Assembly (NCBI RefSeq): GCF_000300075.1 | Contig: NC_018677.1 | Coordinates: 300,001 to 332,000, forward strand | Direction: 5' to 3' | DNA: 32,000 bases | Source of the DNA: Candidatus Saccharimonadota bacterium | GTDB lineage: Bacteria; Pseudomonadota; Gammaproteobacteria; Johnevansiales; Johnevansiaceae | In this document: positions 1 to 32,000 of the stretch, one piece after another | Layout of the letters: every line of letters begins with the position of its first letter | Numbering within the stretch: position 1 is the stretch's first letter | Position numbers and translations under genes: made by a program | Notes under the pieces: generated by a model | Told to the model about the DNA's origin: nothing | Seen by the model: only the letters and a program-made list of their open reading frames with translations | Database searches by the model: none

Positions 1-129
1 GTAAAAGATAATAAAATTATTGTTGTTCCTATATTATGTGCATGTTTAAGTATGATGATGAATATTCAATAGTGCTCATATTTAGCTTAAAGGTAAAATG
101 TCGTAACAAATTTTATTTTCTATTATTTT

Positions 130-160
130 GTATCTTGTATCTTGTTTGTTGTTTGTTGTT
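130..160. repeat. Heptamer tandem array (GTATCTT)x2 (GTTTGTT)x2 plus a partial unit
   Basis: Direct reading: gtatctt gtatctt gtttgtt gtttgtt gtt in unbroken 7-nt phase. Confidence 0.85.
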
Positions 161-476
161 AAATTTTTCTATTAGTTAAAGCTTTAGTCATAGGCTAGCA
201 ACATGAGTTAATTTGATTTCTTTAACAATTATGCTTAAAGAACAAGTTAAGAAAGTTGTATTAATTGCTTAATTAGTTAGCTTAGGTATAACAACATTTT
301 AAATAGCACTATTAATAGTAAAATAAATACAGGTTCAACAAAAAAGAAAGTAATAAAAGATTGTTATATAATAATATGTATCTGTGATGCTTAAGTTAAG
401 AAGAAGTTTTGGCATTAGATAAAAACAATAAAGTATAGTGGTAAGAAAAAAAACAAAAGATATAATATGTTACTAT

Positions 477-548
477 GGGTCGTTAGCTCAGTGGTAGAGC
501 AGTTGGCTTTTAACCAATTGGTCGTAGGTTCAAATCCTACACGACCCA
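477..548 (+). tRNA. tRNA-Lys (anticodon UUU)
   Basis: Manual cloverleaf: acceptor gggtcgt/acgaccc, D arm gctc-agtggta-gagc, anticodon stem gttgg/ccaat with loop cTTTTaa, T arm gtagg-ttcaaat-cctac, discriminator a. No encoded CCA. Confidence 0.9.
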
Positions 549-573
549 TTTATATTCATAAAAAAATAATAAC

Positions 574-2040
574 ATGAAAAGAATTCTTATTTATAAAGAA
601 ATCATATCAGATTTAGATACTCCTCTTTCTCTTTATATGAAAGTAGCAAATTATCATTGGACTTTTTTATTAGAATCGATAGAAGGAAAAAAGCAATGGT
701 GTAGATATTCTATAATTGGTTTACGCTGTCATCAAAGAATAGAAATATATAATAATAAAATAAATTTATTTAAAGACAAAATAAAAATTGAAAAAACAAA
801 AAAAATAGATACGTTAGTTTGGCTTTCAAAATATATAAAAACAATAAAAAAAACTATTCTTAAAAAAAATAAAAGCAAAACAATATTGGATGGAGGCTTA
901 GTAGGATATTTGGGCTATGATATAATAAGATTAATTGAACCAACTATTAAAACGTATAAGCAATATAATCCCATTAATACACCTGACATATTTTTGTTAA
1001 GAGCTAATGAACTATTGATAATAGATAAGTATTCAGGCAGATTAACAATCTTAGTAAATGTTAATATATATGATTTAAAAAAAGGTTTAGAACGCATAAA
1101 AATAATATTAAAGAAACTAAGTCTATGTGCAAATTTTAATAAAACAGAATTAGTTACACATTCATTCCAAACACATATCAAACATAAATATACACTTAAA
1201 CCTATATTTTCTAGTTTTAATAAGTTTACTTTTCAAAATTATATTATTAACCTACAAAAATATATTAATTCTGGAGATGTAATGCAATGTGTACCTTCAC
1301 AACGCATTATTATACCGTTTTATTCTCAACCATTTAATCTTTTTCGCGCATTAAGAGTTTTAAACCCATCACCATATATGTTGTTTTTTAATTTTAACGA
1401 TCATTATGTTGTTGGTTCTTCTCCTGAGATTTTGGTAAGAGTAGATAATAAAACAATTACTTTAAGACCTATAGCTGGAACAATTCAAAAACGAAGTGGT
1501 ATACACAATGAAATATTAAAGGATTATAAAGAAGTTTCAGAACATATTATGTTAATTGATTTAGGCCGTAATGATGTAGGAAAAGTTAGTAGTACTGTAA
1601 GAGTTCAAAATCAATTTTTAATAGAAAGATACTCACATGTAAGACATATAGTTTCAACATTAATTGGTATATTAAAACATAAAATAGATCTGATTGATAT
1701 TGTACGCGCTACTTTTCCAGCTGGTACTATTGCTGGTGCACCAAAAATAAGAGCTTTAGAGATTATAAATACACTTGAACCTATTCGACGTGGTATATAT
1801 TCAGGAGCAATAGGTTTTTTATCTTGGAATGGTAATATGAATATAGCTATTGCAATTAGAACAGCAATAGTTAAAAATTATAAACTACATATTCAAGCTG
1901 GTGTAGGAATTATAGAAGAATCTCAATATAAGAAAGAATGGAATGAAATATTAAATAAAAGTAGCGTTATATTGAAAGCCGCACTTATTGCTATAGTTGA
2001 AGAAAAAGGAGACAAAGTTGAGAATATTAATTATAGATAA
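574..2040 (+). CDS. trpE: Anthranilate synthase component I
   Basis: 488-aa ORF with chorismate-binding signatures (LFRALRVLNPSPYMLFF, GTIAGAPKIRALEII..LEPIRRGIYSGAIGF). Followed by trpG-trpD-trpC. Confidence 0.93.
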   Translation: MKRILIYKEIISDLDTPLSLYMKVANYHWTFLLESIEGKKQWCRYSIIGLRCHQRIEIYNNKINLFKDKIKIEKTKKIDTLVWLSKYIKTIKKTILKKNKSKTILDGGLVGYLGYDIIRLIEPTIKTYKQYNPINTPDIFLLRANELLIIDKYSGRLTILVNVNIYDLKKGLERIKIILKKLSLCANFNKTELVTHSFQTHIKHKYTLKPIFSSFNKFTFQNYIINLQKYINSGDVMQCVPSQRIIIPFYSQPFNLFRALRVLNPSPYMLFFNFNDHYVVGSSPEILVRVDNKTITLRPIAGTIQKRSGIHNEILKDYKEVSEHIMLIDLGRNDVGKVSSTVRVQNQFLIERYSHVRHIVSTLIGILKHKIDLIDIVRATFPAGTIAGAPKIRALEIINTLEPIRRGIYSGAIGFLSWNGNMNIAIAIRTAIVKNYKLHIQAGVGIIEESQYKKEWNEILNKSSVILKAALIAIVEEKGDKVENINYR

Positions 2041-2596
2041 TTATGATAGTTTTACATTTAACATTGTACATTATTTTTTTGAATTAGGTGTTGATGTCAA
2101 TATTATTCGTAATAATCTAAATATAAAAAATATAGAAAACGGTTATTTTACTCATTTAGTTATTTCACCAGGACCATGTACTCCGAATAAGGCTGGTTTT
2201 TCCATAGAAGTAATTAAGCATTTTGCAAATAAAATACCTATTTTAGGAATTTGTCTTGGTCATCAAATAATAGGACAAGTTTTTGGATGTAAAATGAGAA
2301 AATCAACACAACTTTTTCATGGAAAAACGTCAAGAATAAAACATATAAATAAAGGTTTATTTAAAGGATTTAAAACTCCTATTTTGATAAATAGATATCA
2401 CTCGTTAATCATTGATAGAAAATATTTGCCTGATAATTTAGAAGTTACAGCTCAAACGGATTGTTACGATATAACGCCAAATGTTATTATGGGCATAAAA
2501 CATAAACAATATAATATTGAAGGGTTACAATTTCATCCAGAATCAATTTTGTCTTTTAAAAGTCATGGATTATTAAAAAACTTTATAAAAAAGTAA
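1997..2596 (+). CDS. trpG: Anthranilate synthase component II (glutamine amidotransferase)
   Basis: Class-I GATase triad context (GICLGHQ nucleophile Cys, LQFHPES). The track start at 1997 is TTG. An in-frame TTG at 2018, preceded by aaggag at 2006-2011, is the more likely start. Either start overlaps the trpE 3' end. Confidence 0.9.
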   Translation: MKKKETKLRILIIDNYDSFTFNIVHYFFELGVDVNIIRNNLNIKNIENGYFTHLVISPGPCTPNKAGFSIEVIKHFANKIPILGICLGHQIIGQVFGCKMRKSTQLFHGKTSRIKHINKGLFKGFKTPILINRYHSLIIDRKYLPDNLEVTAQTDCYDITPNVIMGIKHKQYNIEGLQFHPESILSFKSHGLLKNFIKK

Positions 2597-2601
2597 ATAA
2601 T

Positions 2602-3624
2602 ATGATTAATACAATTTTAAACAAATTAATAAATAAAAGAAATATAAAGTTTAATCAATTTTATAAAATAATGAAGGTTATCAATTTTGGTAAAATAAAA
2701 TCAACACAACTAGCATCTATATTAACAGCATTATCTATCAAAAAAGAAACAAGTGATGAAATCGCAGCAACAGCTAAGGTAATTAATGATTATTATAGTT
2801 TTAATATACACAATAACAAGGTTATGGATTTAGTAGGTACAGGCAGTGATAACTTTAATTTTTTTAATATTTCCACATCTTCAAGTTTTGTTGTTGCTGC
2901 TGCAGGTTCAATAAACGTTGCTAAATTTGGTAGTAAAAGTATTTCATCATATTCAGGTAGTTTAGATTTGCTTAATGTCTTAGGGATAAATTTGTATTTG
3001 AAAAAAAAAGATATTAGAAAGTGTATAAAGCGGTTACAATTAGTTTTTTTAATATCTGAGTTTAAATATAAAAAAAAAATAAGAAAAATAAGAATGGATA
3101 TAAGAATACCTACAATTTTTAATATTGTAGGTCCGTTAACAAATCCTATTAAACCGTTTAAACAATTAGTTGGAGTATATGATAGAAGGTTATTAAATAT
3201 ATTTTCTAAAGTTTTTATGAAATTAGGTAGCAAAAAAACGTTGATAATACACTCAAAAGAAGGTTCAGATGAAATATCTTTAAATAAAGCCACTTATATT
3301 TCTGAATTAAATAATGGTAAAATTATAAACTTCTTAATAAATCCTACAAAATTTTTTTTAAAAAAAAACACATTAGATTTTATACAAATCAAGAGTGTTT
3401 TACAAAGTTTAGATATCGTAATTCATTCTATAAAAGGGCATTTTGGTTTAGCTTTTGAAATGATTTTATTAAATGCTGGAACAGCTTTATATGTCTCTGG
3501 AATAGTCAATAATATTCATAATGGACTTGAATTGTCGAAATATATATTGATTTCTGGAAAAGCATATAAAAAGTTAAAAACAATTGTTTTTTTTACTAAA
3601 TGTTTTAAAAAAGGTATACTGTAA
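2602..3624 (+). CDS. trpD: Anthranilate phosphoribosyltransferase
   Basis: 340-aa ORF colinear with TrpD (VGTGSD..NISTSSSFVVAAAG, GPLTNP, GSDEISL). Position in trp operon. Several canonical motif residues are substituted. Confidence 0.85.
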   Translation: MINTILNKLINKRNIKFNQFYKIMKVINFGKIKSTQLASILTALSIKKETSDEIAATAKVINDYYSFNIHNNKVMDLVGTGSDNFNFFNISTSSSFVVAAAGSINVAKFGSKSISSYSGSLDLLNVLGINLYLKKKDIRKCIKRLQLVFLISEFKYKKKIRKIRMDIRIPTIFNIVGPLTNPIKPFKQLVGVYDRRLLNIFSKVFMKLGSKKTLIIHSKEGSDEISLNKATYISELNNGKIINFLINPTKFFLKKNTLDFIQIKSVLQSLDIVIHSIKGHFGLAFEMILLNAGTALYVSGIVNNIHNGLELSKYILISGKAYKKLKTIVFFTKCFKKGIL

Positions 3625-4442
3625 TGAAAATATTGTTTAATATTTTAAAATATAAACGTAATACAATTAATGTTTGTATAAATAAATTATCTTTAAAAAT
3701 TTTACGTAAAGGGTTTTATTCAAATAAAGAGCAGTTTTCTAATAACAAATTTATTAAATCCATAAAAAACAAACAATATAAGAATCAAACTTCAATAATT
3801 GCAGAAATTAAACGATGTTCACCTTCTAAAGGAATTATTACTGAAACTAAGAACATTGAAAAACTAGCTTTGAATTATTTTTTAAATGGAGCTGTGTGTA
3901 TTTCAATATTAACAGAAAAGAATTTTTTTAAAGGTAGTAAAAAATATATATTAACTGTCAAAAAACTTTTTGATATACCTATTTTGTTTAAAGATTTTAT
4001 TATTGATGAATATCAAGTTTTTGAAGCACGGTTACTATGTACAGATTGTATTTTGTTAATAGTTTCAATTTTAAAACTTGATTTATTAAAAAAGTTATAT
4101 AATTTGGCCTTATCAATTGGTTTAGATGTATTACTTGAAATACATAACCTTTTAGAATTAGAAGTAGCGTTATTTTCTTTAAATGCAAAATTTATAGGTA
4201 TCAATAATCGAAATTTATATACATTTAATACATCTATTAACATAACCATTTCATTATTAAAATATATGCCTTCAAATGTTGTTTTTGTTACAGAATCTGG
4301 AATTTTAAATGTTAATGATTTTATAAAATTACAAATGTTTGGTGTTAATGTTTTTTTAATAGGAGAGTTTTTATTAAGTAATAATGATATCTTTTTAAGA
4401 ACTTTACTTGATAAAGCTAATAAATATATATTAACATATTAA
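3624..4442 (+). CDS. trpC: Indole-3-glycerol phosphate synthase (monofunctional, no TrpF domain)
   Basis: IAEIKRCSPSKG, ISILTEKNFFKGS, IGINNRNL motifs. The ATG overlaps the trpD TAA by 1 nt (TAATG). Confidence 0.9.
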   Translation: MKILFNILKYKRNTINVCINKLSLKILRKGFYSNKEQFSNNKFIKSIKNKQYKNQTSIIAEIKRCSPSKGIITETKNIEKLALNYFLNGAVCISILTEKNFFKGSKKYILTVKKLFDIPILFKDFIIDEYQVFEARLLCTDCILLIVSILKLDLLKKLYNLALSIGLDVLLEIHNLLELEVALFSLNAKFIGINNRNLYTFNTSINITISLLKYMPSNVVFVTESGILNVNDFIKLQMFGVNVFLIGEFLLSNNDIFLRTLLDKANKYILTY

Positions 4443-4445
4443 CTA

Positions 4446-4518
4446 TCCCCGATAGCTCAGTTGGTAGAGCAAATGACTGTTAATCATTTTGTCACAGGTT
4501 CGAGCCCTGTTTGGGGAG
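4446..4518 (+). tRNA. tRNA-Asn (anticodon GUU)
   Basis: Manual cloverleaf: acceptor tccccga/ttgggga, anticodon stem aatga/tcatt with loop ctGTTaa, T arm acagg-ttcgagc-cctgt. Begins 3 nt after the trpC stop. Confidence 0.9.
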
Positions 4519-4530
4519 TTTAAGTTTTAT

Positions 4531-4570
4531 AGCTTAGCTTAGCTTAGCTCTGCTCTAATCTAATTTAATT
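4531..4570. repeat. Pentamer array with stepwise changing units
   Basis: agctt agctt agctt agctc tgctc taatc taatt taatt read in one 5-nt phase, lying between convergent tRNA-Asn and tRNA-Met. Confidence 0.85.
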
Positions 4571-4594
4571 TAACACTATTAAAATTTATAAATA

Positions 4595-4668
4595 TAGCTA
4601 CGCCCTGATTTGAACAGGGGACCTCATCATTATGAGTGAAGCGCTCTAACCAACTGAGCTACGTAGCT
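4595..4668 (-). tRNA. tRNA-Met, elongator type (anticodon CAU)
   Basis: The reverse complement folds: acceptor agctacg/cgtagct, D arm gctc-agttggtta-gagc, loop ctCATaa, T arm ccctg-ttcaaat-caggg. The 5' half closely resembles my memory of E. coli elongator tRNA-Met. It lacks initiator features. A lysidine-modified tRNA-Ile2 cannot be fully excluded. Confidence 0.8.
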
Positions 4669-5603
4669 TTTGTCTATATATGTGTTTTATATATAAAAAA
4701 CCAGTTTGATTGATTTTCAAAAAAAAATATTTGTTAATGAAATTTATATAGGATTAATTTTTATTTCCTTTAATGTTTTTGCTTTGAAGTTCAATTAGGT
4801 TTAATTATTGTTGTATTAGTTTGATAATACTTCTTCTAGTATTTAATTTTTGCTTTCTTTTGTTTTATGTTATGAATTTAAAAAAAAGTATTGTTTGATT
4901 TTTGTTTAATGTTATTTATATTTAACAGCTTGTTGTTTTGCTAAAATATTAGTTTGTAAGTTGTTAATTAATTATGTTTTTTTATTTTGTTTAAAAAAAA
5001 TTATTTATATGTTGTTTGCTTATTACTATTGTTTTGTGTTTAACTTTACAGCATTAATCTTTTAAAGGTTATATGGTATAACTTATTTTTTTAAAGTTTT
5101 TGTTACAATAGGTAGGATGGCATTCTGTATTTATGAACTTATGATAGGTGTAAATTTTCGTGTTTTGTATAGTTTTATATTAGATTTTTTATTGTTAGTT
5201 AATAGCTTTTGCTGTCATATTGTTAAGTGTTTATGCTGTTAGAGTATATATTATTTGATATGTGTAATATTTTATTTACTTAATACTTGTTAGGTTGTTT
5301 TTACTAGATAGGTTTAATTTTTTAGTTGCTATGTTGTTAAACTTTGCTTTTGTTTTTTTGTTCAAACTGGTAATTTGTTAATTTTTTAGTTTATATACTT
5401 TATTTATTAGACTATCCATTTTTGTATTTGTTTTATAAAAATAGTATTGTGTATGTTTGTTATTATTTTAACTTCATTTAGTTTTTGTATTTGATTTTAA
5501 AGAAGGTATGTGTTATTTAAAGGATTGATTAATGGGTTATGTACTTTATGTTGTGCTTAATGTATAATCAGTTATGTGCTTGATGTAAGTATTTGTGTTA
5601 TTA

Positions 5604-5678
5604 TGTGGACTGTGGACTGTGGACTGTGGATTGTGCAATGAATTGGTGTTTGGTGTTTGGTGTTTGCAGTTTGCAGTT
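5604..5678. repeat. Heptamer arrays (TGTGGAC)x3 TGTGGAT TGTGCAA, 5-nt gap, (TGGTGTT)x3 (TGCAGTT)x2
   Basis: Direct reading of tandem units in the 4669-6037 spacer. Confidence 0.9.
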
Positions 5679-6037
5679 TATGTTTTAGCTGGTTGATGTT
5701 AGGAGTTCTGTTAAAGGTTATGTATTTTGTTAAAAATTTGTTAGATGTATTTTGTATTGCTGTTATTTAAATAGTTATACGGTAATTAAATGTTGTTATT
5801 AAATAAAAATCTGTTAGATGTTAACTTGTATTTTTAGATGTTTGGTGTAAGATGATTGTTTTATAGTGATTGGTAAAGTTAGATAAAATAAGTTGTATGA
5901 AGCTTTGTAAAAAAATATAAAAGGTTGCTTAAAAAAGGCTGTATATATGTAAGATTATGCTTTATAAAGAGGCAGTTTCGTTTCATTGGTTTTATGAAAT
6001 ATGTTTTATAAGAATAAGTTTGATTAGTTGATTCTAT

Positions 6038-6607
6038 TTAATTTGTCACATGTTTAACTGTAACTATTTTATTTGTTTTTTCTATAAAAAAAAAGTTGTT
6101 TGTTTTATAAAATTGCTTAATATCTACAGATTGTCCTACTGATAAATTGCTAACATTTATTTCAAAAGCTTTAGGAAGAAACTTAGGCAAACATTTTATT
6201 CGAACATAGCTTTTATGTAGAACCAGTAAACCTCCATCTTGTTTAACACCTTTACAAAGTTCCTTTCCTATTAGCTTAATTTTTACTAAAACTGTAATTT
6301 GTTTATTTTCATTTATTCGTAACAAGTCTATATGATTTATTAAGTTTTTATAAGGATGCCGTTGTATATCTCTTAAAATAACTTTTTCTTTTTTATTAAA
6401 CAACTTAATATACAAAATCGTTGAAGAAAATGTTTCTTGCTTTATAAAGTTTAAAATTATTTTTTTTTCTAAACCAATAAGTACATTTTGTTTCTTATCT
6501 CCATAAATTATAGCAGGTATAATATCGTTATTACGTAAATTTTTATTTGCTTTTTTTCCTATATTATATCTTACAAAAGCATTTATTTGCATTGTTAATT
6601 TTTCCAC
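6038..6607 (-). CDS. rplY: 50S ribosomal protein L25 (long Ctc-type form)
   Basis: N-terminal L25 pattern (RNNDIIPAIIYG). 189 aa. The track start is GTG at 6607, and an ATG at 6592 (MQINAF...) is an equally plausible start. Confidence 0.8.
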   Translation of the reverse strand: MEKLTMQINAFVRYNIGKKANKNLRNNDIIPAIIYGDKKQNVLIGLEKKIILNFIKQETFSSTILYIKLFNKKEKVILRDIQRHPYKNLINHIDLLRINENKQITVLVKIKLIGKELCKGVKQDGGLLVLHKSYVRIKCLPKFLPKAFEINVSNLSVGQSVDIKQFYKTNNFFFIEKTNKIVTVKHVTN

Positions 6608-6618
6608 ATAATTTTAAA

Positions 6619-7566
6619 TTAATTAAACATTTCACTTATTGATTCTTCATTATTCACTCTTCGAATAGCTTCTGCTATAATACTAGCAACAGATATTTGT
6701 TTTATTTTTTTACTACTCATAGCATTTGTTGATAAAGGAATAGTGTCTGTAACTATTAATTTGTCTAAAACTGAGTTGTTTATAATATTTAAAGCATTAC
6801 CTGACAAAATAGCATGAGTAATATATGCAAAAACATATTTAGCTCCTTGTTTTTTTAATGATTCAGCTGCTTTGCACAAAGTACTAGCAGTGTCCACGAT
6901 ATCATCTATTAAAATACACGTCCGTTCTTTAATATCTCCAATAATATTCATTACTTGTGTCTGATTTTTTTTTGGACGACGTTTGTCTATAATTGATAAA
7001 TCTGCATTTATTTTTTTAGCTAATGCTCGAGCACGTACAACACCCCCAATATCGGGGGATACTATTACAAGATTTTTATATTTTTGAGTTTCTATATCTG
7101 TTATAAACACAGGAGATCCATAGATATTATCAACAGGTACATCAAAAAAACCTTGTATTTGATCAGCATGTAAATCCATAGTCATAACACGGTTTACACC
7201 AGCTTTAACAATCATGTCTGCTATAACTTTTGCAGAAATAGGAACCCTGGTAGTTCTTATTCTCCTATCTTGCCGTGAATACCCTAAGTATGGAATTACA
7301 GCTGTAATTCTTGTAGCTGAAGCTCTACGTAAAGCATCTATAATTAAAATTAATTCTATTAAATTATTATTAGTAGGTACACAAGTTGATTGTATTATAA
7401 ATATATCTTTACCTCTTACATTTTCTTCTATTTCAACAGAAATTTCACCATCACTAAATTTATTAACTGTCGATCTACCTAGATTTGTTTTTAAACAAAT
7501 AGAAATTTGTTTTGCTAATTCAATATTGGAATTTCCAGTAAATAACATTAACTTAGAAAGAATCAT
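6619..7566 (-). CDS. prs: Ribose-phosphate pyrophosphokinase (PRPP synthetase)
   Basis: [33 protein letters not shown], and PRPP-binding loop [13 protein letters not shown]. Confidence 0.93.
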
Positions 7567-7623
7567 ATTATAGTTACCTATAACAAATTTATTATATATT
7601 TAAATATAGTATAATATATACTT

Positions 7624-8748
7624 TTGAATTCATATATTTATAGGTATTTAATTTTGATAAAAACCAATTTAATACATTTTTTTTATAAACTTGAAAAAAA
7701 GTTTTATTGTTTATCTATTTTACTTTCTAAATATGAAATTAGTTATAAACAGGATAAATATATAAAATATGCACAGGATTATTCACGATTGGCAAAGTTA
7801 GTTAGCTTGTGGAAACTTTATCAAAATTTAGAAATAGAACTTAGTTATAATAACAAACTATATAATGATTCTGATAATGATTTAGAATTACGTAGTTTAA
7901 TCACTGAAGAAATTAAGCTTATTAAAAGTAACTTATTTAAATTTCATTTTCAAATACAACAAACTTTAATAACTTATTCTAATAAAGAAGATAAAAACGG
8001 TATATTTTTGGAAATACGTGCTGGAACAGGGGGTTCAGAAGCTGCGCTTTTTGCAGGTGATTTATTTCGAATGTACTCAAAGTATGCTGAAAAACATAAT
8101 TGTAATTTTGAAATAATTAGTTTTAACTCAGGTGAATATGGGGGCTTTAAAGAACTAATTTTAAGAATAGAAGGATATGGTATATATGGAAAATTTAAAT
8201 TTGAATCAGGTACACATCGAGTACAAAGAATACCTGACACAGAATCTATGGGAAGAATTCATACGTCTGCTTGTACGGTGGTTGTCATGCCAAACTTACA
8301 TAAGAAAGTACATAATATAAAAATAAATACAAAGGAATTAAGAATTGACACTTACAGATCAAGTGGTGCAGGCGGGCAACATGTAAACACTACTGATTCC
8401 GCTGTAAGAATAACGCATTTGCCTACAAAGATCGTTGTTGAATGTCAAAGTGAACGCTCTCAACATAGTAATAAAGCAAAAGCTATTGAACTATTAAAAG
8501 CAAAAATTAAACAAAAAAAGAAAGATGAAGTTAAAATTAAACAAACAACATTAAGAAAATCATTAATTGGTTCTGGCGATAGATCAGAAAGAATTCGTAC
8601 TTACAATTTTGCACAAGGGCGCGTAACAGATCATAGAATAAAGTTAACAATTTATGATTTAAATAATATTCTTTCTGGTAATTTAGATGAAATAATAATT
8701 CCATTGATTAATCAGTTAAAATCAGAACAACTAATGGATATTAGTTGA
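7624..8748 (+). CDS. prfA: Peptide chain release factor 1
   Basis: GGQ motif (SGAGGQHVNTTDSAVRITHLPT) and an RF1-type PxT tripeptide region (QRIPDTESMGRIHTSACTV). The start is uncertain: TTG at 7624, with another in-frame TTG at 7651. Confidence 0.9.
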   Translation: MNSYIYRYLILIKTNLIHFFYKLEKKFYCLSILLSKYEISYKQDKYIKYAQDYSRLAKLVSLWKLYQNLEIELSYNNKLYNDSDNDLELRSLITEEIKLIKSNLFKFHFQIQQTLITYSNKEDKNGIFLEIRAGTGGSEAALFAGDLFRMYSKYAEKHNCNFEIISFNSGEYGGFKELILRIEGYGIYGKFKFESGTHRVQRIPDTESMGRIHTSACTVVVMPNLHKKVHNIKINTKELRIDTYRSSGAGGQHVNTTDSAVRITHLPTKIVVECQSERSQHSNKAKAIELLKAKIKQKKKDEVKIKQTTLRKSLIGSGDRSERIRTYNFAQGRVTDHRIKLTIYDLNNILSGNLDEIIIPLINQLKSEQLMDIS

Positions 8749-9880
8749 ATAAATAAAAAAAGATAGTATACAAAAACAAAGTTTTAGGTTGTATAAAGAA
8801 TAAAATGTTTAATAAATCAAATAAGTTAGAAGTATTTGTAAAAAAATAAATTAAAGAATTAGAATTAATTTTATAGAATAAATTGGTATATAAAAACAAA
8901 GATAGTTTGGGATATAGTTCAATTGTTTTCATAAAAATATAATCAAAAAATAAAAGAAAATAAGAAATATTTGGTAAGATAAGTTCTTTATTAATTGAAA
9001 GATTATAAGCACATTTTATAGCCCAGCTTTGAATTTCATGAAATGAAAATCCATTTGATGTGCGTATATAACTCCCATATAGGGTAACTAAATTTTTTAT
9101 TCTTGTTTTGTTAGTTACATAAGCCATAGGTATATGTCCTGTTTCGTTTCTTAAAAGTTTATAATTATATTTTCCTATTATAAGATTTATATTAAATAAT
9201 AATAAAGTATTTATAAAAATTTTATCTTTATCAGAAAAACTAGTCCATTCAAACAAAAACTCATTTATTTTGTTTGGTAATACATACATAAAATTTATTT
9301 TGTTGTATTTAAAATATTTGTTTATAAAAAAATTCATTAAATATGGTTTTTCAAAACCTATAATTTTAGAATATAATTCTATTTCTAGACCAATAAAATT
9401 TTGCCATTTCCAAGGTGAGTAATAAGGTATCTTTAAAAATTTAGGTGTAGTATCTATTGCCCAACTGGCGGTTTTATATGTTTCATTATTTAATTTCACT
9501 GATACATAATTATTATACTCTGTTATTCTAACACATTCTTTATGATATAATTTAATATTAGAACTATGTTGTATTCTGTTTAAAATCTTTTTATAAAAAA
9601 TTATTGATTTGATGTTTTCATATGGAATAGAAGAATTAATTATAGAGCAATATTTTGTTGTTTTGTTTATATAATAAGAATACCAAAATATTTTGCAGCA
9701 CTTTACAAATGCATGGTTTTTAGTTCTCCAACCACACCATGTTTTATCGTTGTTATATATAAATTTGTTTTCAATGAGAAAAATTCTAACGGTATTTGGT
9801 AAAAAACTTAAATAATATGCTAAAGATAAACCAGTACATCCCCCTCCTAAAATTAAAATATCTATATCATTTTTGACCAT
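8741..9880 (-). CDS. crtY: Lycopene beta-cyclase (CrtY-type)
   Basis: N-terminal dinucleotide-binding fold (DILILGGGCTGLSLA). Loose colinearity with CrtY as I remember it. Lies immediately downstream of, and overlaps, crtB. Confidence 0.7.
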   Translation of the reverse strand: MVKNDIDILILGGGCTGLSLAYYLSFLPNTVRIFLIENKFIYNNDKTWCGWRTKNHAFVKCCKIFWYSYYINKTTKYCSIINSSIPYENIKSIIFYKKILNRIQHSSNIKLYHKECVRITEYNNYVSVKLNNETYKTASWAIDTTPKFLKIPYYSPWKWQNFIGLEIELYSKIIGFEKPYLMNFFINKYFKYNKINFMYVLPNKINEFLFEWTSFSDKDKIFINTLLLFNINLIIGKYNYKLLRNETGHIPMAYVTNKTRIKNLVTLYGSYIRTSNGFSFHEIQSWAIKCAYNLSINKELILPNISYFLLFFDYIFMKTIELYPKLSLFLYTNLFYKINSNSLIYFFTNTSNLFDLLNILFFIQPKTLFLYTIFFYLFN

Positions 9881-10730
9881 AAAAAAAAGATTTTAGTGTT
9901 AAAAACAGTTTGTACTGTAAAGATATAAAGATACGTTTATATATCCAATTTGTTTTTGATTTACATATGTTTATATAGATTTTATAGTAGATTGAACTAA
10001 TTATATTAATAAAAACCCGGTTGGTATAACTTAATTGATAAAGATTATTTATACCTTTTTTATAAAAAATTTGAGATAACATAAGTAGTTTTCTAACAGC
10101 ATGAGTAATTTTGATCTGGTTTTTATTTATGGGACTATTAGATAAAAAAATAATTTCTTGTGCACTTGTATTGTTAACCCAACATGCAGGTAAATAACGT
10201 CTGCCTTTAAAAGCATCTTCTAATACATCTCTAGCTATATTAATTAGTTGCATAAAGATCCCTAAATGTATTGCATTAACAACATTCTGTCTCGATTGTT
10301 TTATATTTACTATTGGTAAAATTAATAAACCTATAGTACCAGCTACTCCATAACAATAATATAATAATTCTTTTTCATTCTTTATATTCGCTGGATATTG
10401 TATGTCTTTTATTAAAACATCAATAAATTCAATAAAAATTTTTATATTTAATGATGTATTTTTTTTTAAAAGTTTTATAAATAATGAAATTTTATCTAAT
10501 TTTTCGTTATACTTAGTTTTTAGTTGCTTTAAAATTAAAATAAATCTTTTTAATGATTTTGTTTTAGCTGTTAAATTATTATCAGCAAGTTCATCAAGAG
10601 TTCTACAAATTAAATACAAATTTTGTATATAGGTAGAATATTTCTTTTTTATAAAAAAACTTGTAAAGTTAATATTTTTACTATAAATTTTTACTAACTT
10701 TTTTGATTTTTTAAAAACCGTTTCTTTCAT
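9867..10730 (-). CDS. crtB: Phytoene synthase
   Basis: Squalene/phytoene synthase Asp-rich motifs (CRTLDELAD; ARDVLEDAFKGRRYLP). Confidence 0.85.
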   Translation of the reverse strand: MKETVFKKSKKLVKIYSKNINFTSFFIKKKYSTYIQNLYLICRTLDELADNNLTAKTKSLKRFILILKQLKTKYNEKLDKISLFIKLLKKNTSLNIKIFIEFIDVLIKDIQYPANIKNEKELLYYCYGVAGTIGLLILPIVNIKQSRQNVVNAIHLGIFMQLINIARDVLEDAFKGRRYLPACWVNNTSAQEIIFLSNSPINKNQIKITHAVRKLLMLSQIFYKKGINNLYQLSYTNRVFINIISSIYYKIYINICKSKTNWIYKRIFISLQYKLFLTLKSFFYGQK

Positions 10731-12190
10731 ATAATTAATTTATCTATTATTTTAGCACTTAATAAAACACCAGGAATACCAGCTCCAGGATGTGTACCAG
10801 CTCCTACTAAATAAAGATTTTTAATCTTCTCAGATTTGTTATGAAATCTAAACCATGCTATTTGATTTAAATTAGGAGAAATGGAAAAACCACAACCAAA
10901 TGTACTAAAATATCTTTCTTTGAAAAAAGTGGGTGTAATATAAAAACATGTATTTATGTGTTGTTTAAATTTGGGTAAGAAGTTTGAATCTAATATTGTT
11001 AAAATATATTGAACAAAGGCTTCACATTCATACAGTGACCAATTGTTAAAAAGTTTTAAATTAGGCACTGGGATTAATGCATAAAAAGTAGACGATTTGC
11101 AAAAATGATCAGTTTTATTTGGATGATGTAAATAAATACAAATGTTTTTTTTCTTTATATATTGTTTATAAAAAATATTTTTGAGTGCTTTAGTGCAAGT
11201 ATTATTAAAAAATATTGTATGATGAGAAATATTTGAATAAAAACAATTTACACCAAAAAACAATATAAATAATCCAAAAGAATAATTTAAGTCATATAAT
11301 TTTTTTTTTCTAACTAATTTGTTTTTAAATCCATTTATAATATTTTTATATAAATGTTTAGGTTCAATATTTGAGATAATATAATTTGAATTAATATAAT
11401 GTTTATTATTTAATATTACTGATATAGACTTTGTTGTATTTTTTATAATTGTTTTAACAGATACACCTGTATATATTTTAATTCCTTCTTCACGCATTAA
11501 AAGTTCTAATTGTTGTATTAAATTACCTATACCTCCGTAAGGAAAATGTATACCCCATTTCAGTTCTAAATATAAAATTAATGAATATAAACAAGAAACT
11601 GTATAAGGATTACCTCCTAGTAACAAAGGATAAATAGAAAAAATTTGTTTTAATTTATGATTTCTCATTAAAATATTTATTAATGAAAAGTATGACTTAT
11701 AACATTTGACTTTAACAAAATTAGGCATACACTTTAACATTTGATATAATTTAGTAAATGGTTTATTTGAAAATAGTTTAAAACAAAGGTCAAAAAAGTT
11801 TTGTGAAATGAATAATAGCTTTGTATAATTTTGGAGATCGTTTTTCGAAATAAATTTGATATTATTTTGAGTTGTTGTTAGCTTATTACAATATTTTAAT
11901 GAAGTTTTATCAAAAAAACAAAACTTATACAAATGTTTTATTTCTTTAAAGTAAATATAATCATTAAGTTTTTTACCAAAAAGATTAAACAATTCTTCAA
12001 ATAAATAAGGTGCTGTAATAATTGTAGGACCAGCATCAAAGAAGAAAAGATCATCTTTAAATAGTTGCGCTTTACCACCTATATTATTATTACGTTCTAT
12101 TATTATGACATCAAATCCTTTTTTTTTTGCTCTTAAAGCAGCAGCAATACCACCAAAACCAGAACCAATAATAGTAACTATATTGTTCAT
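10727..12190 (-). CDS. crtI: Phytoene desaturase
   Basis: N-terminal FAD fold IIGSGFGGIAAALRAKKKGFDVIIIERNNNIGGKA and C-terminal LYLVGAGTHPGAGIPGVLLSAK. Confidence 0.88.
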   Translation of the reverse strand: MNNIVTIIGSGFGGIAAALRAKKKGFDVIIIERNNNIGGKAQLFKDDLFFFDAGPTIITAPYLFEELFNLFGKKLNDYIYFKEIKHLYKFCFFDKTSLKYCNKLTTTQNNIKFISKNDLQNYTKLLFISQNFFDLCFKLFSNKPFTKLYQMLKCMPNFVKVKCYKSYFSLINILMRNHKLKQIFSIYPLLLGGNPYTVSCLYSLILYLELKWGIHFPYGGIGNLIQQLELLMREEGIKIYTGVSVKTIIKNTTKSISVILNNKHYINSNYIISNIEPKHLYKNIINGFKNKLVRKKKLYDLNYSFGLFILFFGVNCFYSNISHHTIFFNNTCTKALKNIFYKQYIKKKNICIYLHHPNKTDHFCKSSTFYALIPVPNLKLFNNWSLYECEAFVQYILTILDSNFLPKFKQHINTCFYITPTFFKERYFSTFGCGFSISPNLNQIAWFRFHNKSEKIKNLYLVGAGTHPGAGIPGVLLSAKIIDKLII

Positions 12191-13608
12191 ATTATTTTTT
12201 TTATTAAAGACTTAATTTGTTTAGGATTTGCTTTATTGTTTGAGTTTTTAACTATACGACCTATTATAAAATTTAATAATTTTTTCTTTTTTTGTACATT
12301 ACATTTTTTATATAATTTGATTTGTAATACATTTTCTTGAAAAGTTAAATTTAATATGGTTAATAAATTCTTATCATTTATTTGTTCTTTTTTTATTTCA
12401 TTAATTTCTTGTTCTATATTAGTTATATTTGTTGTCCATAATTTATTAAAAATAATTTTAGCAATATTAACGGTAATAATATTTGTTTTTATATAACTTA
12501 TTATTTTACCTAATACCTTTGGCTTTATTGGATTTTGTATTGTATTTAAATAATATAACTTAAATTTTTCAAAAAGATAACATCTTATCCACACAGAAGT
12601 TAACTGAACATCCTTACAAATATTTAAAGTTATTTCAACAAACTTTGCTAAATCTAAAGTAGTCGTAAAAATTTTAGCTTCTTTAAAAGAAAATCCTATT
12701 TGTACAAACAATTCTATTTTACTATGAGGTAATTCTGGTAGGTTTTTTTTTTGATTTACGATCAAGTTATTTTTTATATTAATGGCTAATAAATCAGGAC
12801 AAATTAAAAACAAATAATCGTTTGTATTTTCTTTTTTTCGTAAAGTATAAGTTTTATTTGTTTGGAAATTATATAAACGAGTTTCTTTAACTACTTTACC
12901 ACCTGAATTTAAAATGTTTATTTGTCTTTTAGTTTCATATAAAATAGCACCTTTTATGTATTTATAAGAATTTAAATTTTTAACCTCTATATAATTGTTA
13001 ATTTGTTTTGTTATTTTATTTCTTATAGATATATTTATATCACAACGCAATTCACCTTTTGATAAATCTGCATTAGAAACATTTATATATTTGACTACCT
13101 GTTGAACATACTTCACATACCGTATAACATCTATATAAGTTAATATACAAGGTTTAGTGATTATTTCAAACAAAGGCATACCTGATCGATTAAAATCAAT
13201 AATACTGTATTTTTTATAATGTATTAATTTACCGGCATCTTCTTCTAAATTTACATGATCTATATAAATAGTTTTATTTTTGATTGTAATTTTTCCTGGT
13301 CCTAAAATAGGCTTTTTTTTTTGACTAAGTTGATATCCTTTAGGTAAATCTGGATAAAAATAATTTTTTCTTTCAAATATAGTTTTATTATAAATTTGAG
13401 TAGTTGTAACTAAACCAAAGCTAACAGCCATTTCTATAGCAGTTTGGTTAAAGATTGGTAAGACACCAGGAACTCCAATATCGTAATTACATATTTGTTT
13501 GTTAGGGTATAAACAAACTTTTGTTGAACAATTAGAAAATAATTTAGATTTTGTAGATAGTTGTATATGAGTTTCTATTCCTATAATAGTGTCCCACGAA
13601 TTTAACAT
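12187..13608 (-). CDS. gatB: Asp/Glu-tRNA(Asn/Gln) amidotransferase subunit B
   Basis: WDTIIGIETHIQL, NLEEDAGK, RCDINIS motifs. Follows gatA. Confidence 0.9.
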   Translation of the reverse strand: MLNSWDTIIGIETHIQLSTKSKLFSNCSTKVCLYPNKQICNYDIGVPGVLPIFNQTAIEMAVSFGLVTTTQIYNKTIFERKNYFYPDLPKGYQLSQKKKPILGPGKITIKNKTIYIDHVNLEEDAGKLIHYKKYSIIDFNRSGMPLFEIITKPCILTYIDVIRYVKYVQQVVKYINVSNADLSKGELRCDINISIRNKITKQINNYIEVKNLNSYKYIKGAILYETKRQINILNSGGKVVKETRLYNFQTNKTYTLRKKENTNDYLFLICPDLLAINIKNNLIVNQKKNLPELPHSKIELFVQIGFSFKEAKIFTTTLDLAKFVEITLNICKDVQLTSVWIRCYLFEKFKLYYLNTIQNPIKPKVLGKIISYIKTNIITVNIAKIIFNKLWTTNITNIEQEINEIKKEQINDKNLLTILNLTFQENVLQIKLYKKCNVQKKKKLLNFIIGRIVKNSNNKANPKQIKSLIKKII

Positions 13609-13621
13609 TATTTATATAACC

Positions 13622-15043
13622 TTACAAACTATTCGGATAGTTTAAATGCCAATGTGTATGTTTTTGATAACAATGAGCTATGTTTAACAATAGATGCTCA
13701 GTAAAATGAGGTGTTATTATTTGTAACCCAATAGGACAATTTTTAACAAAACCAATAGGTATATTAATTGCAGGTAAGCCCGCCAAATTCACTGATATTG
13801 TGTAGATGTCTTCTTGTATATTTAAATTGTTCTTTTTTTGAGTTTGTTTTGCAATATAATTATTTGTAGGTAATATGATGCAATCAACAGTTTTAAAAAG
13901 TTTTATAAAGTTATTATAAATGAGTTTTCTAATTTTTTTTGCTTTTATAAAAAGATTAGATTTATTTAAAAAATATGTTCCTAATAAAATACGAGTTTTT
14001 ACCTCTTTACCAAATCCATTTGTACGAGTATTAACATATAGTTCTTCTATAGTTTTAGGATTTATTTTATAGTAACCATATTTTATGCCATCATATTTTG
14101 ATAAATTAGAAGCAGCCTCAGCTGATGCTATAATATAATAAGCGGAAATTGCTGAGTCGATATAAGGTAAACTAATATCAATAAACTTTATACCTAACTT
14201 TGAAAAAACGCGTATTGCTTCTTGTGTAATACAAGAAACGTTTGAAGTTAGATTTTTAAAATATTCTATTGGCAATCCTATTTTTTTCCCCTTTATAGAT
14301 TTATTTATATATTTTAAATAATTATCAGTTTTAAAATTTATGTTTGTAGAATCAAACTTATCACAACCAGAAATAATATTTAATAAGATTGCACAATCTT
14401 TTACTGTATGAGCCATTGGACCCGCTTGGTCTAAGCTAGATGAATAAGAAATAATACCATACCTTGAAAGAAAACCATAACTAGTCTTTAAGCCAGTAAT
14501 ACCACAAAAAGAAGAAGGTAATCTTATAGATCCTCCTGTATCTGTACCTAAAGAAGCTGGTATTAAACATGCAGATATAGCAGAAGCTGATCCTCCAGAA
14601 GATCCACCTGAGACTAAGTTGAAGTTCCAAGGGTTTTTTACTCGTCCAAAAAAACTATGTTCATTATAAGAACCCATTGCAAATTCATCCATATTAGTTT
14701 TACCTATATTTATAAGACCAGCATGTTGAATTTTTTCAATAAGAGTAGAGTTATATGTTGGAATAAAGTTTTTTAACATTTTAGAACCACATGTTGTTTT
14801 AAGACCTTTTGTACAAAATAGATCTTTAACCGCTATAGGTACTCCATACAACTCATTTGTTTGATTAAATTTACGTAAGAAATCACATTGATTTGCTTGC
14901 TTTAGAGCTTTTTTATAGTCTATAGTAATAAAACAATTTAAATGTTTATTGGTTTGTTTAATTTTAGTTAATAAAAATTTTATTAATTCATAACAAGAAA
15001 AATGTTTGTTTTTTAATCCTTTTATAATATCAACGATTGTCAT
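13622..15043 (-). CDS. gatA: Asp/Glu-tRNA(Asn/Gln) amidotransferase subunit A
   Basis: Amidase signature GGSSGGSASAISA and GTDTGGSIRLPSSFCGITGLKTSYG. Confidence 0.93.
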   Translation of the reverse strand: MTIVDIIKGLKNKHFSCYELIKFLLTKIKQTNKHLNCFITIDYKKALKQANQCDFLRKFNQTNELYGVPIAVKDLFCTKGLKTTCGSKMLKNFIPTYNSTLIEKIQHAGLINIGKTNMDEFAMGSYNEHSFFGRVKNPWNFNLVSGGSSGGSASAISACLIPASLGTDTGGSIRLPSSFCGITGLKTSYGFLSRYGIISYSSSLDQAGPMAHTVKDCAILLNIISGCDKFDSTNINFKTDNYLKYINKSIKGKKIGLPIEYFKNLTSNVSCITQEAIRVFSKLGIKFIDISLPYIDSAISAYYIIASAEAASNLSKYDGIKYGYYKINPKTIEELYVNTRTNGFGKEVKTRILLGTYFLNKSNLFIKAKKIRKLIYNNFIKLFKTVDCIILPTNNYIAKQTQKKNNLNIQEDIYTISVNLAGLPAINIPIGFVKNCPIGLQIITPHFTEHLLLNIAHCYQKHTHWHLNYPNSL

Positions 15044-15050
15044 ATAAATA

Positions 15051-15314
15051 TTAAAAAATATTAGGAATTATTATAAAATAATTATTTTTATTAGGTGCAG
15101 ATCCTATATACGTGTTTAGCTTATTATTGCTTTTTACTTGATCTTTTCGTAACCCAACATAAGTTTTAGCATTTAATGTATTTGTAATCGGTTTAATTTT
15201 TATTAATTTTATATTAACTATTTTTTTTACTATTCTATTTATAAACGTTTTTAATTTAATCTTTTTTGTTTTAATTTTAGATAACCTATATAACAACTTG
15301 TTATTTATTTTCAT
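15051..15314 (-). CDS. gatC: Asp/Glu-tRNA(Asn/Gln) amidotransferase subunit C
   Basis: 87-aa ORF ending 7 nt upstream of the gatA start. Size and position are typical of gatC. The sequence itself is highly diverged and K/I/N-rich. Confidence 0.65.
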   Translation of the reverse strand: MKINNKLLYRLSKIKTKKIKLKTFINRIVKKIVNIKLIKIKPITNTLNAKTYVGLRKDQVKSNNKLNTYIGSAPNKNNYFIIIPNIF

Positions 15315-15378
15315 ATAGCCTTTTCCTTAAAATAATAATATTATATAATATACTTTTTTAAATTTACTCTTATTTTGG

Positions 15379-16017
15379 TTGAATAAATATATGATAGAGC
15401 CTTTAGTAATTGCTTTATCAAAAGGACGTATCCTTTTTAAAAGTTTATCATTGTTAAAAAAAGCAGGAATAATTCCTATAGAATCTGTAGAAAACAATAG
15501 AAAATTATTATTTAATACTAAAAAAAAATATTTAAATTTAATAATTTTAAGAGCTATAGATGTGCCTACTTATGTTAAATTAGGTGCAGCTGATATGGGT
15601 ATTGTAGGGAAGGATGTTTTATTAGAAAATGGGTCAAAAGGTTTATATGAACCGATAGATTTTAAGATTTCTAAATGCAGATTAATGACAGCAGGACTAA
15701 TTGGTTTTAATGTAAAAAATACAACTCGTAAAGTCGCAACTAAATTTGTAAATATAGCAAAGAGATATTATGCAAGTAAAGGTATTAAAGCAAATATTAT
15801 AAAATTATATGGCGCAATGGAATTGGCACCTATTATGAATTTAGCAGAGGAAATTATAGATATTGTTGATACAGGTAATACATTAAAAGAAAATGGAATG
15901 GAGCCAAAAACATTAATAAAAAATATAAGTACTAGATTAATTGTAAATAAAACATCTATGATTATAAAATATAAATCCATAAATCCATTAATAGAATTAT
16001 TAATATCTATTATATAA
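15379..16017 (+). CDS. hisG: ATP phosphoribosyltransferase, short (HisG-S) form
   Basis: ALSKGRI, DVPTYVKLGAADMGIVGKDVL, DIVDTGNTLKENG. About 210 aa with no C-terminal regulatory domain. ATG at 15391 (MIEPL...) is the likelier start than TTG at 15379. Confidence 0.88.
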   Translation: MNKYMIEPLVIALSKGRILFKSLSLLKKAGIIPIESVENNRKLLFNTKKKYLNLIILRAIDVPTYVKLGAADMGIVGKDVLLENGSKGLYEPIDFKISKCRLMTAGLIGFNVKNTTRKVATKFVNIAKRYYASKGIKANIIKLYGAMELAPIMNLAEEIIDIVDTGNTLKENGMEPKTLIKNISTRLIVNKTSMIIKYKSINPLIELLISII

Positions 16018-16032
16018 GAAGGAATAATAAAT

Positions 16033-16461
16033 ATGAAAACTTTAAATGTTAAAATTAATGATTTAAAAACAGAATGGTATATTATAAATGCATATAACAA
16101 AAAATTGGGTAGGTTATCTACTAAAATAGTTCATTTTTTATTAGGTAAAAATAAAGTTATTTATAATAGTTATTTAAATATTGGAGATAATATTATTGTT
16201 ATAAATGCCGATCAAATAAAAATAACTGGAAATAAATTAATACAAAAAAAATATTATTATCACACAGGATATCCAGGTGGTTTACGTAAAACAACTCTAT
16301 TAGAACTGATGAAAAAAAATCCAGAAAAAGTAATTAAACAATCAGTTAAAGGTATGTTACCAAAAAATTCATTAGGTAGATTGATTAGTAAAAAACTAAA
16401 AATTTATAAAGGAAAACAACACCCACATATTTCTCAACAACCTTTAGAATTGTTAATTTAA
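16033..16461 (+). CDS. rplM: 50S ribosomal protein L13
   Basis: WYIINA..KLGRLST, YYHTGYPGG. aagga lies upstream of the ATG. Conserved rplM-rpsI pair. Confidence 0.93.
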   Translation: MKTLNVKINDLKTEWYIINAYNKKLGRLSTKIVHFLLGKNKVIYNSYLNIGDNIIVINADQIKITGNKLIQKKYYYHTGYPGGLRKTTLLELMKKNPEKVIKQSVKGMLPKNSLGRLISKKLKIYKGKQHPHISQQPLELLI

Positions 16462-16487
16462 TTTATTAAAGTATTAAGGATATTTTT

Positions 16488-16871
16488 ATGTATTTTTATG
16501 GTACAGGACGTAGAAAAACAGCTAGTGCAAGAGTATTTCTTAAAATAGGTAATGGTAAATTTATAATAAATAACAACACCTTAAAAAAATATTTTCATAA
16601 CATAAATCTCTATTATCTAATGATTCAACCTTTAGAATTAACAAATAATGTAAACACTTTTAATATTAAAATTACTGTTAATGGTGGAGGTGTTAAATCA
16701 CAAGCTGAAGCTATAAGACATGGAATTTCTCGTGCTTTAGTAGCTTATAATAATAATTTACGTTATAAACTCCGACTAAATGGTTATTTAAAGAGAGATT
16801 CAAGAGAAGTTGAAAGAAAGAAAATTGGTTTTAAAAAAGCAAGAAAATCTCCACAATTTTCAAAACGATAA
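16488..16871 (+). CDS. rpsI: 30S ribosomal protein S9
   Basis: GTGRRKTASARVFL and C-terminal KKARKSPQFSKR. Confidence 0.93.
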   Translation: MYFYGTGRRKTASARVFLKIGNGKFIINNNTLKKYFHNINLYYLMIQPLELTNNVNTFNIKITVNGGGVKSQAEAIRHGISRALVAYNNNLRYKLRLNGYLKRDSREVERKKIGFKKARKSPQFSKR

Positions 16872-16880
16872 TTTTATTTT

Positions 16881-17229
16881 TAACATAATTATGCAGTCAC
16901 TTATAATAAGTTTTTATAAGAGGAAAGTCCGGACTCTTTGAGCAAAAGTGCCAGTTAATTGCTGGGCAAAAATTTTTGACGGAAAGTGCACAAGAAAAAA
17001 TACAATCTATTGGTTTTTATAGATAAAGGTGAAAAGGTTTGGTAAAAGCATACCACGTATTTGGAAACAAATTCGTTATGTAAACCCCACTTTGAGTAAA
17101 ACTAAATAAGAATTTAAAGAGCTCTTTTTTTTTATAAACAATTCTGGTAGGTTGCATAAATATATGTAGAAATATATATATTAGATAAATGACTGTAATT
17201 AAAACAGGATCCGGCTTATTATATGTTAA
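16881..17229 (+). ncRNA. rnpB: RNase P RNA (bacterial type A), boundaries approximate
   Basis: Universally conserved P4 strands gaggaaagtccgg (about 16919-16931) and acaggatccggcttat (about 17204-17219). gtgccagttaattgctggg and gtaaaccccac match E. coli rnpB blocks as I remember them. Putative P1 pairing is taacataat (16881) with attatatgtta (17218-17228). Confidence 0.85.
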
Positions 17230-17256
17230 TAATAAACATTAGATACATAAATCTAT

Positions 17257-18315
17257 ATGACACATAAAAGTTTGTTTTTTAATAAAGCAATTGATTATTT
17301 GATAACTAATAAAGATGGTTTATATATTGATTGTACTTTGGGTTTGGGTGGCCATAGTAAACAAATTTTAAATAGATTGTCTATAAATGGTCTGTTAATT
17401 GCACTAGATAATGACTTAAATACAAAAACATTGGTTAAAAATTTAGAATTCTATTTAGATAAAAGGTTTAGTTTTATCAATATCAATTTTAAGTATTTAG
17501 AAATCATAGCCAAAAAAAAACACTTGTTTGGAATTGTTTCAGGCATCTTATTAGATTTAGGAATTTCTACATATCAAATTAAGGATTATAAAAGAGGCTT
17601 TAGTTTTTTTATAAATGGTCCTTTGGATATGAGAATAAACAATACTTTCGGTATCACCGCTTGTTGCCTTTTAAATCATTATAAATTTAAACAAATCTTT
17701 AAGATATTTAAAACATATGGAGAAGATGAACAGTTGTATAGACTAACAGTAGAGATTTGTAATCGTAGACATCACTTTCCGTTTAAAATGACCTTGGAAT
17801 TATCAAATTTGATAAAAACTTTAAAGTTTACAAACTATCATATAAAACACCAATTAATTAAAACAAAACCTAAAATACAAAAAACATACATTATACATCA
17901 TAAATCTATTAAAATAAAACAAAAATTCATCAAACATTCTAAATCAATTAACACCAAACACATTATAATAAAAGAAAATACAACAAAAAACAAAATAATA
18001 AAAACCAATAACAATAGCATAAATAAAAAAAAGAAAAAACACATACATCCATCAACTAAAATTTTTCAAGCAATACGTAGTTACATAAATAATGAAATAC
18101 AAAACTTGGAAATAGTCATTATTACATCTTTAAAACTTTTAAAAACAAACAAAAAGTTAATAATTATTACATTTAATTCTTTAGAATCACAAATAGTAAA
18201 TAAAGTACTAAAAACAACTTTAAATAAAGTAAATAAAATCTATCCTTCAATTGAAGAGGTATTTTATAACAATAGTTCACGTTGTTCTGCTATATTTATT
18301 ATTCAAAAACTTTAA
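17257..18315 (+). CDS. rsmH: 16S rRNA (cytosine1402-N4)-methyltransferase, with a low-complexity internal expansion
   Basis: DCTLGLGGHS, LLDLGISTYQI, RGFSF..GPLDMRI, HPSTKIFQAIR, FNSLESQIV motifs in RsmH order. Confidence 0.85.
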   Translation: MTHKSLFFNKAIDYLITNKDGLYIDCTLGLGGHSKQILNRLSINGLLIALDNDLNTKTLVKNLEFYLDKRFSFININFKYLEIIAKKKHLFGIVSGILLDLGISTYQIKDYKRGFSFFINGPLDMRINNTFGITACCLLNHYKFKQIFKIFKTYGEDEQLYRLTVEICNRRHHFPFKMTLELSNLIKTLKFTNYHIKHQLIKTKPKIQKTYIIHHKSIKIKQKFIKHSKSINTKHIIIKENTTKNKIIKTNNNSINKKKKKHIHPSTKIFQAIRSYINNEIQNLEIVIITSLKLLKTNKKLIIITFNSLESQIVNKVLKTTLNKVNKIYPSIEEVFYNNSSRCSAIFIIQKL

Positions 18316-18377
18316 ACTTTTTATTTATCTTGAACTTGTATTCTTTTCTATTAGTTTTAAACTCTTTTGGTTCTTTC

Positions 18378-18398
18378 TTTTTTTTTTTTTTTTTTTTT
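18378..18398. repeat. Homopolymer T(21)
   Basis: Counted directly. Lies about 60 nt downstream of the rsmH stop. Confidence 0.95.
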
Positions 18399-18820
18399 AC
18401 TCTTTTTTATGCTTTTTTTGTTATATCTAATAATTGATTTTATGTTTTTTTATTTATGTGTTGATATTTTTTTTTGCTTTGTTTGCTGTGTTTTGTGATT
18501 TGCGTTTGTTTTATGTGTTTTTTATTCATTTTATTTGTTGTTTTTAGCCTGTTTAGATTTTGTTATTGCTTTTTGTGTTTTAGTTTTGATGTTATTTGTT
18601 AGTTTAGATGTTATGTCAATTCAAAAGTATGTTGTATAGTTTAAAAAGAAGTAAAATGTGCTTATGTAAGTTGTTTAGTTTAAAAGCTTTTAGATGTTGT
18701 TTAGAGTATAGCGATTATGTTTTGATTTTGGTGTTTTGTTGTTAAATTGGTTTGTGTTTAGTTATTATAATAAAAATATGTTTGTTGTTAATTGAAAGTT
18801 TTTGCTGTTAGTTAATTTTT

Positions 18821-18876
18821 TAGCTTTTAGCTTTTAGCTTTTAGCTTTTAGATGTTAGATGTTAGATGTTAGATGT
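18821..18876. repeat. Heptamer array (TAGCTTT)x4 (TAGATGT)x4
   Basis: Eight units in a single unbroken 7-nt phase. Confidence 0.95.
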
Positions 18877-19585
18877 TGTATTAAAGATGTAAGCGTTTAT
18901 TATATTTGAGTCTTGATATTTGTTATTGTATTTTTGTATTTTTTTTAATTTATTGGTTTGGTTTGTTTAAGATGTTTTAAAAACTTAATTGTTTTAAAAG
19001 TATGTTGTATTGGTGTATAATAAATGTTCACTAGTTAGTTGTATGTTTGTTGTTTATCTTTAAGGTTAAATAAAAAAAGTTGTAAGTTAGATGAAGGTTG
19101 TTTAATGCACGTTGTAGTTTGTATGTTAGAGGTTTAAAATGTTTGCTTTTATTAGTTGTTAGTTGTTATTTATTATTTATTAGATGTTGTTTGTTAAAGC
19201 AAAGATTTTTGACTTTGTATGTAAACTAAATAAGATTGTTGTTTAAGATCAAAAAAGTTGTATAACATTAAATAAGTTTAAATGTAAGAAGATTAGAAAA
19301 TAGAGGGTAGTAGTTGTTATTGTTAAGAGGTTAGTTATTATTTTTTAAGAGGTTTAAGGTTGCTTTAAAGATTAAAGTTAGGTTTGAGGTTTATTTATTA
19401 GAGGTTAGAAGTTTATTAATTGTTTAGTTAGTAAAGAAGTTTGTGTTATACTAGAAAGTTTAAAAGTTATGGTTTTGTTAGTTGATTGGTAGCTTAGTTG
19501 ATGGTTAGAGGAAGGTAGGTTTATTAGTTGGTAATGGTTAGTTATAAAAAAAGTTAGTGGGTTAGTTGTTGTTTAAATAGGTTAG

Positions 19586-19613
19586 TGTTTTGTGTTTTGT
19601 GGTTTGTGGTTTG
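19586..19613. repeat. Heptamer array (GTGTTTT)x2 (GTGGTTT)x2
   Basis: Direct reading. Confidence 0.85.
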
Positions 19614-19647
19614 TGTTAAGTAGTTGCTTTTTAGAGGATAGAGTTTT

Positions 19648-19766
19648 GTTGATTGTTGATTGTTGATTGTTGATTGTTGTTTGTTAGTTGAGGGTTGAGG
19701 GTTGAGGGTTGTAGGTTGTAGGTTGTAGGTTGTAGGTTGTTAGTTGTTAGTTGTTAGTTGTGGTTT
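19648..19766. repeat. 17-unit phase-locked heptamer array
   Basis: (GTTGATT)x4 GTTGTTT GTTAGTT (GAGGGTT)x3 (GTAGGTT)x4 (GTTAGTT)x3 GTGGTTT. Unit starts all fall at 19648+7k. Confidence 0.95.
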
Positions 19767-19844
19767 AGGTTTGATGGTTAAAAGGTCTTAACAAATTATC
19801 TTGTATAGTGGAAGACGATAGTAGAGGTTTAGGTTTGATGGTTA
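19762..19844. repeat. 19-nt direct repeat ggtttaggtttgatggtta x2 (period 64)
   Basis: Identical copies at 19762-19780 and 19826-19844. A second dispersed pair aaaaaaagttagtgggttagttgtt lies near 19547 and 19851. Confidence 0.85.
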
Positions 19845-20352
19845 GTAAAAAAAAAGTTAGTGGGTTAGTTGTTTAGTTAAAAAGAGGTTGGTGTTTTGTG
19901 GTTGTAAAATATAAAATAGTTAATTATTAGTTGTTAGATAGAAGAAAGGTTGTGTAGTAGTATGTGTTGTTGTAAAAAAGTGAAAAACATGTAAAAGAAG
20001 AAAACAATAGAAAAAAGTATATAAGAAAATACTTAAAAGATGAAAAAAAAGAACGGTAATAAATCAGAAAAGAATATATGTATAACATATAAAAAAAGAA
20101 AAATAGAACATAGATTAGAACATGGTATATAGGAGATGGCATAAGAATAAACAGATTACAGAAACAGAAAGGAATAAAAATGTAAACGTAAACAGGAATC
20201 ATGAATAGTTAGTTAATAGGAAGATATGGGTATGTTATTACTGAATTAAAAATAAAGAACATTTAAAGAAACATATAAAAATAAATAAGTAAAAATAAAC
20301 ATACACCATAAAACAAAAAAAAACAAACAAAACAGAAAAAAGATAATAAAAT

Positions 20353-22902
20353 ATGAAGACAAAAATAAAAAAAAACATATATAATGCAACCCCAGCAATA
20401 ACACAATACCTTAGGATAAAAAACCATTATCACAAAATTTTGTTAATGTATCGTATGGGTGATTTTTATGAATTTCTTTTTGAAGATGCGCACACAGCCT
20501 CTGCTTTATTAAATATTCAATTAACTAGCAAAGGAAAATATAATAATAAACGTATTCCTATGGCAGGAATACCTTGTCATAGTTTAAGAACATATTTAAA
20601 ACGTATTATCACAGCAGGAATATCGGTTGCTATTTGTGAACAAATAAAAACAAAAAAAACAAAGAAAAGTAAATTGCTTGAACGAAAAGTAATTCGAGTA
20701 ATTACACCAGGCACTTTATATGAAGACAGTTTATTAGATGAAAGTAAAGATAATTTGATTATATCAATAATTCAAAAAAATAATAAATGGGGTATTTCTT
20801 GGCTAGAATTCACAACAGGTGCTTTTGGTGTTTTGGAAGTTGATAATATACACGATTTACGTTTGGAATTAGATCGATTAAACCCTGTTGAGCTCTTAAT
20901 TTCTAGATTACATAAAAAATTACCTAAACTTCCCGTACACAAATCAATAATTAAACCTATAAGTGATATTAATTTCGATTATAACAATGCTTGTAAAGTT
21001 TTGTTTAAAAAACTAAATATAAAAAATATAAATAAAAAACTTAATGCTGGTGTTTCTGCAGCTGGTGCTATAATACAATATATAAATAATAATAAAATTT
21101 ATAATTTAGCACATATTAACCATTTAATTTTTGAAAATAAAAAAGATAAGTTAAAAATAGATCGTATTACTAAAAAACATTTAGAACTTGATGTAAATGT
21201 TAATGGCAAACAAGAAAATACTTTGTTTAGTGTTTTAAATAATACAATGACACATATGGGGAGTCGTTTATTAAAAAAATGGATTAATAACCCTATTACT
21301 AATTATGATTTAGTTTTTTCTAGACAAAAAGGCGTTGAGATTGTTTTAACAAATAATTTCATAGATATTTTACAAAAATATATAAAAAAAATTGGAGATA
21401 TAGAACGTATTGTTACGAGAATATCTTTAAAAACAGCAAAGCCCTTAGATTTAATCAAATTTAAAATTGCTTTAAACGTTTTTCCTAAACTTAAAACTTT
21501 GTTAAAGGGACTATTAATAGTAAATAAAAACAGCAAGTCTATACTAAATTATATTCATAAAGAGATTTTTACTTTTCCCAATATTGCTTTACTTTTAGAT
21601 GAAGCATTAGTCGATAATCCTCCTAACTCCTTTAGATATGGATATGTAATAAAGTCACATTTTAATAAAAACTTAGATAAGTTGCGTAAAATCTATACTA
21701 ATTCAGAAAAGTTTATAAAAACGTTTGAAAACAAAGAAAAATTACGTACCGGAATAATAAAATTAAAAGTTACTTATAATAAGCTTCATGGTTTGTTTAT
21801 AGAAATACCTAAAGGTCGTAAACATAAATACAAAATTCCTAAAAATTATATAAGAACAAAAACATTAAAAAATTCAGAAAGATTTTATACTAGTGAATTA
21901 AAGTACTTTGAAAAACGTTTAATAGAATCAAAAGAAAAGTCAATAAAATATGAAAAAAGTATTTTTAAAAAATTAATAAAGGTTCTTGTAGGTAATATAC
22001 CTTATTTTATAAAAACATCAAAATCACTAGCCACGTTGGATGTTATTACTACTTTTGCTGAAAGAGCTTTAACACTGAATTATTGCAAACCAATAATAAA
22101 TAAAAACAAAATAGGCATAAAAATCATGGAGGGTAGACATCCTGTAATTGAATCTACAACTAACCATCACTTTGTACCTAATAATTTATTTTTAAATCAT
22201 AATAAAAGTATACACATTATTACAGGACCGAACATGGGTGGAAAGTCTACTTTTATCAGACAAATTGCCATTATTGTTTTATTAACATATATTGGAAGTT
22301 ATGTACCTGCTAAATATGCTGAAATCGGTCCTATTGATCAAATTTTTACCAGAATAGGTGGTTATGATGATTTAAGTGCAGGAAAATCAACTTTTATGAT
22401 TGAAATGCATGAAACTGCTAAAATATTAAACACCGCAACTTTTAAAAGTTTAGTACTAATGGATGAAATAGGAAGAGGAACTAATCCTACAGAGGGTTTA
22501 TGTCTCGCTTGGGCATGTTTAGAAAGAATAATACAAATTAAAGCTTTAACGTTGTTTTCTACTCATTATTTTAGTTTAACTCAAATAGCAAAAAAATTTA
22601 AACAAATAACAAACTTACACTTTAGTGCTTCCATCAAATCTAATAAAGTTAGTTATATTTACAATATACAAAAAGGTGCTACAAACAATAGTTACAGTTC
22701 GTCGGTTGCTAGTTTGGCTAATATAGCACAAGGCGTTATAAATAAATCCAACAATCTTATAAAGCACTTTCAAGATCATCAAAAAAGCCTAAATAAAAGA
22801 CATACGTTAATGAAATATATAAAATCTTTTAAATATAAAGACTTAACACGTTATCTAAAATTTATAAAAAGTTTTTTCAAAAACCTAAAAGATATGTTTT
22901 AA
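20353..22902 (+). CDS. mutS: DNA mismatch repair protein MutS (apparently intact)
   Basis: 849 aa. Mismatch-binding GDFYE, Walker A GPNMGGKSTFIRQ, Walker B LVLMDEIGRGT, STHY. No frame disruption. Confidence 0.93.
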   Translation: MKTKIKKNIYNATPAITQYLRIKNHYHKILLMYRMGDFYEFLFEDAHTASALLNIQLTSKGKYNNKRIPMAGIPCHSLRTYLKRIITAGISVAICEQIKTKKTKKSKLLERKVIRVITPGTLYEDSLLDESKDNLIISIIQKNNKWGISWLEFTTGAFGVLEVDNIHDLRLELDRLNPVELLISRLHKKLPKLPVHKSIIKPISDINFDYNNACKVLFKKLNIKNINKKLNAGVSAAGAIIQYINNNKIYNLAHINHLIFENKKDKLKIDRITKKHLELDVNVNGKQENTLFSVLNNTMTHMGSRLLKKWINNPITNYDLVFSRQKGVEIVLTNNFIDILQKYIKKIGDIERIVTRISLKTAKPLDLIKFKIALNVFPKLKTLLKGLLIVNKNSKSILNYIHKEIFTFPNIALLLDEALVDNPPNSFRYGYVIKSHFNKNLDKLRKIYTNSEKFIKTFENKEKLRTGIIKLKVTYNKLHGLFIEIPKGRKHKYKIPKNYIRTKTLKNSERFYTSELKYFEKRLIESKEKSIKYEKSIFKKLIKVLVGNIPYFIKTSKSLATLDVITTFAERALTLNYCKPIINKNKIGIKIMEGRHPVIESTTNHHFVPNNLFLNHNKSIHIITGPNMGGKSTFIRQIAIIVLLTYIGSYVPAKYAEIGPIDQIFTRIGGYDDLSAGKSTFMIEMHETAKILNTATFKSLVLMDEIGRGTNPTEGLCLAWACLERIIQIKALTLFSTHYFSLTQIAKKFKQITNLHFSASIKSNKVSYIYNIQKGATNNSYSSSVASLANIAQGVINKSNNLIKHFQDHQKSLNKRHTLMKYIKSFKYKDLTRYLKFIKSFFKNLKDMF

Positions 22903-23294
22903 CAACTTTGTCTTATAAACTTTCCTTATTTTACAAATAACTCTTTACCACAACTAACCACTATAGAATTTACAGTTACTATTTTTTTACAATTCTATCA
23001 TCAATTTCTTAAACAACAACCTTCTTTTATAAAAACATCTACTTCAATATTCTTTTATATGTCATACTTCTATATACCCCATATATATCCTATCATACCA
23101 ATACTTCTTACACACAGCATTTAAACTTAACAACTAACTTTTTATAAGTATAACAAATTACATTAAACATTAATCAACCTTCTAAAGCAATAACCATTTA
23201 AATTAATGACAAATAAAAAAATCAATGTTTAAAACATACCATCAACCTTTTTAACTTTTAATATAAAAGCACAAACCTTTTCCATTTTCCTTTT

Positions 23295-23347
23295 CCCTTT
23301 CCCTTTCCCTTTCCCTTTCCCTTTCCCTTTCCCTTCCCCTTCCCCTT
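23295..23347. repeat. Hexamer array (CCCTTT)x6, CCCTT, (CCCCTT)x2
   Basis: Direct reading. The complement is (AAAGGG)n with nine G-runs of 3 or more. Confidence 0.95.
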
Positions 23348-23405
23348 AATCCCCTTTCAACCTTTTTATTTTAACCAAAAACCTTTTACCCTTTATTTTT
23401 TTTCC

Positions 23406-23601
23406 AACCTACAACCTACAACCTACTACCTACTACCTACAACCTACAACCACTAAACACTTACCAACAACCAACAACCAACTACCAACTACCAACTACC
23501 AACTACCAACAACCTACAACCTACAACCAACAACCAACTACCAACTACCTACAACCTACAACCTACAACCTACAACCACTAAACACTAAACACTAAACAC
23601 C
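23406..23601. repeat. 28-unit phase-locked heptamer array (AACCTAC / TACCTAC / AACCAAC / TACCAAC / AAACACT family)
   Basis: Units read at 23406+7k with no phase break across 196 nt. AACCTAC is the reverse complement of the GTAGGTT units at 19711-19738. Confidence 0.93.
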
Positions 23602-23694
23602 ATTCAAACCTTACTACTAACATCAACCCATACTATCAGCAAACAATTACCAACCAACACTTACTTCCAACAACTCCTTACATTTACCCATCTT

Positions 23695-23751
23695 CTTTTT
23701 TAACTAACATAATCAAGTTTAATCAAACTCTTTTTTAACTAACATAATCAA
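23695..23751. repeat. 22-nt tandem duplication cttttttaactaacataatcaa (period 35)
   Basis: Identical copies at 23695-23716 and 23730-23751. Confidence 0.9.
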
Positions 23752-23886
23752 TAACTTAATTTTAACTATAAAACTACATATTTTTTTGTTTTGTTTTCTA
23801 ACAACTATTTACCTAACAAACAACCTCTATCTTTCTACTAATTTAACAAAATCTAATAACTTAACAACTAAACCAATAATTTTTAA

Positions 23887-23935
23887 CTACCAGCTACCAG
23901 CTACCAGCTACCATCAACCATCAACCATCAACCAT
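23887..23935. repeat. Heptamer array (CTACCAG)x3 CTACCAT (CAACCAT)x3
   Basis: Direct reading, single phase. Confidence 0.93.
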
Positions 23936-24066
23936 CTAATTTAATACTACCAACATCTAACATTTAATAACTTCTACTTATTTCATATTATATATATATA
24001 CAACTTCTAACATCTAACATCTAATTTTAGCAACATCTAATAACTATTTACTACAAAACTACCAAC

Positions 24067-24129
24067 TATCTTTCATATAACTACTATACTATATACTACT
24101 ATTATCTTTCATATAACTACTATACTATA
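24067..24129. repeat. 27-nt tandem duplication tatctttcatataactactatactata (period 36)
   Basis: Identical copies at 24067-24093 and 24103-24129. Confidence 0.9.
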
Positions 24130-24311
24130 ATGTATCAATATAAATCAGTTTATATCTTAAATAAAATACAACAAATAATGAAGTAACTAATTCAAATACA
24201 AAGTTATAACATATAAATACTATATTTAAAATAATATAACTTGGTGCTTTAAACTAATAACTACTGTATTACATATTACAAAACATATAAATACAAAGTA
24301 CAAACAAATTA

Positions 24312-24484
24312 CTAACAACTAACAACTAACAACTAACCTAACACCTAACACCTAACACCTCAAACCTAACAACTCTAACCTAACACCTCAAACCTCAAAC
24401 CTCAAACCTCAAACCTAACAACTCTAACCTCTAACCTCTAACCTCTAACCTAACACCTAACACCTAACAACTCTAACCTCTAAC
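24312..24484. repeat. Heptamer arrays: (CTAACAA)x3, one 5-nt phase slip, then 21 phase-locked units of CTAACAC / CTCAAAC / CTAACAA / CTCTAAC
   Basis: All 21 units from 24338 to 24484 were read individually. Confidence 0.95.
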
Positions 24485-24494
24485 TGATAACAAT

Positions 24495-24526
<32 letters not shown>

Positions 24527-24562
24527 ATAACAACTTTAAAGCAAAACTCAAACATCTATTAA

Positions 24563-24590
24563 CTAATAACTAACAACTAACAACTAACAA
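24563..24590. repeat. Heptamer array CTAATAA (CTAACAA)x3
   Basis: Direct reading. Confidence 0.9.
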
Positions 24591-24945
24591 TTTACAAATA
24601 CAAACTATTAAACAAAAAAGCATCAATTAACTAACAACTTTTAATCTATTTTTTTTAATCTAACCTCTAATAACAAACATCAAAAACTTTAACTCAAAAA
24701 TCAACAATACAAAACAGCAAACATAACCATCAACAATACAAACTCTAAACTTTAAACAAAAATATAACAAATAACACAAAACTGAAAAATACTAGTAGAA
24801 AACAACGAAAAAAGAAAACCTAAAAAGCAATAACAAAACACCTAACTGCAACTACAAAACTAAAAAACAGCTAACAAACAACAAACAACACATAATATAA
24901 AGAGAGATAAACCCAAATATTAGATATAACAACAAAAATATTTGT

Positions 24946-25059
24946 AATAATATACGACCAGTATTAGCGGTAATAAAGTCAGTACCAGCGGTAATATACG
25001 ACCAGTATTAGCGGTAATAAAGCTCCATAGACCAGTATTAGCGGTAATAAAGTCAGTAA
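24946..25059. repeat. Three and a half direct copies of a 22-31 nt unit (core accagtattagcggtaataaag)
   Basis: Core at 24957-24978, 25001-25022 and 25031-25052. A shortened copy accagcggtaata at 24984-24996. Copies 1 and 2 share 31 nt and copies 1 and 3 share 29 nt. Confidence 0.9.
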
Positions 25060-25479
25060 TATATGGAGTTGTTTTTTTGAGCCAATTTAAATGAAGAATC
25101 TGTACATAAATAATCAGGTAAGTCAAAAAAAGTAAAAATGTAAGTTTGTCCATAATAGTATTGGTTGACACATTCTATAAAAATACATTAATAAACCACT
25201 TGAAAACGATGTAAATGCAAAATCTCTATCACTTACTGCATCGAAAAATTTTTATAAGATCAAAACATAGTAGCTTTTTAATTAAGGCACAAATTCAAGT
25301 TGAATATGTAGTTACAGCAGATCATATCCTAAAGGTAATATATTTATTATTTTCCGCCAATCTAAAAATACGTAAATAAGCTCTAAATAGCTTTTAATTT
25401 TAAGCTAATACATGATGGCAAAAAGTAATTGTGTGCTGTGATGATTGTAACTGATTTTATCCAGTTAATATAGTATAAG

Positions 25480-25514
25480 AATCACTAATCACTAATAGCT
25501 AATAGCTAATAGCT
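25480..25514. repeat. Heptamer array (AATCACT)x2 (AATAGCT)x3
   Basis: Direct reading. Confidence 0.9.
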
Positions 25515-25922
25515 ATTTTTCTTAAAGCTGGTCTTAACTTTAGTTAGTTAATGCATCTATTTTTTTTCTTAAATTAAGATGAATAGCTGTAGAAAACAAT
25601 CACATATATGCATTTTTTTTTCAAAGCTTTCTATTCTTTATTATTTTGCTAAACCACTTTATATTCTTTCTTAATACAACTTTCAATTACTTTTTATTCC
25701 TTTTTTTATACTTTTACTTTCTTTTCAACAACTAACATTTTTCTTATTGTTGTATTTTTTATATTTACGTTGATATCATACCAATAAATACGAAAATAAA
25801 ACTTATAGAATTTAACTACGAAATTATCAGTATAAAAATTAAAACAGCTACGTCTAATCAGGTTATTTTAACGTGTTCATTTTAAATTTTGCTATATGCT
25901 ATTAAGTTTATATTATATATAA

Positions 25923-25995
25923 GCCGGAGTAGCTCATATGGTAGAGCACCGCATTCGTAATGCGAAGGTAATAGGTTCAATTCCTATCTCCGGTA
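25923..25995 (+). tRNA. tRNA-Thr (anticodon CGU)
   Basis: Manual cloverleaf: acceptor gccggag/ctccggt, loop ttCGTaa, T arm atagg-ttcaatt-cctat. The anticodon arm and variable region (cgcattcgtaatgcgaaggt) are identical to E. coli tRNA-Thr(CGU) as I remember it. Confidence 0.88.
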
Positions 25996-26001
25996 AATTA
26001 A

Positions 26002-27012
26002 TTATATTACTTTTTCATTTGTCAATTCACATTTAAAATACGCGTAATACATAGGAGCAGCTATTAAACCTGAAAAACCAAATGCTGCATCAAAAAATAA
26101 CATAGCAAATAATAATTCCCATGCATTTGAGTTAATACGCAAACCTATGATACGAGCATTTAAAAAATATTCTAATTTATGAATAGCTATTAAATAAGTA
26201 AGTGCTATAACTGCAGTCCACAAAGATACTGAAAGTGATACAATAAAAATCAATATATTCGAAATAAGATTTCCTATTAAAGGTATTAACCCCATTATGA
26301 ATGTAATTAATATTAACGTTTTTGTTAACGGTATATACACATTTAAACAAGGTGCACAGATTAATAATAAAATAGAACTTAACAATGTATTAACTAAAGA
26401 TATTTTTAGTTGTGCAAAAACTACGTTATGAAAAGCGTTACTTAAAGTAATAGATCTTTGTAATAAAGCATAAGTTAACGGAGTAAGTGATTTAATATCA
26501 GGAATATCCTGTAAAGCAATTATTGCTCCTAAAATCATACCTGATAATAATGAAAAACAAGTATGAATGGCACATCCAAAAACAAATTGAAGTTCGTTTA
26601 CATGCTTATATATCAATTCATTTATAATTTGACTTAATTCATCTGCACTTTCTGGTAAATAAATGACAACACTATGCGGCAATTGATGTCTAGCTTTATC
26701 AAAAATTAACATATATCTTTGAATTAAATTATCAGGTGTTTTTATGTCTTGTAAAATAAAACTAATAACTGTAAAAAAAAATAAACTTAAAATAGTTACT
26801 ATACTGGCTCCTAATAAAACTACTGAACTTAATCTGGCTTTATTTACTGGGATTAATGTTTGTAACAAAGGTGTAATTGCCTTAACTAATTCAAATACAA
26901 ATAAACCAGATAATAAACAAGGTAAAAGATGCAAAGGAAAGATTAATAACAAACCCATAAAATAAATTAATAAACTTATAACGGTAGCTCTTGTCAACAT
27001 ATAATTGTTCAT
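26002..27012 (-). CDS. Integral membrane protein, probably an AI-2E / PerM (UPF0118) family permease
   Basis: 336 aa with multiple hydrophobic spans. The C-terminal pattern (LIPLIGNLISNI...; GFSGLIAAPMY) resembles the AI-2E family. The family call rests on pattern memory only. Confidence 0.5.
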   Translation of the reverse strand: MNNYMLTRATVISLLIYFMGLLLIFPLHLLPCLLSGLFVFELVKAITPLLQTLIPVNKARLSSVVLLGASIVTILSLFFFTVISFILQDIKTPDNLIQRYMLIFDKARHQLPHSVVIYLPESADELSQIINELIYKHVNELQFVFGCAIHTCFSLLSGMILGAIIALQDIPDIKSLTPLTYALLQRSITLSNAFHNVVFAQLKISLVNTLLSSILLLICAPCLNVYIPLTKTLILITFIMGLIPLIGNLISNILIFIVSLSVSLWTAVIALTYLIAIHKLEYFLNARIIGLRINSNAWELLFAMLFFDAAFGFSGLIAAPMYYAYFKCELTNEKVI

Positions 27013-27018
27013 AAAGAT

Positions 27019-27963
27019 TCAATTTTTAAAATAAAGAGGGTATTTGTTTTTACAATGAGAAACTAATATATCTCTATATTTTTTTGGTTCTTTATGTCTT
27101 AAATTATGAGTAACAGGAAAAATATTTTTAACTAATAAACGAGAAATCCAATATCTCAAAGCTGTTAACCGTAACATTTTTGGCAAAATATATACTTCTT
27201 CCTTTGTAAAAGGCCGTTCAAGAACATAATGATTTAATATTGCTTTATATTTATCTTCTAAAAGATTCCCATGTTGATCACTACACCAATCATTTATTAA
27301 AATTGCTAAATCAAAAATTAAATCCCCTGTACATCCATTGTAAAAATCTATTAACCCACAAATATTGTTACCATTAAATAATGTATTGTCTCTAAACAAA
27401 TCACCATGCAGAATACCTTGTGGTAAGTTTGTTACTATATGTTTTAATAAATAAATTTGATTAAACATTAACTCTTGATCTTCTTTAGTTAATAAAGATA
27501 TTACTTTATAGTAATTTAAAACAATCCAATTAATATCTCTTAAATTTTGTTTTTTTAATTTAAATTTATTAGAAATAGAATGTAATCTTCCCAAAGTTTT
27601 ACCTATAATAGAACATTGTTCAATATTTTGTGTTCTTGGGTGTATACCATACAACTTAGGAAACAATAAAGCATGTTTACCAGATAACTTTTTTATTATT
27701 ATATTATTTTTATCAATTAAAGGCATTGCTATTGGTAAACAATGTTCATAAAGAAATTTTAATAAGTCTATAAACCCCGTTAAATCCTTATAAGAACCTT
27801 GTTCAAATAAGGTTAATACAAACTTTTTAGTTTCTGTTTGAATAAAAAATGTTGAATTTTCTGTTCCTTGTTTTACTTCTTTAAATTTTATTTGTTTTTT
27901 TATATTAAAACTTTTTAAAAATAAACTTAATTTTTGTTTTTTTATTTTAGTAAATACAGCCAT
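27019..27963 (-). CDS. thrB: Homoserine kinase, APH-fold (Pseudomonas-type ThrB)
   Basis: N-terminus MAVFTKI...GTENSTFFI...FVLTLFE and catalytic HGDLFRDNTLF, paralleling Pseudomonas-type ThrB as I remember it. Confidence 0.75.
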   Translation of the reverse strand: MAVFTKIKKQKLSLFLKSFNIKKQIKFKEVKQGTENSTFFIQTETKKFVLTLFEQGSYKDLTGFIDLLKFLYEHCLPIAMPLIDKNNIIIKKLSGKHALLFPKLYGIHPRTQNIEQCSIIGKTLGRLHSISNKFKLKKQNLRDINWIVLNYYKVISLLTKEDQELMFNQIYLLKHIVTNLPQGILHGDLFRDNTLFNGNNICGLIDFYNGCTGDLIFDLAILINDWCSDQHGNLLEDKYKAILNHYVLERPFTKEEVYILPKMLRLTALRYWISRLLVKNIFPVTHNLRHKEPKKYRDILVSHCKNKYPLYFKN

Positions 27964-27970
27964 ATAATAT

Positions 27971-29014
27971 TTACTTTAATATATATTTAATCGTTTCTAT
28001 TAAATAATTCATTTGTTGTATAGTTCCTATTGATATGCGTATATATTTTTTTATATTATTAAAATATCTTAATAAAATACCATGATTGCGTAATTTAATA
28101 AACATTGTTTTTGCTGATATATTATTTGGTTTAACTAACATAAAATTAGCTTTAGACGGCAAAACAGTAAAACCAACATCTTTTAATTGCTTTGATAAAG
28201 TTTCACGTATATAAATAATATAATTACAAATTTTTTTTAAATACTTAATGTCTTTAATTGCTTCAATAGCTATTAATTCACTAATAACATCAATAGGATA
28301 TGAATTAAATGAATTTTTAACTTTTTCTAATCCTTTTATTAAATAAGTAGATCCTATAGCAAAACCAATTCTTATCCCAGCTAAACTATAAGCTTTTGAT
28401 AAAGTGTTTACAATTAATAAATTTTTATATTTTTTTATCAGTGGTATTGCACTTTCAGAACCAAATTTTATATATGCTTCATCTATTAAAACTACATATT
28501 CATTATGTATATCAAGCAACTTGTTAACTTCTATATAAGAGATTGCATGACCTGTAGGTGTATTAGGATTAGCAAAGATTATACCTCCATTACTGATATT
28601 CATTTTCTTTAAATTTATTTCAAATTTGTTTTGCAATGGTATTGTTTTATATCTTATATTATACAACTTACAGTAAACTGGGTAAAAACTATAAGTTATC
28701 GTTGGCATTAATAATGGTAATTTCTGACAAAAAAACGTCATAAAAGCTAACGCTAATACTTCATCTGAGCCATTACCAATAAAGATTTGTTCAGATTTAA
28801 CATTATATACTTTTGCAATAATTTTTCTAAGCTTACTAGTTGTTGGATCAGGATAAAGTCTTAATTTATAATAATTAAAATTTTTTAATAACTTATTTAT
28901 TTTAGGAGTAGGAGGATAAGGATTTTCATTTGTATTTAATTTAATCATTTTTTTATATGGTTGTTCACCAGGTGTATATGGATGTAATTTATTAATTTTA
29001 TAACTCATTCTCAT
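27971..29014 (-). CDS. hisC: Histidinol-phosphate aminotransferase
   Basis: NTNENPYPP and the PLP-lysine region TLSKAYSLAGIRIGFAIG. Confidence 0.9.
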   Translation of the reverse strand: MRMSYKINKLHPYTPGEQPYKKMIKLNTNENPYPPTPKINKLLKNFNYYKLRLYPDPTTSKLRKIIAKVYNVKSEQIFIGNGSDEVLALAFMTFFCQKLPLLMPTITYSFYPVYCKLYNIRYKTIPLQNKFEINLKKMNISNGGIIFANPNTPTGHAISYIEVNKLLDIHNEYVVLIDEAYIKFGSESAIPLIKKYKNLLIVNTLSKAYSLAGIRIGFAIGSTYLIKGLEKVKNSFNSYPIDVISELIAIEAIKDIKYLKKICNYIIYIRETLSKQLKDVGFTVLPSKANFMLVKPNNISAKTMFIKLRNHGILLRYFNNIKKYIRISIGTIQQMNYLIETIKYILK

Positions 29015-29025
29015 TTTATGTTACC

Positions 29026-29799
29026 TTAAAATCTAACAGAAATTCCTTTTTTTGCCATATATTTTTTAGCTTTATCAATTGTATATTCACCAAAATGAAA
29101 TATACTAGCTGCTAAAACAGCATCTGCTTTACCTGTTTTTATGCCTTCAACAAAATGATCTAAATTACCAACTCCTCCTGAAGCTATAATTGGTACGTTA
29201 ACTCTTTGACTAATAGTTTTAATAAGATTAATATCAAAGCCTCTTTTAGTTCCATCTCTATCAATGCTAGTAATTAATAATTCACCTGCTCCATATTTAA
29301 CCATTTTACAGGCCCAATCTATTGCACTAATACCACTATTTTTTCTGCCTCCATAAGTTAAAACTTCCCAATCTTCTTTTATATTTTTATTTGTTTTTCG
29401 TTTGGCATCTATAGCTACTACTATGCATTGACTCCCAAATTTATCAGATGCTTCACGCACTATTTTTGGATTTAATACAGCAGCAGTATTTATTGAAATT
29501 TTATCAGCTCCTGCATTCAGTAATTCTCTAATGTTCTTACAAGTTTTTATTCCGCCTCCTACAGTTAATGGTATAAAAATTTCATTTGCTATTTTCTTAA
29601 CTACTTCTATAGTATTATTTTTTCCACTATAACTTGCTTTTATATCTAATAATGCGATTTCATCTGCCTTTTGTTCGTTATAAAACTTAGCAATTTTTAA
29701 AGGATCGCCTGCATAACGAGTGTTTTCAAACTTTATACCTTTTACTACTTTTCCACAATCAATATCCAAGCATGGAATTATACGTTTAGACAAGCTCAT
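29026..29799 (-). CDS. hisF: Imidazole glycerol phosphate synthase, cyclase subunit
   Basis: [36 protein letters not shown]. Confidence 0.93.
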
Positions 29800-29828
29800 A
29801 TAAAATAAAACCTATTTTTTTTATTATT

Positions 29829-30545
29829 TTAAATTAATAGTGCTTTATATAAATCTATTTTACCTTCATAAAAAGCACGACCTATAATAGTTCCTAATAT
29901 AAAAGTGTTTTTATTTGTTTTTAAATTTACTATATCAAATACATTATTTAATCCCCCTGACGCAATTATTGGTATTTTGGCGAAATTAGCTAATTTAATT
30001 GTTTTTTTTAGATTTAATCCTTGCATCATACCATCTCTAGAAATGTCTGTATATATTATTGAGCTGATACCACAATTAGAAACGTTTTTTGCTAACTCTG
30101 TAGATTTTATATTTGCTATTTTTTTCCAACCATCTATAGCAACATATCCCTTATATGAATCTATACTTAAAATAATATGTTTACCAAATTTTTTACATAG
30201 ATTATATAATCTATGTGGTTTTTTTATTGCTAATGTACCTATGATTACATATTTTATACCAACATCTAAATATTTTTTTATTGTGGCACTATTTCTAATA
30301 CCCCCACCTATTTGTAAAATCAAATTAGGATAATGTTTAATAAGTTTGTTTATAATATATTTATTTACTGGCTCTCCTAAAACCGCACCATTTAAATCTA
30401 TTACATGCAATCTTTTTATACCTATTTTTACAAATCTTTGTACAACTTTTAAAGGATCACCATAATCTGTAGTTTTATACATACGTCCTTGTTTTAATCT
30501 TACACATTTACCATTTTTTAAATCTATAGCCGGTATTATTAGCAT
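29829..30545 (-). CDS. hisA: ProFAR isomerase
   Basis: IIPAIDLKNGKCVRLKQG, QIGGGIR, IIASGG. Lies upstream of hisF. Confidence 0.9.
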   Translation of the reverse strand: MLIIPAIDLKNGKCVRLKQGRMYKTTDYGDPLKVVQRFVKIGIKRLHVIDLNGAVLGEPVNKYIINKLIKHYPNLILQIGGGIRNSATIKKYLDVGIKYVIIGTLAIKKPHRLYNLCKKFGKHIILSIDSYKGYVAIDGWKKIANIKSTELAKNVSNCGISSIIYTDISRDGMMQGLNLKKTIKLANFAKIPIIASGGLNNVFDIVNLKTNKNTFILGTIIGRAFYEGKIDLYKALLI

Positions 30546-31543
30546 TACTTATCTCTTTTTTCCATATTTTTCTTAATAACATACCTATTAGAAACTTTTT
30601 CTCTCTAATATTGAGTTTACAATACATACTGCTTGACCTTCTTTTACTCTAACTTTCTTTTACCAATATTTTTTTTCATACACACAACCCTTTTTCCTAC
30701 TTCTACAACTAGTCTTTCTTCTAACAAATACACTAACAATATTCAACCATTTTTATACCCCTACAACCACCACCACCAATACCAACACTTATTTTTACAT
30801 CCTTTTACCGTTTATATACCCCTTTTACACCAATACCAACCCTTAACTATTACCTCCTAACCGCTAACCGCAAACACCAACCACTTAACATATATTCTTT
30901 TTAACCAAAACTATTAACAACTATCCTCAAACCTATACCTATACGCTTTTTACAATACAAGCATTACAACCATCTTTGAATCCTATTCTTTTACCACGAA
31001 CTAAACAGCTTTAAGACCTATTAACTAAACATATATTGTACCGCCTACTTTTCCTCATACAGCATATTACCTTGTTTTTTTTGTTTTACATTATACAGCC
31101 CTTACCACGAACTAACTAGCTAACAAAAATATAATAACTAATAACATACAGCTTAGTTTAACATCATACATTTCCTCTTAAACACTTCAATTAAAGCACA
31201 TAACAAATTAGCCACAATTAAACAGAAATCAAATACTATAAAACACAAATCTAATACTATAAAACAAGCACATCTGCTAACAACAAACCCACAACACATT
31301 TAATCCATTGATCATAAATATAGAAGCATAAACAACAAAACATCAAACCAAAAATCACACAACCCATAAATAAAAACATTATTATCAACAAAACAACATT
31401 TAGCCATTACAATTTTCCTATTTTTTTTTAATAATACATAAACAAACTAACAAAATACTAAAGACATAAACAACACAAAAACCTTTTTTATTGTCCTTTT
31501 TCTTTCATTTAACACCTTTTTCAGCAAACACAATTTCTTTTGC

Positions 31544-31634
31544 CTAACAGCTAACAGCTAACAGCTAACAGCAAACAGCAAACAGCTAACAGCTAACAGC
31601 TAACAACTAACAACTAACAACTAACAACTAACAA
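31544..31634. repeat. 13-unit phase-locked heptamer array (CTAACAG)x4 (CAAACAG)x2 (CTAACAG)x3 (CTAACAA)x4
   Basis: Units read at 31544+7k without a phase break. Confidence 0.95.
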
Positions 31635-32000
31635 GCAAATGTTTTTACATACAATATCTTCTTTTAGTATATATATTCTTTTTTTTATATAACTCCTTTC
31701 TGCTTACTGTAAACATTTATCAGCATACACATAACATCTTAATATCTTCCCATTAACACCTCTTAACATTTAGATCTATATCTTAACCTTTACTACTTTT
31801 TTTTCACTTACTATATAACCTTCTACTTACTTTTCTATAATACTTTAGCCTTACTGCCTATACCTTACAATCTTTAGCATTCCACCATTCTCTTATACTT
31901 TTATATAACCTTTCACCTTTTACCTTTATGAACCTACCTTTAGCCTTATCTTCCTGTTACCACAGAACCTGCTACAGCAAATACACACCACTTTTTTATT

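Follow-up and report, generated by a model that had tools for sequence, protein, structure and literature searches.

The heptamer repeats that occur in opposite orientation on the two sides of mutS in Candidatus Portiera aleyrodidarum of Bemisia tabaci are most probably fast 7-bp microsatellites situated in two spacers of opposite polarity, and not the trace of an inverted duplication, of a replication boundary or of a flippable cassette. The locus was analyzed within a stretch of 32,000 nt (the window) plus 10 kb on either side, i.e. approximately 50 kb of the 350-kb genome, and consists of mutS between two expanded non-coding spacers of the B. tabaci Portiera lineage; in the P. mori Portiera, mutS directly adjoins its neighbors. 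Seven other assemblies (CP007563, CP016343, CP016327, CP016304, CM014390 and two JGI whitefly assemblies) encode exactly this MutS protein, TrpE has an exact match in CP016304, and MutS, TrpE and HisA are all found exactly in complete B. tabaci Portiera genomes, which establishes the membership in the B. tabaci complex; the closest GTDB representative is Portiera PeMo (72%). The gene and the long spacers of the window are the following:

20353..22902, + strand: mutS, intact, 849 amino acids, NCBIfam MutS match of 860 bits
4669..6037, + strand: spacer IGR1 (tRNA-Met to rplY), C-depleted and G/T-rich on the + strand, G237:C70, with heptamer arrays at 5604-5679
18316..20352, + strand: left spacer IGR2 (rsmH-mutS), C-depleted and G/T-rich on the + strand to ~19950, then A/G-rich to the mutS start
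22903..~24950, - strand: skewed part of the right spacer IGR3, A/C-rich on the + strand, GC skew -0.7 to -1.0
30546..32000, continuing to ~32824 past the window, - strand: spacer IGR4 (hisA to hisH), G-depleted, G104:C489
31544-31634: array (CTAACAG/CTAACAA) of IGR4

In every long spacer, C is almost absent from one of the strands, with absolute skews of 0.6-1.0. IGR2 contains G and C at 420:78 overall, with a GC skew of +0.4 to +1.0 in 100-nt windows; for its G/T-rich part (18316-~19950) the skew is +0.5 to +1.0. In IGR3 it is G that is depleted on the + strand, hence the G/T-rich strand there is the - strand, and the two spacers beside mutS have opposite polarity. The same is true for a second pair, IGR4 and IGR5, around the hisH-marC block. 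In the 10-kb extensions beyond the window, the spacers between -6.7 and -1 kb are of the C type and those between +34 and +39 kb of the G type, such that the order over the 50 kb reads C,C,G,G,G,G,C,C,(0),G,G and the polarity switches at least three times, in C, G, C, G blocks. The direction of transcription is one possible rule for this polarity. IGR2, IGR4 and the parA-tRNA-Lys spacer obey it, but IGR1 and the aroQ-mutS spacer of the Singhiella-type L144 do not, and IGR3 also breaks it unless read-through is invoked.

Several searches addressed other contents of the spacers. No enrichment of promoters or terminators was found in them, a tblastn search for decayed neighbor genes with 15 proteins of the P. 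mori Portiera matched mutS alone, and the cross-species comparison of the window with L144 and with L141, a sister species, returned low-complexity matches only. The region 24900-25950 contained no RNA family of Rfam at E<=1, and the rsmH 3' region showed no homology to the non-skewed part at 24950-25922 past the outer arm described below. Among the matches listed in a scan of metagenome contigs with TTAGNTGTTAGNTGTT, all were unrelated contigs.

The first-pass annotation had recorded the arrays (TAGATGT)4 at 18849-18876, (GTAGGTT)4 at 19711-19738 and (GTTAGTT)3 at 19739-19759 on the + strand left of mutS, and to the right AACCTAC at 23406-23426, 23441-23447, 23511-23524 and 23553-23573, ACATCTA at 23953-23959, 24010-24023 and 24033-24039, and (CTAACAA)3 at 24312-24332 with others at 24570-24590 and 31607-31634; all 13 coordinates proved to be exact. 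The units on the right are indeed the exact reverse complements of those on the left; GTTAGTT has AACTAAC as its reverse complement, of which CTAACAA is a rotation. Their order, which had been described as roughly mirrored with distance from mutS, is so for only two of the three families. Outward from the gene, the left arrays lie at 594 nt (GTTAGTT), 615 nt (GTAGGTT) and 1477 nt (TAGATGT), the right ones at 504 nt (AACCTAC), 1051 nt (ACATCTA) and 1410 and 1668 nt (CTAACAA). The arrays and the strain-variable segment of both flanks are:

18818..18877, + strand: adjoining arrays (TTTTAGC)4.9 and (TTAGATG)4.3, the second of the TAGATGT family (TRF and exact check)
19646..19771, + strand: composite array of (TTGTTGA)~5, (GTTGAGG)3.6, (GTAGGTT)4.9 and (GTTAGTT)3.7 (TRF and exact check)
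23405..23600, - strand: composite array of AACCTAC, TACCTAC, CAACAAC, CAACTAC and CACTAAA, reverse-complement counterpart of 19646-19771
23409..24500, no strand assigned: strain-variable 1.1-kb segment that carries the right-hand AACCTAC, ACATCTA and first CTAACAA arrays
24311..24590, - strand: arrays of CTAACAA, CCTAACA, CCTCAAA and CCTCTAA (TRF and exact check)
24489-24526: triplet run (AAC)12.7 inside 24311..24590

A period of 7 was found in 51 of the 72 short-period arrays of six spacers, with which the TRF list is concordant. Every array sits on the locally G-rich strand of its spacer; this orientation lock bears out the earlier suggestion of a strand-specific generation of repeats. On the G/T-rich strand the units of all spacers have the loose consensus TAG-N-T-K-K in common, and TAG is present in 40 of 62 arrays (19% expected). 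IGR2 and IGR3 share three exact heptamer families, compared with a mean of 0.47 (P=0.007) under a naive null in which random heptamers were drawn at spacer composition. Three families are likewise common to IGR2/IGR5 and to IGR4/IGR5, two each to IGR3/IGR4 and IGR3/IGR5, and the AGTTGTT family of IGR4 also occurs in IGR2, IGR3 and IGR5, while non-array k-mers are shared between IGR2 and IGR3 to the same extent as between either of them and IGR5. The sharing of families is not specific to the flanks of mutS. The position of the arrays had no consistent relation to gene starts. A hairpin-driven asymmetry of slippage was dropped as an explanation, because the folding energy is 0 kcal/mol for either strand of the arrays.

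The comparison among strains revealed a rapid turnover of the arrays. Unit types and copy numbers vary among eight strains, including strains with identical mutS; for example, presence and copy number of the arrays at 18818..18877 differ, and the GTTGAGG and GTAGGTT blocks of 19646..19771 are missing in CP007563 and PWF despite identical mutS. The segment 23409..24500 is lacking in CP016343, CP016327 and the Logan contig L007. Against CP016304, the window has no substitution in 3 kb of IGR3 but indels of +6, +7, +7 and +21 nt, each of them a whole unit, and in 24311..24590 the differences are limited to the whole-unit indels of +7 and +21 nt. IGR2 remains alignable across all B. tabaci strains with many indels between them. 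Outside the arrays, spacers diverge by 0.54-0.65% compared with 1 in 14,009 nt in genes, i.e. approximately 80-fold faster, and their changes, read on the G/T-rich strand, almost all stay among A, G and T. The spacers keep their polarity while the arrays get replaced.

These repeats are the fast-evolving 7-bp microsatellites of the expanded Portiera spacers that are already described in the relevant passages of Sloan & Moran (2013, Genome Biol Evol 5:783, PMC3673631), where tandem repeats with a sharp peak at 7 bp, and indels of 7 bp, are reported for Portiera of B. tabaci. The mirrored repeats are, therefore, a re-description of an already known peculiarity of one endosymbiont genome. To the picture in those passages the present analysis adds that the spacers are nearly C-free on one strand, that the arrays are locked to this polarity with a TAG-N-T-K-K vocabulary, and that the polarity flips blockwise; in the passages of the Portiera literature covered by a term search, a blockwise extreme strand asymmetry of spacers is not mentioned.

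According to the explanation that we prefer, the spacers consist of three-letter, strand-lopsided DNA with C nearly absent from one strand, in which 7-bp microsatellites are probably born, lengthened, shortened and replaced continually through slippage of whole units. All spacers use the same loose family of units, which reads TAG-N-T-K-K on their G/T-rich strand. New arrays would be copied in cis from local sequence and thereby inherit the polarity of their spacer; since this polarity is + upstream and - downstream of mutS, the shared vocabulary reads as reverse complements on the two sides. The slippage could be attributed to a replisome without DnaQ proofreading and MutL, the losses of which are reported in the literature, and passages of Sloan & Moran (2013, PMC3673631) give dnaE, dnaB and mutS as the only replication and repair genes that remain in the whole genome. 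The polarity itself is presumably older than the arrays and might have been set separately for each spacer or block, with transcription direction, local history or replication direction as possible causes.

That the flanks of mutS are one sequence copied in inverted orientation, or the product of a repeat-mediated inversion, which was later overwritten by microsatellite turnover, appears rather unlikely as the explanation of the mirrored arrays, even though the outer ends of the two spacers match:

18413..18463, + strand: left arm of the outer inverted pair, kept in all strains
24887..24938, - strand: right arm of the outer inverted pair, Smith-Waterman score 105

The left arm is identical to the reverse complement of the right one at 44 of 52 positions (85%), this match includes the exact 15-mer TTGTTATATCTAATA, for which the 50 kb have no further copy, and a colinear chain of 12-17-mers connects 18418-18817 with 24932-24625. 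The score of 105 compares with 23-66 for other spacers; under the most conservative Markov null (72.8+-8.5), however, it reaches only z~3.8. IGR2 and IGR3 are also the most similar pair of spacers (best blastn match 90 bits vs <=62 for other pairs), their arms and large arrays are nearly equidistant from mutS, with paired coordinates that sum to about 43,170-43,350, and their colinear alignment score of 315 exceeds all global block shuffles (225+-17) and most local shuffles. Yet most of this excess survives local shuffling (264-293), hence it reflects a shared composition gradient, and IGR2/IGR5 and IGR3/IGR5, with their equal sharing of non-array k-mers, exceed their shuffles as well. In the inverted comparison of the two flanks, the outer stretch is colinear, but elsewhere there is no consistent diagonal and arrays match each other in many registers; lax-scoring blastn 'alignments' of 1.6 kb at ~60% identity were dropped as compositional. 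The histories of the two spacers differ too, because the rsmH-mutS junction on the left is older than the split from L141 while the one on the right is peculiar to B. tabaci. Furthermore, two strains lack the inner 1.1 kb of the right arm, and a 5-nt deletion of Asian strains is confined to the right outer arm, i.e. the arms are without concerted evolution. Hence, of the ancient inverted duplication that had been considered earlier, the outer ~50 nt at 85% identity, perhaps ~200 nt altogether, find weak support as non-repeat inverted homology, and the remainder is composition gradient and array matches. The conservation of the outer pair and the closeness of IGR2 and IGR3 make some true inverted homology between the flanks likely, beyond what the sharing of vocabulary would explain, and the degenerate but conserved pair hints at one old inverted event.

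The same matches bear on the proposal that arrays or outer arms recombine and flip mutS in symbiont populations, switching mismatch repair, the chance of which we regard as close to negligible. The inverted matches that bound mutS are short and degenerate (31 nt exact, 60 nt at 88%, 52 nt at 85%), the longest exact one linking 19707-19737 with 23547-23577. Passages of Sloan & Moran (2013, PMC3673631) document repeat recombination and structural polymorphism within single insects, with read-pair conflicts that correlate with tandem repeats; however, the recombining repeats documented there are identical over 172-349 bp, far longer than 31 nt. Short-read contigs end exactly at arrays, for example at the composite array 19646..19771, but such breaks are expected at any variable array. 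In the assembly-level data compared, mutS has one and the same orientation in the window, the seven assemblies (several cryptic species), the Logan contig L007 and the sister species L141, and no recombinase is found among the annotated genes of the 50 kb. The convergence of replication forks (terminus) at mutS, with a leading-strand process making G/T-rich repeats, is also quite improbable. Within the window, the maximum of the cumulative GC skew falls at mutS, and one switch would account for all four long spacers. Enrichment of G/T and depletion of C is the classical leading-strand signature, and it matches the spacers. The net GC skew of B. tabaci Portiera genomes is non-zero, at about +0.09, in the passages of PMC13637331 concerned, whereas published analyses, as far as covered by passages of PMC5322561, find no appreciable genome-wide skew pattern. 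The two oppositely replicated arms suggested in the first-pass annotation find no support in the extension by 10 kb each way, which adds two further flips of polarity. Moreover, the 19 genes of the 'G' block have no skew at their fourfold-degenerate sites (85 G vs 94 C; 46:49 in + genes and 39:45 in - genes), the fourfold skew in blocks other than G1 being confounded with gene strand, and DnaA boxes are not enriched (56 observed vs 71 expected) and do not cluster near mutS. Compared with changes of gene order, the turnover of arrays is far more rapid, and yet the arrays track local and not replichore-wide polarity. There is a very slim chance that the blockwise polarity is nevertheless the record of a directional DNA transaction rather than of history, marking multiple zones of replication initiation or convergence, or R-loop-prone transcription domains, on a chromosome without DnaA-type control. 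The sign alternates every 10-20 kb and changes at mutS; mutS would then be a point of convergence, and the spacers might be new DNA made directionally by the proofreading-less replisome.

Among known systems, the microsatellite spacers in the passages of Sloan & Moran (2013, PMC3673631) are those of the same organism and are the same spacers as here. Replichore-polarized composition (GC skew and chirochores, with KOPS and Chi-type motifs whose orientation changes at ori and dif) resembles them in the G/T-rich strand and in oriented short motifs that switch strand, but in Portiera 50 kb contain three or more reversals of the polarity, which reaches its extremes in spacers only and is accompanied neither by DnaA-box enrichment nor by skewed fourfold sites where these are separable from gene orientation. 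The simple-sequence contingency loci of host-adapted bacteria such as Haemophilus and Neisseria, with repeat units of four to seven nucleotides, likewise change copy number by slippage, which worsens with defective mismatch repair or proofreading; however, they are located within promoters or coding regions, where they switch particular genes, whereas the Portiera arrays fill kilobases of non-coding spacer and change the unit type as well. The heavy and light strands of animal mtDNA show a similarly strong asymmetry of G vs C in a tiny, repair-poor, endosymbiont-derived genome, but there it is genome-wide and visible at synonymous sites, while in Portiera it is limited to spacers and changes its sign from one spacer to the next.

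The present data give a sharper view of the way in which new DNA arises in a minimal, repair-poor genome, namely as fast, three-letter, polarity-keeping spacers. If their polarity were tied to the direction of replication or transcription genome-wide, the spacers could serve as a natural recorder of strand-specific processes, which would be valuable in an organism that is neither culturable nor manipulable. The same asymmetry is present without heptamers in two other unstable Portiera lineages. In the comparison of mutS-adjacent spacers with the P. mori Portiera, L141 and L144, the 7-bp arrays are limited to the B. tabaci lineage, but the spacers of L141 and of the Singhiella-type L144 have skews of -0.67 and -0.80, respectively, and the one downstream of mutS in L141 has the same polarity as IGR3.

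The heptamer pattern around mutS (20353-22902, + strand) holds up, but only as one local instance of a genome-wide phenomenon already published for Candidatus Portiera aleyrodidarum of Bemisia tabaci. All 13 positions given in the first-pass annotation are exact, the units to the right of mutS being exact reverse complements of those to the left. The mirrored order that it described stands only in part: outward from mutS, the families follow as GTTAGTT, GTAGGTT, TAGATGT on the left and as AACCTAC, ACATCTA, CTAACAA on the right. Strand asymmetry is extreme in all four long spacers of the window, and heptamer orientation is locked to the polarity of the host spacer, i.e. to which strand is G/T-rich.

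Long spacers of the window
4669-6037, IGR1 (tRNA-Met/rplY), C-depleted on the + strand
18316 to about 19950, IGR2 (rsmH/mutS), C-depleted on the + strand
22903 to about 24950, IGR3 (downstream of mutS), G-depleted on the + strand
30546 onward, IGR4 (hisA/hisH), G-depleted on the + strand

A period of 7 was found in 51 of 72 short-period arrays from six spacers. According to passages in Sloan and Moran (2013; PMC3673631) on these same spacers, intergenic regions are abnormally long in B. tabaci Portiera, tandem-repeat sizes spike dramatically at 7 bp, strains differ by 7-bp indels, read-pair conflicts correlate with repeats, and no replication or repair genes remain besides dnaE, dnaB and mutS. 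Passages in PMC5322561 and PMC13637331 report that the clear GC-skew pattern has been lost and that net skew is positive in this lineage. None of the passages retrieved by term searches of Portiera papers, these three included, comments on spacer strand polarity or on how the heptamers are oriented and related in sequence. With respect to the literature searched, strand-locked and blockwise-polar spacers represent a modest addition.

The window has a G+C content of about 24% and carries trpEGDC, rplY, prs, prfA, crtYBI, gatCAB, hisG, rplM, rpsI, RNase P RNA, rsmH, mutS, tRNA-Thr, an AI-2E transporter gene, thrB, hisC, hisF and hisA. The MutS protein is identical in the complete genomes of the B. 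tabaci symbionts CP007563, CP016343, CP016327, CP016304, CM014390 and JGI PWF/PQ2WF, an exact TrpE match exists in CP016304 only, and elsewhere the Pealius mori symbiont, also a Portiera, comes closest among species representatives (72%). The spacers diverge far faster between strains than the genes, as found by comparing window positions 10727-30545 with the sequences L003 and L004. Only 1 of 14,009 nt across fifteen genes and RNAs differs from CP007563 (0.007%), versus 0.54-0.65% outside exact arrays plus dozens of indels in the spacers; for CP016343 the values are 0.22% in genes and 1.5-3.3% in spacers. IGR3 shows no substitution relative to CP016304, and four whole-unit indels (+6, +7, +7 and +21 nt). 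Read on the G/T-rich strand, nearly every spacer substitution relative to CP007563 is A<->T or G<->T, hence a three-letter alphabet is maintained; transitions are rare. Array unit types vary among strains despite identical mutS. For instance, IGR2 of CP007563 and PWF lacks GTAGGTT and GTTGAGG blocks, and in these strains GGTGTTT and GGTGGTT replace AGGTTGT and AGTTGGT in the proximal IGR3 arrays; 1.1 kb at 23409-24500, including the AACCTAC, ACATCTA and first CTAACAA arrays, is missing from CP016343, CP016327 and the Logan contig L007. A (TTTCCC)~10 hexamer array just 3' of mutS (23276-23347) differs by one unit from CP016304. Most Logan short-read mutS contigs end at or near this array on the right and at 19708-19762 on the left; such breaks at arrays are expected of variable repeats.

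The first-pass annotation had named an ancient inverted duplication as one possible origin of the repeats and had suggested that, whatever their origin, they could flip the mutS segment by homologous recombination. Flipping is not supported at the level of assembled sequences: the longest exact inverted match spans 31 nt (19707-19737 versus 23547-23577), and the window, seven assemblies covering several cryptic species and the colinear contig L007 all carry mutS in one and the same orientation relative to the adjacent genes; the sister species (L141) shares the rsmH-to-mutS order. Regarding a duplication, the comparison proposed as a dot-plot (left flank versus reverse-complemented right flank) gave, under standard scoring, strong matches only between arrays (19646-19771 versus 23405-23607, in many registers). 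Lax scoring yields a 1.6-kb alignment of IGR2 and IGR3 with 61% identity, and their colinear score is 315, higher than global block shuffles produce (about 225±17). However, shuffles keeping the local composition gradient reach 264-293, thus most of the excess reflects a shared gradient, and IGR2/IGR5 and IGR3/IGR5 likewise exceed their own shuffles. One outer pair, 18413-18463 against the reverse complement of 24887-24938, is identical at 44 of 52 positions, contains a 15-mer unique in 50 kb and is kept in every strain compared. Its Smith-Waterman score is 105, versus 23-66 for other spacers and 72.8±8.5 under the harshest null, and the match continues as a loose colinear chain as far as about 18817 versus 24625. 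From its sequence, this pair looks like real inverted homology, the only such piece in the flank comparison; that the outer ends of IGR2 and IGR3 share a small inverted homology of old date is probable but marginal. The arms change independently and so show no concerted evolution.

A strand-specific process acting on two oppositely replicated arms had also been proposed. Extension of the window with the flanking sequences L133 and L139 covered -9.4 to +40.5 kb and gave the following polarities (C- or G-rich on the + strand).

Spacer polarity
C: lepA/groEL, grx/parA
G: parA/tRNA-Lys, IGR1, IGR2
C: IGR3, IGR4
G: rluD/marC, IGR5 (L139 1408-3651, 14 kb to the right)

The replication-arm reading is not supported, given at least three flips within 50 kb, no enrichment of DnaA boxes, and unskewed fourfold sites in a 19-gene G block (85 G:94 C, true for both gene strands); outside this block, fourfold skew is confounded with gene orientation. 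An A/C-rich, G-poor stretch within the rsmH reading frame, directly beside the G/T-rich IGR2, likewise speaks against that reading. Transcription direction fits the polarity of some spacers; it misfits IGR1, requires read-through for IGR3 and fails for the aroQ-mutS spacer of another Portiera lineage (L144). Nor is family sharing specific to mutS. After every spacer was oriented to its G/T-rich strand, three families were common to IGR2/IGR3, IGR2/IGR5 and IGR4/IGR5, and two to IGR3/IGR4 and IGR3/IGR5. Since hisH-hisB-rluD-marC lies between IGR4 and IGR5, two spacers of opposite polarity, the opposite-orientation pattern recurs around an unrelated block. Common 12- and 13-mers outside arrays are as dense in IGR2/IGR5 and IGR3/IGR5 as in IGR2/IGR3. 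Sharing three families is unusual compared with random heptamers of spacer composition (mean 0.47, P=0.007) because the units form one loose family, with TAG in 40 of 62 arrays (19% expected), a single A in most units and the consensus A-G-N-T-K-K-T.

The neighbours of mutS were compared in L001 8730-13405, L144 10001-13411 and L141 10001-16655.

Surroundings of mutS
P. mori Portiera: alaS-like gene and lipA abut mutS
L144: aroQ, 3.1-kb spacer, mutS, lipA, pheT
L141 (MutS identity 76%): rsmH, 1 kb, mutS, 1.7 kb, pheT

The neighbours shift stepwise from alaS-like/lipA to aroQ/lipA, rsmH/pheT and finally rsmH/tRNA-Thr-AI-2E. Hence the two B. tabaci junctions arose at different times, and mutS is a single-gene island between rearrangement junctions of different age. 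Expanded spacers with extreme one-strand G or C depletion adjoin mutS at L141 8995-10000 and 12539-14252 and at L144 6869-10000; the rsmH-mutS spacer of L141 is bipolar, turning from G/T-rich (about 250 nt) to A/C-rich (about 600 nt). In strand asymmetry, the L141 and L144 spacers match those of B. tabaci Portiera (skew -0.67 and -0.80), and those beside mutS contain no 7-bp arrays. The asymmetry is thus older and more general; the heptamers, added on top of it in B. tabaci, inherit it. Heptamer-free asymmetric spacers belong to the sister species (76% MutS identity) and assembly GCA_902713745.

The spacers display period-7 slippage by whole units, rapid array turnover, polarity-locked orientation and a shared vocabulary. 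A replisome without DnaQ or MutL, both lost according to the literature, is inferred to slip and switch template, copying local three-letter sequence in cis; such copying would preserve polarity and spread related unit variants. Hairpin-stabilised slippage is unlikely, because both strands of the arrays (19640-19770, 23400-23530, 24311-24440) are predicted to be fully unstructured as ssDNA (MFE 0 kcal/mol), owing to their three-letter composition.

Several neighbouring features were also recorded. The carotenoid genes crtY, crtB and crtI (8741-12190, - strand) adjoin prfA (7654-8748, + strand), which at its 3' end shares 8 nt with crtY; a 172-bp tract in prfA has been reported to be kept identical to prfB through gene conversion. 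A full-length bacterial RNase P RNA (16881-17232, + strand; Rfam RF00010, 186 bits) occupies what looks like a gap between rpsI and rsmH. Upstream of tRNA-Thr, a motif of about 31 nt with balanced composition occurs three times (core GACCAGTATTAGCGGTAATAAAG; 24948-25058) and opens an unskewed stretch of about 970 bp (24950-25922) that changes fast between strains. This stretch lacks ORFs, matches no Rfam family, is not duplicated within the 50 kb and resembles none of the neighbouring genes; it may represent a gene that decayed recently. The rsmH gene (17257-18315) carries an in-frame low-complexity insert of about 60 aa rich in lysine, isoleucine and histidine (17860-18060), after which the conserved RsmH C-terminus resumes. 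Its DNA is A/C-rich and G-poor with a 39-bp tandem repeat (17871-17951), i.e. spacer-like and strand-lopsided with a polarity opposite to the neighbouring IGR2.

Follow-up and report, generated by a model that had tools for sequence, protein, structure and literature searches.

Blocks of heptamer repeats upstream of mutS in a whitefly endosymbiont genome and the question of why the period is 7

Why does a bacterial spacer carry seventeen heptamers in one register, and why is the unit a heptamer? The question is raised by an array at positions 19648-19766 on the plus strand of the window, by which we mean the entire stretch of 32,000 nucleotides that was analysed. The array is located 587 nt upstream of mutS on the mutS sense strand, is hypervariable among strains and reads GTTGATT (four times), GTTGTTT, GTTAGTT, GAGGGTT (three times), GTAGGTT (four times), GTTAGTT (three times) and GTGGTTT. 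The initial annotation had described these units as perfectly in phase, and this description is exact: the 7-nt register starts at 19648 and is kept over 119 nt by all 17 heptamers without an indel. The unit sequence, however, changes six times and not five times as had been counted; successive blocks are one to three substitutions apart. An upstream array at 19585-19617 (plus strand; GTGTTTT twice, GTGGTTT twice) shares the register of the focal array. Nine further arrays had been named as heptameric, at 130, 5604, 18821, 19586, 23406, 23887, 24312, 25480 and 31544, and Tandem Repeats Finder confirmed period 7 for all nine. It had then been argued that slippage favours units of 1-4 nt and that a preference for 7 hints at a specific mechanistic step size or at a templating structure. 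The premise is too simple. According to the survey of Mrazek et al. (2007), as it is quoted in later work (PMC4679880, PMC4692102), heptamers are the most abundant class of long simple sequence repeats (SSRs) in many bacterial genomes, and the quoted proposal is that they dominate since about 7 nt may be the contact length of the DNA polymerase.

The window has a GC content of about 25% and codes for a bacterial class A RNase P RNA, four tRNAs, trpEGDC, his genes, thrB, carotenoid genes (crtI, crtB, lycopene cyclase), gatAB, prfA, ribosomal proteins and mutS. Complete identity was found between its MutS and TrpE and the proteins of CP007563, CP016343 and CP016327 (genomes of about 350-360 kb) and of JGI whitefly records, and the gene order is the same. 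This identity, together with a gene set that fits, identifies the window as DNA of Candidatus Portiera aleyrodidarum of Bemisia tabaci. [quoted passage not shown] In the same account only dnaE, dnaB and mutS are left of the replication and repair genes, dnaN, dnaQ, dnaX, holA, holB, mutL, ruvC and ssb being among the losses. The genome-wide analysis of period that the initial annotation recommended had thus been published before, and it confirmed the 7-bp spike. The arrays of the window agree with the published microsatellites in organism, in the 7-bp peak, in their location in long intergenic regions, in the excess of 7-bp indels and in their absence from compact lineages, and we found no difference in the feature itself. 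The period-7 arrays are therefore already known since 2013, and their description adds nothing alone. A cause of the value 7 is offered neither by Sloan & Moran (2013; PMC3673631) nor by Santos-Garcia et al. (2015, 2020). The 2013 study is also, as far as we found, without the strand asymmetry, the block-wise expansion of seeds at single loci and the contrast to Portiera of Singhiella that are considered below.

All long arrays of the window are confined to its five spacers. When these five spacers (each at least 300 nt, together 8356 nt) were subjected to autocorrelation analysis, a value of 0.437 was obtained at lag 7 as compared to 0.329 in dinucleotide shuffles (z = 23.6), and lags 14, 21 and 28 stood out as harmonics (z = 15.2, 14.1 and 9.3); the genes of the window showed period 3 only in the same test. 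Lag 7 was the top lag in each of the four long spacers. Perfect arrays with at least three copies of a unit of at least 4 nt had period 7 in 24 of 27 cases (671 nt), periods 4, 5 and 6 occurred once each, and periods 8-15 did not occur. After masking of every detectable array (21% of the spacer bases) lag 7 was still the strongest lag (z = 7.3), and a period-7 comb extends over about 15 units. The spacers are therefore largely a decayed or incipient heptamer lattice. The unit sequences of the arrays are unrelated, as exemplified by TGTGGAC at 5604 and AATCACT/AATAGCT at 25480. Identical units were common to different spacers, in both orientations, in 6 cases versus about 1.6 expected (P = 0.004-0.009), a result of modest significance in which neighbouring arrays are not independent. 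The trinucleotide TAG is present in 12 of the 24 distinct units (4.9 expected, P = 0.0008).

The focal array belongs to the rsmH-mutS spacer (18316-20352), which is G+T-rich on the plus strand (G 21%, C 4%), has lag 7 as its top lag, a lattice of about 15 units and a higher-order duplication at a distance of about 300 nt. It also contains, on the plus strand, arrays of TTTTAGC (4.9 copies) and TTAGATG (4.3 copies) at 18818-18877 and a degenerate array of TTAGTTG-like heptamers with 76% matches at 19148-19196. The mutS gene (20353-22902, plus strand) has repeat-filled rearrangement breakpoints on both flanks. It is followed by the skewed part of the mutS-tRNA-Thr spacer (22903-24900), which is A+C-rich on the plus strand and hence G+T-rich on the minus strand, with long heptamer arrays at 23405-23600, 23887-23938 and 24311-24607. 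A block-wise array of AATCACT (twice) and AATAGCT (three times) is situated in unskewed DNA at 25480-25515 (plus strand). The spacer from tRNA-Met to rplY (4669-6037) is G+T-rich on the plus strand, carries heptamer arrays at 5604-5679 and is orthologous to a period-5 spacer of Singhiella Portiera, and the spacer upstream of hisA (30546-32000, assigned to the minus strand) is A+C-rich on the plus strand and contains CTAACAG in 12.9 copies at 31544-31633. Short arrays of TATCTTG and TTGTTTG are present upstream of tRNA-Lys (124-160, plus strand). Arrays of the same kind thus fill unrelated spacers in both orientations.

Repeats of other sizes were seen as well. Among the very few perfect arrays that are not heptameric is TAGCT in four copies between tRNA-Asn and tRNA-Met (4530-4549). 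A hexamer array of about ten copies (TTTCCC/CCTTTT, 23276-23347) is the sole long non-heptamer array with a unit of at least 4 nt in the window, and its minus strand has the window's sole three-tetrad G4-type motif. Short-unit repeats are also present in this genome, as is evident from an (AAC)12.7 trinucleotide array within the heptamer lattice (24489-24526) and from a run of 25 T directly downstream of rsmH (18374-18398). The spacers also grow by larger duplications: in the rsmH-mutS spacer, 19543-19604 corresponds to 19846-19903 through segments of 28 nt and 21 nt that are about 300 nt apart and 96% and 86% identical, and a 26-nt segment is duplicated at a distance of 64 nt (19755-19780 and 19819-19844).

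The origin of the blocks became apparent from the comparison of strains. In five B. tabaci Portiera genomes the focal locus was present in five states, different in every strain. The genomes L002, L003 and L005 have a short allele of 39 nt (GTTGATT twice, GTTT, GTTAGTT, GAGGTTT, GATGGTT), in which the seeds GTTGATT, GTTAGTT and GAGGTT stand side by side with one or two copies each. In L001 and L004, GTTGATT is expanded to 4-5 copies, the trimer GTT to 4 and GTTAGTT to 4-5, and the hexamers GAGGTT and AGGTTT are also expanded to 3-4 copies each; the window has its own expansions, namely those of GAGGGTT (three copies), GTAGGTT (four) and GTTAGTT (three). The arrays gain and lose whole units quickly and have different alleles in every strain examined, and it is the independent expansion of different short seeds at one locus, strain by strain, that produces the block pattern. 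The blocks of the focal array are thus lineage-specific expansions of seeds that are adjacent in the short allele. In the initial annotation the array had been taken as a record of the type 'mutate, then amplify'. The gain and loss of whole units and the local amplification of variant units are in agreement with this idea, but a linear chronology is not, since the seeds are already adjacent in the 39-nt allele. The perfect phase of the window is partly owed to the trimer GTT, which is present twice (3 + 4 = 7); it occurs once or four times in the other strains, and the register shifts there.

Other sites behave similarly. At the 19585 site L002 has a block-wise heptamer array of 74 nt, which is absent in its 99% identical sister L003. 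Multiples of 7 account for 10 of the 24 indels between the closest strain pairs (P = 0.001). Pairwise gap lengths peak at 7 and 14 nt, and gaps of 1, 5 and 6 nt occur frequently as well; the counts for 2, 3 and 4 nt (1, 0 and 4) and for 5, 6 and 7 nt (30, 17 and 33) are, however, not independent of each other, and alignments within repeats are ambiguous. The focal arrays fit SSRs or VNTRs of the slippage type, with copies arranged head to tail and copy numbers that differ among close relatives by whole units. As to hallmarks of a mobile element, the spacer contains no inverted repeats and no open reading frame with a family match. No two of the B. tabaci Portiera genomes examined have the same arrays, which makes the arrays potential strain markers. 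A lattice block of 866 nt (23604-24469) is present in the window, L001 and L004 and absent from L002 and L003; it represents either a large lineage-specific expansion or a deletion.

The suggested templating structure would require that hairpins or G-quadruplexes of the repeat strand set the register and drive the expansion. The GAGGGTT and GTAGGTT blocks do provide two-tetrad G4-like motifs (19692-19715). A hairpin template, however, was rejected: the minimum free energy of the focal array is 0 kcal/mol on both strands, the same value as in every shuffle. The skewed spacers are structure-poor in general (-2.5 kcal/mol per 120 nt versus -6.1 in genes) but do not differ in this respect from dinucleotide shuffles (z around 0), and an avoidance of structure beyond composition, as could be imagined as an effect of the loss of ssb, was discarded for the same reason. 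G tracts are too few for G-quadruplexes as a general cause, since a GGG unit was found in only one of 34 arrays and half of the arrays lack GG; the G-rich strand of the rsmH-mutS spacer has no G3-type motifs, and inverted repeats were not found in this spacer. Watson-Crick structure as a template is effectively refuted by these data, and we consider structure-templated expansion of any kind scarcely credible.

It could also be assumed that the array is a selected functional element, i.e. a protein-binding array, a regulatory element of mutS or a non-coding RNA. Its position on the sense strand of mutS, 587 nt upstream of the gene, and the enrichment of TAG in the units would be in line with such a role, and selection of long spacers and repeats for resilience has been speculated upon (PMC7821994). 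Against this, three strains have a locus of just 39 nt, its state differs from strain to strain, and arrays of the same kind occur in unrelated spacers and in both orientations. Promoter-like sites are at the level of shuffles (14 versus 11.2 ± 3.1) and none of them overlaps the array; terminators were not found, and Rfam gave no match even at E<=1. A regulatory or RNA element was rejected on these grounds, and a selected function of the array is very unlikely. With regard to phase-variable (contingency) loci, in which the copy number of a repeat within a coding region or promoter spacer switches a gene, the observations are the distance of 587 nt to mutS and the lack of overlap with promoter-like sites.

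A second property of the spacers is their strong strand asymmetry, with 17-21% G versus 4-5% C on one strand or the reverse, and T exceeds A on the G-rich strand. At the fourfold degenerate sites of the flanking genes G amounts to about 5% and C to about 6%, without a consistent skew on either gene strand, so that the G (or C) content of one spacer strand is three to four times the fourfold-site level (17-25% versus about 5% in all genes of the window). Fourfold sites show neither the asymmetry nor the excess of G:C pairs; neither property therefore represents a mutational equilibrium, and a mutational strand bias as equilibrium cause of the G+T skew can be rejected. The spacers are therefore not neutral DNA decaying at equilibrium; amplification keeps regenerating them. 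The spacer 'junk' is more GC-rich than the neutral equilibrium of this AT-biased genome. Two other sources of the spacers or their skew were considered and dismissed. A skew set by the direction of transcription agrees with the flanking genes in only two of the four long spacers. Nor was support found for the spacers, which sit at rearrangement breakpoints, as decayed pseudogenes of the ancestral mutS neighbours: alaS, lysC, lipA, ruvC and aspS, which are the neighbours in PeMo, gave no tblastn match below E = 0.1 in any spacer.

Portiera lineages of other whiteflies offer a comparison that bears directly on the value 7. Loci were obtained via orthologues of MutS and TrpE, two each from the Portiera of Singhiella simplex (CACTJB010000002.1; L017 and L018) and from an intermediate lineage (ENA ERZ27294174, SRR10613586; L013 and L019). 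In Singhiella Portiera, 62 perfect pentamer arrays were found versus one heptamer array in a sample of five spacers from two loci on one contig. The z value at lag 5 was 21.6 when pooled over the spacers of L017, nearly all of which is the 3.1-kb spacer upstream of mutS; three further spacers had values of 20.0, 9.4 and 25.0. The pentamer arrays, among them AACAT (4.6 copies), TAACT (3.4), ACATA (5.6), AACAC (4.6), CAGAA (6.4) and AAAAC (6.4), are located at 4797-5135 and 6869-10000 of L017 and at 411-3021, 6635-8386 and 13861-15672 of L018; the ATGTT/TGTTA necklace alone contributes 17 arrays in three spacers. These spacers are also A+C/G+T-asymmetric (e.g. A 54%, C 24%, G 3%). The genome paper gives only three tandem repeats, and a 5-bp unit is absent from its main text (PMC7821994). 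According to a summary statement in the same paper, Singhiella Portiera has lost six replication and repair genes, probably already in the common ancestor with Bemisia.

The intermediate lineage has a MutS and a TrpE with 76% and 89% identity to those of B. tabaci Portiera, shares with the latter the derived rsmH-mutS and lepA-(lepB)-groEL adjacencies, and has skewed spacers. It shows weak and mixed 4-, 5- and 6-mers, including AACA tetramer arrays, and no dominant period (L013 12539-14252; L019 13874-14834 and 2830-3745), and is therefore of use for dating the heptamer expansion. In the compact Portiera genomes PeMo (L011) and L016 the gene order is ancestral, the spacers are short and period-7 arrays are missing. 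B. tabaci, Singhiella and intermediate Portiera have orthologous trpC-rplY spacers, which are G+T-rich on the same strand in all three (GC skew +0.54, +0.71 and +0.54), with a period of 7 in B. tabaci, of 5 in Singhiella and a weak and mixed one in the intermediate lineage.

These data can be confronted with a fixed polymerase step, according to which about 7 nt of primer-template are held at the active site and a bare DnaE, being non-processive, re-anneals preferentially with a shift of 7 nt. Such a step would explain period 7 in 24 of the 27 perfect arrays and the use of unrelated heptamers, also in unskewed DNA (TGTGGAC at 5604; AATCACT/AATAGCT at 25480). It also accords with the loss of clamp and proofreading subunits (PMC3673631) and with the abundance of heptamers in many bacteria, for which we rely on the quoted survey. 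The 'specific mechanistic step size' of the initial annotation nevertheless finds no support in this form: at the focal locus itself the expanded units of sister strains include hexamers (GAGGTT, AGGTTT) and a trimer, and the Singhiella lineage, with a common loss of replication and repair genes, uses period 5 and is practically free of heptamers, an orthologous spacer included. Indels of 5 and 6 nt are frequent as well, and the intermediate lineage has no dominant period. A period of 7 versus 5 in orthologous spacers of the same polarity after a common gene loss amounts to a direct natural test of the polymerase-footprint idea. The contrast between Singhiella and B. tabaci is a modest new point. 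It speaks for lineage history rather than for a fixed step size, which we regard as unlikely although by no means negligible.

Alternatively, the retained MutS could act as a filter that suppresses loops of 1-4 nt, so that units of at least 5 nt proliferate and the winning value is a matter of history. The mismatch repair of E. coli deals with loops of no more than about 4 nt. The dominant periods are 7 and 5 and never 2-4, and gaps of 2, 3 and 4 nt are rare relative to those of 5, 6 and 7 nt (in the non-independent counts given above). All B. tabaci Portiera genomes that were retrieved code for one and the same MutS protein (100% identity), despite flanking spacers that differ by 2-4% and by many indels, which implies strong purifying selection on MutS. 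On the other hand, we know of no MutS-only repair pathway. The (AAC)12.7 array and the T25 run exist in the window, AACA tetramers form arrays in the intermediate lineage, and the scarcity of 2-4 nt indels may simply mirror the scarcity of arrays with such units. As mutL has been lost (PMC3673631), MutS is left without a known partner. We consider a filter by MutS combined with a founder effect improbable.

The reading that we prefer, with a probability of roughly 60%, is that the value 7 is no fixed mechanical quantum but the period of a lattice that is specific to the lineage and reinforces itself. The engine would be replication slippage and/or unequal exchange between sister copies, as we infer from the published gene losses and the whole-unit polymorphism; slippage, unequal exchange and gene conversion are not separated from each other by sequence alone. 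It would operate in a crippled replisome that, according to the literature, has lost the clamp, the clamp loader, the proofreading subunit, SSB and MutL. The spacers of each lineage presumably carry a cryptic lattice, in which a frayed 3' end or a misaligned copy would find its best microhomology one lattice period away. Each new gain or loss would then reinforce the lattice period; such a founder effect would feed back positively on itself, and gene conversion between spacers may contribute to it. The period would have become 7 in the lineage of B. tabaci and 5 in that of Singhiella. In both cases the spacers are G+T/A+C-asymmetric, and the polarity of this asymmetry does not differ among the three lineages. 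A lattice of this kind is consistent with lag 7 as the strongest lag after masking, with units common to different spacers, with whole-unit turnover and with lineage-specific periods. Two observations speak against it: the block-wise heptamer array at 25480-25515 is located in unskewed DNA outside the lattice, which would not be expected from a founder effect alone, and the position of heptamers as the commonest long SSR class in many unrelated bacteria (again as quoted from the survey) raises the prior for an intrinsic 7.

It is also conceivable that the slippage quantum differs between the genomically unstable Portiera lineages (7 in B. tabaci, 5 in Singhiella, none dominant in the intermediate lineage) and is set by a lineage-specific property of the DnaE/DnaB replisome or of replication factors supplied by the host, and that the asymmetry marks junk DNA that survives without SSB; the asymmetric spacers are probably ancestral in this view, their polarity being common to all three lineages. 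We consider this quite unlikely. If it were true, Portiera would represent a natural experiment on the unit length of bacterial microsatellites, that is, on the 'why heptamers' question attributed to Mrazek et al. (2007) in the papers that quote them.

The arrays can be placed among known systems. Singhiella simplex Portiera (CACTJB01; PMC7821994) shares long spacers, block-wise short arrays, asymmetry, the polarity of an orthologous spacer and gene loss and differs in its period of 5. Heptamer SSRs of other bacteria, such as GGGAATC in Xanthomonas and GGGGA(T/C)T in Nostoc among the cyanobacterial heptanucleotide repeats (PMC4692102) or TAACTGA in Beggiatoaceae (PMC4679880), are likewise intergenic tandem heptamers with rapid variation of length and sequence between close relatives; they raise the same question of why 7, and the same answer, a polymerase footprint, has been proposed. 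They differ in that each genome has one or a few specific units (the G4-forming GGGNATC, or TAACTGA), whereas Portiera has dozens of variant units in blocks, mostly without G4 capacity, an extreme G+T/A+C asymmetry and the loss of most of the replisome. With a GGG unit in only one of 34 arrays, the arrays of the window differ from the GGGNATC-type G4 repeats, which are characterised by G tracts of at least three residues, repeated at least four times. Other heptanucleotide units of cyanobacteria are CCCCAGT, TTGGTCA and CAACAGT. None of these three is among the window's 24 distinct units, and TAACTGA is absent from them in any rotation and on either strand. Eukaryotic satellite and minisatellite DNA resembles the arrays in its adjoining blocks of identical variant units, in lineage-specific repeat families and in turnover by slippage or unequal exchange; the units of Portiera are far shorter, however, and are found in a bacterial endosymbiont genome of about 357 kb without meiotic recombination.

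Two regions next to the repeat-rich spacers deserve a remark. The part of the mutS-tRNA-Thr spacer that adjoins tRNA-Thr (24901-25922) is of ordinary composition without skew, and its conservation among strains amounts to 98-99.9%. An open reading frame of 83 amino acids without a Pfam match is located in this part, inside which a 23-nt repeat (TAATATACGACCAGTATTAGCGG) is present in 3.2 copies (24948-25019); the region may be a gene remnant or an unannotated element. In rsmH (17257-18315), the methyltransferase domain matches residues 2-202 only. The middle and C-terminal part of the product is rich in lysine and isoleucine and is encoded in part by an in-frame 39-nt tandem repeat of 2.1 copies (17871-18008), and the length of the product is 352 amino acids in the window, 354 in L004 and 385 in the intermediate lineage.

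What the first reader, a model, noticed from the sequence alone, without database searches (positions are those of the whole stretch)
19900..20352. Strand-composition polarity switch immediately upstream of mutS
All spacers to the left (1-476, 4669-6037, 18316-19925) are G+T-rich and C-poor on the + strand. All spacers to the right (22903-24920, 30546-32000) are A+C-rich and G-poor. The transition is visible within about 450 nt: G+T-rich up to about 19970, A+G-rich from about 19970 to 20280, then A+C-rich from about 20280 to the mutS ATG. Under the usual rule that the leading strand has G>C and T>A, a + strand change from G/T to A/C is what a replication terminus, where forks converge, would give. 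Gene orientation fits weakly, since the five CDSs to the right (permease, thrB, hisC, hisF, hisA) are on the minus strand. An inversion breakpoint or an origin with atypical bias are alternatives.
Basis: partly seen in the sequence, partly recalled or inferred. Interest (0 to 1): 0.7.

Follow-up and report, generated by a model that had tools for sequence, protein, structure and literature searches.

The report
Inversion junction, not replication terminus
The abrupt change in strand composition just upstream of mutS in this whitefly-symbiont (Portiera) genome is real, but it most likely marks the seam of an old inversion between two blocks of opposite strand bias; it is one of at least three such flips in 50 kb, not the place where replication ends.

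Summary
The window is Candidatus Portiera aleyrodidarum from Bemisia tabaci. Spacers left of mutS almost lack C on the + strand (GC skew +0.54 and +0.69; C-free runs up to 171 nt). Spacers to the right almost lack G (-0.85 and -0.71; a G-free run of 369 nt). T-A skew turns at 19973, and cumulative G-C is flat across mutS.

The terminus reading is not supported. Extending 18 kb into the same genome shows two more flips, at parA and at hisB|rlu. There is no dif-like site and no excess of DnaA boxes. In Portiera of Trialeurodes, which keeps the ancestral gene order, mutS lies mid-replichore about 22 kb from rsmH, on the opposite strand.

The rsmH|mutS adjacency is therefore an inversion junction, shared with a sister lineage. 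The polarity on each side matches the ancestral leading or lagging identity of that block. DNA gained or lost between strains keeps the local polarity, so each spacer seems to propagate its own three-letter composition by slippage.

What drives the extreme skew is unresolved. I could not obtain a whole-genome polarity map. The papers I could search describe the microsatellites and the lost GC-skew pattern, but not this near strand-exclusive composition.

The parts
18316..19972 (+). Left arm: G+T-rich, nearly C-free spacer downstream of rsmH, full of 7-nt tandem repeats. About 18590-20050 is an expansion specific to the B. tabaci lineage.
   Evidence: Composition. Tandem repeats. Only 17916-18587 aligns to the sister lineage L134 (73%), and the remainder has no counterpart there. 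Indel DNA between strains in this spacer is C-free: A21 C0 G60 T99.
19973..20352 (+). Junction and mutS upstream flank. A-rich and still C-poor to about 20300, then about 70 nt of A+C-rich sequence before the ATG. T-A skew turns here.
   Evidence: Window 20052-20498 is homologous to L134 9698-10134 (68%). No promoter-like excess, no terminator and no Rfam hit.
20353..22902 (+). mutS, intact (849 aa). Overall GC skew is about 0. 4-fold sites are C21:G12, the lagging-strand signature it also has in every relative examined.
22903..24920 (+). Right arm: A+C-rich, nearly G-free spacer with 6- and 7-nt tandem repeats. It occupies the position held by lipA in the ancestral order.
   Evidence: lipA follows mutS in TV, L257 and S. 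simplex. No lipA remnant is detectable. 1.1-1.2 kb of this spacer is missing in strains L002 and L003.
19645..19771 (+). Heptamer arrays (GATTGTT, GAGGGTT, GGTTGTA, GTTAGTT). Their reverse complements lie at 23405-23607, so mutS is bracketed by inverted copies of the same repeat families.
   Evidence: arms of 124 nt at 73%, 60 nt at 88% and 40 nt at 90% complementarity..
23405..23607 (-). Inverted partner arrays of the heptamer families listed above.
4669..6037 (+). Further G+T-rich, C-poor spacer of the left block. It is G-rich right up to the stop codon of the minus-strand gene rplY.
30546..32000 (+). Further A+C-rich, G-poor spacer of the right block. It continues to about 32824 beyond the window, between hisA and hisH.
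17257..18315 (+). rsmH, the last gene of the ancestral block prs...rsmH. It forms the left side of the inversion junction.
24921..25922 (.). Unskewed 1-kb non-coding stretch between the G-free spacer and tRNA-Thr. It does not share the polarity pattern, and its origin is unknown.

Best explanation
The switch is the seam of an old inversion. In the ancestral Portiera gene order, rsmH lies on the G-rich (leading) strand, and mutS lies about 22 kb further on, on the opposite strand. In the Bemisia lineage, a rearrangement with one end between rsmH and aroQ and the other just upstream of mutS placed mutS head-to-tail behind rsmH. This step is inferred from gene order.

The DNA left of the seam therefore carries leading-type polarity on the + strand (G>C). 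mutS and what follows carry lagging-type polarity (C>G). This is shown at 4-fold sites of the ancestral-order relative.

The non-coding DNA at and around the seam later grew by slippage of short, mostly 7-nt, repeats that are already C-free or G-free. Each spacer thus copies and exaggerates its own polarity. It is shown that strain-specific indel DNA has the local polarity. It is inferred that this process is what maintains the polarity.

The site is one of several such seams and has no demonstrated role in replication. The cause of the near-total exclusion of C or G is not established.
For: (1) Gene order.
- TV (CP004358): prs ... hisG rplM rpsI rsmH(+) | aroQ(-) ... cysS(+). This continues as cysS ... 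lipA, mutS(-), alaS in the same orientation. The link between the two loci rests on both ending inside a 458-aa cysS.
- The B. tabaci strains and lineage L134 have rsmH(+) | mutS(+).
- TV-like order is the ancestral state according to PMC5322561 and PMC7821994.

(2) Ancestral polarity.
- TV 4-fold sites give G119:C84 on the rsmH-sense strand across L258.
- They give G170:C96 on that same strand across the mutS locus.
- mutS itself is C24:G10 in sense. This predicts G-rich to the left and C-rich from mutS rightwards after the inversion, as observed.

(3) Sister lineage L134.
- Its rsmH-mutS spacer also turns from G+T-rich to A+C-rich, at about L134 9290.
- Its two ends are homologous to the B. 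tabaci spacer ends.
- The 1.46-kb G+T-rich core is specific to B. tabaci.

(4) S. simplex.
- The 3.1-kb spacer between aroQ(+) and mutS(+) is G-free on the sense strand (GC skew -0.65 to -1.0).
- Ancestral polarity predicts this. Flanking-gene direction does not.

(5) Non-uniqueness: there are three flips in 50 kb.

(6) Turnover.
- Indels between strains 0.2-0.8% apart are confined to spacers.
- Their base composition matches the host spacer: A21 C0 G60 T99 in the left spacer and A32 C15 G2 T13 in the right.

(7) No terminus or origin motifs were found.
Against: - The second junction of the proposed inversion (aroQ|alaS) could not be retrieved for B. tabaci Portiera, so a single clean inversion is not proven. 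S. simplex joins the same two breakpoints differently (aroQ|mutS), which shows the history is more complex.
- Genes of the left block show no 4-fold skew in B. tabaci Portiera (G85:C92 on the + strand, pooled by hand from the per-gene counts), although its spacers are strongly G-rich. The spacer polarity is therefore not simply inherited gene-level skew.
- Spacer G+C (22-30%) is about twice that of 4-fold sites (about 12%). An additional spacer-specific process must exist, and it is not identified.
- The junction is old: it is shared with a lineage whose MutS is only 76% identical. The spacers no longer align between lineages, so persistence of polarity rests on the inferred copy-your-neighbour growth.
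- I could not obtain a whole-genome polarity map.
Confidence: 0.6

Rival explanations
1. Transcription sets the polarity. With almost no terminators, strongly expressed operons read through into the spacers. The non-template strand becomes G+T-rich and C-poor. The switch at mutS would then be where read-through from the hisG-rplM-rpsI-rnpB-rsmH unit (+ strand) gives way to antisense read-through from the his/thrB operon (- strand).
For: - In all four spacers flanked by co-directional genes in the 50 kb, the G-rich strand is the sense strand.
- Spacers upstream of mutS, ilvI and hisA share one architecture in sense orientation: G+T-rich distally, then A+G-rich for the last 300-500 nt before the start codon.
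- Only one terminator-like site was found in 8 kb, against 2.2 expected.
- At 4-fold sites, genes co-oriented with the G-rich strand have G161:C106. Anti-oriented genes have G71:C85 (pooled by hand from the counts). This would fit if highly expressed operons dominate.
Against: - In S. simplex, the 3.1-kb spacer between aroQ(+) and mutS(+) is G-free on the sense strand.
- Spacer 4669-6037 is G-rich on + right up to the stop codon of rplY(-).
- mutS read-through leaves no imprint on its own downstream spacer.
- Differences between strains are almost all transversions, with only 3 C/T differences among 77 isolated sites. This does not look like cytosine deamination of an exposed strand.
- No expression data were available.
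Confidence: 0.15
2. Replication terminus. Forks converge just upstream of or within mutS, and the spacers record present-day leading-strand bias.
For: - The sign of the switch (+ to -) is right for a terminus, and genes converge on it.
- mutS still has C>G at 4-fold sites.
Against: - An origin-type flip lies only about 21 kb to the left and another about 14 kb to the right. One origin and one terminus cannot explain the pattern unless the replichores are grossly unequal and the other 300 kb has no flips.
- The literature reports no coherent skew pattern in these genomes.
- There is no dif-like site.
- In TV the homologous region is mid-replichore.
Confidence: 0.06
3. The three-letter composition is favoured because it prevents single strands from folding. 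This lineage lost ssb, dnaN, the clamp loader and dnaQ. Sequences holding both G and C on one strand would form hairpins and be deleted, so only C-free or G-free repeats can expand. Which strand carries G would be historical accident, and the flip at mutS would have no meaning beyond the join of two independently grown spacers.
For: - Skewed spacers fold at -3.3 kcal/mol per 150 nt as DNA. Genes fold at -8.3, and random sequence of the same G+C at -10.1.
- The gene losses are reported in PMC3673631.
- Three-letter spacers occur in all three unstable lineages examined (B. tabaci, L134, S. simplex) but not in TV.
- Spacers are enriched in G, not merely depleted of C.
Against: - Weak folding is an automatic consequence of the skew, so it does not show cause.
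- Polarity is not random. It matched ancestral strand identity in every junction segment that could be tested.
- Selection is expected to be weak in such symbionts.
Confidence: 0.1

Closest known systems
GC-skew discontinuities at inversion breakpoints in bacterial chromosomes (my own knowledge of the literature, not checked here)
   Same: The skew sign changes exactly where a block has changed orientation relative to the ancestral order. Each side keeps the polarity it had before the rearrangement.
   Different: The amplitude is far larger (|GC skew| 0.7-1.0 over kilobases). It is carried by repeat-rich non-coding DNA that arose after the rearrangement, not by the genes, whose skew is weak or absent.
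Skew switch at a bacterial replication terminus (for example the E. coli dif/Ter region)
   Same: There is a + to - change of GC skew on the reference strand, with genes converging on the site.
   Different: The switch is not unique, with three flips in 50 kb. There is no dif-like sequence. The homologous region of the ancestral-order relative is mid-replichore.
[quoted passage not shown] 2015, PMC5322561, and 2020, PMC7821994)
   Same: It is the same organism with the same features: large spacers, a 7-bp repeat period, indels in repeats, many inversions, and loss of a clear GC-skew pattern.
   Different: Term searches of those three papers found no description of the near strand-exclusive base composition of the spacers, or of its flipping at block boundaries. 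'Skew' occurs 0 times in two of them. Two library-wide searches also found nothing.
Heavy/light-strand asymmetry of animal mitochondrial DNA (my own knowledge)
   Same: One of G or C is strongly excluded from one strand, in a small, AT-rich, repair-poor genome.
   Different: In mitochondria the asymmetry is genome-wide and tied to a single replication mode. Here it is patchy, restricted to spacers, and reverses every 15-35 kb.

Membership tests
Replication terminus | A single + to - skew switch per chromosome | tested here: not met
   Three sign changes lie within 50 kb of the same genome: cumulative G-C minimum near -1062, plateau at 20300-22900, minimum near 34045. The whole genome could not be examined.
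Replication terminus | dif (XerCD) site at or near the switch | tested here: not met
   The E. coli dif consensus has no match with up to 3 mismatches in 32 kb. Caveat: the Portiera dif consensus, if one exists, is unknown.
Replication terminus | Homologous locus lies at the skew switch in relatives with a clear skew | tested here: not met
   In TV, 22 kb around mutS and 21 kb around rsmH all have the same polarity.
Replication terminus | Read-depth minimum in growing populations | not testable with these tools
   No read data were accessible.
Replication origin | - to + skew switch with clustered DnaA boxes or an AT-rich unwinding element | tested here: not met
   The sign is the opposite one. 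There are 8 DnaA-box-like sites in the window against 11 expected, and none at 18316-25000.
Inversion breakpoint with skew discontinuity | Gene adjacency and relative orientation change at the coordinate, compared with the ancestral order | tested here: met
   TV has rsmH(+)|aroQ(-) and alaS|mutS, with mutS on the other strand. B. tabaci Portiera has rsmH(+)|mutS(+).
Inversion breakpoint with skew discontinuity | Each side keeps the polarity of its block in the ancestral genome | tested here: met
   TV 4-fold sites give G>C on the rsmH-sense strand throughout, and C>G on the mutS-sense strand. This matches G-rich to the left and C-rich from mutS rightwards.
Inversion breakpoint with skew discontinuity | A reciprocal second breakpoint with the opposite switch | not tested
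   The aroQ and alaS loci of B. tabaci Portiera could not be fetched.
Portiera B. tabaci-type microsatellite spacers | Large intergenic regions dominated by tandem repeats of about 7 nt, with indels between strains confined to them | tested here: met
   Many period-7 arrays lie in the spacers. Of the indel blocks between strains, 0-1 per comparison fall in genes, and 7 nt is the commonest size in the L002/L003 pair.
Transcription-associated strand asymmetry | The G+T-rich strand is the non-template strand of the transcription unit crossing the region | tested here: inconclusive
   This holds for 4 of 4 co-directional spacers in B. tabaci Portiera. It fails for the S. simplex aroQ-mutS spacer and for 4669-6037 next to rplY. 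No transcript data were available.

The most novel reading that the evidence does not exclude
The spacer polarity reports present-day fork direction, and this symbiont does not replicate from a single origin. It has lost DnaN, the clamp loader, SSB and DnaQ. Initiation zones would lie at the - to + flips (grx|parA and hisB|rlu, about 36 kb apart), and the mutS site would be a fork-convergence zone between them. The chromosome would then be copied as roughly ten short replicons.
Probability: 0.05. Interest if true: 0.9.

Novelty: new variant of a known kind. Interest (0 to 1): 0.4.

Why it matters
The switch itself is of limited consequence. It is another rearrangement seam in a genome already known for inversions, and it should not be annotated as a terminus.

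The more interesting fact lies underneath it. In the unstable Portiera lineages, kilobases of non-coding DNA use essentially three letters per strand. Which letter is missing flips between neighbouring blocks.

If polarity tracks ancestral strand identity and is propagated by slippage, these spacers are a readable record of past rearrangements. If it tracks present replication or transcription, they would be a built-in reporter of how a bacterium that lost its clamp, clamp loader, SSB and proofreading subunit copies and transcribes its genome.

Either way, skew-based prediction of origin and terminus is unreliable in such genomes.

Tried and rejected
Whole-genome polarity map (not achieved):
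- A period-7 GTTG pattern was unspecific in the viral collection.
- The one genome-contig scan, with GTTGTWR x3, filled its 120 rows with cyanobacterial and Bacteroidota heptamer repeats. It returned no Portiera.
- A 4580-aa chimera of nine Portiera proteins returned nothing from the search for homologous proteins.
- The one metagenome scan, with TV LysC, returned only distant aspartokinases of at most 55% identity.

Pseudogene remnants: tblastn of 29 protein sequences taken from the relatives' loci (TV-like L133, S. simplex L256, L134), including lipA, lipB, ruvC, alaS, lysC, aroQ and pheT, found nothing in the B. tabaci spacers.

RNA genes and signals in 18300-26000: only tRNA-Thr was found. 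Promoter-like sites were fewer than in shuffles, and there was one terminator-like site, inside mutS. There was no dif-like site and no DnaA-box excess. The small ORFs in 24921-25922 had no Pfam match.

Polarised substitution spectrum: only about 50 polarisable events were available, too few to show that mutation is strand-asymmetric today. I rejected cytosine deamination as the obvious driver, because transitions are rare among strain differences (8 of 77).

Iteron-like repeats at 24956-25049: I rejected these as origin repeats, because their copy number varies from 1 to 3 among strains and they occur nowhere else in the loci held.

Full report
IDENTITY OF THE WINDOW
The mutS product of the window (20353-22902, +) is identical to the MutS encoded in several complete 350-360 kb genomes: CP007563.1, CP016343.1, CP016327.1 and JGI contig PWF_10001. 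Close homologues are named Candidatus Portiera aleyrodidarum by their sources. A 12-kb overlap with CP016304.1 (352,068 bp) is identical to the window, and a second overlap is 99.7% identical. The window is therefore Portiera of Bemisia tabaci, read in reverse relative to that record. The mutS start falls at about 189 kb of the record.

Pfam assignments, plus RNA genes, give this gene order:
- tRNA-Lys, trpEGDC (+), tRNA-Asn, tRNA-Met
- spacer
- rplY, prs (-), prfA (+), crtY-crtB-crtI-gatB-gatA-gatC (-)
- hisG, rplM, rpsI, rnpB, rsmH (+)
- spacer
- mutS (+)
- spacer
- tRNA-Thr, permease, thrB, hisC, hisF, hisA (-)
- spacer

THE OBSERVATION
On the + strand:
- Spacer 4669-6037 has G237:C70.
- Spacer 18316-20352 has G420:C78.
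- Spacer 22903-24920 has C514:G43.
- Spacer 30546-32000 has C365:G62.

In 100-nt bins, C is 0-6% from 18400 to 20300 and G is 0-6% from 22900 to 24900. The longest C-free run is 171 nt and the longest G-free run is 369 nt. The longest such run in 200 shuffles was 105 nt.

Cumulative T-A and keto skew peak at 19973. Cumulative G-C is flat from 20300 to 22900 and falls from the mutS stop codon onwards.

The constant property is exclusion of C on one side and of G on the other. A versus T varies within each spacer.

There are small exceptions:
- Spacer 1-475 is weakly skewed.
- A G-free patch lies inside rsmH (17827-17973).
- Spacers 15044-15378 and 24921-25922 are unskewed.

THE SWITCH IS NOT UNIQUE
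I extended the sequence 9.4 kb to the left and 8.5 kb to the right using loci from CP016304.1. The spacers lepA|groEL and grx|parA are C>G on + (-0.36 and -0.34). The spacers rlu|marC and marC|ilvI are G>C (+0.41 and +0.67, with C at 0-5% over about 2 kb).

Cumulative G-C therefore has a minimum near -1 kb, a plateau at mutS and another minimum near +34 kb. That is three sign changes in 50 kb. One origin and one terminus cannot account for this.

Santos-Garcia et al. state that no B. tabaci Portiera shows an appreciable GC-skew pattern, unlike the other lineages (PMC5322561).

I found no dif-like sequence and no excess or cluster of DnaA boxes. There is no RNA family, promoter-like excess or terminator at the switch.

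GENE ORDER IN RELATIVES
In Portiera of Trialeurodes vaporariorum (CP004358.1), the order is prs, prfA, crtYBI, gatBAC, hisG, rplM, rpsI, rsmH(+), then aroQ(-), SDF, metF, MFS, zwf, glk, def, aroE, glnS, cysS(+). This is collinear with the window up to rsmH. PMC5322561 and PMC7821994 treat the TV-like order as ancestral.

A TV-type contig carrying the TV MutS reads ilvD, lon, hisS, der, lysC(-), alaS(-), mutS(+), lipA(-), lipB, ruvC, aspS, mgtE, cls, clpX, clpP, cysS(-). The two loci meet in cysS. Both end inside a 458-aa cysS. They do not overlap, so the link is an inference.

In the ancestral order, mutS therefore lies about 22 kb beyond rsmH, on the opposite strand. B. tabaci Portiera has rsmH(+) directly followed by mutS(+). 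The simplest history is an inversion with one end between rsmH and aroQ and the other between mutS and alaS.

The same adjacency is present in a sister lineage, L134 (MutS 76% identical; 4-fold sites 82% identical). The junction is therefore old.

In Portiera of Singhiella simplex (CACTJB01; identified from table 1 of PMC7821994), the same two breakpoints are joined differently: aroQ(+) | 3.1-kb spacer | mutS(+), lipA(-), pheT(-).

L134 has mutS | 1.7-kb spacer | pheT(-). The right flank of mutS in B. tabaci (tRNA-Thr, permease ...) is thus a further, lineage-specific junction.

ANCESTRAL POLARITY PREDICTS THE OBSERVED POLARITY
At 4-fold degenerate sites in TV:
- The rsmH-sense strand has G119:C84 across the rsmH locus.
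- The same strand has G170:C96 across the mutS locus, regardless of gene orientation.
- mutS is a lagging-strand gene (C24:G10 in its own sense).

After the inversion, the + strand should be G-rich up to the junction and C-rich from mutS onwards. That is what is seen. mutS keeps C>G at 4-fold sites in every lineage: 21:12 in B. tabaci, 13:8 in L134, 28:14 in S. simplex and 22:4 in L257. 4-fold sites are only partly saturated between B. tabaci and TV (61% identical against 40% expected by chance). Residual ancestral skew in genes is therefore plausible.

In L134 the rsmH-mutS spacer also turns from G+T-rich to A+C-rich, about 700 nt before mutS. Its two ends are homologous to window 17916-18587 and 20052-20498. 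The 1.46 kb between those ends in B. tabaci is a lineage-specific G+T-rich, repeat-rich expansion.

In S. simplex, both flanks (aroQ and mutS) have ancestral C>G on the shared sense strand. The 3.1-kb spacer between them is G-free on that strand.

HOW THE POLARITY PERSISTS (INFERENCE)
The spacers no longer align between lineages, apart from compositional matches. No remnant of the ancestral neighbours is detectable.

Between B. tabaci strains that differ by 0.2-0.8% in substitutions, hundreds to thousands of bases of spacer are gained or lost. Genes have 0-1 indels per comparison. The indel DNA has the host spacer's composition, for example A21 C0 G60 T99 in the left spacer and A32 C15 G2 T13 in the right.

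The same heptamer families recur in several spacers, always in the orientation that fits the local polarity. mutS is bracketed by inverted copies of them.

I infer that spacers grow by slippage of units that are already C-free or G-free. A polarity set at the time of the rearrangement would then be copied forward.

WHAT IS NOT EXPLAINED
The extremity of the skew is not explained.
- 4-fold sites are about 12% G+C with modest skew. Spacers are 22-30% G+C, almost all of it one base per strand. The spacers are not simply neutral DNA at the genes' mutational equilibrium.
- Left-block genes have no 4-fold skew (G85:C92 on the + strand, pooled by hand from the counts), although that block's spacers are strongly G-rich.
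- Differences between strains at isolated sites are 69 transversions (A/T, G/T, A/C) against 8 transitions. This argues against cytosine deamination as the current driver. It would be compatible with G/T interconversion on one strand, but there were too few polarisable events to test strand asymmetry.
- The skewed spacers are nearly unable to fold as single strands: -3.3 kcal/mol per 150 nt, against -8.3 in genes. That may matter in a lineage that lost ssb (PMC3673631), but it is also an automatic consequence of the skew.

THE TRANSCRIPTION RIVAL
In favour:
- All four co-directional spacers in B. tabaci Portiera have the G-rich strand as the sense strand.
- The spacers upstream of mutS, ilvI and hisA share a sense-oriented architecture (G+T-rich, then A+G-rich before the start codon).
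- Terminators are scarce.

Against:
- The S. simplex aroQ-mutS spacer has the opposite polarity.
- Spacer 4669-6037 is G-rich on + right up to the stop codon of a minus-strand gene.

I cannot exclude that transcription contributes.

NOVELTY AND LIMITS
The large spacers, the 7-bp repeats, the inversions and the loss of a GC-skew pattern are published. Term searches of those papers found no description of the near strand-exclusive composition of the spacers, or of its reversal at block boundaries. Two library-wide searches also found none.

The main limit of this work is that I could not obtain a complete genome. The collection scans and a chimeric protein query failed. The number of flips genome-wide, the second inversion junction and any replication profile all remain untested.

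VERDICT
The terminus interpretation is not supported. The inversion-breakpoint alternative is supported (confidence 0.6). The switch itself is ordinary for this genome. The three-letter spacers that make it so visible deserve a genome-wide analysis.

Noticed in passing
window 17827-18008 (inside rsmH, 17257-18315): rsmH carries an in-frame, G-free, A+C-rich low-complexity insertion: a G-free run of 147 nt and a 39-nt tandem repeat at 17871-17951. The protein is 352 aa, against 298 aa in Portiera TV, and its best local alignment to TV RsmH covers only 52% of the query. The patch has the opposite polarity to the spacer that starts 300 nt later.
   Followed up: partly
window 24921-25922: This is an unskewed 1-kb non-coding stretch between the G-free spacer and tRNA-Thr, about 99% conserved among strains. 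It holds a 20-nt motif, GACCAGTATTAGCGGTAATA, at 24956, 25000 and 25030. Copy number is 1-3 in other strains, and the motif is absent from the other loci checked. There was no Rfam or Pfam match. It may be a young pseudogene remnant.
   Followed up: partly
window 10353-32000, aligned with L001-L004: Isolated differences among five B. tabaci Portiera strains are 69 transversions (A/T 31, G/T 18, A/C 18, C/G 2) against 8 transitions, in genes and spacers alike. This is a very unusual spectrum for a bacterium.
   Followed up: partly
L010 7173-9130 and L009 4297-7089 (about window -2254 to -297 and 33457 to 36249): Two further polarity flips of the opposite sign (C-rich to G-rich) lie just outside the window. 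One runs across parA. The other is at the divergent pair hisB(-)|rlu(+).
   Followed up: partly
L256 6869-10000 (Portiera of Singhiella simplex) and L134 12539-14000: Other unstable Portiera lineages have the same kind of spacer next to mutS. S. simplex has 3.1 kb upstream with GC skew -0.65 to -1.0, including two 250-nt windows with no G at all. L134 has 1.5 kb downstream with skew -0.75 to -0.89.
   Followed up: partly
window 38595-39138 (via L009), 19973-20300 and 30546-30945: The last 300-500 nt before the start codons of ilvI, mutS and hisA are A+G-rich and C-poor on the sense strand, whatever lies further upstream. This may be a shared leader composition.
   Followed up: no
window 23276-23347: This is a pure pyrimidine tract made of (TTTCCC)n and (CCTTTT)n repeats, about 70 nt long. 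Sequence of this type can form triplex (H-) DNA.
   Followed up: no
window 16881-17232: The apparent spacer between rpsI and rsmH is the RNase P RNA gene (Rfam RF00010, 186 bits). It should not be counted as a spacer.
   Followed up: yes
L136-L255 (genome-contig scan): Tandem heptamers such as (GTTGTTA)n and (GTTGTTG)n are common in filamentous cyanobacteria and Bacteroidota genomes. The heptamer motifs are therefore not specific to Portiera.
   Followed up: no
L010 2740-3591 (about window -6687 to -5836): The lepA|groEL adjacency, which PMC7821994 uses as a marker of the derived B. tabaci gene order, carries an 850-nt C+T-rich spacer (GC skew -0.36). This is another rearrangement junction with a polar spacer.
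   Followed up: no

What the first reader, a model, noticed from the sequence alone, without database searches (positions are those of the whole stretch)
23406..23601. 196-nt, 28-unit heptamer array with a constrained consensus [A/T]A[C/A]C[T/A]AC
Read at 23406+7k, the units are: AACCTAC x3, TACCTAC x2, AACCTAC, AACCACT, AAACACT, TACCAAC, AACCAAC x2, TACCAAC x4, AACCTAC x2, AACCAAC x2, TACCAAC, TACCTAC, AACCTAC x3, AACCACT, AAACACT x2, AAACACC. No phase break occurs. The block pattern AACCTAC...AACCACT-AAACACT appears twice, ending at about 23461 and about 23594. This suggests a higher-order duplication of roughly 130 nt superimposed on the heptamer unit.
Basis: seen in the sequence. Interest (0 to 1): 0.55.

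Follow-up and report, generated by a model that had tools for sequence, protein, structure and literature searches.

The report
Known heptamer microsatellite of whitefly symbiont

Summary
The window comes from the 351,658-bp genome of Candidatus Portiera aleyrodidarum of Bemisia tabaci.

A spike of 7-bp tandem repeats and 7-bp indels in the spacers of this lineage was published by Sloan and Moran in 2013. It was linked there to loss of dnaQ, mutL, ssb and other replication and repair genes.

The higher-order duplication is not supported. Identity at lag 18 units is 82.9% against 73.3 ± 5.4% for permuted units (p 0.05 at that lag, 0.40 after choosing the best lag). It is also lower than the neighbour identity of 87.8%.

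New here:
- An independent assembly has the same allele plus one unit, with no substitution in the spacer.
- Other strains with identical mutS DNA carry different heptamer families between the same flanks.
- The four-variant vocabulary of this allele matches an array 23 kb away, which suggests but does not prove ectopic copying.
- Strand purity (G or C, never both) holds genome-wide. A sister lineage that uses 5-bp units shares it. It remains unexplained.

The scan had noted this repeat class before, elsewhere in this genome.

The parts
23406..23601 (.). The 28-unit heptamer array: 22 units of [A/T]ACC[T/A]AC plus 6 units of the CACTAAA family. No G.
   Evidence: same allele with 29 units in CP016304.1
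23448..23461 (.). First AACCACT-AAACACT pair. This CACTAAACAC piece is also present in the Q-type and short alleles of this locus, so it is probably native.
23574..23601 (.). Second AACCACT-AAACACT pair, then AAACACT and AAACACC. TRF calls this a separate CACTAAA x3.4 array.
23435..23461 (.). First copy of the 27-nt exact repeat (second copy 23561-23587, offset 126 nt). This is the only concrete trace of the proposed higher-order duplication.
   Evidence: not significant
23509..23549 (.). 41-nt word identical to the reverse strand of genome 346996-347036, the smpB-thrC spacer array 23 kb away.
   Evidence: p 0.03 for unit permutation, 0.31 for run permutation
23270..23638 (+). 369-nt G-free run, the longest in the genome.
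23276..23347 (.). Neighbouring CCTTTT/CCCTTT hexamer array, also variable in copy number between strains.
22903..24900 (+). G-poor (A+C-rich) repeat-built part of the mutS to tRNA-Thr spacer. It has no recognisable gene remnant.
24311..24590 (.). ACTAACA-family array, the largest period-7 array of the genome (40 copies), in the same spacer.
25062..25525 (-). argH (argininosuccinate lyase) pseudogene remnant, frameshifted, covering residues 138-291 of 464.
19645..19768 (.). Heptamer arrays upstream of mutS in the opposite polarity (C-free). They include (GGTTGTA)4, the reverse complement of the AACCTAC family.
20353..22902 (+). mutS, intact (five MutS Pfam domains). Its DNA differs at 0-3 of 2550 positions across all strains compared.
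25923..25995 (+). tRNA-Thr (CGT), the right end of the spacer.

Best explanation
The array is a non-coding, hypermutable 7-bp microsatellite in one of the bloated intergenic spacers of Portiera from Bemisia tabaci. It most likely grows, shrinks and changes its unit variants by replication slippage in steps of one or a few heptamers. The published background is a replisome and repair system that has lost dnaQ, dnaN, dnaX, holA, holB, ssb, mutL and ruvC. It has no function of its own. Its 'consensus' is the shared ancestry of the units, plus the fact that only G-free units are being copied. Shown here: the organism, the intergenic position, the lack of coding or regulatory signal, the 7-nt step between two assemblies of the same lineage, and wholesale allele turnover between strains with identical neighbouring genes. 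Inferred: slippage as the mechanism, and the causal link to the gene losses, which is taken from the 2013 paper.
For: Organism: MutS gives a 72% match to a record titled Candidatus Portiera aleyrodidarum. The same MutS is encoded in six other 351-376-kb complete assemblies.

Repeat class: the genome holds 111 period-7 arrays. Period 7 and its multiples dominate tandem-repeat content. Lag-7 self-similarity persists even in spacer DNA outside called arrays.

Published precedent: there is a 'dramatic spike at 7 bp' in tandem repeat lengths, the indel spectrum is enriched for 7-bp changes, and the repeats are intergenic. The lost replication and repair genes are listed in the same paper (PMC3673631).

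Not coding: a 369-nt G-free stretch can contain no ATG, GTG or TTG. Every frame of the minus strand hits TAG.

No regulatory or structural signal: there is no promoter-like or terminator-like site inside the array. Both strands fold to 0 kcal/mol.

Stepwise change: CP016304.1 differs from the window in this 3.1-kb spacer by 0 substitutions and 4 repeat-number indels (+6, +7, +7, +21). One of them is an extra AACCTAC in this array.

Turnover: strains with 0 differences in 2550 nt of mutS, and 3 differences in 1904 nt of unique spacer, carry CAACCAC/CAAACAC/TAACCAC/AAACCAT arrays between the same flanks. Three different alleles occur in four such genomes. More distant strains have a 38-nt unexpanded version or a (TACCACC)n expansion.
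Against: Slippage was not observed directly. Pure in-situ slippage does not easily explain how this lineage's allele replaced the C-initial units of its relatives with four A/T-initial variants over a divergence of about 0.16%. Nothing here explains why the step is 7 bases, or why arrays hold G or C but almost never both.
Confidence: 0.9

Rival explanations
1. The allele in this lineage is a mosaic. Blocks of [A/T]ACC[T/A]AC units were copied into the mutS-downstream locus from the smpB-thrC spacer array, which lies 23 kb away in inverted orientation. The copying would be by ectopic gene conversion or template switching. The native CACTAAACAC pieces were left at units 7-8 and 25-28. This adds to slippage and would not replace it.
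For: The smpB-thrC array uses exactly the same four variants (AACCTAC, TACCTAC, AACCAAC, TACCAAC) and shares a 41-nt exact word with this array. That vocabulary is present at smpB-thrC in this lineage, in Q-type strains and, as AACCTAC runs, in two more distant strains. It is therefore old at that locus. At the mutS-downstream locus it occurs only in this lineage. Relatives have C-initial units there. The mutS-upstream array also holds (GGTTGTA)4 in this lineage and none in Q-type strains. Gene conversion between repeats in this genome is published (PMC3673631).
Against: The shared 41-nt word is not significant once the blocky structure is kept (run permutation p = 0.31). Each variant is one substitution away from the native CACCTAC or CACCAAC units, so convergence by mutation and amplification is possible. 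No conversion tract boundary can be defined inside a repeat.
Confidence: 0.45
2. A genuine ~126-133-nt higher-order duplication, superimposed on the heptamer unit, produced the two AACCTAC...AACCACT-AAACACT blocks.
For: There is a 27-nt exact repeat at offset 126. The rare unit AACCACT occurs twice, each time preceded by AACCTAC and followed by AAACACT. Q-type alleles carry a 20-nt marker with the array's only G twice.
Against: Lag-18 identity gives p 0.053 at that lag and 0.40 corrected. It is lower than lag-1 identity. The exact repeat gives p 0.17-0.30. Only 3-4 units match exactly, and the rest is generic family similarity.
Confidence: 0.25
3. The array is functional: a phase-variable contingency locus, a protein-binding array or a repeat-peptide gene.
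For: All three plus-strand frames are open for 40-80 codons and read as PTTYNLQ-like heptads. The array lies next to mutS.
Against: No start codon is possible in the G-free run. TAA stops interrupt all frames within the array or at its ends. Alleles differ by lengths that are not multiples of 3, and by whole unit families. The array starts 504 nt after the mutS stop and lies 2.3 kb from the next gene. It holds no promoter-like site. About 110 similar arrays of other sequence are scattered in either polarity, unrelated to gene orientation.
Confidence: 0.03

Closest known systems
7-bp intergenic microsatellites of Portiera from Bemisia tabaci (Sloan and Moran 2013, Genome Biol Evol 5:783, PMC3673631)
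   Same: Same organism and lineage. Same 7-bp unit, intergenic location and 7-bp indel polymorphism between strains. Same association with oversized spacers.
   Different: The passages of the paper that I searched do not mention per-locus allele replacement, the G-or-C-only strand purity, or shared unit vocabularies between dispersed arrays. The searches for 'skew' and 'heptanucleotide' found nothing, and 'strand' and 'motif' occur only in other contexts. I did not read the whole text.
Expanded repeat-rich spacers of the other unstable Portiera lineage (Aleurolobini; Santos-Garcia et al. 2020, PMC7821994)
   Same: Unstable genome, large spacers, dnaQ decay. In the sampled 60 kb of genome G002, arrays are likewise G-only or C-only.
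   Different: Units there have period 5, 10 or 15 instead of 7. The identity of G002 with the published Singhiella genome is my inference from its size and contig number.
STRR heptanucleotide tandem repeats of heterocystous cyanobacteria (from memory: Mazel et al. 1990)
   Same: Tandem heptamers in non-coding DNA of a bacterium.
   Different: Unrelated organism and unit sequences. No known link to loss of replication genes. Recalled from memory and not tested here.
Phase-variable simple sequence repeats (contingency loci) of Haemophilus, Neisseria and Campylobacter
   Same: Slippage-prone short tandem repeats whose unit number changes at high rate.
   Different: Those repeats sit inside a reading frame or promoter and switch a gene on or off. 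This array lies in neither.

Membership tests
Portiera (B. tabaci lineage) 7-bp intergenic microsatellites | The genome is Portiera of the B. tabaci lineage | tested here: met
   A 351,658-bp single contig. MutS is 72% identical to a titled Portiera record, and identical MutS occurs in 351-376-kb assemblies. The gene set is that of an amino-acid-supplying endosymbiont.
Portiera (B. tabaci lineage) 7-bp intergenic microsatellites | Tandem repeat with a 7-bp unit | tested here: met
   TRF period 7 with 24.7 copies; 28 units in phase.
Portiera (B. tabaci lineage) 7-bp intergenic microsatellites | Intergenic and non-coding | tested here: met
   Lies between the mutS stop (22902) and tRNA-Thr (25923). 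No start codon is possible, and there is no Pfam or Rfam hit.
Portiera (B. tabaci lineage) 7-bp intergenic microsatellites | Unit-number (7-bp) polymorphism between strains | tested here: met
   A +7 nt difference in CP016304.1 with no substitution in the spacer. Q-type alleles differ from each other by whole units.
Higher-order repeat (multi-unit period superimposed on the monomer) | Copies one higher-order period apart are more alike than neighbouring monomers, and more alike than permuted units | tested here: not met
   Lag 18 gives 82.9% against 87.8% at lag 1. Permutation p is 0.053 for the single lag and 0.40 corrected.
Contingency locus (phase-variable SSR) | The repeat lies within a reading frame or a promoter, so that unit number switches expression | tested here: not met
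   The array starts 504 nt downstream of the mutS stop and lies 2.3 kb from the next gene. There are no promoter-like hexamers in the array.
Protein-coding heptad or tandem peptide repeat | An open frame with a start codon, and alleles that keep the frame | tested here: not met
   No ATG, GTG or TTG in 369 nt. Alleles differ by 7-nt steps and by whole unit families.

The most novel reading that the evidence does not exclude
Dispersed heptamer arrays in this genome exchange sequence, and this allele was written from the smpB-thrC array 23 kb away. In addition, the near-total G-only or C-only purity of the arrays would be the footprint of replication without SSB, sliding clamp, clamp loader and proofreader. 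That purity is shared with a sister lineage that slips in 5-bp steps. Under this reading, DNA able to fold on itself is purged. Only unstructured single-class DNA is amplified, with a step length set by each lineage's crippled polymerase.
Probability: 0.2. Interest if true: 0.55.

Novelty: already known. Interest (0 to 1): 0.25.

Why it matters
As a class, this is published biology. It is an example of what happens to non-coding DNA when an endosymbiont loses proofreading and repair.

The locus is still useful in two ways. First, it is an extremely fast marker. It separates whitefly-symbiont lineages whose neighbouring 2.5-kb gene is identical. It even separates two assemblies of the same lineage, so it could serve for strain typing of B. 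tabaci populations. Second, the side observations give a concrete handle on how a stripped-down replisome makes new DNA. These are allele replacement between identical flanks, a unit vocabulary shared with a distant array, strand purity, and 7-bp steps here against 5-bp steps in a sister lineage. None of them is established enough here to change the verdict.

Tried and rejected
1. Eukaryotic or telomere-like origin. This was my first impression from the AT-rich, G-free heptamers. I rejected it because of the bacterial RNase P, the tRNAs and the tightly packed bacterial genes.
2. Coding under another genetic code. The minus strand has TAG in every unit, and the plus strand has no possible start. 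Rejected.
3. Spacer polarity set by flanking gene orientation. Sense-oriented skew of upstream flanks (n = 45) and downstream flanks (n = 43) is not different from zero (sign tests p 0.37 and 0.76). Rejected.
4. Polarity set by replichore. Polarity flips many times along the chromosome, and even within single spacers. No support.
5. Hairpin-driven expansion. Both strands fold to 0 kcal/mol. Rejected.
6. A hidden RNA gene in the spacer. Rfam at E <= 1 finds only tRNA-Thr.
7. Spacer derived from the decayed lysA gene. tblastn finds no trace of lysA, only the argH remnant.
9. A metagenome scan for a 28-nt word of the array found nothing.
10. The genome search by locus handle for CP016304.1 was not possible. 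The record was reached through the AI-2E transporter protein instead.
11. One look-up failed because I mis-set the smpB coordinates. It was corrected.

Full report
**What is there.**
The counts are AACCTAC x9, TACCAAC x6, AACCAAC x4, TACCTAC x3, AAACACT x3, AACCACT x2 and AAACACC x1. The composition is A89 C81 T26 G0. TRF reports period 7 with 24.7 copies, and treats the last units as a separate CACTAAA array. The stated consensus fits 22 of the 28 units. The other six belong to the CACTAAA family. The array lies in a 369-nt G-free run (23270-23638). That is the longest such run in the genome and is essentially impossible by chance for spacer composition.

**Where it is.**
The window is bacterial. 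It holds a class A RNase P RNA, four tRNAs and tightly packed genes for histidine synthesis, prs, L25, rsmH and mutS. It is bases 300001-332000 of a single 351,658-bp contig. MutS matches a record titled Candidatus Portiera aleyrodidarum at 72%. The identical MutS is found in other complete assemblies of 351-376 kb. The organism is therefore Portiera from the Bemisia tabaci complex. From memory of the genome size I take it to be the biotype B (MEAM1) assembly, but I could not confirm that with a tool.

The array sits in the 3-kb spacer between the mutS stop (22902) and tRNA-Thr (25923). The left 2 kb of that spacer is G-poor and built from tandem arrays. The right part holds a frameshifted argH remnant at 25062-25525 on the minus strand.

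**Already published.**
Sloan and Moran (2013, PMC3673631) made four points about this lineage:
- Its spacers are abnormally long.
- Tandem-repeat lengths show 'a dramatic spike at 7 bp'.
- Recent indels are enriched for 7-bp changes inside such repeats.
- The lineage has lost dnaN, dnaQ, dnaX, holA, holB, mutL, ruvC and ssb.

Santos-Garcia et al. (2020, PMC7821994) count 111 tandem repeats in the B. tabaci Portiera genome. My own TRF run happens to find 111 period-7 arrays in this genome. Lag-7 self-similarity is also raised in spacer DNA outside the called arrays, at 0.362 against about 0.339 at lags 6 and 8. Much of the 'unique' spacer is therefore decayed heptamer array. Earlier notes of this scan reached the same classification for other spacers of this genome.

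**The higher-order duplication.**
- At lag 18 units (126 nt) nucleotide identity is 82.9%, against 73.3 ± 5.4% for permutations of the same 28 units.
- That gives p = 0.053 for that lag alone. It gives p = 0.40 once the best lag of 10 or more is chosen.
- It is lower than the lag-1 identity of 87.8%, the opposite of a true higher-order repeat.
- The concrete trace is a 27-nt exact repeat, 23435-23461 = 23561-23587. A repeat that long at an offset of 63 nt or more appears in 17% of unit permutations and 30% of run permutations.

Only three or four units match exactly. The rest is generic family likeness. The idea is not absurd, because Q-type alleles of the same locus carry a 20-nt marker with the array's only G twice, 84-112 nt apart (p about 0.08-0.12). 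It is not demonstrated, however.

**Comparison between strains.**
- *Same lineage.* An independent assembly, CP016304.1, has the same allele with 29 units. The order is identical, with one more AACCTAC in the middle block. Across the whole 3.1-kb spacer the two assemblies differ by 0 substitutions and 4 indels. All four lie in arrays: +6, +7 (this array), +7 and +21. This confirms the block order and shows change in 7-nt steps.
- *Q-type strains.* Four genomes have mutS DNA differing from the window at 0-1 of 2550 positions (three at none, CM014390.1 at one), and only 3-4 differences in 1904 nt of non-repeat spacer. Between the very same flanks they carry arrays of CAACCAC, CAAACAC, TAACCAC and AAACCAT. 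They have no AACCTAC, and the four genomes hold three different alleles.
- *More distant strains.* These show 1.2-1.4% divergence in the spacer. They have only a 38-nt run of five unlike heptamers (CACTTAC, CACTAAA, CACCAAC, CACAATA, CACCTAC) and lack about 0.9 kb of downstream spacer. One further strain has amplified CACCTAC.

Each allele thus reads as a different amplification from one small C/A-only proto-array. All alleles keep the same polarity. Short-read contigs stop at the array.

**A possible second process.**
The four variants of this allele are exactly those of another array. That array lies at genome 346965-347068 on the other strand, in the smpB-thrC spacer. The two share a 41-nt exact word.

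This vocabulary is present at smpB-thrC in this lineage and in Q-type strains. As AACCTAC runs it is also present in two more distant strains. At the mutS-downstream locus only this lineage has it. The mutS-upstream array likewise holds (GGTTGTA)4 in this lineage and none in Q-type strains. This suggests ectopic copying between arrays, which would fit the gene conversion published for this genome.

The evidence is not decisive. The shared word is not significant once the run structure is kept (p = 0.03 for unit permutation, 0.31 for run permutation). Each variant is also one substitution away from a native unit. I put ectopic copying at about 45%.

**Function.**
I found none.
- No start codon can exist in the G-free run. 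Every minus-strand frame hits TAG.
- There is no promoter-like or terminator-like site in the array.
- Rfam finds nothing in the spacer apart from tRNA-Thr.
- Both strands fold to 0 kcal/mol.
- Alleles are not conserved.

**Strand purity.**
Of the 96 period-7 arrays whose consensus unit has two or more G/C letters, 75 hold only G or only C. About 37 would be expected if G and C were assigned at random. The nominal p is 4e-15, but the arrays are not independent. Among 100-bp spacer windows, 22% have |GC skew| of 0.8 or more, against 0.6% of coding windows.

Polarity does not follow flanking gene orientation or chromosome position. It often flips within a spacer, as it does on either side of mutS. 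In 60 kb sampled from a sister Portiera genome with expanded spacers (G002), arrays have period 5, 10 or 15 and show the same purity. The step length is therefore a habit of each lineage, while the purity is shared.

I did not find the purity mentioned in the passages of the three papers that I searched. Its cause is open. One possibility is that it is inherited from G-free seed units. Others are one-strand cytosine deamination, and purging of foldable DNA in a cell without SSB.

**Verdict.**
The object is a member of an already published class.

Noticed in passing
window 23276-23347: A (CCTTTT)/(CCCTTT)n hexamer array lies just left of the heptamer array. Its minus strand (AAAGGG)n fits a G-quadruplex pattern. 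Copy number differs between strains (+6 nt in CP016304.1, about -50 nt in Q-type genomes).
   Followed up: partly
window 25062-25525 (-): Frameshifted remnant of argH (residues 138-291 of 464, in three frames). Other Portiera genomes have intact lysA-argH next to the AI-2E transporter gene. No trace of lysA remains here.
   Followed up: yes
window 24948-25019: A 23-nt tandem repeat (3.2 copies, G-containing) lies next to the argH remnant. Strains differ there by 23-nt and 53-nt gaps.
   Followed up: no
window 19645-19768 and 23405-23607: Arrays of the same unit family flank mutS in inverted orientation (arms up to 124 nt at 73% complementarity; 60 nt at 88%, with the first 31 nt identical). 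They are a potential substrate for inversion of the mutS segment. The (GGTTGTA)4 block upstream is absent from Q-type strains.
   Followed up: partly
genome 346965-347068 (L028), outside the window: The smpB-thrC spacer array has the same four unit variants and shares a 41-nt exact word with 23509-23549. It varies by single units between this genome and CP016304.1.
   Followed up: yes
window 17257-18315: rsmH carries a K/I/N-rich low-complexity insertion between the two stretches that match the MraW methylase family.
   Followed up: no
L025-L027 (genome G002, a sister Portiera with expanded spacers): Tandem arrays there have period 5, 10 or 15 instead of 7, and are likewise G-only or C-only.
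   Followed up: partly
whole genome, coding regions: Third-codon-position GC skew follows gene orientation (mean +0.23 on the sense strand). Spacer polarity shows no such relation.
   Followed up: partly
L019-L022 (Logan short-read contigs): Short-read contigs carrying mutS end at or just inside the hexamer or heptamer arrays. Public short-read assemblies therefore systematically break at these loci.
   Followed up: no
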